Shown here one piece after another: positions 1-32,000 of a DNA stretch of 32,000 bases (positions are counted from its first letter, which is position 1; every line of letters starts with the position of its first letter). The notes beneath the pieces are model-generated. The model saw nothing but the letters and a program-made list of their open reading frames with translations, did not search any database and had not been told where the DNA came from. The stretch is taken from the NCBI RefSeq assembly GCF_000020025.1, contig NC_010628.1, positions 2,130,001-2,162,000 on the forward strand. The letters run 5' to 3'. The position numbers and the translations under genes were made by a program. Source of the stretch: Nostoc punctiforme PCC 73102 (lineage in GTDB: Bacteria > Cyanobacteriota > Cyanobacteriia > Cyanobacteriales > Nostocaceae).

Positions 1-255
1 GTCAACAAAGATACCACCAGCAGAGCCAAACAAAATTGCTGGTATTGTAAAGGACAGCATCAAAGTTGAGTACATAGAGTTCTGTGCCAAGCCAGGAAGC
101 GGTGAATAGTTCTCCAGCAGAGCAATCATCAAAACAAAGAAAACCTTATCTGCTAACTGGGACACCAGTTGCCCAATCCACAGGAGCATAAAACCACGGT
201 TTTTTAGCAGTGCGCCAAACCCGTTATTAACAGCAGCTGGTTCAGTTGGAAACAT
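1..255 (-). CDS. MFS-type transporter, N-terminal part only (gene runs off the window start)
   Basis: Absent from the ORF track because it is truncated by the window edge. The reverse complement from the ATG at 255-253 reads MFPTEPAAVNNGFGALLKNRGFMLLWIGQLVSQLADKVFFVLMIALLENYSPLPGLAQNSMYSTLMLSFTIPAILFGSAGGIFVD and stays open to position 1. The two hydrophobic helices and the LWIGQxxSxxAD start are typical of MFS_1 transporters. Confidence 0.6.
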   Translation of the reverse strand, partial: MFPTEPAAVNNGFGALLKNRGFMLLWIGQLVSQLADKVFFVLMIALLENYSPLPGLAQNSMYSTLMLSFTIPAILFGSAGGIFVD

Positions 256-528
256 TTAGATACTTTCTTTCTTGGGGTAGATGGGGCATGGAGGATGGGG
301 CAAAACAGTTCCGTTAGCGGATAGCTATGGTTTAGCCCGTTTCGAGTTTTGAGTTCTGAGTAAATCTCAGTAAAGAAGTAAGATTCCCCACTCAGCACTC
401 CTGAAGGACATTGGGTATGGGCTATGGGGTATGGGTATAGTTTTTCTTGACTGTCCCCTGTACGCTGTCACCTGTAACCTTTTCCCTTCCCCACTCCTAA
501 CTCCTAACTCATAATTCTCTTGTCCGGA

Positions 529-1149
529 CTAATTTGCTTCATAGCGCTTTAACAGCATAAGCAAAAACTCAGCTGCTGTCAGATAACCTTTGGGTGGAGA
601 AATTTCAATGGATGAATCTACCCACCAGCCTTGTACAGCTTGGGAAGTAGATTCAGAGCGGCTTTTCGTTAGACATCGCCACATAGACAAATGATCGACT
701 GCTGGTTGTGCATAAAAGTTATTTTGCCCACAACCTAGCAAACGGGAACTCCAATGCGTGAAATAATCATGACTCATCCGATGAATAGGAAAATTACCCT
801 GTAGTGGTACTCCCCATCCATCTATAGCAATAAAAGCTTTGACAGTACCACCCAAGAGTTGCCACAAATGCGCTGCCCCTATTGCCCCCACTACGCCAGC
901 ACTAAAGCTAATGAATATAATTGGTGATTTTAAAGAGTCGGTCAAGCGAGCGCGCAAAAACTGCAAAATATGAAATGCTGATAAAACCAAAGCATCTTTA
1001 CCTGGATAAAGCAGTATATTTGCGTAATTAGGTGCGATCGCGCCATTAGAAACTAAATCTAACAATCCTACTCTAAAGCTTTCAGTTAACTCTGGTTCAT
1101 GAATTCCAGGGCAAATAATTATACTCATTTGTCTATTCTGATTGGGCAT
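529..1149 (-). CDS. alpha/beta-hydrolase-fold protein of unknown specificity
   Basis: 206-aa ORF starting at an ATG. It has a nucleophile-elbow-like segment (IFISFSAGVVGAIGAA, an SxSxG variant) after a beta-strand, and later DGWG and HDYF segments. No closer family could be assigned by eye. Confidence 0.5.
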   Translation of the reverse strand: MPNQNRQMSIIICPGIHEPELTESFRVGLLDLVSNGAIAPNYANILLYPGKDALVLSAFHILQFLRARLTDSLKSPIIFISFSAGVVGAIGAAHLWQLLGGTVKAFIAIDGWGVPLQGNFPIHRMSHDYFTHWSSRLLGCGQNNFYAQPAVDHLSMWRCLTKSRSESTSQAVQGWWVDSSIEISPPKGYLTAAEFLLMLLKRYEAN

Positions 1150-1205
1150 TGAAAGATAATTCTACGGTTGGGTTAGGGTTTTTTGATGAAAATTCTAAAT
1201 CACAA

Positions 1206-1275
1206 AGACGCGATAAATCGCCGTCTCTACAATAATCAATCCTTCGTTTTGACGGCGATTTATCACGTCTCTTGG
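1206..1275. repeat. inverted pair of the dispersed hairpin repeat GACGCGATAAATCGCCGTCTCTAC
   Basis: agacgcgataaatcgccgtctctac (1206-1230) faces gacggcgatttatcacgtctc (1251-1271). The same motif recurs at 9493-9518 and 13119-13149. Confidence 0.8.
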
Positions 1276-1504
1276 CTTAACCGAACTGTATAATTTTTCA
1301 TGCCACTTGCCCTGAGCGTCCCGCAGGGAAGGGATGCCCAATGCCCCACGTAAGTTTTGTATGTCTTTTGATGTATTATCTTGATTTACCCACCTATCCT
1401 ATCCCCCTGGATGGGATAATAAGTTACAAGTAAGGAAGGGACATGTGTAAGCTATTCCCTTATTTTATATTTCTCTGCACTCTGGTTATATTGAGGAACT
1501 AATT

Positions 1505-2623
1505 GTGGTTGCCACGCCGGAAAAAGTACAACACACCCACGAGCATCTATCAGGTAAAGACCGTGTAGCCGTACTGCTTATGGGCTACGGCGAAGTCGAA
1601 AGCTACGAAGATTTCGCCAACTATAACGAACAGGCTTTAAATCTACTGACAGCAAAATTCGCACCAGTACCAACCTGGATTTATCCGCCTCTGGCAAAGC
1701 TTTTGGCGCTATTTGACCGCCATGAGTGGGGACACACACACCACGATTTTATTTCCCCACACAATGCCATTTTTGAACAGCAGCGGGCTGGGATTGAGAA
1801 GAATTTACAAGAAAAATGGGGTGATAAGGTTCAAGTTTTCAAGGCTTTTAACTTCTGTGCCCCTTTCTTACCCAATCAAGTCTTGGCAGAAATCAAAAAC
1901 AAAGGCTTCGAGAAACTGCTAATCTACCCTTTGCTAGTTGTTGATTCTATCTTCACCAGTGGGATTGCGATCGAGCAAGTTAACAATGCTCTCGTTGAGT
2001 TGACTGATGGCGAAGAACACTGGGTTAAAGCACAGCGTTACATTCCTTCTTTCTTCAACGAACCAGCTTACATCGATTTGATGGCTCATCTGGTTGAAGA
2101 GAAAATTGCTGAATTAGCAGGAGCTTATCTCCCTTCTCAAATCGGCATTGTATTAATGAATCATGGCTGTCCCCATAAAGCTAAAGGCTTTACTTCTGGG
2201 ATTGCTGAAAGTGAAGCAATGTACGATTTAGTTCGCGATAAGTTGATTAACCGCTATCCGTTAATCTCGGTGGGTTGGCTCAATCATGACACGCCCTTAA
2301 TTGATTGGACACAGCCAAACGCCGAACAAGCAGCAAATAACCTGATTCAGTTGGGTGCAAAAGTGGTAATTTTGATGCCAATTGGCTTTGCCACAGAAAA
2401 CCACGAAACGCTATTGGATGTACACCATATCATCCATGCTTTAGAGAAACAGCATCCTGGTACGAACTACGTGCAAATGGCTTGCGTCAACGATCGCCCA
2501 GAATTTTTGGCAATGGTGGCCCAATGGGCTGACGATCATATTGCAGAGTTGTTGTCAGAGCAACCTTTGGCAGTTAATCCCCAACTCGCGGGAGATCACC
2601 ATCATCACCACCATCATCATTAA
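1505..2623 (+). CDS. ferrochelatase-family (class II chelatase fold) paralogue with a native C-terminal His8 tail
   Basis: 372-aa ORF with a GTG start 8 nt after GAGGAA. The N-terminal LLMGYGEVES and the late PIGFATENHETLLDV segment match the ferrochelatase FxxDHxET signature region. It ends in GDHHHHHHHH*, and has no chlorophyll a/b-binding-type helix like the one on canonical cyanobacterial HemH. Confidence 0.75.
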   Translation: MVATPEKVQHTHEHLSGKDRVAVLLMGYGEVESYEDFANYNEQALNLLTAKFAPVPTWIYPPLAKLLALFDRHEWGHTHHDFISPHNAIFEQQRAGIEKNLQEKWGDKVQVFKAFNFCAPFLPNQVLAEIKNKGFEKLLIYPLLVVDSIFTSGIAIEQVNNALVELTDGEEHWVKAQRYIPSFFNEPAYIDLMAHLVEEKIAELAGAYLPSQIGIVLMNHGCPHKAKGFTSGIAESEAMYDLVRDKLINRYPLISVGWLNHDTPLIDWTQPNAEQAANNLIQLGAKVVILMPIGFATENHETLLDVHHIIHALEKQHPGTNYVQMACVNDRPEFLAMVAQWADDHIAELLSEQPLAVNPQLAGDHHHHHHHH

Positions 2624-2667
2624 GTTTTGAGTTTATCAGGGTGGGTCTAGCTTTGCCCACCCTAGAA

Positions 2668-3213
2668 TTAATTCACGCCTCGCAGCTTGCGAGTATTATC
2701 AACTAAACTCTGAGCAAATTGATCGAATCTTTGAGAAAGCTTTTCATCTACTAGCTTGCCTTCAGGACTGAATGCACCCCAAGCTTGTCCGATCGCAATT
2801 TGTTCTGGAATCACCCAACCATGCACCCATCTGACAATTAGCCGTAGGTCATTTAATGCGTTACTATTTGACTGACCACCCAATACGCTGATTAGTCCTG
2901 TCACTTTATCAGACAGTTGCTCAAAGCTCATCAAATCTAGAGCATTTTTCAGGACACCACTAACCCCACCGTGATACTCAGGTGTGGCTAAAATTAATCC
3001 ATCTGACTGGCTAACAGTATCCTGTAACCGCTTAACATCTGGGTACTCTGGATACTCTTTTGCGCCAGTGCAAAACGGTAACTGCAACTGTCTTAAATCA
3101 AGAATTTCTACCTCTGCACCAAGGGCTTCTACTCTTTGCACTGCTACTTGTAAAGCAAGCTGCGTATAGGAGTTTGGTCTTAAACTACCACCAATACCAA
3201 CAATTCTCACCAT
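2668..3213 (-). CDS. NAD(P)H-dependent FMN reductase (flavodoxin-like fold)
   Basis: 181 aa. MVRIVGIGGSLRPNSYT...ILATPEYHGGVSGVLKNALD is the classic NADPH-dependent FMN reductase (SsuE/ArsH-like) pattern. Confidence 0.8.
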   Translation of the reverse strand: MVRIVGIGGSLRPNSYTQLALQVAVQRVEALGAEVEILDLRQLQLPFCTGAKEYPEYPDVKRLQDTVSQSDGLILATPEYHGGVSGVLKNALDLMSFEQLSDKVTGLISVLGGQSNSNALNDLRLIVRWVHGWVIPEQIAIGQAWGAFSPEGKLVDEKLSQRFDQFAQSLVDNTRKLRGVN

Positions 3214-3543
3214 AATTAACCTACAAACTATTAACTAGCTACTATCACCAGATTTCTTAAAAAGCGGAATCGTTATGACTATGTTTATCTTAGCGATTTG
3301 TGTCGGAATGTGTCAAATTAATATCTGCTGGAAAATTTGAGGATGAAAGAGTTAGGAGTTAGGAGCCAGAATAATTATCCAGGTTGCTCAAATTTATGTA
3401 ATGACCGGAGAAACTTGGGAATGCTTTTGTGTGGAAGTTAGACTAGATAAGAAAAGTGTAATTTCCAGTTATTACAATTTTTGGTAGAAGAATAGGCATA
3501 AAACCATAGCTCAACTTGTGCCGACAGACAAAGGGTAATTATT

Positions 3544-5472
3544 ATGACAAATTTGGGAAAAAAAGCATTGGTAAAAAGGCAGTCATCAAAGCGAGTTGCT
3601 TGGTTTGGTGCGAAGGCGCTGCCCGCCGTAGGCATCGCAGCTAGCTTGATTATGTTACCAGGAATTTTCGGGAGTACCCCCGTCTTGGCACAAAAAGCAG
3701 AGAGTACCTCTAGTAGCTCTAGTACCTCTCTAAACTATGGTGAGTTGATCAAGAAAGCGAAGGCGGGAGAAGTCCAAAAAGTAGAGCTTGACGAAACCGA
3801 ACAGGTAGCAAGAGTTTATCTCAAAGGGCAAAAGGAAAATACGCCACCGCAACAAGTGAGACTTTTAGCGCAAAACACAGAGTTAATTAACATACTCAAA
3901 GATAAAAATGTTGAGTTTGGCGAGATTTCCTCTGCTAACAGTCGAGCTGCTGTTGGGCTGTTGATTAATCTTATGTGGATTTTGCCACTGTTAGCTTTAA
4001 TGCTATTGTTCCTCCGACGCTCTACAAATGCTTCTAGCCAAGCGATGAATTTCGGCAAATCCAAAGCTCGTTTCCAAATGGAAGCCAAAACCGGAGTGAA
4101 ATTTGAAGATGTCGCCGGGGTTGAAGAAGCTAAAGAAGACCTTGAAGAAGTTGTTACTTTCCTGAAACAACCAGAAAGATTTACGGCTGTAGGTGCGCGG
4201 ATTCCCAAAGGAGTGCTGTTAATTGGTCCTCCTGGTACTGGTAAAACTTTACTAGCAAAAGCGATCGCAGGCGAAGCAGGTGTACCATTTTTCAGTATTT
4301 CCGGTTCGGAATTCGTGGAAATGTTCGTTGGTGTGGGTGCATCTCGCGTGCGCGACCTCTTCAAGAAAGCTAAAGAAAATGCCCCATGTCTAATATTTAT
4401 TGATGAAATTGACGCAGTAGGTAGACAACGGGGTGCAGGAATCGGTGGCGGTAATGATGAGCGCGAACAAACCCTCAATCAACTGCTCACCGAAATGGAT
4501 GGTTTTGAAGGCAACACAGGTATTATTATTATTGCTGCCACTAACCGCCCGGATGTCTTAGATGCAGCGTTGCTCAGACCAGGACGCTTTGACAGACAAG
4601 TGATGGTGGATGCACCGGATCTCAAAGGGCGACTGGAAATTTTGAAAGTCCACGCGCGGAATAAGAAAATTGACCCTAGCGTATCATTAGAAGCGATCGC
4701 TCGTCGCACTCCTGGATTTACTGGCGCAGACTTAGCCAACTTGCTCAACGAAGCGGCAATTCTGACTGCTCGGAGACGCAAAGAAGCTGTCACCATTTTA
4801 GAAATTGATGCTGCTGTGGATAGAGTTGTTGCAGGTATGGAAGGTACTGCATTAGTAGACAGCAAGAGCAAACGCTTGATTGCCTATCATGAAGTTGGAC
4901 ACGCTTTAGTAGGCACATTGCTCAAAGACCATGACCCTGTGCAGAAAGTTACATTAATTCCACGGGGACAAGCACTCGGATTAACTTGGTTTACTCCTAA
5001 CGAAGAACAGGGGTTAGTTTCCCGTTCCCAACTTAAATCCCGGATTACTGCTACTTTGGGTGGTCGCGCCGCCGAGGAAATCGTTTTTGGTAAGCCAGAA
5101 GTTACCACAGGTGCAAGCAATGACTTGCAACAGGTGACAGGGATGGCGCGGCAGATGGTGACACGCTTCGGGATGTCAGAATTAGGCCCATTGTCTCTGG
5201 AAAATCAGAGTGGAGAGGTATTTTTAGGACGCGACTGGATGAATAAATCAGACTATTCTGAAGAAATTGCCGCCAAGATTGATTCACAGGTGCGTGAAAT
5301 TGTAAACAACTCTTATATCAAGGCAAAAGAACTGTTGGAAGAAAACCGCATAGTTTTGGAACGTTTAGTAGATTTGTTAATAGAAGAAGAAACAATTGAA
5401 GGCGATTCATTCCGCCAAATCGTTGCTGATAATGCCCAAATAGCTGATGCACAATTAGCTGTACCTCATTAG
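3544..5472 (+). CDS. ftsH: ATP-dependent zinc metalloprotease FtsH
   Basis: 642 aa. Walker A GPPGTGKT, Walker B IIFIDEID, the SRH region, the zinc motif HEVGHA, two N-terminal TM segments and a Ser-rich linker. Confidence 0.95.
3610..3641 (+). repeat. 32-nt short dispersed repeat embedded in frame in the ftsH coding sequence
   Basis: gcgaaggcgctgcccgccgtaggcatcgcagc matches the minus strand of 7982-8013 at 30 of 32 positions. Here it is translated as [11 protein letters not shown]. Confidence 0.75.
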
Positions 5473-5508
5473 ACATCTGATAAAAAATAATGTAGAGACA
5501 TAGCAGTG

Positions 5509-6609
5509 CTAAGTCTCTACGGGAGCATCCCAGTTTTTATTTAGTGAGCAAAGATTAATCCATTGAGATAAGCTCTGGCGTTGAGCTAAGACTTGAGGAA
5601 CGTTATCAGATTTCCATTGTGCGCCAGAAATTTTGGTTCGACGGTCAATCTGTTTGACAGTAGACTCAATAGTACCAGAACCAATGGAACAGATTTGTTC
5701 TGCTTGATAATATTGGTAATTGACAATCCGGTGTCGATGTTTCTCAAGATAAGTACAGAAATTAAAAGCTTGTTTTAGCTGACAGTCAGCAAAGACAGCG
5801 ATAGCATCATCAACTTTTCCTTGCCAGAGAAGGATTTTAGCCTGATTGAGCCGTTGATTAGAACCGCCAATCTTGTGTAGGTTTTCCATCAGATGAAACC
5901 AATCAAGTACTTCCCGACGCTGGTGTTCGGGAGCAAAATCGCGGACAATATTCCAAATACCGTCATGGCCATCGCCAAGACAGGTCAAGATAGGAGCAAT
6001 TGATTGGCTTTTGACCCAATCAATTACAAGACTATTTTCTTGAAATGAGGCAGCAATAGCTTGTTTTTCATGTAAGCAGGTAGCTTTATAACCCTTCCAA
6101 TCACAGACTTGTCCCTTGATTGTACGAATGCGTATATTTCCTCCATCCACACTCAATTCTTCCACAGTTGATTCTACTTGCGGTAATTCAAAATTTTGAC
6201 GATGCACTAATCGTTGCTGCACACTTTTTGATACTTCTACACCAGTTAAATATTCAATATCTTCTGCCGCACGTTGATACGATACCGACGCGCTGATTCG
6301 TAAGCAACAAGCTTCTAAATATGGACTCAATTGATTATGGGGTCTAATTTCTAGCTTTTGTGCTTGAGAGTTTGTAATTGGCAGTTCTCCAATAATACTT
6401 TTTATTTTTCGTTTGTATCCGCGGCTTTCTCCTGTGGCATTTTCGATAAAAAAACCCTACTTCTGGCATTACATGCTTCCGCATTTGAGAGCGTACTACT
6501 TCTTCTATTTTTGCCAAACTTGTGAGTTGCTCACCCGTAGTACTTTTGTACAGTATCTTTGCTATTGCACGAGAATATTCTTTTATCTGTTGTTCTTCTC
6601 AGGAGTCAT
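5509..6609 (-). pseudogene. DDE transposase (ISKra4-like) split into three reading frames
   Basis: The 273-aa ORF (5509-6330) carries SVDGGNIRIRT, LGDGHDGIWN and HLMENLHK segments. Upstream, my translation gives MTPE.. (ATG at 6609), then EEQQIKEYSRAIAKILYKSTTGEQL..PEVGFF in a second frame. A T7 run (A7 on the + strand, 6448-6454) then leads to IENATGESRGYKRKIKSIIGELPITNSQAQKLEIRPHNQLSPYLE, which is in frame with the long ORF. The ORF stays open through the terminal repeat and stops in flanking DNA. Confidence 0.65.
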
Positions 6610-6737
6610 TGATACACCTAGTCTTGATGACTTTATTATCCCTTCCTGATATCCCCTTACTTCCTGACTTCCGTTTTCTGTAACAATCCTTCCCTGTTAT
6701 TTATTTGTTTTGGAATAATAAAAACTGGGATGCACCC
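5521..6737 (-). mobile_element. ISKra4-like insertion sequence (1217 bp) with terminal inverted repeats and a 9-bp target duplication
   Basis: The left end is GGGAGCATCCCAGTTTTTATT. The reverse complement of the right end is GGGTGCATCCCAGTTTTTATT (20 of 21 match). AGTCTCTAC flanks both sides (5512-5520 and 6738-6746). Confidence 0.75.
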
Positions 6738-6994
6738 AGTCTCTACAATAGTTCTAGAGAACACATAACGTAAATACGTCGTTTCAAATTTTTATTAATC
6801 ATTACTTTGATAGAAAATAGACCCACGGTGTAGGGGCAATACATGAATTGCCTCTACACCATATAATTTTGCGTAAGTCCTAAAATATTTTGGGAATCTT
6901 CTTGTGCAAAAGTAGAAGGCTACCCAATACGGTTCGGATAAGCATTTTTCACTTTTCTTGTGGTCTGGGGAAAGAGAAAGGGATAAAGGCAGGG

Positions 6995-8118
6995 CTATTT
7001 CATTCTAAAAAGCTGCTTGAGTGTGTCTAGTCCAAAAGAACATAAACGTTGAGCTTGTGCCATATTTTCAAACATATTACTGCGATATAAATTAAGTGAA
7101 AAATTGCGAGCAAGCGCAAAAATTTGAGGAAGAGGAGTAGTGCGAATTCTAGATTTATCTTCGCCTTGAGTAACGTCTCGAACATAGTGGACTTTATTCT
7201 CAACACCCCAATATCCTCTGATACGTTCAGCAAAGGCTTGCACCGTTTCGCTTAAAGATGAAATATAATAACGGGTTTCATTAGTTACTTCAATCACATT
7301 GTGTGTGAAAACCTGACGCTCTGATTTGACTTTAATCAAAGTGGTAAGTCCAGGCCAAGGACGAATACCATCGAGATTTTTACAAATACTGACATGACGC
7401 TTTTCGATTCGACCATGCCCTTTATTTATCTGCTCATAAGCCAATTCTGGCGTGAAATTTGTTTTGACATCTTTGAATAAGTTAAGCTGATTGCCTTTTA
7501 AGGCGGCAATATAATCATTCCCACTATTTATAATCAACTCACAAGTTTTTTTTGAGTATTAATAGCATCAAAAGCAAAGATAACCCCATTGAGAGCCAGT
7601 TTGGAAATCAACTCAGGTAAAGCAATAATATCATTAGTTTTGGCATCAACTTGAAATGGCTCTAAAATTAAGCCTCGCTCAACAATATAAGAACTAACTA
7701 ACATAATCGCTGGATGCGAATCCGAGTTAGGGTTATCATTTTCAATCTGATATGAACCCTTGAGGACTTTACCATCTAACCCAACAGTTTCTCCAGTATT
7801 TGGTTGTACATTAAAGAATTTGCTCAGACATACGGAATAATCTTCGTAATCTACGTGTAATAAGGCACGACGTACAGTGCCATAAGATGGTAGTCTATTT
7901 TTTGGCGGTTGAAAAAGTTCAATCCGCGGCTCACGGTAGCTTGAAATCCAGTCTCCAATTGCTAAAAATCCTTTGTTCCCTGCTGCGATGCCTACGGCGG
8001 GCTGCGCCTACGCCAATGTGAAAAGTGCCAAAGATAATGGTAGATTATGTCTCTGTCCGGCGCGGCGACGGGGGTCTTTTAGACCTGCAAAAGCTTTGAT
8101 AATTTCGATTTCAGACAC
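6995..8118 (-). pseudogene. ISAs1-family (H-repeat-type) transposase, inactivated
   Basis: From the GTG at 8118: VSEIEIIKAFAGLKDPRRRAGQRHNLPLSLALFTLA*AQPAVGIAAGNKGFLAIGDWI...DAINTQKK. A frameshift in a homopolymer (T8 on the + strand, 7546-7553) leads into IINSGNDYIAALKGNQ...GHGRIEKR...IRGYWGVENKVHYVRDVTQGEDKSRIRT. The in-frame TAG sits inside an inserted short dispersed repeat. Confidence 0.8.
7982..8013 (-). repeat. 32-nt short dispersed repeat inserted into the ISAs1 transposase gene, supplying a TAG stop
   Basis: The minus strand reads gcgtaggcgcagcccgccgtaggcatcgcagc, a 30 of 32 match to ftsH 3610-3641 in the same reading frame (A*AQPAVGIAA versus [11 protein letters not shown]). Confidence 0.75.
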
Positions 8119-8375
8119 GGTAATAGATGCTTGAAGTAGAACTGGCGCTGCATCTTACCATATCACGTCTACATTTAGAATGAAATAGCCCTGGGGATAA
8201 AGGGTAAAGGATTTATTCAAAACCTTTACCCTTTTCCCTTTCCCCTTTAACCGAACCGTATTGGAAGGCTACCTCAGCATTTCCACAAACTGGTACATAA
8301 AGCCTTACTACTGTCAAGCTTAAGGTATTGTATTATATAGACCCAATCAACGTACTACAAGTGGAAATGGACATT

Positions 8376-9290
8376 ATGAAACATAGATTTTGGGCAAGCT
8401 ATTTGCTTGCAGCTTTAGCATTTCTTCCCTTAGAATCTGCGATTACTACACAGGTTTTGGCAACAGAGTCAGTTTTGCAACTGGCACAAGCCAAATCTGC
8501 TTACACGCAATATATGCAACTCGGCTATAACGAAACTAGACGGAGAAACTACCGAAAAGCTTTAGGATATTTTCAGCAAGCAGAGCGATCGCGTCCTGGA
8601 GATAGGTATGCTACTGCTGCAATTAGAAATGTAACAAGTTACATCCAACGCGGTAGAAATCGTATTGCCTTCGTCCCAGGTAGACCTGGTAGGGTAAGGT
8701 CAGCAGGAACACGAGGAAGTTGCTTTCAAACTGGACAAAATATTATTCCCCTGACACCGACAGATAAGGAAGCTCAACGAACCACAGCAGAGCGTCCCAC
8801 ATTATTCTTCTATGTTCCTCAAACCTCTACAACAGTACAAGCACTAGAATTTGTTTTGCGGGATGATGATAGCTCCGACCCATTGTATAAGGGAACTTTC
8901 AAACCTGTTGGACAGAATGGTATTGTTAGTGTAAATGTACCTGCTAATCAGCCATCTCTACAAATCGGTAAAGAGTATAGTTGGACTTTTTCAATGATTT
9001 GTGATACTAACAACCGCGATAAAGACTCTTATGTAGAAGGTACAATAGTGCGATCGCAAGATGAAAACCTCTCTCTTCAGCTAAACCAACCAAACACAGA
9101 CTTGGATCGTGCAGTTCTATTTGCAACTGCTGGATTTTGGGAAGATTCTCTCAGAACTTTAGCTAATTTACGCCGCCAGCGTCCTAACGATCCTGAAGTT
9201 CAGAAATATTGGGAAGATTTGTTGAATTCAGTAGAGATTAAAGAAGTTGTAAACAAGCCTTTATTGCCCTGTTGTACTGTTCAAAAATAA
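8376..9290 (+). CDS. secreted DUF928-family protein
   Basis: The preferred start is the ATG at 8376 (MKHRFWASYLLAALAFLPLESA, a signal peptide); the ORF track begins at 8328. The PGRPGRVRSAGTRGSC segment, then TLFFYVPQTS..ALEFVLRDD and KEYSWTFSMICD, match my memory of the cyanobacterial DUF928 pattern. Confidence 0.65.
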   Translation: MKHRFWASYLLAALAFLPLESAITTQVLATESVLQLAQAKSAYTQYMQLGYNETRRRNYRKALGYFQQAERSRPGDRYATAAIRNVTSYIQRGRNRIAFVPGRPGRVRSAGTRGSCFQTGQNIIPLTPTDKEAQRTTAERPTLFFYVPQTSTTVQALEFVLRDDDSSDPLYKGTFKPVGQNGIVSVNVPANQPSLQIGKEYSWTFSMICDTNNRDKDSYVEGTIVRSQDENLSLQLNQPNTDLDRAVLFATAGFWEDSLRTLANLRRQRPNDPEVQKYWEDLLNSVEIKEVVNKPLLPCCTVQK

Positions 9291-9304
9291 ATTAAAAATT
9301 ACTT

Positions 9305-9339
9305 AAAAACCCGGTTTTGATAGAGAAGCCGGGTTTTTA
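9305..9339 (+). terminator. rho-independent terminator after the DUF928 gene
   Basis: AAAAACCCGG (9305-9314) pairs with CCGGGTTTTT (9329-9338), followed by a T-run, 15 nt after the stop codon. Confidence 0.65.
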
Positions 9340-9492
9340 TCATTCATAGGAATTATGTAAAACTACACGCGCTCAGGTAGGGGCAATTCGTGTATACGCA
9401 AACGCGAGAGCATCTCTAAGAGTTGCGGCTTCCCGTAGGGTATTACCCAATACGCTTGGGTTAATGGCTACTTGTACAAAATCGTGGGTTTT

Positions 9493-9518
9493 GAGACGTG
9501 ATAAATCGCCGTCTCTAC
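9493..9518. repeat. copy of the GACG(C/T)GATAAATCGCCGTCTCTAC dispersed repeat
   Basis: gagacgtgataaatcgccgtctctac. It lies inside a repeat-rich stretch that also holds a GTAGGGGCAATTCGTG-type element (about 9376-9400). Confidence 0.75.
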
Positions 9519-10174
9519 AAGATTTTATGTTACGAAAACGACACCCATTTTTAAGTGTACTGCGATCGCGTACCCGCCCGCCGGAGGCGATGGTCTCCGA
9601 CCGACCGGAGGTCATCGCAAACGAGACAGTTAATCTGAGATAGCGAACAATTAGTTTGCAATACTTAATATTAGATTATCTAATAATTAGTTTTTCATGA
9701 TATTGTGTTTGTCAGTACATATTTTTTTGTATGCATCGTGTAAACTCTATTTGCGGAGTAAGATTGCTACATAAATTTATGGTAATTCGAGCGCCAAGCA
9801 GCAGCAACCCTAGTTTTGCTGTGGTATTAACCTGACTTACAGTTTGGTTATTTCATTCCATATAGAGCAACTGAAGTCTACATTTTAGTTGTTTTGAAAG
9901 CATTCCATTATTACATTCAGTGTGGAGTTAGCAGTAAATGCTAGCCCAAAGCTTTGTATGGAAAGGATTTTATCAATCTGCCATCTGAGTATTTTTTGAT
10001 TGGATGTCAGCAGTTGAAAGCAAACATATTGTTGTCTACTCATCAGACACTTGCCACGTAGTTATAAGGATTTTACAAACAGTTAGGAATTAGCTAGCGA
10101 TCGCACACTGACGTTAGATGAAAAGCCATTAGCTATACGCAAATCAGCAATCACTATAGAAAAGAAAAAAGCTT

Positions 10175-11539
10175 ATGAGTACAACACGCAAGTTTCGTTT
10201 AGGTGCATTCGTTCAAGCCACCGGTCATCATGTCTCCTCTTGGCGACACCCCGATGCACAAGCAGATGCTGGATTGAATTTCGAGCATTACAAGGAAATT
10301 ACCCAGACTGCCGAACGCGGCTTGTTTGATGCAGTTTTTCTAGCAGATAGCCCAGGAGTCTGGGGTGGCTCTCCAGAAACTCAGTATCGCAACGGTAAAA
10401 TGGCCCATTTCGAGCCAGTCACTCTCTTCTCGGCCTTGTCCTCTGTTACCAAAAATATCGGCTTCATTTCCACCGCCTCGACTACTTATGAAGAACCCTA
10501 CACCTTGGCGCGGAAGTTTGCCTCGTTGGACTACTTGAGTAACGGCCGGGCAGGGTGGAATGTAGTCACCACAGGCAATGAGAACGCCGCTCGTAATTTC
10601 GGGCTTGAGCATCACCCGGAACATAGCCAGCGTTATGAACGCGCCGAAGAGTTTGTGGAAGTAGTGAAAGGACTGTGGGATAGCTGGGAAGATGATGCTT
10701 TTATCCGTGACAAAGAATCTGGTGTGTATTTCGACCCAGATAAACTGCATACACTCAACCATAAAGGCAAATATTTTTCTGTCCAAGGCCCTTTAAACGT
10801 CGGTCGTCCGCCTCAAGGCTACCCCGTGATTGTTCAGGCTGGAGCTTCGGAATCTGGCCGGGACTTAGCTGCACGCACCGCCGAAGTGATTTTCACCGCT
10901 AATCAAACCCTAGCTGATGCCCAAGAATTTTATGCTGATGTGAAAGGGAGATTAGCACAATATGGGCGATCGCCAGACGATCTAAAAATTATGCCCGGTG
11001 CTTTCCCAATCATTGGCCGTACCGAAGCAGAAGCTCAAGAGAAATACGAATTCCTGCAATCGCTGATTCATCCTGATGTCGCCTGGGGAATTTTAAAGAA
11101 CTATTACAAAGGTGTGGATCTGTCGAAATATTCTCTAGATGATGTGGCTCCTGAACTGCCCAGCGACACCAACACTAACAAGAGTCGTCTCAAACTAGTC
11201 AGAGATTTAGCGACTCGTGGCACTCTCACATTACGTCAGTTGTATCTCTCTCTTGCCACCGCACGAGGACATCGCACCATCCTTGGTACACCCGAAACCA
11301 TTGCCGATCAGTTAGAAGAATGGTTCAACAATGGTGCGGCAGACGCCTTTAATATCATGCCGCCAATTCTCCCCACAGAATTAGATGAATTCGTTAACTT
11401 AGTCGTTCCCATCTTGCAAAAACGTGGATTGTTCCGTACCGAATATGAGGGTAGTACCTTACGTGAAAACCTGGGATTGCGTCGTCCGGTCAATCGTTTT
11501 GCTGCAAAACAAGTAGACAAGAGCCTCGTGTTGGCGTAA
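10175..11539 (+). CDS. LLM-class flavin-dependent monooxygenase, NtaA/SnaA/DszA(SoxA) subfamily, copy 1
   Basis: 454 aa. The start (FRLGAFVQATGHHVSSWRHP...FDAVFLADS) and the overall length are characteristic of the about 450-aa NTA-monooxygenase/DszA group. There is an A-rich leader with AAGCTTATG. Confidence 0.9.
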   Translation: MSTTRKFRLGAFVQATGHHVSSWRHPDAQADAGLNFEHYKEITQTAERGLFDAVFLADSPGVWGGSPETQYRNGKMAHFEPVTLFSALSSVTKNIGFISTASTTYEEPYTLARKFASLDYLSNGRAGWNVVTTGNENAARNFGLEHHPEHSQRYERAEEFVEVVKGLWDSWEDDAFIRDKESGVYFDPDKLHTLNHKGKYFSVQGPLNVGRPPQGYPVIVQAGASESGRDLAARTAEVIFTANQTLADAQEFYADVKGRLAQYGRSPDDLKIMPGAFPIIGRTEAEAQEKYEFLQSLIHPDVAWGILKNYYKGVDLSKYSLDDVAPELPSDTNTNKSRLKLVRDLATRGTLTLRQLYLSLATARGHRTILGTPETIADQLEEWFNNGAADAFNIMPPILPTELDEFVNLVVPILQKRGLFRTEYEGSTLRENLGLRRPVNRFAAKQVDKSLVLA

Positions 11540-11653
11540 ATGACTTTTAATATCTGCACTGTGCTTAAGCAGACACGAAAAGTCATTAGCTATACACAAA
11601 TCAGCAATACCAAAGGTAAAGCTACCGCTAACGCAATATAAGAAAAAAAGCTT

Positions 11654-13021
11654 ATGACTACAACACGCAAACTTCGTTTAGGTGCATTCATTCAAGCTAC
11701 AGGTCATCACATATCAGCTTGGCGGCATCCCGATTCACAAGCAGATGCTGGACTAAATTTCGAGCATTACAAAGAAATTACCCAAACTGCCGAACGCGGC
11801 TTGTTCGATGCGGTTTTCCTTGCCGATAGCCCCAGTTTACAAGACAATAGTGAACCGGAGGTGCTGAAGCGCAACGGTAAATTAGCAAAGTTTGAGCCAG
11901 TGACGCTATTTTCCGCACTAGCACCATTAACCAAGCATATTGGCTTTGTTGCTACCGCTTCCACCACTTATGAAGAACCTTATACCCTTGCTCGGAAGTT
12001 TGCCTCATTGGACTACTTGAGTAACGGCCGGGCGGCGTGGAATGTAGTCACCACAGGTAATGAGAATGCCGCCGGTAATTTCGGGCTTGAGCATCACCCG
12101 GAACATAGCCAGCGTTATGAACGCGCCGAAGAGTTTGTAGAAGTAGTAAAAGGCTTGTGGGATAGCTGGGAAGATGATGCTTTCATCCGCGACAAAGAAT
12201 CTGGTGTCTATTTCGATCCAGATAAACTGCACACACTCAACTACAAAGGCAAACATTTTTCTGTCCAAGGCCCTTTAAACGTCGGTCGTCCGCCTCAAGG
12301 TTATCCAGTGATTGTGCAAGCTGGTGCTTCCGAAGTCGGCAGGGATCTGGCGGCACAGACTGCTGAAGTTATTTTTACTGCCAACCAAACCCTGGAAGAC
12401 GGGCAAGAATTTTATGCCGATGTGAAAGGACGATTGGCTAAATATGGTCGCCAACTAGACGATTTGAAAATCATGCCAGGTGTGTTCCCAGTGATTGGAC
12501 GCACTGAAGAAGAAGCCCAAGAAAAATACGAATTCCTGCAATCGTTAATTCACCCATCGGTGGCATGGGGATTACTCAAAACACGTTATAAAGGCATCGA
12601 TTTATCTGGCTATTCACTCGACGATCTTGCACCACCATTGCCCAGTGATACTAACGGTGGTAAGAGCCGCCTCAAGTTATTGACGGATCTTGTAAATCGC
12701 GGCAACTTAACGCTGCGTCAGTTGTATCTCTCTGTCGCTACCGCGCGGGGTCATCGCACCATAATTGGTAGTCCTGAAAGTATTGCTGACCAGTTAGAAG
12801 AATGGTTCAGCAATGGTGCGGCAGATGGTTTTAATATCATGCCGCCAATTCTCCCCACAGGGTTAGATGACTTCGTTAATCTAGTTATCCCAGTCTTGCA
12901 AAAACGTGGATTGTTCCGTACTGAATATGAGGGCAATACCTTGCGTGAAAACCTCGGATTGCGTCGTCCAGGTAATGGTTTTGCAGCAAAACAAGCAAAC
13001 AAGAGCCTCGTGGTAGTGTAA
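11654..13021 (+). CDS. LLM-class flavin-dependent monooxygenase, NtaA/SnaA/DszA(SoxA) subfamily, copy 2 (tandem paralogue)
   Basis: 455 aa, collinear with copy 1 at an offset of 1479 bp. It is roughly 85 percent identical by eye, including one run of 55 identical residues (NFGLEHHPEHSQRYERAEEF...DPDKLHTLN). Confidence 0.9.
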   Translation: MTTTRKLRLGAFIQATGHHISAWRHPDSQADAGLNFEHYKEITQTAERGLFDAVFLADSPSLQDNSEPEVLKRNGKLAKFEPVTLFSALAPLTKHIGFVATASTTYEEPYTLARKFASLDYLSNGRAAWNVVTTGNENAAGNFGLEHHPEHSQRYERAEEFVEVVKGLWDSWEDDAFIRDKESGVYFDPDKLHTLNYKGKHFSVQGPLNVGRPPQGYPVIVQAGASEVGRDLAAQTAEVIFTANQTLEDGQEFYADVKGRLAKYGRQLDDLKIMPGVFPVIGRTEEEAQEKYEFLQSLIHPSVAWGLLKTRYKGIDLSGYSLDDLAPPLPSDTNGGKSRLKLLTDLVNRGNLTLRQLYLSVATARGHRTIIGSPESIADQLEEWFSNGAADGFNIMPPILPTGLDDFVNLVIPVLQKRGLFRTEYEGNTLRENLGLRRPGNGFAAKQANKSLVVV

Positions 13022-13118
13022 ATAAATTTTTCACAGATGCTTATGCCATACCTTTTAAACTGCACCTTCTGTAGATCGCCGCCTACAGAATTTGAAAATT
13101 GTAGAGAGGGACGGGATT

Positions 13119-13149
13119 GTAGAGAGACGCGATAAATCGCCGTCTCTAC
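13119..13149. repeat. hairpin copy of the GACGCGATAAATCGCCGTCTCTAC repeat between monooxygenase 2 and the amidohydrolase gene
   Basis: gtagagagacgcgataaatcgccgtctctac is a near-palindrome. It could act as an intra-operon stem-loop. Confidence 0.75.
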
Positions 13150-13226
13150 AAGAAATGTATTTATCAATAGCAGCATCGGATACTGAAAAAAACCTGTAAT
13201 TTTTGTGCCGTAGGCAAGGAAAAAAC

Positions 13227-14765
13227 ATGACTGAATATAGCCGATTAAAGACCTCACGCTCCGCCGCAATCAGAGCAACCCTTGATTATCCGGTAATCGA
13301 TACCGATGTTCATACCAATGATTTCACACCGGCGTTTGAGGATTATATTGCTAAATACGGCGGTGTGAAACTCGTAGATGAGTTACGTAAAACCGAAGCT
13401 TCCCGTCTCAACTCCAAAAGCAATGGTAAAGACTGGTATCAACAAACCCCTGAAGAACGTCAATATAACCGGACAATCCGATCGCCTTGGTGGGCAAGAG
13501 TTACCAAAAATACGCTGGACCTCGCTACTTACACCCTCCCCGGATTGCTCTATGAGCGTCAGGCAGAGCAAGGATCAGACTATTCGGTGCTGTTTCTGAA
13601 TAATGTCCTAGCACCGGCTGGAGCAAGTGCAGAGAATCGTCAAGCACTGCAACGCGCGGTTAATCATTATCATGCTGATATCTACCGTAAATATAGCGAT
13701 CGCCTGACACCGGTAGCTGGTATTCCCTTAACTACTCCCCAAGAAGGCATTGAGGAGCTAGAATTTGCAGTAAAAACACTCGGTTTAAAAGTGATTAATA
13801 TCACTGGCGGGGTGAAACGGCCAATTAAAGCGATCGCTGATAAATATCCAGCCGATAAATTCCCCGAAATCGCCAAGTATGCCTCTTATATCGACTTCTA
13901 CGGACTAGATAGTGAATACGACTACGATCCCTTCTGGGCAAAGGTCGTGGAACTTGGTGTACCTGTCACCACCCATTACGGTAGCCAAGGTTGGACTGGA
14001 CGCTCCTCCATTAGTAACTACATGAACAACCATATCGGTCACTTCGCCGATGGTTCGGAAGCATTTGCGAAGGCTTTGTTCTTCGGTGGCGTTACCAAGC
14101 GTTTTCCACAGTTGCGTGTAGCGATGCTCGAAGGTGGTGCAGATTGGGGTGCCCGCGTCTACATTCATTTGGTAGATCGTTTCTCCAAGCGCAATATCAA
14201 GGCATTGGAAAATTACAATCCAGCATTGACAAATGCTGATGAGCTATTTGAAATATTTGAACGCTATGGTGCAGAAGTTACTCAAGGGCATTCCCTCGAT
14301 AAAGACGAATTGACCAAGACTGTACTGGGAGCTTCATTTAGCCGTCATAGCCGTGCGCCAATTGGTAGCGAATTGGACGATTTTGCAGCAGCAGGTATTG
14401 AAACAATTGAAGACATCCGCGATCGCTGGGTGAATAGTTTCTTCTTTGGTTCCGAGTCTGACGATCGCACCATTGCTACGGCATTCAACGACAAAGCCAA
14501 TCCCTTGGGAGTCAAAATCAACGCCATCTATTCCTCTGATGTTGGTCATTGGGATGTACCAGACTTGACTTCCCCCTTGGCTGAAAGCTGGGATTTGGTT
14601 CAAGAAGGCGTTATTTCCGAAGCCGACTTTAAGTCCTATGTATTCGCTAATCCCTACAAGTTTTACACCCAAGCTAACCCCGAATTTTTCAAGGGTACTG
14701 CGATCGAATCCAAGGTAGGTAACACCGAATTTAAACAAGTGGACAAGAGCCTGGTGGTGGCGTAA
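13227..14765 (+). CDS. amidohydrolase-fold (amidohydrolase-2/ACMSD-like) metal-dependent hydrolase or decarboxylase
   Basis: The preferred start is the ATG at 13227 (MTEYSRLK), preceded by AGGCAAGGAAAAAAC. The track start at 13203 is a TTG that adds a Cys to an otherwise Cys-free protein. The early VIDTDVHT metal-binding motif, then later HYGSQGW, and the 512-aa length fit the family. Confidence 0.75.
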   Translation: MTEYSRLKTSRSAAIRATLDYPVIDTDVHTNDFTPAFEDYIAKYGGVKLVDELRKTEASRLNSKSNGKDWYQQTPEERQYNRTIRSPWWARVTKNTLDLATYTLPGLLYERQAEQGSDYSVLFLNNVLAPAGASAENRQALQRAVNHYHADIYRKYSDRLTPVAGIPLTTPQEGIEELEFAVKTLGLKVINITGGVKRPIKAIADKYPADKFPEIAKYASYIDFYGLDSEYDYDPFWAKVVELGVPVTTHYGSQGWTGRSSISNYMNNHIGHFADGSEAFAKALFFGGVTKRFPQLRVAMLEGGADWGARVYIHLVDRFSKRNIKALENYNPALTNADELFEIFERYGAEVTQGHSLDKDELTKTVLGASFSRHSRAPIGSELDDFAAAGIETIEDIRDRWVNSFFFGSESDDRTIATAFNDKANPLGVKINAIYSSDVGHWDVPDLTSPLAESWDLVQEGVISEADFKSYVFANPYKFYTQANPEFFKGTAIESKVGNTEFKQVDKSLVVA

Positions 14766-14941
14766 AAGCCGAGATGAGGGCGTGGGGGGGAGATGAAAAA
14801 AAATCAATCCCCCATGCCCTGAGCGTAAAGCCTACGGCATAGCTTCGCTTAACGCGCAGCGTCTCCGTTAGGAGAAGCCGTTCGCGTAGCGTCTCGCAGA
14901 GAAGGGATGCCCAAAGCCCAAATAAATTAGGAGTCACAACC

Positions 14942-15610
14942 ATGTCCGTAGAACAACGCTCTTACGAAACCAATAATGGTTCTTTGCCTTATCTTTTCTC
15001 GCCTGTTTCTGACAATGCCAAGCAACCTGCACCCTTAGTACTATTTCTGCATGGAGGACGCGATCGCGGGACGGATCTGAATGTGCTACTGAAATGGGGT
15101 CTACCTCGTTTCGTAGATTTATCCGACTCATTACCTTATGTCTTCGCCGCACCCCAGATTCCGGCTGAACAAACTTGGGCAGATCGAGCAGATGACGTGC
15201 TCGCTTTGCTTGATGAACTGATTGCTTCCCAGCCCGTCGATCCAGCACGGGTGATATTAGCCGGGTTCAGCTTAGGCTCGGCCGGGATCTGGCATGTCGC
15301 TGCTTTACATCCCAATCGCTTCGCCGGTCTAGTACCTGTATCTGGACGTGTACCCAAGACACTTGGAGAAAGCGAACTAGCTGCACTCAAAGATATTCCC
15401 GTTCAGATATTTCAAGGTGGACAAGACAAAAATCTGCCAATAGAGGATACAGAGAATTTTGTTGAGCGCTTACGCAAAGTCGGCGGGAAAGTCGATTTGA
15501 CAGTGCTGCCAGAAGGCGATCATTTTATTGCAGATGAAGTATACAGCGATCCGAAGTTGCAACAGTGGCTAGTTTCCCTGAGCCGTCGCAACACTGCTTT
15601 AGTTGTCTGA
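14942..15610 (+). CDS. alpha/beta hydrolase, carboxylesterase/phospholipase-type
   Basis: 222 aa. LVLFLHGG, the nucleophile elbow GFSLGSAG, and later QGGQDKNLP and GDHF give a Ser-Asp-His arrangement. Confidence 0.75.
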   Translation: MSVEQRSYETNNGSLPYLFSPVSDNAKQPAPLVLFLHGGRDRGTDLNVLLKWGLPRFVDLSDSLPYVFAAPQIPAEQTWADRADDVLALLDELIASQPVDPARVILAGFSLGSAGIWHVAALHPNRFAGLVPVSGRVPKTLGESELAALKDIPVQIFQGGQDKNLPIEDTENFVERLRKVGGKVDLTVLPEGDHFIADEVYSDPKLQQWLVSLSRRNTALVV

Positions 15611-15823
15611 GGCACAAAACCCCAAAAGTCAGCGCTCAGGAACTGGGGGCTGAGATACAAAAGAAGATTTTTCTCAATCCCCATGACCGACAAAGAAAAG
15701 GATACAAGCCCCTAAATTTATTTATGGTTACTGAGCGTAGCCGTAAAGCCTGCGGCATAGCTACGCTTAGGGCGCAGCCTCTCGTAGAGAAGTATGGGAA
15801 TTATTAATTTTAAATTTTGAATT

Positions 15824-16843
15824 TTGAATTCGGAGCGAAGCGACGTGACCTTACCAACCACCAATCTTGGAAAAACTGGATTAACTTTTTCCCGCCTTTG
15901 TCTCGGCACCATGACCTTTGGATTGCAGACTGACGAAGAAACTTCTAGGGACATTCTCGACACCGCCGCCGATGGCGGAATCAACTTTTTAGATACAGCC
16001 GATGTTTATCCACTTGGCGGTGGGCTTGCTACTGCTGGGCGTACCGAAGAAATTGTTGGGCGCTGGCTCAAAGGTAAACGCAAACATTTTATCTTAGCTA
16101 CCAAGTGCGTCGGCCGGGTTGGCCCTGCACCTTGGGATCAGGGTGCTTCGCGCAAACATATTCTAGATGCGATCGATGCTTCTCTACGACGTTTGGGAAC
16201 CGACTATATCGACCTGTACCAATTGCACTCCGACGATACTTCCACCCCCCTCGATGAAACCCTGGAAGCGCTGGACGCGGTAGTTCGTGCTGGCAAAGTA
16301 CGCTATATCGGGGTTTCCAACTTCTTAGCCTACCGACTTGCCCGCGCCTTGGGTCGCGCCGAGACACGCAATCTAACCAGGTTCGTCTCAATTCAGCCCC
16401 GCTACAACCTGTTGTTCCGCGAAATTGAGCGAGAACTATTGCCCCTAGCTAAAGAAGAAGGACTGGGTGTAATTTCCTACAATCCCTTGGCGGGTGGTCT
16501 GCTCACCGGGAAACACATTCTCGCTCAAGGCCCCACCTCCGGTACACGTTTTACGCTAGGTGCTGCCGCAGAACGTTATCAAGAACGCTACTGGCATGAT
16601 CGCGAGTTCGATACTGTAGAGGAATTACGCACAGTCGCGGATCTCGCCGGATTGTCGCTCACAACCCTAGCGGTAGCTTGGGTTTTATCTAATCCTATTA
16701 TCACTGCCCCCATCATCGGCGCTAGTCGCCCACAACAACTTGCTGACAACTTCAAGGCAGTGGAAGTCAAACTCGACGACAGTTTGAAACAAAAGTTAGA
16801 TGACTTAACCGCCGAATACCGAAGGGGAGATTCTCTTCGTTAG
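15824..16843 (+). CDS. aldo/keto reductase
   Basis: 339 aa. LGKTGLTFSRLCLGTMTFG, INFLDTADVY, DYIDLYQLH, GKVRYIGVSNF and IIGASRPQQL are AKR signatures. The start is uncertain: a TTG at 15824 lying in a heptamer repeat, or a GTG at 15845. Confidence 0.85.
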   Translation: MNSERSDVTLPTTNLGKTGLTFSRLCLGTMTFGLQTDEETSRDILDTAADGGINFLDTADVYPLGGGLATAGRTEEIVGRWLKGKRKHFILATKCVGRVGPAPWDQGASRKHILDAIDASLRRLGTDYIDLYQLHSDDTSTPLDETLEALDAVVRAGKVRYIGVSNFLAYRLARALGRAETRNLTRFVSIQPRYNLLFREIERELLPLAKEEGLGVISYNPLAGGLLTGKHILAQGPTSGTRFTLGAAAERYQERYWHDREFDTVEELRTVADLAGLSLTTLAVAWVLSNPIITAPIIGASRPQQLADNFKAVEVKLDDSLKQKLDDLTAEYRRGDSLR

Positions 16844-17062
16844 TTTCAAGTCAGAGGCAGGGGGAACTGCACTCATTCCACTGCCGTGGAATGAAGGGGG
16901 CAACATGGATCTGACTGCGATCGCATAAGGAAGTCAGCTACAACCAAACAGCAAAAGTTTTTAAAGAGTGCTGCCAGAAGTCCCTAATACCGCCGGACGG
17001 CTTATATAGTCGTCCATTTTTATCTTGCAGAACAGCCAAAATGTGCTAGTGGATCGACTTTC

Positions 17063-18943
17063 ATGACGAAAAAGACCAGACAATTCAAATCCTTTCAACG
17101 TGCTGCTGATGCACCAAACCTGCCATCAACTCCATTCAGGTTCATTTTGTATTTCGTTAACCAGTTTCGCCAGTGGTATGTGTTAATGGTGATTCTGGAG
17201 ATGGTACACGCAACCTGTGGCATTATGTTGCCTTATGCCATTGGTGAGATCATCCGGGGTGTAACGAAATCAACGGGCGGCAGCCAGCCCATTTTTGATG
17301 CCATGAGGCAACCCCTGATGCTGTTTATCGCGTTGAGTGTGGGTGAAGTGATATTCGGGCGTTCGGCTGGACTCTTGCAAACTATCCTCCATCCAGTCCA
17401 CCGACAGCATATTGTGCGATCGCTATATGCCTACTTGCAACACCATTCGCATCGCTACATGAGTAGCAGTTTTTCTGGGGCATTGGCACATCGAATTAGC
17501 GAAACTTCTCTGGGTGTTACTCAGACGATGCAAATGCTAATTACTGAATTTATGCCAGTAATTGTTGTGTATACCGTCGCTACGACGATACTGTATCGCT
17601 CCTATCCTCCCCTGGCTGCACTCGTTGGCGTGTGGGCAGTTCTCTTCATCAGTATTTCGTTCTGGCTAGCAACTCGCTGCCGAATTTACTCCCGGAAAGC
17701 CGCAGCCGCCAGAAGTGAGACAACTGGCATCATCGTAGATACAGTAACAAATCTCACCAGTAGCCGACTGTTTGCTCGTTTGGGTTTTGAACGAGGCTAT
17801 TTGAATGAGCAATTAAGCCGCGAACTCAAACAGGTGAGAAAATCCAACTGGTACTCGGAGCGAATTCGCTGGTTTCAGTTTATCTCGGCAGCCATTCTAA
17901 AAATCAGCACCCTGTATTACTCACTTTCCCTTTGGAGTCAAGGGAAGATCGCTACTGCTGATTTCGTTGTCGCAACTAGCTTATCGTTATTAATAATCAG
18001 TGAAGCCCGGAATTTGAGCCGCCGCTTTCTGGAATTTTTTGAACATATCGGCAATGTCGCCAATGGTGTCTTTACCATCGTTCAACCCCACGAGTTGGTC
18101 GATCGCGATCGCGCGATCGCACACCCAATTACCCAAGGTAAGATTGAGTTTCGCCGAGTGAATTTCAATTACTCTGATGAAAAGAAAGTTTTCAACAACC
18201 TTTCTGTCACCATCCAAGCCGGACAGCGTGTCGGACTGGTGGGCTTCTCTGGTTCTGGAAAATCCAGCTTTGTCAATCTAATTCTGCGTTTGTTCGACCC
18301 CCAATCTGGACAGATTATTATTGATGGGGTCGATATTCGAGACATGACTCAGGATGCCCTACACGCACAGATCAGCTTGATTCCCCAAGATCCGTCTCTG
18401 TTCCATCGCACTTTGCTAGAAAATATTCGTTACGGACGCTTGGATGCAACCGATGAGGAAGTGTTCGAGGCGGCGCGAAAGGCTAATGCTCACGATTTCA
18501 TTATTCAAAGTCAGGATGGTTACAATTCTCTGGTGGGCGAACGTGGTGTCAAGTTATCTGGAGGGCAGAGACAACGCATTGCGATCGCTCGGGTAATCCT
18601 CAAAGATGCGCCGATTCTGATTTTGGATGAAGCCACCTCTAGCCTCGATTCAATCACCGAAAAAGCGATCCAAGATACCCTCGACTTAGCCATGAATGGG
18701 AAAACAGTCATTGTGGTGGCTCATCGACTATCTACCATTGTCCATCTAGACCGGATTTTGGTGTTTGACAAAGGTCACATTATCGAAGATGGTTCCCACA
18801 CCAAACTGCTGGCACTCGGCGGCGCTTACCACAGGTTATGGAAAATGCAGGCGGGTGGATTTATCCCAGAAAATCCCGGCGAGGAACGCATACATGAGGT
18901 TCGCACTCGCACAGATAACGTCCAAAAGGGAATGATCGCTTGA
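17063..18943 (+). CDS. ABC transporter, fused permease/ATPase (MsbA-like exporter, no peptidase domain)
   Basis: 626 aa. A six-helix N-terminal half, then Walker A GFSGSGKSS, signature LSGGQRQR, Walker B ILILDEATS and an H-loop VAHRLST. Confidence 0.9.
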   Translation: MTKKTRQFKSFQRAADAPNLPSTPFRFILYFVNQFRQWYVLMVILEMVHATCGIMLPYAIGEIIRGVTKSTGGSQPIFDAMRQPLMLFIALSVGEVIFGRSAGLLQTILHPVHRQHIVRSLYAYLQHHSHRYMSSSFSGALAHRISETSLGVTQTMQMLITEFMPVIVVYTVATTILYRSYPPLAALVGVWAVLFISISFWLATRCRIYSRKAAAARSETTGIIVDTVTNLTSSRLFARLGFERGYLNEQLSRELKQVRKSNWYSERIRWFQFISAAILKISTLYYSLSLWSQGKIATADFVVATSLSLLIISEARNLSRRFLEFFEHIGNVANGVFTIVQPHELVDRDRAIAHPITQGKIEFRRVNFNYSDEKKVFNNLSVTIQAGQRVGLVGFSGSGKSSFVNLILRLFDPQSGQIIIDGVDIRDMTQDALHAQISLIPQDPSLFHRTLLENIRYGRLDATDEEVFEAARKANAHDFIIQSQDGYNSLVGERGVKLSGGQRQRIAIARVILKDAPILILDEATSSLDSITEKAIQDTLDLAMNGKTVIVVAHRLSTIVHLDRILVFDKGHIIEDGSHTKLLALGGAYHRLWKMQAGGFIPENPGEERIHEVRTRTDNVQKGMIA

Positions 18944-19165
18944 TATTTAGTACGACTTGAGATAGTATACGTGCAAATTTAATTCAAGGATTGTGCGGGA
19001 AAGGTAATTGAAGTAAGGTGTGTTATGCCGGAAGCTAACGCACCCGGAATTGTCAAAAGGCAAAATAAAGAAAAATGTTCTCAAGCCCCTAAATTTATTT
19101 ATGGGGATTATCTTTTTACTTCGCCAACAGCATCGATTGCTGATTTGACCTCATTTCCTAGCACC

Positions 19166-19636
19166 ATGACTTCAGATACCCAACCCATTTTTGATACCCT
19201 GACTGACGAAGGATATGCCATCGACTGGAATCTCCTGCTGACTGAAATCCTGACCACCTTCGACTGCTCTACAGGTACTATCCATACCTTTGATCGGGAC
19301 AGCGAGTTATTGCACTTAAAGGCTCACCAAGGCATTCCAGAATTCCTGTTACCTAAAATGACGATAATTCCTATTGGTAAAGGGATGGCTGGTGTCGCCG
19401 CCGAACGTAAACGACCCGTACAGATTTGCAACCTGCAAACCGACGAACAAGGGGTGGTCAGACCTTCGGCAAAAGAAACCCAGGTAAAAGGCTCCATCAC
19501 AGTGCCACTTCTGCTGAATGAACGATTGCATGGAACCTTGGGCATTGCCAAGCCGGTTTCCTACGAATTTACACCCACAGAAGAAGAGACACTAATGGAG
19601 ATTGGAGAGGCAATTAGCCGGAAAATCATCCGTTAA
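19166..19636 (+). CDS. stand-alone GAF-domain protein
   Basis: GAF-like core: TIHTFDRDSELLHLKAHQGIP...IGKGMAGVAAERKRPVQICNL...SITVPLLLNERLHGTLGI. I prefer the ATG at 19166 because the longer track ORF (from 19025) reads through a copy of a dispersed repeat. caagcccctaaatttatttatgg at about 19083-19105 is identical to 15706-15728. The 19025 start does have an AAGGTG upstream, so this remains open. Confidence 0.65.
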   Translation: MTSDTQPIFDTLTDEGYAIDWNLLLTEILTTFDCSTGTIHTFDRDSELLHLKAHQGIPEFLLPKMTIIPIGKGMAGVAAERKRPVQICNLQTDEQGVVRPSAKETQVKGSITVPLLLNERLHGTLGIAKPVSYEFTPTEEETLMEIGEAISRKIIR

Positions 19637-19676
19637 CAAGTTACAGCAGTTTTCATGTATTTGAAGCACATCTAAC

Positions 19677-19705
19677 GTAAGGGCACAGTATTGCTGTGCC
19701 CTTAC
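19677..19705 (+). terminator. stem-loop after the GAF gene
   Basis: GTAAGGGCACAG tatt GCTGTGCCCTTAC is a 12-bp perfect stem, but it lacks a clear T-run. Confidence 0.4.
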
Positions 19706-19854
19706 CGCATTGTCTATTTAACCTGAAAACAGCTGTAAATTAATTAACTTGCAACTGCAATCGGCTTTTTGCGGGTGGGACGCTTGCGGTTTGATTTTTT
19801 CTTCACTCTAGACAATTGAAATTGTTTTTACCAGTTCTCTGTATAACATTCGCG

Positions 19855-19970
19855 CAAGTCGATGCATTCACAATGCAAGTCGATGCATTCACAATGCAAG
19901 TCGATGCATCCACAATGTAAGCCGATGCATCCACAATGTAAGCCGATGCATTCACAATGCAAGCCAATGC
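19855..19970. repeat. 21-bp tandem repeat array (about 5.5 units) of palindromic sites, interrupted by IS4
   Basis: The unit is CAAGTCGATGCATTCACAATG. Each unit carries TGCATTcacAATGCA (6-bp inverted arms, 3-nt spacer) at 19863, 19884, 19905 (degenerate), 19926 (degenerate) and 19947. The array resumes after the IS at 21242. Confidence 0.85.
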
Positions 19971-21241
19971 CTGAAGGGGGGACAAGCACCCGAAAGCCTT
20001 TGTGCTGTATTAAGTTGAGCGAATTATGGTAAAAAAAGATAGGTCAGTATTGTCAATAAGACCTATCTGTTGAAAATGTTACCTGAATTATACCAGAAGC
20101 ATCTACAAAGTTTACTTTCACAGTCCGAATTAATATTTCTGACGCTGGTGATTAACGTAGTACAAAATATCAAAGATGTGAAACTAGAGAAAATATCAGA
20201 GTCGCGACCATTATTCATTCAATGCCAGTCGAGACGGAAGAAGTTACAAAGGTTTCTATCATTACCAATATTGTTGAATATAGAAGAATTATGGTTTCCC
20301 ATAATTGAACGATGGTTAGCTCAAACTTTCCTCGGAAATCACCGAATCTATTTAGCAATTGATAGGACGAATTGGAAAAGAAAAAATCTACTAATGATTA
20401 GTGTAATTTTTCAAAAAAGAGCTATACCGATATACTTTAAGCTTTTAGCAAAATTAGGTAGTAGTAACTTATCAGAACAAACTAAGGCATTATCAAAGAT
20501 AATTCCCTTATTTAAAAACTATAAAACGGTAGTGTTAGGAGATAGAGAGTTTTGTTCAGTGAGCTTGGCGGAATGGCTTGATGAACAAGGGTTTGAGTTT
20601 TGTTTGAGACTCAAGAAAAATGAGAATATTGAGTTGAAAGCTCATTTATGGTGCGAAATAAAAGATTTAGGTTTAAAACCAGGAACATCTTTTTTTGTAT
20701 CAGATGCAACGGTAACAAAAACTAAACAAGTGAAGGGATTTAATGTGGCTTGCAAATGGAAAAAGAATTACCGTCAAAACAAAGCCAAAGAAGGATGGTT
20801 TATTTTAACTAACATGAATAGTAAAATAACGGCGATTCAGGCATATCAAAAGCGCTTTGATATAGAAGAGATGTTTAGAGATTTTAAAAGTGGCGGTTAC
20901 AATTTAGAGAAGACAAATGTGGAAGGTAAGCGGTTTATTGCTTTAGTTTTAATCATCTCATTAGCTGACACTATTGCTACATTACAAGGTCAGAATATTA
21001 AGAGTAAAGGAATTGCAAAATATCTGGCACGTCCCAAAGAATATGGACGTTCTCACAGAAGGCATAGTAACTTTTATATCGGTCTTTATGCACAGAACTG
21101 GGTTAATTTCATTGGTGATTGTTGGAGTTTAGTTCAAGATTTAATGCGATTAAGTCGTCATAAACTAGAGAATTATTTACAAGGGATGAGAGCTATGAAG
21201 CTTATACAGTCAGCTTTATAGGCTTCATGTCGCCCCTTCAG
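19971..21241 (+). mobile_element. IS4-family insertion sequence (1271 bp), apparently intact
   Basis: Ends CTGAAGGGGGGACA and, for the reverse complement of the right end, CTGAAGGGGCGACA. There is a 9-bp direct repeat AGCCAATGC at 19962-19970 and 21242-21250, and a single uninterrupted transposase ORF. Confidence 0.85.
20070..21221 (+). CDS. IS4-family DDE transposase
   Basis: 383 aa. LAIDRTNW and VLGDREF supply the first two acidic residues. YQKRFDIEEMFRDFK fits the IS4 Y-2-R-3-E-6-K signature. The start is a TTG at 20070 or an ATG at 20076. Confidence 0.85.
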   Translation: MKMLPELYQKHLQSLLSQSELIFLTLVINVVQNIKDVKLEKISESRPLFIQCQSRRKKLQRFLSLPILLNIEELWFPIIERWLAQTFLGNHRIYLAIDRTNWKRKNLLMISVIFQKRAIPIYFKLLAKLGSSNLSEQTKALSKIIPLFKNYKTVVLGDREFCSVSLAEWLDEQGFEFCLRLKKNENIELKAHLWCEIKDLGLKPGTSFFVSDATVTKTKQVKGFNVACKWKKNYRQNKAKEGWFILTNMNSKITAIQAYQKRFDIEEMFRDFKSGGYNLEKTNVEGKRFIALVLIISLADTIATLQGQNIKSKGIAKYLARPKEYGRSHRRHSNFYIGLYAQNWVNFIGDCWSLVQDLMRLSRHKLENYLQGMRAMKLIQSAL

Positions 21242-21521
21242 AGCCAATGCATTAATTTAACTTTATAATGCGATCGCAAAACGTCTCCATAAGAATCGCT
21301 TGGCGCGGACAGTATTAATTTTTGCTAATTGCTGCTGTAAGTTAACCTAGAAGAGGTTCTTCTTAATTAAAGACTCGAGAAACTGAAATACTGATCGCAA
21401 TTTGAGATGTGTTAAGTACAAAGTTGACTTTATACGTAACGCGCTCGCTCGGCTACTTTTTTGGTTAAATGTTTGCAGGTTACAATAATAAATAACTACA
21501 ACATTTTGCTAAAAACAGTGT

Positions 21522-21728
21522 ATAAAGTTCAATGTAATACTCGATCGTGATGAAGATGGGGTTTGGATTGTCGAGTGCCCCAGTATACCTGGTTGTGTTA
21601 GTCAAGGTCAGTTAAGAGAAGAAGCCCTCGAAAATATCAAGGATGCGATCGCCGCTTGTCTTCAAGTTCGTGCAGAACTTAGTTTACCGCTCACTGTGGA
21701 AACTCATCAAGTAAAAGTTACAGCTTAA
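21522..21728 (+). pseudogene. hicB: HicB-family antitoxin-like gene with no canonical start codon and no hicA partner
   Basis: My translation is (I)KFNVILDRDEDGVWIVECPSIPGCVSQGQLREEALENIKDAIAACLQVRAELSLPLTVETHQVKVTA*, a typical UPF0150/HicB core. The frame opens after a TAA and has ATA where Met is expected. A GTG at 21518 is out of frame by one A in an AAA run. It is absent from the ORF track for this reason. Confidence 0.55.
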
Positions 21729-21904
21729 GCATGGCATCTGTCCTTCTGTTTCTTCATCCAGCGTTGGGATAATTTACCTCTAAACTGAGTTCAGCAATTG
21801 CTAAAGCTTTTTGTTACAGTATTCTATAAAATCCAGATGACGAGAATAGGCGATCGCTAATTGCAATTGCCAGTTTATTGCTCAAAATCTAGAACGCAGT
21901 TGCT

Positions 21905-24076
21905 ATGATCAAACGCCTGCTTGTGGTCGAGTCTCCGGGAAAAGTCAAAAAACTCAGTCAAATTCTGGGTTCGGATTGGAAAGTTCTAGCCAGTTGTGGC
22001 CACATCCGAGAACTCAGCAATGAAGGGGACGATTCCTTGGGCTTCGTCATGGACGGCAGTAATGTTCGGTGCAATTACGTTCCGCGTGACCAACGAGCGA
22101 AGGAAACAATTCAGAAACTCAAGTCTGCGGTGAGGCAGGTTGATGAAGTTGTCTTAGCAACTGACCCAGACCGGGAAGGCGAAACAATCGCTTGGCATCT
22201 CAAAGAAACACTGGGTTTAAAGGAACCGAAACGAGTAATTTATACTGAGATTACAGCATCGGCGGTGCAGAGTGCGATCGCTAATCCCAAAAAGCTAGAC
22301 CAAAATTTAATCGGTGCTGGGTTGTGCCGAGATTGTCTAGATAAGTTGGTAGGTTATAAAGGTAGCCCTTTAGTTTGGGCATTGAATAACGGCGCTAAGA
22401 GTGTTGGCAGAGTCCAAAGCGCCACATTGCACTTAATTTGTCAGCGAGAAAACGAAATTCTGGCTTTTGTCCCCCAAGATTACTGGAGTGTCTGGGTAGA
22501 TTATGCTGAAGGATTTCGGGCTTTTTACAAAGGGACGGTCGATTCTGCAAAAGATGCAGCAGACCAAGAAACTGAAACTAACGATGACGCGAAAGTAGGT
22601 AATAGTCCAGAAACACCGGAATCTAAGCGCGTTCTTTCCGAAGCTGAGGCTACACGTTTAGTTGAAGAAGCACAGCGACATCCTCATCAGGTGATTCATT
22701 TTGAAGGAAAAATCGTTAACCGCCAGCCACCTCCACCATTTACAACTTCTAGCCTTCAGCAAGCAGCCGGTTCAAAGCTGAGGTTTGCTCCTGACAAAAC
22801 TATGATTGTGGCCCAAAAGCTTTATGAGGCAGGGCTGATAACATATATGCGAACAGACTCAGTAATGCTGAGTCCAGAATTTTGTGCCAGCGCCCGTAAA
22901 TGGTTAGAGCAAAATGATCCGCAGAATGTACCGCACCAAGTCGCCAAGCATCGCAGTAGCAAATCGGCTCAAGAAGCACATGAAGCGATTCGTCCAACTG
23001 ATGTGTTTCGTCCCTCAGTTCAGTTGCGTTTAGAACTTCCTGATGATGAGTTTAATCTGTATGTGATGATCTGGAAACGGTCAATTGCTTCTCAGTGTCG
23101 TGCTGCTCAATTGCGTAAAACTTTGGTGATTACTCAATCTGGTTCCTTACTGTGGTCAGCCAGAGGGCAAGTGATTGAATTTTACGGTTATGCTCGGTAC
23201 TGGAATAATCTCAGCAAGGATAGTGTTTTACCTTCATTACAACAGGGACAAGCATTAAAACTGGAGAATGCTGGACATGAGAAAAAGCAGACGCAGCCAC
23301 CACCCCGTTACAGTGAACCAAAATTGGTACAGTTGATGGAACGTAAAGGAATTGGTCGCCCAAGTACCTATGCTCCTACTGTTGCTACTTTAAAAAAACG
23401 AAATTATGTTGAGTTAAAAAAAGATCATCTGCAACCGACAGCGTTAGGGTTAGAAGTTGATGCATTTTTGCTCAAAGCACTGCCGGATTTACTAGAGGCG
23501 GAATTCACAGCAAAAATGGAAGATGCTCTTGATGCAATTTCTGAAGGAAAAAACTCTTGGCAGCATTATTTAACTAGTTGGAATCAGAATTACTTTATAC
23601 CAGCGCTCTCCAAAGCTAAAACTGTAGTTGCGAGTTCCCCAAAAGGTAAAGCTAATGTGATAACTGAGCGCAAATATGAAACTTCCAAAACGCGATGCCC
23701 TGAATGCAAAAATTTTCTTGCCAAAATTCCGAGTACTAAAGTCAAAAAGAAATATTTCCTCAAATGCACAAAAGGCTGTGAAAATGTCGTGCTATTTTGG
23801 AGCGACTTTAACAAAACTTGGCAGCCACCACAAACTAAAACAGTCCAAGTTGAAAATCAACAAAAGCCTCCCGTGAAGATGACGGCATATCCCTGCCCAG
23901 TATGTAAGAAACCTTTAGAGGAGTACAGTTACATCAAAGAAGGGCAGAGTAAGAAAATGTTGCGATGTTGTGACCCACAAGCTCGTAAAGATACCAAACA
24001 TAAAGATGTGGCTTATTTCAGTACGCCAAAAGGGTGGTGGAGTCCTAAGTTTGGGGAGTTAGGAGTTAAAAGTTAG
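21905..24076 (+). CDS. topA: type IA DNA topoisomerase (TopA-like, compact 723-aa form with C-terminal zinc ribbons)
   Basis: TOPRIM start LLVVESPGKVKKL and DPDREGE, active-site tyrosine context GLITYMRTDS, and C-terminal CPECKNF..CTKGC and CPVCKK..LRCC zinc-ribbon motifs. The last residues (GELGVKS*) and the stop codon are encoded by an AGTTAGG heptamer repeat run. Whether this is the housekeeping topA or an accessory copy cannot be decided from this window. Confidence 0.85.
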   Translation: MIKRLLVVESPGKVKKLSQILGSDWKVLASCGHIRELSNEGDDSLGFVMDGSNVRCNYVPRDQRAKETIQKLKSAVRQVDEVVLATDPDREGETIAWHLKETLGLKEPKRVIYTEITASAVQSAIANPKKLDQNLIGAGLCRDCLDKLVGYKGSPLVWALNNGAKSVGRVQSATLHLICQRENEILAFVPQDYWSVWVDYAEGFRAFYKGTVDSAKDAADQETETNDDAKVGNSPETPESKRVLSEAEATRLVEEAQRHPHQVIHFEGKIVNRQPPPPFTTSSLQQAAGSKLRFAPDKTMIVAQKLYEAGLITYMRTDSVMLSPEFCASARKWLEQNDPQNVPHQVAKHRSSKSAQEAHEAIRPTDVFRPSVQLRLELPDDEFNLYVMIWKRSIASQCRAAQLRKTLVITQSGSLLWSARGQVIEFYGYARYWNNLSKDSVLPSLQQGQALKLENAGHEKKQTQPPPRYSEPKLVQLMERKGIGRPSTYAPTVATLKKRNYVELKKDHLQPTALGLEVDAFLLKALPDLLEAEFTAKMEDALDAISEGKNSWQHYLTSWNQNYFIPALSKAKTVVASSPKGKANVITERKYETSKTRCPECKNFLAKIPSTKVKKKYFLKCTKGCENVVLFWSDFNKTWQPPQTKTVQVENQQKPPVKMTAYPCPVCKKPLEEYSYIKEGQSKKMLRCCDPQARKDTKHKDVAYFSTPKGWWSPKFGELGVKS

Positions 24077-24093
24077 GAGTTAGGAGTTAGGGA
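24056..24093. repeat. STRR-like heptamer run (AGTTAGG) overlapping the topoisomerase stop codon
   Basis: gagttaggagttaaaagttaggagttaggagttaggga. Related runs occur at about 341-362, 487-510 and 3348-3366. Confidence 0.8.
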
Positions 24094-24118
24094 CTTCCAA
24101 GAAATAAATTACCCAAAT

Positions 24119-24262
24119 GAAACGAACCACAGAGACACAGAGAACACAGAGGAATGAGGAGGAGAGAGTTTTTTGGGTATTTTTTTATTTGTAGGACTTA
24201 CGCAAAAACCCTCTAAAACTCTCATTCCTCCGTGACCTCTGCGCCCTCTGTGGTTCGTTTTC
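24119..24262. repeat. MITE-like element with imperfect terminal inverted repeats of about 40 nt
   Basis: The left arm is GAAACGAACCACAGAGACACAGAGAACACAGAGGAATGAG. The reverse complement of the right arm is GAAAACGAACCACAGAGGGCGCAGAGGTCACGGAGGAATGAG. The AT-rich centre contains taggacttacgcaaaa, whose complement also occurs at about 6868-6885. Confidence 0.55.
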
Positions 24263-24318
24263 CGTTACCCGTATGCTCTTGTTGGTGGGCTTTGTGCTTT
24301 AATATTTGTAAAGTTCGA

Positions 24319-24594
24319 TTACAAATTTTTGTAGACTTCACCATCATTTCGCTTACCAACGCGAAAAACATCAATCAATTTGCTTTCTTCATCAATCGTG
24401 TAGAGAATTCTATATTCACCTTGATCGACACGATAACCACCTTCATAGCCTTTCAAGGCTTTGCAATCTTGAGGTCGAGAATTGCCTTGAAGCGAAAGGA
24501 TTTTAGATACAACCTGCTTATAAAGTTTCGCTTGCAAATCCAACAAATCCTTTTCAGCAGTCTTAGCAATTCTCAAACTGTAGCGTTCACTCAT
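24319..24594 (-). CDS. relE: RelE/ParE-family type II toxin
   Basis: MSERYSLRIAKTAEKDL...GYRVDQGEYRILYTIDEESKLIDVFRVGKRNDGEVY. The preferred ATG at 24594 overlaps the antitoxin stop as ATGAGTGA. The track ORF extends to 24609. Confidence 0.85.
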   Translation of the reverse strand: MSERYSLRIAKTAEKDLLDLQAKLYKQVVSKILSLQGNSRPQDCKALKGYEGGYRVDQGEYRILYTIDEESKLIDVFRVGKRNDGEVYKNL

Positions 24595-24838
24595 TTCCAC
24601 GCTTGGCACTAATTGCCTCTAAGGAAGTAAACCCATCATTTTCCTCAATTGCACGACGAAGTGTTTCTGAATCAATAGCATCTTCAACAGCTTCAAGCAA
24701 TTTCAAATCATCAAGACTGATAATTGCTACGGCAGGTTTACCATGACGCTGAATTACAATCCGCTCACCCTTATACTCAGCACGATTAATAAGCTCTTGG
24801 AAGTTTGCGCGAGCTTCGGTTGCACTTATGGCAGTCAT
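24587..24838 (-). CDS. Phd/YefM-family type II antitoxin
   Basis: 83 aa. MTAISATEARANFQELINRAEYKGERIVIQRHGKPVAV-type N-terminus, sitting immediately upstream of the toxin and overlapping it. Confidence 0.85.
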   Translation of the reverse strand: MTAISATEARANFQELINRAEYKGERIVIQRHGKPAVAIISLDDLKLLEAVEDAIDSETLRRAIEENDGFTSLEAISAKRGNE

Positions 24839-24979
24839 AGCGCCTCACAAAATTAAATAATTGATGCTCATCAAAATGTAATTTTTGTACAAATTGCTAA
24901 AAATATACAAAATTTACGTTCTGTACTAATATTACACAATGGATAAAACAATTTCTAGTTGATTTGAGATTTATGCACT

Positions 24980-25007
24980 GTGATGCAATGCGATCGCATT
25001 GCATCAC
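24980..25007. terminator. 28-bp perfect palindrome centred on HIP1, probably a terminator of the receiver-gene operon
   Basis: GTGATGCAATGCGATCGCATTGCATCAC, 56 nt beyond the stop of the minus-strand receiver gene and upstream of the phd/relE promoter region. Confidence 0.4.
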
Positions 25008-25062
25008 TCTTTAGCTCAATTTAGGGCAAACGAAAGTCAGAAAATCCTAAGTACTTTTCTCC

Positions 25063-25470
25063 TTAACTTTCCTCAGTTGTACCTGGTGGGAGCAGTTGCT
25101 TAATTTGGTGAGCCAATAATTCTAGTCCAGCATCCTTGGCAAAAAATCCGTCTGCTTCTGGACACATTTGTTTGCCATGCACCTCTAACTCATTTTTGCT
25201 CATGTAAGCCGTGACGAGGATGACTACAGGAGAACGAGACAAGCGGCGCTTGAGAGCGGTAACAATTTCCATGCCATCTGTATTTAGCTCATGCCGAGCC
25301 GTAGGCAGCACGAAATCGACCAGAAATATATCATACTGGTTTAGTTCGTCTAACTCCCACAAGAAACTAGATACTGACTTATAGGTTGCTATAGCATATT
25401 GTTGCTTCAGAAAGCGTTGGACGATGCGGCACCAGTGTTCGTCATCATCCAAAATCGCCAGCTTGTACAT
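25063..25470 (-). CDS. single-domain response regulator (receiver only)
   Basis: 135 aa. The acidic pocket LAILDDDE, the phospho-acceptor context IFLVDFVLP, then ILVTAY and FFAKD. Confidence 0.85.
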   Translation of the reverse strand: MYKLAILDDDEHWCRIVQRFLKQQYAIATYKSVSSFLWELDELNQYDIFLVDFVLPTARHELNTDGMEIVTALKRRLSRSPVVILVTAYMSKNELEVHGKQMCPEADGFFAKDAGLELLAHQIKQLLPPGTTEES

Positions 25471-25476
25471 GGAGAT

Positions 25477-25890
25477 TCAATTCCTTTTTTGACCTAGAAG
25501 AGTAATCATATCCAAAAAGGCATCGTAGTCAGTGATGGGTTTGGTATAGCAACTGTCAGCCCCAGATTGGGACAACAGGAGATGTTGATCGGCGGGCATG
25601 GTGTAGGCCGTCACCAAGATAATTGGTAACTGTTTCCACTGCGCCTTTAAATGGCGCGACAGGATGGAGCCATCGACTTTTTGTCCTTCCCACCTAGCTC
25701 CCGGCAAATTGATATCCATAATCACCAGTTCTACTGCCCCCGCTTCGCATTGTTGGAATATCTCTTTTGGTTCAGCAGTAATAAACACCTGATGACCCCC
25801 CAAACGTTCGATTAGTTTGGCGGTTCCCTTCGCTAGGAGTTGATTGTCTTCAACCAGCAGGATGTTCAAGATTGTTACTAAAACCTCCAT
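25477..25890 (-). CDS. single-domain response regulator (CheY-like)
   Basis: 137 aa. ILLVEDN, LVIMDINLPG, ILVTAY and YTKPI. Confidence 0.85.
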   Translation of the reverse strand: MEVLVTILNILLVEDNQLLAKGTAKLIERLGGHQVFITAEPKEIFQQCEAGAVELVIMDINLPGARWEGQKVDGSILSRHLKAQWKQLPIILVTAYTMPADQHLLLSQSGADSCYTKPITDYDAFLDMITLLGQKRN

Positions 25891-26007
25891 GCTGTGGAAG
25901 CGTCTACATCCAATGAGACTAAGGTACAGGTGATTTTAATTGCCGTCCAAATATTAAAATCCATAAAAATACTCATCTTTTTTATAGTCAGGTGAAATAT
26001 CTTCCAA

Positions 26008-26044
26008 GGGCCAAGCCCCTAGCTTTTAGCTAGGGGCTTGGCCC
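26008..26044 (-). terminator. 16-bp perfect stem-loop spanning the histidine kinase stop codon
   Basis: GGGCCAAGCCCCTAGC tttt/aaaa GCTAGGGGCTTGGCCC. The codons for GQAPS* form one arm. It could be an attenuator between the kinase and receiver genes. Confidence 0.4.
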
Positions 26045-28146
26045 TCAACTAGAGAACCCTGACCTGCTACCTGACTTTGTTCGTTTAGAGGCAGGGTAAA
26101 AGTCACCGTGTTTCCCTGCCCTAGTCCTGGGCTTTCAAGCCATATCTTACCACCCATCAGTTCCACTAATCGCTTGCAAATAGTCAGCCCTAAGCCGGTG
26201 CCCCCATAGGAGCGCTGGGCAGAACCATCAGCTTGCACAAATGGGGAAAACAGTTGCTCTGAATTTTCCATCTCAATGCCGATACCTGTGTCGTGTACCG
26301 AGATTTGAGCCATTGTCCCAGTACTATCGACGACAGCCCGGACATCGATTTGACCCTCATCGGTGAATTTGAAGGCGTTATCCAGCAAGTTTGTCATCAC
26401 CTGACGAACTTTGATCTTGTCGGCGAAAACAGTCTCGATTTCACAGTCGAGTGTCAGAGGAATTGCCTTGTAGCGGCTTTCGGCACCTGAGAGGAAACAT
26501 TGCTCTTGTAAAAGCTGTTGCAGATAAACTGTCTCTAAATCTAAAGCTATGCGCCCGTCTTCAATTTTGGCAATGTCAAGGACATCGTTAATGATAGTAA
26601 CCAGATTTTGCGTCGATTGGTAAGCGCCATCTATATATTCGCGCAACTCATCTTCGTCTTCATAAAGGCGCTCTTTGAGCAACTTTAAATAGTTTAAGGT
26701 CGAGGCCAAAGGGGTTCGCAATTCGTGGCTGGTAGAAGCCAAGAAGTTGCTCTTGAGGCGACTCACCTCTTCGGCGGCAGCTCGGGCATGAGAGAGAGCT
26801 TCGTTGTGCATCTCAACTATCAGGCGTTGCTGGCGTTCCCGGTGATAGAGGCGGTTTTGCAGCACAGCCAGTGATAGGTGAATGTTCAAAGACTGGATGA
26901 GTTCCATCTCTTCGATGCTCCAGGGATGAGCTTTATCTTCTTTGAGCGCCTGCCATTGCGCCATTGACTGGCGGGGTCGCTGTTGGCGCTCATCGGCTTC
27001 CTCATAGCCTGGCCAGAGATTTTTTGTGCTGATTTGGTCGCGAAAGAATGTTAGATACCCCAGGAATTCTTTACTATAATACAACGGTTGAACAATCAAA
27101 CCCCGAATCGGTGTGGTTTGGAAGGATTCAATCAGTTGGTGCAGACGCGGTTCTTGCTGAAGATTAATTACCACTCGCAGGGCAGGTTTATCTTTTTGGG
27201 TTAAGGTAGTGCCGATGGGAGCAGGAATTTTCCTTACCTCTTGCCAAAGGGGATGATTTTCTAGTAAATGTGGTTGCTCTTGCTCGGATGGAGCCGGCTG
27301 ATTTCCGTAAGTATAAAGATGGGCTGGTAAAGCCTCATCCGGGGAAGTGAGATACAACCTTCCTCCAGAACTGCCAGAAGCTTTGACTGCTTGCTCCAGA
27401 ACGTTATGCAAAATCTCTTCAGGGGTTAGAGGCGCGTGCAGCATAGTAGCAATCTGATTAACGATCGCATCACGCTGCTGCTGTTCCTGCACCTGACTCA
27501 GCAGACTCGCTTGGGTAATTGCCAGTGAAACCTGGTCAGCGAGCAATTGGACGACCAGCAAATCCTCAGATGTAATCTCTCTGGGTTCGGCATGATGAGA
27601 GATCAACAGCCCCCAGAGTTCCTGTTGATAAATTATTGGCACTACCAGAGAAGATTGCACACCCATCTGGGTGAGATAGTCTACATGGCAGGGGTCTACC
27701 GGACGGCTTAAGATATCTTCAAGGGGTTGTTCTTGCACTTCTTCAACGGTCAAGTCCCCGATTGCCGTTGTTGTGGGAGTCGGCAGCGAGTTGAGGATAA
27801 TACGCTGTTCGCTGACATTGACAATGGAGCGGGTACGTGCTTTGACAAACAAAGCCCGCGCTTGGGGCGGAATGTCATCAGCTGGATAGTGTAATCCCAG
27901 CAAAGAAGGCAGGCGGTTGGGGGCACTAGCTTCGGCAACAACGTGTCCATGTCCGTCGCGATCGAAGCGGTAGACCTTAGTTCGGTCAGTTTGCAAGAAT
28001 GCCCGCAACTCGACCACAGTTGCATCCAAAATCTCTTGCAGGTTCAGCGATTGCCGGATGCGGTTCGCCATCCGAGCCAGCAGAGCTTCTTTGCGTTCAG
28101 GAAGGAACTGATCTTTTAGGTTTCTAAAACCGGAATTTGTAACCAA
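26026..28146 (-). CDS. sensor histidine kinase with two GAF domains
   Basis: 706 aa. Two GAF-like blocks, a coiled-coil, the HisKA H-box FLASTSHELRTPL, and an HATPase with N-box NLLDNAFKFT, G1 DTGIGI and G2 GGTGLGL. The start is a TTG at 28146 or an ATG at 28071. Confidence 0.9.
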   Translation of the reverse strand: MVTNSGFRNLKDQFLPERKEALLARMANRIRQSLNLQEILDATVVELRAFLQTDRTKVYRFDRDGHGHVVAEASAPNRLPSLLGLHYPADDIPPQARALFVKARTRSIVNVSEQRIILNSLPTPTTTAIGDLTVEEVQEQPLEDILSRPVDPCHVDYLTQMGVQSSLVVPIIYQQELWGLLISHHAEPREITSEDLLVVQLLADQVSLAITQASLLSQVQEQQQRDAIVNQIATMLHAPLTPEEILHNVLEQAVKASGSSGGRLYLTSPDEALPAHLYTYGNQPAPSEQEQPHLLENHPLWQEVRKIPAPIGTTLTQKDKPALRVVINLQQEPRLHQLIESFQTTPIRGLIVQPLYYSKEFLGYLTFFRDQISTKNLWPGYEEADERQQRPRQSMAQWQALKEDKAHPWSIEEMELIQSLNIHLSLAVLQNRLYHRERQQRLIVEMHNEALSHARAAAEEVSRLKSNFLASTSHELRTPLASTLNYLKLLKERLYEDEDELREYIDGAYQSTQNLVTIINDVLDIAKIEDGRIALDLETVYLQQLLQEQCFLSGAESRYKAIPLTLDCEIETVFADKIKVRQVMTNLLDNAFKFTDEGQIDVRAVVDSTGTMAQISVHDTGIGIEMENSEQLFSPFVQADGSAQRSYGGTGLGLTICKRLVELMGGKIWLESPGLGQGNTVTFTLPLNEQSQVAGQGSLVEGQAPS

Positions 28147-28180
28147 CTCTCACTCTCGACTTCTTAAAATAATTATTTAA

Positions 28181-29968
28181 TTATTTAACTAGGCTAGCAA
28201 TTACCATCGCTAATTTTACTGGTTCTATTGGTTTAGTCAAATGTTTTTGAAATCCTGCTTGGAGAATTTTTGACTCGTTTATCTCTCCAGCATAAGCTGT
28301 CAGTGCGATCGCTTGAATCTCTCCCCCTTGTTCAGGCGGTAGCGATGTCTGACGACAAGCCGCTTCGCGTCTACGAATTTCCCGAATCAGCATATAACCA
28401 TCCATTTCTGGCATCCCAATATCACTTAAAATAATATGTGGTTTCTCAACCCTAAAAGCATCTAGTGCAAGGGATGCTGAGGCGAAGGCACGCACAGAAG
28501 CACCATACTGTTGCAGGGTGAAAACTATTAGTTCGCGGGTGTCAACTTCATCGTCCACGACTATCACATTTACCCCTTCAAGATTAGGGGAATCGTTAGC
28601 CAAACCCTTGTCTTCACTTGTTTGAGGCTCGACACTCTTGATAGGTAACAACACAGTAAAGGTTGCACCTTTATCATCTCCCTCACTTTCTGCTTGGATT
28701 GCTCCACCGTGCAGTTCAATGATTTGACGAGCGATCGCTAAACCAAGCCCCAAGCCGCCAAAGGTTCTTGTTGTGGTATTGTCAGCTTGACGGAAGTAAT
28801 CAAATACGTGAGGCAGAAATTCTGGATTGATGCCCTTACCCGTGTCACTGACTTGGATTTGCGCTTGTGTACCCACGCGCTCAAGCCGGATTTCCACCTG
28901 ACCACCATCCTCTGTGAACTTAACGGCGTTAGAGAGCAAATTCCAGACGACTTGCTGCAAGCGACTGGGATCGCCCAAAACTTGCCCTATATTCGGTTCA
29001 AATTCCGTCTTGAGTTCAATTGACTTGGCTTGAGCCGCTAGACGCACGGTATCAAGGGCCACTTCAATAACGGCGGACAGATCAACAGAACTGATCTTCA
29101 GGCTGAGTTTTCTTTGAAGAATACGGGAAACATCCAGTAAATCTTCCATTAGCTGAGACTGCAACTTGGCATTGCGCTCAATGGTTGCTAAGGCATAAGC
29201 TGTCTTTGCTTCATCAAGTTTGCGGGTTTGCAGAAGTTTTGCCCAGCCCAAAATCGGGTTGAGGGGAGAACGCAGTTCGTGAGATAGAACAGCGAGGAAC
29301 TCATCTTTGAGACGATTGGCTTGTTCAGCTGCATTTTGTGCCGCTTCGCTAACGGCACGGGCGGCTTGCTCGCGCCGTGCAGATTCTTCGGCTGCTTGAC
29401 GGGCGTTGCTATTGTAAAGAGCGCTGGCTGTAAAATTTGCGAGGCTTTTCATCAGCCGCAAGTCTTCTCGATCGAACTGCCGATGCTCATCGTGCGATAC
29501 AATCCAAATTGTGCCAAGTGGTTGATTGGCAATCAATAAAGGAACCACCAATATCTCGACGATTGTTGGCTTAAACTGTTGCAAGTAAGTAAAATAGCGT
29601 TCTGGATAAGAATACAGCAGGGGGGTTTGACGTTCTAGGCAAATGCCGCAGCAACTAAAGCTGTAAAGTGTGGAAGTTCGTTCATAGGCTTCTAACATCC
29701 CAGCTAGTGCAAACCAGTGACAAATATCTTCCCCGTTCGGAGTCACCTCAAGTAAGCTGACACCTGCTGATTCTGCTTGACACAGTTGAGTAATTATTTT
29801 TACAAGCTTTTTGAGCAGAATTTGAGGCTGCTCAACTAGTTGTCCTATCAGGGTATGAAGTACATCGTTTTCTTGCTTGAGGTCAGTGGTTCTGGGTATT
29901 CTACGGGACAACTCTTGAGTGATGAGAATATCGTCTAAATATATTTGCTCCACTTCCTCATTCGTCAT
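28181..29968 (-). CDS. hybrid sensor histidine kinase/response regulator with an N-terminal GAF domain
   Basis: 595 aa. GAF block, H-box FLAVLSHELRSPLNPI, NLLSNAVKFT, DTGKGI, GGLGLGL, then a receiver (VIVVDDEVD, ILSDIGMPEMDG, LTAY, TKPI). Confidence 0.9.
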   Translation of the reverse strand: MTNEEVEQIYLDDILITQELSRRIPRTTDLKQENDVLHTLIGQLVEQPQILLKKLVKIITQLCQAESAGVSLLEVTPNGEDICHWFALAGMLEAYERTSTLYSFSCCGICLERQTPLLYSYPERYFTYLQQFKPTIVEILVVPLLIANQPLGTIWIVSHDEHRQFDREDLRLMKSLANFTASALYNSNARQAAEESARREQAARAVSEAAQNAAEQANRLKDEFLAVLSHELRSPLNPILGWAKLLQTRKLDEAKTAYALATIERNAKLQSQLMEDLLDVSRILQRKLSLKISSVDLSAVIEVALDTVRLAAQAKSIELKTEFEPNIGQVLGDPSRLQQVVWNLLSNAVKFTEDGGQVEIRLERVGTQAQIQVSDTGKGINPEFLPHVFDYFRQADNTTTRTFGGLGLGLAIARQIIELHGGAIQAESEGDDKGATFTVLLPIKSVEPQTSEDKGLANDSPNLEGVNVIVVDDEVDTRELIVFTLQQYGASVRAFASASLALDAFRVEKPHIILSDIGMPEMDGYMLIREIRRREAACRQTSLPPEQGGEIQAIALTAYAGEINESKILQAGFQKHLTKPIEPVKLAMVIASLVK

Positions 29969-30065
29969 TTCACTACTCCGCTTCTAAAAAATATTGCCTC
30001 AGTAGCCCCTGTCCAGATTCACCCAAGTTTCGTAGCATTTCTTCAATTTTTATCAAGAAAAAATC

Positions 30066-30098
30066 AAAAATCAGAATTCAGAATGAATTCTGATTTTT
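30066..30098. terminator. symmetric A5/T5-flanked hairpin (bidirectional terminator-like)
   Basis: AAAAATCAGAATTC agaat GAATTCTGATTTTT. Confidence 0.45.
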
Positions 30099-30501
30099 GA
30101 ATAAAAGGGTTTTATACACCCGCCAAATAAGGCCCATGTAAAATCAGGTGGTAGTATAAAACCCTTGTATATATTATCAATCTTAGATTTTGACCAACCT
30201 CTCCGGGCAAGGTAGTCCGGCTTGGGGCAGTCTTGTAGATTTATTTACACAGAATAAAGACTACGGCAAATGATGCGCCCTTTGTACTCCCTCAAGGAAG
30301 AGCTTGGAAGTTTTTTCTCATACCGCGCGAGTTTTTCGTTTTAAAGCCAATGTTGAAATTGTTTGCAATTGATAGCACTAATAGCGATCGCTAAAATCTA
30401 AAATGCTACCAATGCTGTAGCTACATTCACCATGCCATTTCAGGAAAATTATTTTGTTACGAATCTAGCGATCGTTAAGATGCATTCTGTGCAGGTATTA
30501 A

Positions 30502-31020
30502 TCAACACAGTTGATTTACCTTAGCTGCAAGTTCTGCCGGGTTCATTTGCTCGTAGTGTTCAAAAGGTTGATGAATCCAGGGGTTTTCAGGCAAGTAATC
30601 AACATAATAATCGGGTGGTATAACTGAACAGGCTTTATACCAAAGAACGGCAGTGCGAATTTCTTCAATGGGAAAACCAGTATTTTGCTTGAGCCAAGGT
30701 ATAGTTTGTTGGAGTGTGATCCCAGAGTCTACTAAGTCATCTACTAGGAGAACGCGCGAACCTAACTTTTCGGCAGTCATTGTCAAGTGGCGCGAGAAAA
30801 TTAAATTACTTCTTTCTTGCTTACCAGCGCCACTGTAGGATGAGGTTGCTAAAATTGCCAGGGGTTGCTGGTAAATGCGGGAGAGAATATCTCCAACTCG
30901 CAGTCCTCCTCTGGCAAGACAGATAATCTGGTTGAATTCCCAACCAGATTGATAAATCTGGATAGCCAGTTGTTCAATTTTTTGGTGATAATCTGACCAA
31001 GAAACATAAAGGTCTGGCAT
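30502..31020 (-). CDS. purine phosphoribosyltransferase-family protein
   Basis: PRPP-binding motif VLLVDDLVDSGITL. The preferred start is the ATG at 31020 (MPDLYVSWSDYHQKIEQLA), giving about 172 aa. The track ORF extends to 31104. Confidence 0.8.
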   Translation of the reverse strand: MPDLYVSWSDYHQKIEQLAIQIYQSGWEFNQIICLARGGLRVGDILSRIYQQPLAILATSSYSGAGKQERSNLIFSRHLTMTAEKLGSRVLLVDDLVDSGITLQQTIPWLKQNTGFPIEEIRTAVLWYKACSVIPPDYYVDYLPENPWIHQPFEHYEQMNPAELAAKVNQLC

Positions 31021-31142
31021 AAGTCTAACGGGAGTGGTAAATAACTGGTATTGAAGGCGATGTCTACGATGGTCACTGAGCTTGCCGAAGTGCGGGCTAC
31101 GCAAACTGCAAACTTTTTATTCTAGTATGAGCGCAAGTTATT

Positions 31143-32000
31143 ATGAAAGATTCTGCTGCTGATGGCGATGCCCAACGAGATATTCTTAGTGAAAAACTCG
31201 ATTTAAAAACAAAGCTGGCTTATGGTGCAGGGGATTTAGGACCAGCAATTACTGCAAATATCTCCGTCTTTTATCTGCTGATTTTCTTTACCAGTGTCGC
31301 TGGTATCCCTGCGGGTTTAGCTGGCACTATTTTGATGATTGGCAAAATCTGGGATGGAGTAAACGATCCTCTTGTCGGGTTTCTGACTGATAAAACGAAA
31401 TCTCGTCGTTGGGGCCGTCGTCTTCCTTGGATGTTTTATGGAGCAATCCCCTTTGGAATTTTCTTTTTCTTGCAGTGGATTGTACCGCAATTTAGTGCAA
31501 ATAAGAGTAATAATATTTGGCCGCTGTTTTGGTACTACGTAGCAATTGGGGTGATATCTCAGGCGTTTTACACGGTTGTGAATTTGCCTTATACGGCGAT
31601 GACTCCAGAACTAACTCAAGATTACGACGAACGCACCAGCCTTAACAGCTATCGCTTTACATTTTCCATTGGTGGCAGCATTTTATCATTGATTTTAACA
31701 GGAATTGTTTTTTCGCAGATTGCCGATCGCCAACAACGATATCTGGTTTTAGCGGGAATTTGTACTGTAATTTCGATTTTAGGATTATATTGCTGCGTTT
31801 TTGGAGTTCGCGATCGCATCTTGGCTTTTGAGGCCAAACGTATCGAAACCGAGGAACCTGAATCTCTCCCCTTCGGCGAACAGCTAAAAATTGTCTTCAG
31901 CAACCGACCTTTTATATTTGTTATTGGTATATATCTTTTTTCTTGGCTAGCTGTGCAGATAACAGCCAGCATTATCCCCTATTTTGTAGTCAATTATATG
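31143..32000 (+). CDS. GPH-family (glycoside-pentoside-hexuronide/MelB-like) cation symporter, N-terminal part (runs off the window end)
   Basis: Absent from the ORF track because no stop is reached. From the ATG at 31143: MKDSAADGDAQRDILSEKLDLKTKLAYGAGDLGPAITANISVFYLLIFFTSVAGIPAGLAGTILMIGKIWDGVNDPLVGFLTDKTKSRRWGRRLPWMFYGAIPFG. LAYGxGD and KIWDxxxDPxxGxxxDxT..RxGRRRP are GPH hallmarks. The frame is open to 32000. Confidence 0.75.
   Translation, partial: MKDSAADGDAQRDILSEKLDLKTKLAYGAGDLGPAITANISVFYLLIFFTSVAGIPAGLAGTILMIGKIWDGVNDPLVGFLTDKTKSRRWGRRLPWMFYGAIPFGIFFFLQWIVPQFSANKSNNIWPLFWYYVAIGVISQAFYTVVNLPYTAMTPELTQDYDERTSLNSYRFTFSIGGSILSLILTGIVFSQIADRQQRYLVLAGICTVISILGLYCCVFGVRDRILAFEAKRIETEEPESLPFGEQLKIVFSNRPFIFVIGIYLFSWLAVQITASIIPYFVVNYM

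Follow-up and report, generated by a model that had tools for sequence, protein, structure and literature searches.

A conserved C-terminal tail shared by two enzyme families of one operon in Nostoc punctiforme PCC 73102, possibly an ssrA-like degradation signal

Two FMNH2-dependent monooxygenases and an amidohydrolase-fold metalloenzyme encoded in one operon of Nostoc punctiforme PCC 73102 end in the same decapeptide, KQ(V/A)(D/N)KSLV(L/V)(A/V), which is conserved in their cyanobacterial orthologues and which we tentatively read as a built-in C-terminal degradation signal. The window, i.e., the whole analysed stretch of 32,000 nucleotides, contains the following genes of relevance.

2668-3213, reverse strand: NADPH-dependent FMN reductase, without the tail (end TRKLRGVN)
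3544-5472, forward strand: FtsH AAA+ metalloprotease, divergently adjoining the FMN reductase gene
10175-11539, forward strand: MO1, NtaA/DmoA-family FMNH2-dependent monooxygenase (454 aa, no Cys, 3 internal Met)
11654-13021, forward strand: MO2, paralogous NtaA/DmoA monooxygenase (455 aa)
13227-14765, forward strand: AH, Amidohydro_2-fold metalloenzyme (512 aa, no Cys, 2 internal Met)
14942-15610, forward strand: EST, alpha/beta-hydrolase, carboxylesterase/dienelactone hydrolase-like (222 aa, no Cys, no internal Met)
15824-16843, forward strand: aldo/keto reductase (AKR) of the same operon, without the tail, used as internal negative control
17063-18943, forward strand: fused ABC exporter, MsbA-like

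MO1 and MO2 score 619 and 609 bits, respectively, against TIGR03860 (cut-off 279.7), and the nearest solved structures to MO1 are those of YtnJ/MoxC (1tvl/6ask). AH is matched by Pfam Amidohydro_2 and EST by alpha/beta-hydrolase families; a Foldseek search with AH retrieved Amidohydro_2 decarboxylases and amidohydrolase-fold dimetal oxygenases. AH is 70-77% identical to its betaproteobacterial orthologues, and its start (ORF as listed: 13203-14765) was moved to 13227 on the basis of orthologues. MO and AH had been called structurally unrelated. They belong to different superfamilies and profile-profile comparison detected no homology (probability 0.1%), but since both are (beta/alpha)8 barrels, "no detectable homology" is the better wording. 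The FMN reductase is the likely flavin donor for MO1 and MO2, and FtsH is a candidate for reading non-polar C-termini; the two genes are linked only in the approximately 10 closest loci. The ABC exporter of this Nostoc subclade carries a C-terminal extension ending in GMIA.

The C-terminal ends directly before the stop codons read NRFAAKQVDKSLVLA in MO1, NGFAAKQANKSLVVV in MO2 and GNTEFKQVDKSLVVA in AH, and the tails were delimited as follows.

11495-11536, forward strand: MO1 C-terminal extension RFAAKQVDKSLVLA (residues 441-454)
11507-11536, forward strand: core motif KQVDKSLVLA inside the MO1 extension
12989-13018, forward strand: MO2 tail KQANKSLVVV
14733-14762, forward strand: AH tail KQVDKSLVVA (residues 503-512)
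15584-15607, forward strand: EST tail RRNTALVV, a weaker, related hydrophobic terminus

All peptides and DNA strings of the original prediction were thus recovered in place, including the ALVV end of EST, which had been described as a weaker echo. With up to three mismatches allowed, a 24-nt tail block was found in the 32 kb window at the three stop-proximal sites only and at no non-coding site, and 100 shuffles gave no expected chance match. The tail DNAs of MO1 and AH are identical at 30 of 36 positions (31 of 34 over the repeat block), which is the top of the distribution of 86 MO-AH pairs (median 24/36); the decapeptide identity in the window lies at the extreme of a distribution that is continuous. 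The commonest MO1 tail elsewhere is KQLDERLVLA, from which DKS can be reached by two nucleotide changes.

The tail is not peculiar to the N. punctiforme genome. In about 80 Nostocales loci and in all other cyanobacterial orthologues found, MO and AH end in Q-x-[DN]-[KE]-x-L-V-x-[AV]-COOH. Only two Nostocales orthologues depart from this motif, one with LVLT and one with an additional residue (LVLAR), and beyond this set extra residues follow the motif in orthologues from Tildeniella (LVTAQT) and Rivularia (LVLAG). In Pseudanabaena, MO ends exactly in LVA, whereas AH (VAVSV) and a GST (PVAV) have aliphatic ends that are not identical to the motif. Across the distinct DNAs of AH (82) and MO (85), conservation of Leu(-4) is 100% with six codons in use, and that of Val(-3) is 93-96% with four. 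For AH, conservation amounts to 98% for Q(-9), 91% for D(-7), 93% for K(-6), 100% for L(-4) and 93% for V(-3). None of the 167 tabulated distinct tail DNAs encodes a polar or charged residue at -1.

MO and AH have the same commonest residue at seven of the last ten positions, in equal register from the stop codon, and among 397 ORF families (at least 100 aa) of the fetched Nostocales loci these two alone end in LV.[AV]-COOH. The shared ending is far beyond chance. EST orthologues, represented by 55 distinct DNAs, have the ending RR-x-x-[SAP]-[VL]-V-[AV]. A second MO copy present in other loci has the AH-like tail KQVDKNLVVA, and its decapeptide can be identical to that of AH, including a rare Q at -10 (locus L033). 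Within the Nostocales, no covariation of the AH and MO tails was found at -1. The motif is dispensable for the AH fold, since an AH paralogue in three genomes terminates in the polar sequence ...GKESQK.

The invariant Leu(-4) in all six codons and the unconserved DNA 3' of the AH stop codon argue for selection on the peptide and not on a DNA repeat, in line with the original prediction. Downstream of the MO stop, conservation extends over about nine bases and then decays, and codon-level purifying selection acts on the MO tail. That the similarity has no function, being a chance likeness, a DNA repeat overlapping stop codons or a recent copy of a 3' end, is scarcely credible: the high MO1/AH tail DNA identity in the window would fit, but the peptide is kept in about 170 distinct cyanobacterial sequences with synonymous sites free to vary, the flanking DNA is unconserved past a few bases after the MO stop, and neither the block elsewhere in the window nor the motif in any other of the 397 ORF families was found. 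These results contradict such an explanation.

The tail was proposed to lie beyond the conserved fold, and the models agree. TIGR03860 ends at residue 432/433, about 22 residues short of the MO1 and MO2 C-termini, and MO1 can be aligned to B. subtilis YtnJ/MoxC up to residue 440. In the AF2 models, the last 10 residues of AH are coil with a pLDDT below 50, and the MO1 tail forms a helix at 441-453 with a pLDDT dropping from 77 to 51 and hydrophobic residues at i, i+4 and i+8. The tail is therefore predicted to be disordered in AH and, at moderate confidence, weakly helical in MO.

Cys is absent from the four tailed proteins and Met nearly so, which is a signature of sulfur starvation; sulfur amino acids make up 0-0.66% of their residues as compared to 2-3.5% in neighbouring proteins. 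This composition points to conditionally expressed starvation proteins. No tail was found on the AKR, whose family ends in RRGDSLR in 54 of 71 members, on the GDSL hydrolase of related loci or on the FMN reductase, whose gene lies about 7 kb upstream and on the opposite strand. The suggestion that the whole pathway is tagged therefore does not hold.

The tail as a whole is no lineage-specific appendage: outside the cyanobacteria, proteobacterial MO and AH carry tails about as long, and the terminal motif alone is cyanobacterial. Different phyla also agree in the opening half of the MO tail (N-R-F-A-A-K). Proteobacterial AH ends in ...[VI]AAE and MO in ...RSA, the latter in alphaproteobacteria where AH is missing from the vicinity, and the ending of the FMN reductase family is L-A-[RQK]-[SIT]-A; some proteobacterial endings are unlike any known ClpX signal. 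Partner enzymes with matching endings are only occasional there, namely AH and MO with VAAE in locus L107 and MO and FMN reductase with RSA in L114, and most of the proteobacterial loci inspected (L110-L113) show no sharing. MO and AH are found together from cyanobacteria through to Betaproteobacteria. No gene accompanies AH more constantly than the fused ABC exporter, both in cyanobacteria and in several proteobacteria, and exporter-free clusters exist in Bordetella, Variovorax and Advenella.

The resemblance to the tmRNA tag, whose Nostocales end had correctly been given as ALVAA, was followed with ARAGORN, which read the tag ANNIV[KNS]FARKDALVAA in 12 tmRNA genes and flagged the match to the N. 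punctiforme tag; these genes, retrieved with a pattern specifying KDALVAA, show that the tag exists, and the tmRNA gene belonging to the window itself was not seen. The tails have L(-4), V(-3) and A(-1) in common with ...KDALVAA, as well as the position at the extreme C-terminus, the small aliphatic end and the placement on an exposed extension that characterize ssrA-like ClpX signals ("C-motif 1"). They likewise resemble LVA-type tags that work in a cyanobacterium: in Synechocystis, LVA-ended tags destabilise EYFP more than AAV or ASV (PMC2860132). On the other hand, the Nostoc tail is genome-encoded on folded enzymes whereas the ssrA tag is added co-translationally, position -2 is V, L or T instead of A, and the upstream half (K-Q-x-D-K/E) differs from the ssrA body (F-A-R-K-D). 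A close parallel is the aldehyde decarbonylase degron RMSAYGLAAA, a family-wide ssrA-like end of about 10 residues on a cyanobacterial metabolic enzyme, which ClpAP and Lon recognise in E. coli and which works only if terminal, being blocked once residues are added after it (PMC7325246). The decarbonylase degron is a feature of a single enzyme family and was established by experiments in E. coli; the Nostoc motif is a putative signal and occurs on two to three families of one operon with no detectable homology. No earlier description of such a shared tail was found in the literature.

A built-in ssrA-like C-terminal degron is, on this evidence, the best reading, though a tentative one. The tail would be a short linear motif at the free C-terminus, [KQ]-Q-x-[DN]-[KE]-x-L-V-x-[AV]-COOH, on a flexible extension, and an AAA+ protease (ClpXP foremost, ClpCP or FtsH possibly) would grip the exposed L-V-x-A-COOH like the tmRNA-added ...KDALVAA, unfold the tailed enzyme and destroy it. 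The aliphatic but non-identical ends in Pseudanabaena are more in keeping with a loose rule of non-polar tails than with a specific docking site, and the lack of AH-MO covariation at -1 is as expected with a tolerant common reader. Several points argue against the degron. Positions -10 to -6 are conserved beyond the need of a plain non-polar-tail degron, partner enzymes are untailed, and proteobacterial AH and MO conserve other endings instead. Furthermore, the MO tail is predicted, with moderate confidence, to be helical and not disordered, and a catalytic and oligomeric role of the C-terminal extension is documented for the related MsuD (PMC8234197).

The conservation of -10 to -6 and the MO helix would suit a docking or co-assembly peptide, through which one common partner gathers MO, AH and EST into a transient sulfur-scavenging complex; this we consider unlikely, though it is the main rival. 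A narrower form of this idea has AH and EST bear a copy of the C-terminal "lid" peptide of MO and plug into the MO groove that normally takes the tail of the neighbouring MO subunit. Like MO1 and MO2, MsuD/SsuD are members of one broad TIM-barrel, FMNH2-dependent class and have an extension past the barrel, which in MsuD enters the neighbouring protomer's active site and whose truncation lowers activity 13-fold; long C-termini of unknown function are general in group C monooxygenases (PMC8234197). The MsuD tail, however, is Pro/Gly/Ala-rich and not conserved, with its last four residues disordered (PMC8234197), whereas the last four are the most conserved part in MO1/MO2, and the Nostoc motif is also found on an Amidohydro_2 enzyme and in weak form on an esterase. 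The wide co-occurrence of MO and AH, the isolated proteobacterial loci with other shared endings and the identical decapeptides on AH and the second MO copy favour docking; the unshared endings in most proteobacterial loci, the loose ends in Pseudanabaena, the missing covariation and the predicted full disorder of the AH tail speak against it. In addition, the FMN reductase, the sole partner known to need contact with MO, has no motif in Nostoc, and no cluster-constant candidate receptor gene exists besides MO, AH and the ABC exporter. The MsuD precedent, the similar tail lengths in both families across phyla, the cross-phylum start of the MO tail and the lineage-specific endings unshared by partners would suit tails intrinsic to each enzyme, acting in oligomerisation or as active-site lids, with a likeness due to compositional convergence and occasional micro-conversion of adjacent 3' ends. 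This is improbable given the agreement in residues and register without detectable homology, the restriction of the motif to MO and AH among the 397 ORF families, the motif-free AH paralogue and an AH tail predicted to be disordered and not packed on the fold; micro-conversion is neither needed nor indicated, as identities are continuously distributed and synonymous sites scrambled.

In type 1 secretion signals, an acidic residue precedes the hydrophobic residues at the very C-terminus, and these signals share with cargo peptides of encapsulins and bacterial microcompartments (BMC) the principle of short terminal peptides common to unrelated, co-destined proteins. Export through the operon's ABC exporter would suit its constant proximity to AH and the strictly C-terminal tail with a hydrophobic end after an acidic residue. 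It is nevertheless very improbable: neither a membrane-fusion or outer-membrane component nor a C39 domain or RTX repeats turned up, the motif does not match such signals, some clusters have no exporter, and the need of the monooxygenases for cytosolic FMNH2 and NAD(P)H makes an extracellular role implausible. Encapsulation, also named originally as an alternative, draws on the same cargo-like pattern and on the sulfur-starvation encapsulin known from Synechococcus elongatus. It is most improbable, since no shell, encapsulin or BMC-domain gene was found in the window or in about 15 annotated contexts, known cargo-loading peptides do not match the motif and the AH tail is not predicted to be helical.

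Under the degron reading, one signal on MO1, MO2, AH and, more weakly, EST would give these sulfur-starvation enzymes a common short or conditional lifetime, so that they would be gone quickly after transcription stops. The protease, its identity and the physiological rationale, namely to clear NAD(P)H- and FMNH2-consuming, H2O2-prone enzymes, are what we infer. If this is true, the tail may be a built-in expiry date for the sulfur-scavenging pathway.

The C-termini of the operon enzymes were read from the window sequence and are exactly those of the original prediction: ...AAKQVDKSLVLA, ...AAKQANKSLVVV and ...EFKQVDKSLVVA for two monooxygenases (MO1, MO2) and an Amidohydro_2 protein (AH), and ...RRNTALVV for an esterase (EST). 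The first three share the decapeptide KQ(V/A)(D/N)KSLV(L/V)(A/V), referred to as the tail, in which residues are counted back from the C-terminus (-1, -4 and so on). The genes concerned are the following:

2668-3213, minus strand, NADPH-dependent FMN reductase, upstream of the operon, without the tail
3544-5472, plus strand, FtsH protease, upstream of the operon
10175-11539, plus strand, MO1, NtaA/DmoA-family FMN-dependent monooxygenase, paralogue of MO2
11654-13021, plus strand, MO2, NtaA/DmoA-family FMN-dependent monooxygenase, paralogue of MO1
13227-14765, plus strand, AH, Amidohydro_2-fold protein
14942-15610, plus strand, EST, alpha/beta-hydrolase
15824-16843, plus strand, AKR, aldo/keto reductase
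17063-18943, plus strand, fused ABC exporter

With 619 and 609 bits against TIGR03860 (NCBIfam, cut-off 279.7), MO1 and MO2 belong to this family, and the closest solved structures are those of B. subtilis YtnJ/MoxC. AH belongs to Amidohydro_2 (PF04909) with 42.2 bits at a Pfam gathering threshold of 26.4, and its fold was matched with a Foldseek probability of 1.00 to Amidohydro_2-fold decarboxylases and dimetal oxygenases. The two enzyme types had been called structurally unrelated. This holds insofar as no homology could be detected between the MO and AH profiles (hhalign probability 0.1%), but both are (beta/alpha)8 barrels, albeit of different superfamilies. The solved folds nearest to AH are Amidohydro_2 decarboxylases and the amidohydrolase-fold dimetal oxygenases AibH1H2, SfbO, TruffO, PtmU3 and DitZ; though named 'amidohydrolase', AH may be no hydrolase at all.

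Some further features were observed in the window. A hairpin-forming intergenic repeat of about 34 nt (GAGACG.GATAAATCGCCGTCTCTACAAG) is located upstream of MO1 (9494-9527) and between MO2 and AH (13125-13158), and another dispersed intergenic repeat, a unit of 42 nt with copies 88% identical, follows AH (14824-14865) and EST (15742-15783). An IS4-family transposase (20070-21221) lies directly downstream of the operon and a GAF protein. A ferrochelatase/CbiX-like protein (1505-2623) has eight consecutive histidines as its natural C-terminus (...LAGDHHHHHHHH), a feature kept in 8 related loci. Rfam, promoter and terminator scans of the operon yielded nothing informative.

Across the window, the 24-nt tail block was found at only three sites, all stop-proximal, when up to three mismatches were allowed, and shuffles predict none; it occurs at no non-coding site there. 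The MO1 and AH copies form a direct repeat that runs from the Lys codon to one base past the stop. In homologue searches with AH and MO1 as queries, the tail was present in every cyanobacterial orthologue found, all of which end in ...[DE]-[KQE]-x-L-[VA]-x-[AV]. These belong to the Nostocales, Cylindrospermopsis/Raphidiopsis, Leptolyngbya-like genera and Crinalium, and for MO also to Pseudanabaena and Alkalinema. The Nostocales were sampled with 80 loci, using one genome per species for the scan, and show the following C-terminal patterns:

AH, Q-V-D-K-[SN]-L-V-V-[AV]
First MO copy, K-Q-[VL]-D-E-R-L-V-L-A
Second MO copy, K-Q-V-[DN]-K-N-L-V-V-[AV]
EST, R-R-x-x-[SAP]-[VL]-V-[AV]

No tail-type end was found in AKR (ending ...RRGDSLR), the GDSL hydrolase or the FMN reductase of the Nostocales loci and the window. 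When the 397 ORF families of these loci with a length of 100 aa or more are compared, LV.[AV]-COOH is restricted to MO and AH. A 12-column HMM derived from 125 tails reaches no more than 19 bits, corresponding to an E of about 260 for the size of the database.

Codon usage was counted in 82 distinct AH and 85 distinct MO DNAs. Leu(-4) is invariant, with every one of the six Leu codons in use; conservation is 93-96% with four codons for Val(-3) and 92-98% for Q(-9), and the linker positions vary freely. The DNA 3' of the AH stop is unconserved; that 3' of the MO stop is conserved over about nine bases, with decay beyond. The invariant Leu(-4) with its six codons and the unconserved DNA past the AH stop bear out the proposal that selection acts on the peptide rather than on a DNA repeat. 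In the tabulated 82 AH and 85 MO DNAs the motif directly precedes the stop, i.e. it is anchored at the C-terminus with a free alpha-carboxylate, as required of an ssrA-like degron, and position -1 is occupied by neither a charged nor a polar residue. Rare natural extensions past the motif (n=3) read LVLAR, LVTAQT and LVLAG, and one further orthologue ends LVLT, with T at -1.

The DNA identity of the MO and AH tails is 30/36 in the window versus a median of 24/36, and lies at the top of a continuous distribution. Two substitutions suffice for the change from DER to DKS in MO1. Since the distribution is continuous and two substitutions are enough, gene conversion is not needed as an origin of the identical decapeptide; for conversion between MO2 and AH there is a non-significant hint only. 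Within the Nostocales, no covariation was found between AH and MO tails at -1. A partial echo of the tail was seen in a flavoprotein of about 480 aa, encoded in the cluster of 22 Nostocales loci (e.g., L055 11749-13212, L062 15344-16783 and L070 11610-13088), whose end ...WKQPAKAAVS contains KQ followed by an Ala/Val-rich stretch. A 4-kb contig of an 'uncultured Acetobacteraceae' MAG (L013, CAZZZY010000643.1) encodes an AH that is 98% identical to the Nostoc protein and has the tail of Nostoc; the contig probably stems from a cyanobiont and was mis-binned.

In both enzymes the tail extends past the conserved fold. The NCBIfam model of MO stops about 22 residues short of the C-terminus, and the alignment to the YtnJ/MoxC structures ends at residue 440/454. 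AlphaFold2 with deep alignments predicted confident folds (mean pLDDT 85.7 for AH and 87.0 for MO). In these models the final 10 AH residues form coil (pLDDT below 50), and the MO tail is helical, its pLDDT falling from 77 to 51. In three Nostoc genomes, an AH paralogue upstream of the cluster (L061 6061-7551, L069 6040-7551, L076 3344-4834) has the polar end ...LAGKESQK (...KAATEYLAGKESQK) in place of the hydrophobic tail; the AH fold is therefore independent of the motif.

For comparison with the tmRNA (ssrA) tag, tmRNA genes, none of which are present in the comparison loci, were retrieved with DNA patterns derived from tag sequences and then read by ARAGORN. The readings were ANNIVPFARKAAPVAA in one locus and ANNIV[K/N/S]FARKDALVAA in twelve loci, and ARAGORN flagged ANNIVNFARKDALVAA as the Nostoc punctiforme tag. 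The Nostocales tag end ALVAA, as given in the original prediction, was thus recovered from twelve tmRNA genes, although the search pattern itself specified KDALVAA, so that the result confirms the tag in real tmRNA genes and is not a sample from the genome of the window. As the tag reads ...KDALVAA, the tails have L(-4), V(-3) and A(-1) in common with it: their small non-polar end is L-V-[VLT]-[AV], that of the tag L-V-A-A.

A composition poor in Cys and Met spares sulfur and is a classical mark of sulfur-starvation proteins. MO1, MO2, AH and EST (10175-15610) contain no Cys, 0-3 internal Met and 0-0.66% sulfur amino acids; the values are 2-3.5% for neighbouring genes, 0.9% for AKR and 1.1% for the FMN reductase. 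By this composition, the tailed enzymes would be sulfur-starvation proteins. SsuA-like binding proteins are also encoded in the conserved cluster, which in other lineages is further accompanied by TauD, GST, FMN reductases, Rrf2 regulators and sulfate transporters. The FMN reductase and FtsH genes form a divergent pair about 5 kb upstream of the operon, a linkage seen only in the ~10 closest Nostoc loci. In the plasmid collection scanned, no cluster was found on Nostocales plasmids; the cluster-bearing plasmid examined is that of Pseudanabaena, and the sulfur-sparing composition holds also across the sulfur island of this plasmid (L116). The ABC exporter (orthologues in loci L004-L083) of one Nostoc subclade has an additional C-terminal stretch of about 25 residues with a hydrophobic end, ...EERIxEVRTGTDNVE(E/K)GMIA; in other Nostocales the exporter stops at ...GGFLPV..

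Outside the cyanobacteria, the proteobacterial orthologues (AH 70-77% identical, MO about 70%) have AH and MO tails of similar length with different ends, which speaks against the tail as a lineage-specific appendage; between cyanobacteria and Betaproteobacteria, too, AH is 70-77% identical. AH ends in ...[VI]AAE in many cases, in ...KAA or unremarkably, and MO in ...RSA, ...ASA, ...TA or others. In the proteobacterial MAG locus L107 (10001-11536, 18676-20022), both AH and MO end VAAE, and in locus L114 (10001-11928) the ending RSA is common to MO and the FMN reductase next to it; the FMN reductase family of alphaproteobacteria conserves L-A-[RQK]-[SIT]-A-COOH. A tail generally shared by MO and AH across phyla was considered and dropped: besides the match in L107 there is a weak one in Bordetella (...QAKAA and ...ARAAA), and in loci L110-L113 the MO and AH endings are not shared. 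The Pseudanabaena ends (MO ...RQLVA, AH ...QKVAVSV, GST ...QQPVAV) are all aliphatic and do not form one motif.

The best-supported reading is that the tail would be a genome-encoded ssrA-like C-terminal degron common to sulfur-starvation catabolic enzymes. This is suggested by the C-terminal anchoring of the tail and its predicted exposure in AH, by its aliphatic end without a charged or polar -1 in the tabulated sequences, by its resemblance to the tmRNA tag and by the loosely aliphatic ends in Pseudanabaena. It has precedents in the LVA-type tags that destabilise EYFP in Synechocystis (PMC2860132) and in the conserved 10-residue ssrA-like degron of cyanobacterial aldehyde decarbonylases, which ClpAP and Lon recognise in E. 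coli and which extra residues mask (PMC7325246). The tail would be read by a protease, and enzymes that consume NAD(P)H and FMNH2 and are prone to H2O2 formation might be cleared in this way. Against a degron, K-Q-x-D-[KE] is conserved beyond the needs of a plain non-polar tail, some pathway members are untagged, proteobacterial ends such as AAE are unlike known ClpX signals, and in related monooxygenases the C-terminus serves as a lid between subunits (MsuD, PMC8234197). Because of these four points, a docking peptide is the main rival. In its most interesting form, AH and EST would copy the C-terminal lid peptide of MO itself as a pathway-specific address and plug into MO or another shared receptor, e.g., the ABC exporter, to form a transient sulfur-scavenging metabolon, with the proteobacterial VAAE (AH, MO) and RSA (MO, FMN reductase) as other dialects of the docking code; this version is considered rather unlikely.

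The encapsulation peptide raised in the original prediction is poorly supported as a cargo-loading signal for a BMC or an encapsulin. Neither the window nor ~15 annotated contexts contain shell genes (BMC-H/P, encapsulin). The BMC signal is an amphipathic helix of ~18 aa behind a linker, whereas the AH tail is coil and only the MO tail is predicted to be helical, and the GSL-type motif of encapsulin cargo is absent from the tail. A type 1 secretion signal at the C-terminus is also poorly supported: the operon encodes an ABC exporter with neither an MFP nor an OMP gene next to it, and the substrates of such systems act outside the cell, while the tailed enzymes are FMNH2-dependent. That the tail has no function is poorly supported as well. 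As a class II PDZ ligand (hydrophobic-x-hydrophobic-COOH with a variable middle position), which would also need a cytosolic PDZ partner, the tail would fit by sequence with its V-x-[AV]-COOH; no PDZ protein is encoded in the cluster. Overall, the pattern is robust and the degron mechanism an unproven proposal.

Natural ssrA-like degrons are already known. A single ssrA-like motif on enzymes without detectable homology, within one operon and kept across cyanobacteria, appears to be new: as had been presumed for a shared tag on this enzyme set, no description of such a motif on non-homologous enzymes was found in the literature search. If the tail is a degron, several unrelated enzymes of the operon would share one genome-encoded tmRNA-tag mimic, a simple route to a common short lifetime for a conditional, potentially harmful pathway. 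The reduced-flavin chemistry of this pathway wastes NAD(P)H and can yield H2O2. A degron would also provide a natural, host-matched degradation tag for the engineering of Nostoc and Anabaena, define what cyanobacterial AAA+ proteases read and explain poor heterologous yields of the tailed enzymes. As a docking code, the tail would instead represent a new assembly mode for two-component flavin monooxygenase pathways, and the long C-termini of group C monooxygenases, called unexplained in the MsuD paper (PMC8234197), would gain a function. In either reading, the tail would be a clean short linear motif, for which the tail-less AKR of the same operon and the nearby FMN reductase can serve as controls.

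Follow-up and report, generated by a model that had tools for sequence, protein, structure and literature searches.

The window, the whole 32,000-nucleotide stretch of Nostoc punctiforme PCC 73102 DNA that was analysed, carries five consecutive genes separated by intergenic gaps of 114-213 bp. They encode two monooxygenases, a PF04909 ("amidohydrolase 2") protein, an esterase and an aldo-keto reductase (AKR). The features discussed below are as follows.

2668-3213, minus strand: NAD(P)H:FMN reductase (181 aa, 1 Cys, 1 internal Met)
9642-9870: AT-rich conserved non-coding block preceding the first cluster gene
9657-9697: 41-bp imperfect palindrome (arms 9657-9676 and 9678-9697, 80% complementary)
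10175-11539, plus strand: monooxygenase 1 (454 aa, 0 Cys, 3 internal Met)
11654-13021, plus strand: monooxygenase 2 (455 aa, 0 Cys, 2 internal Met)
13227-14765, plus strand: PF04909 protein, from the ATG at 13227 (512 aa, 0 Cys, 2 internal Met)
14942-15610, plus strand: esterase (222 aa, 0 Cys, 0 internal Met)
15824-16843, plus strand: AKR (339 aa, 2 Cys, 1 internal Met)
16995-17015, plus strand: terminator-like hairpin and T-run, 3' of the reductase gene (8-bp stem with 5 G-C pairs, tail ATTTTTAT)
17063-18943, plus strand: ABC protein (626 aa, 2 Cys, 13 internal Met)
21905-24076: topoisomerase (723 aa, 15 Cys, 9 internal Met)

Genes of the cluster and their products

Monooxygenase 1 is an FMNH2-dependent luciferase-like enzyme of the NtaA/DmoA family. 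The DszA/NtaA-type assignment made in the preliminary description is borne out by a TIGR03860 score of 619 bits (cutoff 279.7) and a match to DszA at 3e-106; the top solved relative was B. subtilis YtnJ/MoxC (1e-124), and with the SsuD model the window monooxygenases reached 65 bits, short of its cutoff of 518. Monooxygenase 2 is a tandem paralogue, 85% identical to monooxygenase 1, and the two copies are retained as distinct lineages in about 12 of 80 related loci. The ATG at 13227 is indeed the correct start of the PF04909 protein, since its orthologues are 512 aa long and begin with MTEYSRLK.

The esterase is an alpha/beta-fold carboxylesterase of the Abhydrolase_2/DLH type (Pfam), whose best solved relatives are the carboxylesterases LC-Est1C and 3doh. 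Its family was detected in cyanobacteria only, and about 60 of 80 loci have its gene in synteny. The last gene encodes an NAD(P)H-dependent AKR (PF00248, 7e-76), the nearest solved relatives of which are generic aryl-alcohol-dehydrogenase-like AKRs; its 339 aa are counted from a TTG start, and orthologues are called at 332 aa. At one related locus (L099) only 21 bp lie between the esterase gene and the AKR gene that follows it. The hairpin, a pattern match from a consensus scan and nothing beyond that, is likely the 3' end of a putative transcription unit.

The next gene encodes an exporter-type ABC protein with fused membrane and ATPase domains (Pfam ABC_membrane and ABC_tran), which is not sulfur-depleted; of 80 Nostocales loci, about 70 have such a gene downstream of the cluster. 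The exporter type of this syntenic protein is at odds with an uptake pathway, and we counted it against a scavenging role. The FMN reductase (PF03358, 3e-40) is encoded on the opposite strand, 7 kb from the cluster and not contiguous with it, and in 10 close relatives its gene is found at the same place.

Depletion of cysteine and methionine

A scarcity of sulfur amino acids in this cluster had been reported in the preliminary description, and translation reproduced all of its Cys and Met counts exactly, including those of the ABC protein and the topoisomerase that it used for contrast. The four proteins encoded at 10175-15610 contain no Cys and 7 internal Met among their 1639 residues. Against the 16 other ORFs of the window (5866 residues; 1.13% Cys, 1.57% internal Met), the probability of finding no Cys is 9e-9 and that of finding at most 7 Cys+Met is 3e-12 (binomial), or 3e-9 if the 85%-identical monooxygenases are counted once. 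All other window proteins contain at least 1.98% Cys+Met, with the sole exception of the FMN reductase, at 1.10% the lowest of those outside the cluster. Side-chain nitrogen of the cluster proteins is normal; the bias is, thus, specific to sulfur. The depletion in the four proteins is real and strongly non-random.

The same bias is seen in related proteins. Cys is absent from 117 of 120 PF04909 orthologues (70-99% identity), a set that spans cyanobacteria, Bordetella, Variovorax, Achromobacter and Sorangium and in which nearly all members have 1-3 Met. The 120 monooxygenase homologues (67-92% identity), which come from cyanobacteria, Rhizobium, Devosia and others, likewise lack it in 115 cases; 105 of 120 esterase homologues have neither Cys nor Met, and the AKR orthologues (n=69) average 0.81% Cys+Met. 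An origin of the depletion within Nostoc itself was rejected, because cyanobacterial and proteobacterial orthologues are Cys-free alike. For the wider PF04909 family we compared 83 full-length representatives of 50%-identity clusters, which average 5.8 Cys and 11.3 Met. Sulfur content is normal in 82 of them, namely all those at 31-46% identity; the only sulfur-free one (P0241) is 56% identical, and its gene adjoins a monooxygenase gene. A position occupied by Cys in 93% of the paralogues is Ser409 in the orthologues, and one occupied by Met in 65% is Leu168. Distant NtaA/DmoA members are sulfur-poor too (0.2-1.8% in seven of eight sampled), indicating that the depletion of the monooxygenases is less clade-specific than that of the PF04909 protein. 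Cys/Met depletion is conserved across phyla in the orthologous clades, whose members have inherited it.

The cluster in other genomes

The gene order in Bordetella and Variovorax is PF04909 gene, SsuA-like binding protein, two permeases, ATPase and monooxygenase, with an FMN reductase gene adjoining the Variovorax cluster; the soluble proteins of these clusters are likewise sulfur-free. A Pseudanabaena plasmid carries genes for FMN reductase, SsuC, TauE/SafE, AKR, monooxygenase and the PF04909 protein. A Trichormus-type locus combines SsuBC-like genes and a porin with the identical five-gene order, with gaps of 21-81 bp from the PF04909 gene on, and at other Nostocales loci sulfur-free TauD-like, FMO-like, SfnB-like and sulfatase genes are present as accessories. 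Neighbours of the monooxygenase/PF04909 gene pair elsewhere include SsuABC-like importers, FMN reductases, TauD-like dioxygenases, an arylsulfatase, a TauE sulfite exporter and an SfnB-like protein of the acyl-CoA-dehydrogenase family. Among 58 recurrent neighbourhood gene families, Cys+Met was lowest in an SDR family and in the TauD-like, FMO-like, esterase, monooxygenase and PF04909 families. The window itself lacks an Ssu-type importer, a TauD, any gene for sulfite handling and a regulator adjacent to the cluster. None of the papers in the literature library that was searched describes this cluster. The cluster is an inherited module, and its monooxygenase/PF04909 core is found in Betaproteobacteria as well, where it is joined to an SsuABC-like importer. 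The FMN reductase, named in the preliminary description as a possible flavin donor, is a plausible one, being sulfur-poor and syntenic in close relatives; in Variovorax and on the Pseudanabaena plasmid, an FMN reductase gene lies next to the cluster.

A probable two-metal oxygenase

The label "amidohydrolase" is probably wrong. The top structural matches of the AF2 model of the PF04909 protein (pLDDT 93.4) are SfbO, AibH1H2 (AibH2), TruffO, PtmU3 and DitZ. It shares with the amidohydrolase-related dinuclear oxygenases (AROs) SfbO, AibH2, PtmU3 and DitZ the PF04909 TIM barrel, the D-x-H of strand 1 and a conserved mid-sequence His and Glu. PtmU3 ranked first in the profile search (2e-17), and its D-Y-P-H-L-E was HMM-aligned to the C-terminal D-x-x-H-x-D loop of the window protein; a search with the central fragment by itself gave AROs as four of its top five solved matches. 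Conservation among 90 family members is 98% or higher for D27-x-H29, H250, E302-G-G and D438-x-G-H441-x-D443, which together supply seven potential metal ligands (D-x-H on strand 1, Glu at the E-G-G position, D-x-G-H-x-D). ACMSD carries His at the position of Glu302, and the D-x-H/Glu/C-terminal pattern is missing from every characterised PF04909 hydrolase and decarboxylase (PMC13154177). Because it bears the ligand set of a dinuclear oxygenase, in an ARO-like fold, the protein is probably not a hydrolase; the sequence and the model suggest that it is probably an ARO-related dinuclear-metal oxygenase. The family differs from the AROs in its length (about 500 aa versus about 350), in the absence of a Rieske ferredoxin nearby and in having Gly/Ser/Ala in place of the Pro of the published C-terminal motif D-x-P-H-x-D/E. 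For want of this Pro, the published ARO filter would miss the family, and the window protein looks like a two-metal oxygenase not recognised before.

We consider it possible, if rather doubtful, that the PF04909 protein is instead a mononuclear or metal-free enzyme, in which case the sulfur-scavenging interpretation would otherwise stand. One candidate is a desulfinase resembling the decarboxylases, which would do the work of DszB and release sulfite from the sulfinate made by a DszA-type monooxygenase; another is a lactonase or hydrolase, with 4-sulfomuconolactone hydrolase as an example. Indeed, mononuclear decarboxylases acting on 2,3-dihydroxybenzoate, salicylate and gamma-resorcylate were interleaved with the AROs at about equal scores in the fold search and took second place in the profile search; no Rieske ferredoxin or other dedicated reductase was found in any cluster examined, and the strict ARO motif is altered. 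The conservation of all seven potential ligands, their absence as a set from characterised hydrolases and decarboxylases, the His of ACMSD and the matches of the central fragment, however, argue for the dinuclear oxygenase.

Proposed function

The conserved purge, the sulfur-normal PF04909 paralogues and the sulfur-specific neighbours elsewhere lend good comparative support to the proposal of the preliminary description. We think it rather probable that the cluster serves the cell during sulfur starvation, its enzymes, purged of Cys and Met, scavenging sulfur oxidatively from an organosulfur compound. If so, almost no sulfur would be spent on the synthesis of these soluble, presumably abundant enzymes.

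Low sulfur might instead have come along as phylogenetic baggage when the genes were acquired horizontally, or be typical of these families at large, in either case unconnected with sulfur limitation; the cluster would then be a general pathway for xenobiotics or nitrogen scavenging. The 70-77% identity between cyanobacterial and proteobacterial orthologues of the monooxygenase and PF04909 protein suggests horizontal transfer, the G+C content of the cluster is 46-50% versus 38-43% in its flanks, and distant NtaA/DmoA members are themselves rather sulfur-poor. This explanation seems improbable, however, given the normal PF04909 paralogues and nitrogen content, the depletion of unrelated families (esterase, AKR, FMO-like, TauD-like, Bordetella binding protein) and the presence elsewhere of SsuC, TauE, TauD, sulfatase and SfnB-like neighbours. 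We give still less credence to a minimal biosynthetic cluster that tailors and exports a small metabolite, although the exporter-type gene is syntenic, some loci have inserted methyltransferase, FMO-like and SGNH genes, and AROs are common in biosynthetic clusters (PMC13154177). A core biosynthetic enzyme is absent from every locus, the proteobacterial versions have an importer rather than an exporter, and the purge would be left without explanation. Least credible is the loss of Cys and Met, the residues most prone to oxidation, as a shield against self-oxidation by ROS-leaking flavin and metal oxygenases: three of the five cluster proteins are probable oxygenases, but PF04909 paralogues with the identical ligand set retain 3.5% Cys+Met, and non-oxygenases (esterase, reductase, Bordetella and Variovorax periplasmic binding proteins) are depleted just as much.

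The scavenging pathway would begin at the upstream block. This block (9642-9870) recurs at 72-95% identity ahead of the first monooxygenase gene at most of 80 Nostocales loci, and the stretch between it and the start codon diverges. Rfam gave no match to it, a consensus RNA structure was absent on both strands, and a small ORF from 9698 is broken by a stop codon in the consensus; we presume the block to be a promoter/operator region. The preliminary description had pointed upstream for a regulator site, and the 41-bp palindrome is a candidate for one. It encloses a perfect 15-bp palindrome, ATTAGATTATCTAAT, at 9670-9684, which is preserved exactly in close relatives only, with TATTCGATAAACTAATA at more distant loci. 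ATTAG/CTAAT half-sites lie at 9650, 9670, 9680 and 9686; these four in 40 bp, versus 0.12 expected per 60 bp, form the densest such cluster in the window.

Under sulfur scarcity, a regulator at this block would turn the genes on, and FMNH2 would come from an NAD(P)H:FMN reductase, for which 2668-3213 is the candidate gene. Both NtaA/DszA/YtnJ-type monooxygenases, with FMNH2 and O2, would oxygenate at or next to sulfur and, as in characterised family members, cut the C-S bond to give sulfite or sulfinate and a carbonyl product. The PF04909 protein would most likely act as an ARO-type O2-activating two-metal (Fe/Fe or Mn/Fe) oxygenase, performing a second C-H hydroxylation or a dealkylation that exposes or converts a sulfonated moiety; a precedent is SfbO, which binds sulfonates and converts 2-aminoethylsulfonates to sulfoacetaldehyde (PMC10811679). 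The esterase may take an acyl or ester group off the substrate, and the AKR may reduce the aldehyde product.

Comparison with known systems

The sulfur-limitation operons ytmI (ytnJ/cmoJ) and yxeK of B. subtilis salvage sulfur by FMNH2-dependent C-S cleavage, the chemistry also proposed for the window cluster. YtnJ, to which the window monooxygenases are closer than to any other solved protein, likewise lacks Cys and has 4 Met over 427 aligned residues. In the Bacillus-type cluster, an arrangement we observed in Pantoea, the partners of the monooxygenase are a GNAT acetyltransferase, M20 deacylase and amino-acid ABC importer; the window cluster has none of these partners and has the PF04909 protein, esterase and AKR instead. 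A parallel previously drawn with the amidohydrolases of those operons, thus, fails, as the Bacillus enzymes are M20 deacylases paired with the acetyltransferase.

The sulfate-starvation genes ssuEADCB, msuEDC, sfnG and tauABCD of Proteobacteria follow a similar logic, that of a two-component flavin monooxygenase, and loci related to the window cluster are linked to an SsuABC-like importer and an FMN reductase. Low Cys/Met content is well established for sulfate-starvation-induced proteins. The window monooxygenases, however, are of the NtaA/DmoA type (about 455 aa), not SsuD, and we know of no PF04909 partner in the ssu, msu or tau systems. The Dsz (4S) desulfurisation pathway offers in DszA a clear homologue and has a comparable logic, in which a flavin reductase and a monooxygenase are joined by another enzyme that completes sulfur release; the window has no DszB or DszC homologue, and an SfnB/DszC-like gene is present only in some related loci. 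The sulfoquinovose monooxygenase (sulfo-SMO) pathway of Agrobacterium (SmoA/B/C) unites a flavin reductase, a luciferase-like sulfonate monooxygenase and an AKR that reduces the carbonyl product, a likeness that may serve as a lead only: SmoC is SsuD-like rather than NtaA-like, the window cluster has no sulfoquinovosidase, and there was no SmoB-labelled chain among the 45 best solved AKR relatives.

Purging of Cys and Met from proteins made at sulfur limitation is a likeness to the sulfur-depleted phycobiliprotein set of Calothrix, reportedly described by Mazel and Marliere in 1989, and to the element-sparing in assimilatory enzymes that Baudouin-Cornu et al. are said to have found in 2001. 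Unlike the Calothrix case, an alternative isoform set of one organism, the purge found here spans a whole catabolic module and crosses phyla.

Sulfur content of the cluster proteins

The preliminary description had read the five-gene cluster at 10175-16843 as a sulfur-economised, organosulfur-scavenging operon. Translation of the open reading frames reproduced all of its Cys and Met numbers. The ATG at 13227, taken there as the start of the PF04909 protein (the "amidohydrolase"), is correct, because the orthologues are 512 aa long and begin with the same residues.

Features of the cluster region, with counts from the translations
9304-9339: terminator of the upstream DUF928 gene
10175-11539: monooxygenase 1; 454 aa, 0 Cys, 3 internal Met
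11654-13021: monooxygenase 2; 455 aa, 0 Cys, 2 internal Met
13227-14765: PF04909 "amidohydrolase"; 512 aa, 0 Cys, 2 internal Met
14942-15610: esterase; 222 aa, 0 Cys, 0 internal Met
15824-16843: aldo-keto reductase; 339 aa, 2 Cys, 1 internal Met

The sulfur depletion of the first four proteins is real and far beyond chance when compared with the window background. Cys and Met together make up 0.0-0.66% of these proteins versus 1.1-3.7% in the 16 other full-length ORFs of the window, which on average contain 1.13% Cys and 1.57% internal Met. Against this background, the probability of finding 0 Cys in the 1639 residues of the four proteins is 9e-9, and that of finding at most seven Cys+Met is 3e-12 (3e-9 if the two monooxygenases, 85% identical to each other, are counted once). 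The bias is specific to sulfur, since side-chain nitrogen is normal and no other amino acid shows a comparable skew; the normal nitrogen content also rules out a nitrogen-sparing reading.

Enzyme families

Both monooxygenases are luciferase-like and FMNH2-dependent by family, matching the NtaA/DmoA model TIGR03860 over their full length (619 and 609 bits; cutoff 279.7). Among proteins of solved structure, the nearest to them are B. subtilis YtnJ/MoxC (1e-124), a protein of the NtaA family and DszA (3e-106). Identity with SsuD was ruled out (TIGR03565, 65-71 bits versus a cutoff of 518). The tandem pair (10175-13021) results from a duplication present in some Nostoc strains only, and both copies are kept in loci L011, L016, L021, L025, L029, L032-L035, L049 and L061. 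The copies form distinct lineages, each 91-98% identical to its counterpart in the window, and diverge most near residues 61-75. Judged by these alignments, the pattern suggests an old duplication with diverged specificity.

An FMN reductase gene (FMN_red family; 2668-3213, opposite strand) lies 7 kb from the cluster and is syntenic in 10 close relatives, and in Variovorax and Pseudanabaena an FMN reductase gene adjoins the cluster itself. Tail-to-tail with the window gene is a gene for a ferrochelatase-fold protein (1505-2623; PF00762, 3e-40; weak CbiX match; hemH, 84 bits against a cutoff of 125).

The third cluster protein matches PF04909 (1e-10) and is 99% identical to its counterparts in many Nostoc genomes, several of them from lichen symbionts. 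The suggested analogy to the amidohydrolases of the Bacillus sulfur-limitation operons fails, as those are M20 deacylases acting with GNAT. Salvage of S-alkylcysteines of the ytmI/yxeK type combines an M20 N-acyl-amino-acid deacylase, a GNAT acetyltransferase and an amino-acid ABC importer, none of which was found in the window; the arrangement is present in a Pantoea locus (L089) used for comparison.

We obtained an AlphaFold (AF2) model of the protein from a deep alignment of 90 diverse sequences (pLDDT 93.4). Foldseek matched it with a probability of 1.00 to SfbO, AibH, PtmU3 and DitZ. The top structural matches were SfbO, AibH1H2, TruffO, PtmU3 and DitZ, with mononuclear decarboxylases interleaved; the main rival to an oxygenase is a decarboxylase-like desulfinase or a hydrolase. 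SfbO, AibH2, PtmU3, DitZ and TruffO belong to the recently described amidohydrolase-related dinuclear oxygenases (AROs). The definition of this group requires a D-x-H in the first strand and a C-terminal loop of the form D-x-P-H-x-D/E, and the characterised hydrolases and decarboxylases of PF04909 are reported to lack these motifs (PMC13154177). Sulfate and sulfonates are bound by SfbO, an enzyme that releases sulfoacetaldehyde from 2-aminoethylsulfonates by hydroxylating them (PMC10811679).

The window protein carries D27-V-H29 on predicted strand 24-30 (D27 in 88 and H29 in all 90 of the 90 family members), and each of the elements D27-x-H29, H250, E302-G-G and D438-x-G-H441-x-D443 is 98-100% conserved among these diverse members. 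PtmU3 ranked first in a profile search (2e-17), in which the HMM aligned the C-terminal loop, D438-V-G-H441-W-D443, to S-D-Y-P-H-L-E of PtmU3. H250, the predicted mid-sequence metal ligand, aligned with a His of PtmU3, DitZ, TruffO and AibH2, and E302 (L-E-G-G), the putative bridging carboxylate, with a Glu of the same four proteins; ACMSD has a His there. When the central fragment was searched alone, AROs were four of the five best solved relatives; the N-terminal fragment alone gave nothing useful against the PDB. The protein differs from the AROs in sequence. It is about 150 residues longer, and the Pro of the C-terminal motif is replaced throughout its family (Gly in 76, Ser in 11 and Ala in 3 of the 90 members), with the D/H/D residues 99-100% conserved. 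Because of this replacement, the published motif filter would miss the family, and since the protein departs from the published D-x-P-H-x-D/E definition we call it ARO-like and do not file it as an ARO. Alignments and model together incline us, by a modest degree, to view it as ARO-like and probably an oxygenase. As a further difference, no Rieske ferredoxin or reductase was found as a neighbour in the window or in related loci L001, L003, L004, L086 and L099.

The wider PF04909 family of about 490 aa (50%-identity representatives P0241-P0390) has an invariant D-x-D-x-H, H, E-G-G and D-x-[G/S/A]-H-x-D. The genes of three sulfur-normal paralogues lie in mixed contexts (Rieske/P450/SDR; FAD and methyltransferase; GlnA and TauD), which gave no functional lead.

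The cluster in other genomes

Across 80 Nostocales loci a conserved order was seen, in which one or two monooxygenase genes are followed by those for the PF04909 protein, the esterase, the reductase and an exporter-type ABC protein. The esterase is a carboxylesterase of the Abhydrolase_2/dienelactone-hydrolase type, from a family found in cyanobacteria only; the reductase is an NAD(P)H aldo-keto reductase (AKR) of generic type; and the downstream ABC protein has the fused membrane and ATPase domains of an exporter. Optional insertions in Nostocales loci are often sulfur-free and include an FMO-like flavoprotein of ~480-506 aa without Cys, methyltransferases, a TauD-like dioxygenase lacking both Cys and Met, and an SGNH hydrolase. 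The flanks of other Nostocales loci contain an arylsulfatase, a second TauD-like gene and an SfnB/DszC-like protein of the acyl-CoA-dehydrogenase family with 0 sulfur amino acids. The Trichormus variabilis-type locus adds SsuB/C-like genes and an OprB porin and, beginning with the PF04909 gene, packs its genes closely (81, 21 and 53 bp apart).

Outside the Nostocales, a Pseudanabaena plasmid carries genes for an FMN reductase, a nitroreductase, SsuC, an ABC ATPase, TauE/SafE, AKRs, a GST, the monooxygenase (84% identity) and the PF04909 protein (83%). In Bordetella hinzii and Variovorax, one operon holds the PF04909 gene, an SsuA-like binding protein, two permeases, an ATPase and the monooxygenase; the binding proteins have 0 Cys and 0-1 Met, versus 2.4-4.6% Cys+Met in unrelated neighbours. 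On a Rhizobium leguminosarum plasmid, the gene for a 71%-identical monooxygenase follows an Ssu-like importer. Some Nostocales loci also contain an inserted gene for an NMT1/SsuA-like binding protein which, unlike the binding proteins of Bordetella and Variovorax, is not sulfur-depleted.

Among 58 families recurrent in the Nostocales neighbourhoods, the six with the lowest Cys+Met are an SDR, the TauD-like and FMO-like proteins, the esterase, the monooxygenase and the PF04909 protein; the reductase ranks 11th and the FMN reductase 16th. These sulfur-gene contexts and the low Cys+Met ranking in related loci support a role of the cluster in sulfur acquisition. The linkage to sulfur-acquisition genes is found in those loci and not in the window itself, which holds a minimal form of the cluster, with no importer and no remnants of the accessory genes (binding-protein, methyltransferase, FMO-like, TauD-like or SGNH). 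If the cluster were instead a small biosynthetic or export cluster, the conserved exporter-type ABC gene would be accounted for; however, the proteobacterial importer would be left unexplained, and a core biosynthetic enzyme was seen in no locus.

Several loci differ in detail. In the closest relative, Nostoc sp. LEGE 12447 (L011), an NMT1/SsuA-like lipoprotein of 370 aa with 2 Cys and 11 Met is encoded at 13713-14825. Its gene lies between the reductase and ABC genes there and in many other loci; neither the gene nor a remnant was found at 16843-17063 of the window. Just upstream of the monooxygenase, three Nostoc genomes (L062, L070, L077; ~6060-7550) have a second PF04909 paralogue (51-52% identity, the L062 copy containing 3 Cys and 3 Met) and a methyltransferase-sized sulfur-free ORF (270 aa, 0 Cys, 2 Met in L062). 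The cluster is longer on Scytonema sp. HK-05 plasmid1 (L063, 11980-16783), where additional genes separate the PF04909 gene from that of the esterase: they encode a TauD-like dioxygenase (322 aa, 0 Cys/Met), an MFS transporter, a Cys-free methyltransferase and an FMO-like flavoprotein of 479 aa with no Cys and a single Met. A 4-kb contig binned as an 'uncultured Acetobacteraceae' MAG (L014, CAZZZY010000643.1) carries monooxygenase and PF04909 genes 97-98% identical to those of Nostoc together with the conserved block found upstream of the cluster, and is most likely a mis-binned Nostoc contig.

Origin of the sulfur depletion

We found 0 Cys in 115 of 120 monooxygenase homologues, with identities down to 67% and including those of Rhizobium, Devosia and Chitinolyticbacter, and neither Cys nor Met in 105 of 120 esterase homologues. 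Likewise, 117 of 120 PF04909 orthologues, a set with identities down to 70% that includes Bordetella, Achromobacter, Variovorax, Caldimonas and Sorangium, have 0 Cys, and nearly all have 1-3 Met. As a paralogue control, we searched the 50%-identity cluster representatives of the PF04909 family exhaustively, which gave 2363 of them at E <= 0.001 and 324 at E <= 1e-30. Averaged over the 83 that are full-length members of the ~490-aa family, the content is 5.8 Cys and 11.3 Met (3.5%), and all 82 at 31-46% identity have normal sulfur. The only sulfur-free one, P0241 (56% identity), is encoded next to a 457-aa monooxygenase. The orthologues have Ser409 where 93% of the paralogues have Cys, Gln/His142 where 68% have Cys, Val240 where 64% have Cys, and Leu168 where 65% have Met. 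Because conserved Cys and Met of the paralogues are replaced in the orthologues, we infer selection against sulfur in the PF04909 protein rather than a property of the fold; by this comparison, its depletion relative to homologues is a derived and not a family trait.

The control is weaker for the monooxygenases, because distant members of their family are sulfur-poor too. YtnJ contains 4 Met and no Cys, and in seven of eight sampled distant members from plasmids Cys+Met is only 0.2-1.8%; many of the sampled members lie in sulfur-related contexts, such as next to SfnB genes. Within this limit for the monooxygenases, the alignments indicate that the depletion is inherited, conserved and clade-specific. 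It falls mainly on soluble enzymes, also on the proteobacterial binding protein and less on membrane components, which fits the expectation that abundant proteins are purged. Protection from oxidation is a poor explanation of the purge, as the sulfur-normal paralogues share the ligand set and members that are not oxygenases are purged too. Phylogenetic baggage or a general family trait is contradicted by the PF04909 paralogue control, as well as by unrelated families having been depleted in parallel.

Upstream block and transcription unit

The first cluster gene is preceded by an 880-bp gap, of which 9620-10174 had been proposed as the interval to search for a sulfur-responsive regulator site. 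This interval contains an AT-rich block (about 9642-9870) that is 72-95% identical in most Nostocales loci, the sequence from the block to the start codon not being conserved. Within the block are an imperfect palindrome of 41 bp (9657-9697), whose 15-bp core is perfect, and the densest cluster of ATTAG/CTAAT half-sites in the window. The only exact match to the palindrome in the window is at 9670-9684, and in 1.57 Mb of related loci it occurs essentially only 5' of the first gene of the cluster, becoming degenerate in distant loci. We take the block to be a putative promoter/operator; the palindrome search of the window and these loci defined neither a regulon nor a regulator.

Rfam gave no RNA family for the whole window at the gathering threshold or for 9290-10200 at E <= 1, and RNAalifold found no consensus structure in 58-64 orthologous upstream blocks on either strand; a riboswitch or sRNA reading was dropped. 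A 25-codon Cys-containing ORF at 9698 was rejected as a leader peptide because its fourth codon is a stop in the consensus of related loci. A 30-nt sequence at 9493-9522, 97% identical to one found elsewhere in Nostoc between monooxygenase and PF04909 genes, looks like a short dispersed repeat.

A terminator-like hairpin (16995-17015) lies 3' of the reductase gene, and no comparable site was found in the gaps between the five cluster genes. A single transcript is thus plausible but, with gaps of 114-213 bp, unproven.

A possible route for sulfur acquisition

The established family assignments, the sulfur purge and its conservation, and the linkage to importers and sulfur genes in relatives can be set beside the following scheme. 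Sulfur limitation would induce the cluster via the upstream block, and an FMN reductase (candidate 2668-3213) would provide FMNH2 for the monooxygenases to cleave a C-S bond, yielding sulfite or a sulfinate and a carbonyl compound. The ARO-like enzyme may carry out an additional O2-dependent hydroxylation or dealkylation of a sulfonated substrate, the esterase may deacylate the substrate, and the reductase may reduce an aldehyde product.

Sulfur sparing in starvation-induced proteins is an established principle, so the principle is not new. A full-text literature search found no publication describing the cluster, and a look-up of the exact monooxygenase 1 protein gave no record. What appears to be new is the pairing of an NtaA-type monooxygenase with a PF04909 protein, both sulfur-free and conserved across phyla. 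There is also an indication that the latter falls in an unrecognised branch, marked by D-x-[GSA]-H-x-D, with a relationship to the dinuclear oxygenases. Element sparing, used here as a predictor of function, thus leads to a conserved uncharacterised core of two enzymes, present in cyanobacteria, Betaproteobacteria and myxobacteria, which probably serves to acquire sulfur from a class of organosulfur compounds. Many Nostoc strains that carry the core are lichen or plant symbionts, and sulfur supply there may be limiting.

The sequence comparisons further suggest that the dinuclear oxygenase superfamily is larger than the published motif captures, and one of its branches may be tied to sulfur metabolism, with a non-Rieske electron source. 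A bolder version, which we consider rather improbable, is that the whole ~500-aa D-x-[G/S/A]-H-x-D PF04909 family is an unrecognised dinuclear-oxygenase branch. Its sulfur-free clade would then have no iron-sulfur partner and would draw electrons from the free FMNH2 made by the FMN reductase for the neighbouring monooxygenases. Its substrates would be substituted sulfonates, for instance sulfobetaines, N-substituted taurines or sulfolipid head groups set free from the cell itself. If true, C-S cleavage would proceed from start to finish on enzymes that contain practically no sulfur. The cluster is present in Trichormus variabilis-type genomes, and since this Anabaena/Trichormus lineage is genetically tractable, the sulfur-acquisition hypothesis is directly testable there.

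Genomic setting

The G+C content of 10001-18000 is 46-50%, versus 36-43% in the adjoining stretches of the window, and the cross-phylum protein identities are 70-77%. Taken together, these two features suggest that the module was acquired horizontally. An IS4-type DDE transposase gene (20070-21221, + strand) lies on one side of the cluster, and two ORFs without a Pfam match (5509-6330 and 6995-7537, - strand) on the other, which suggest mobile-element activity on both sides.
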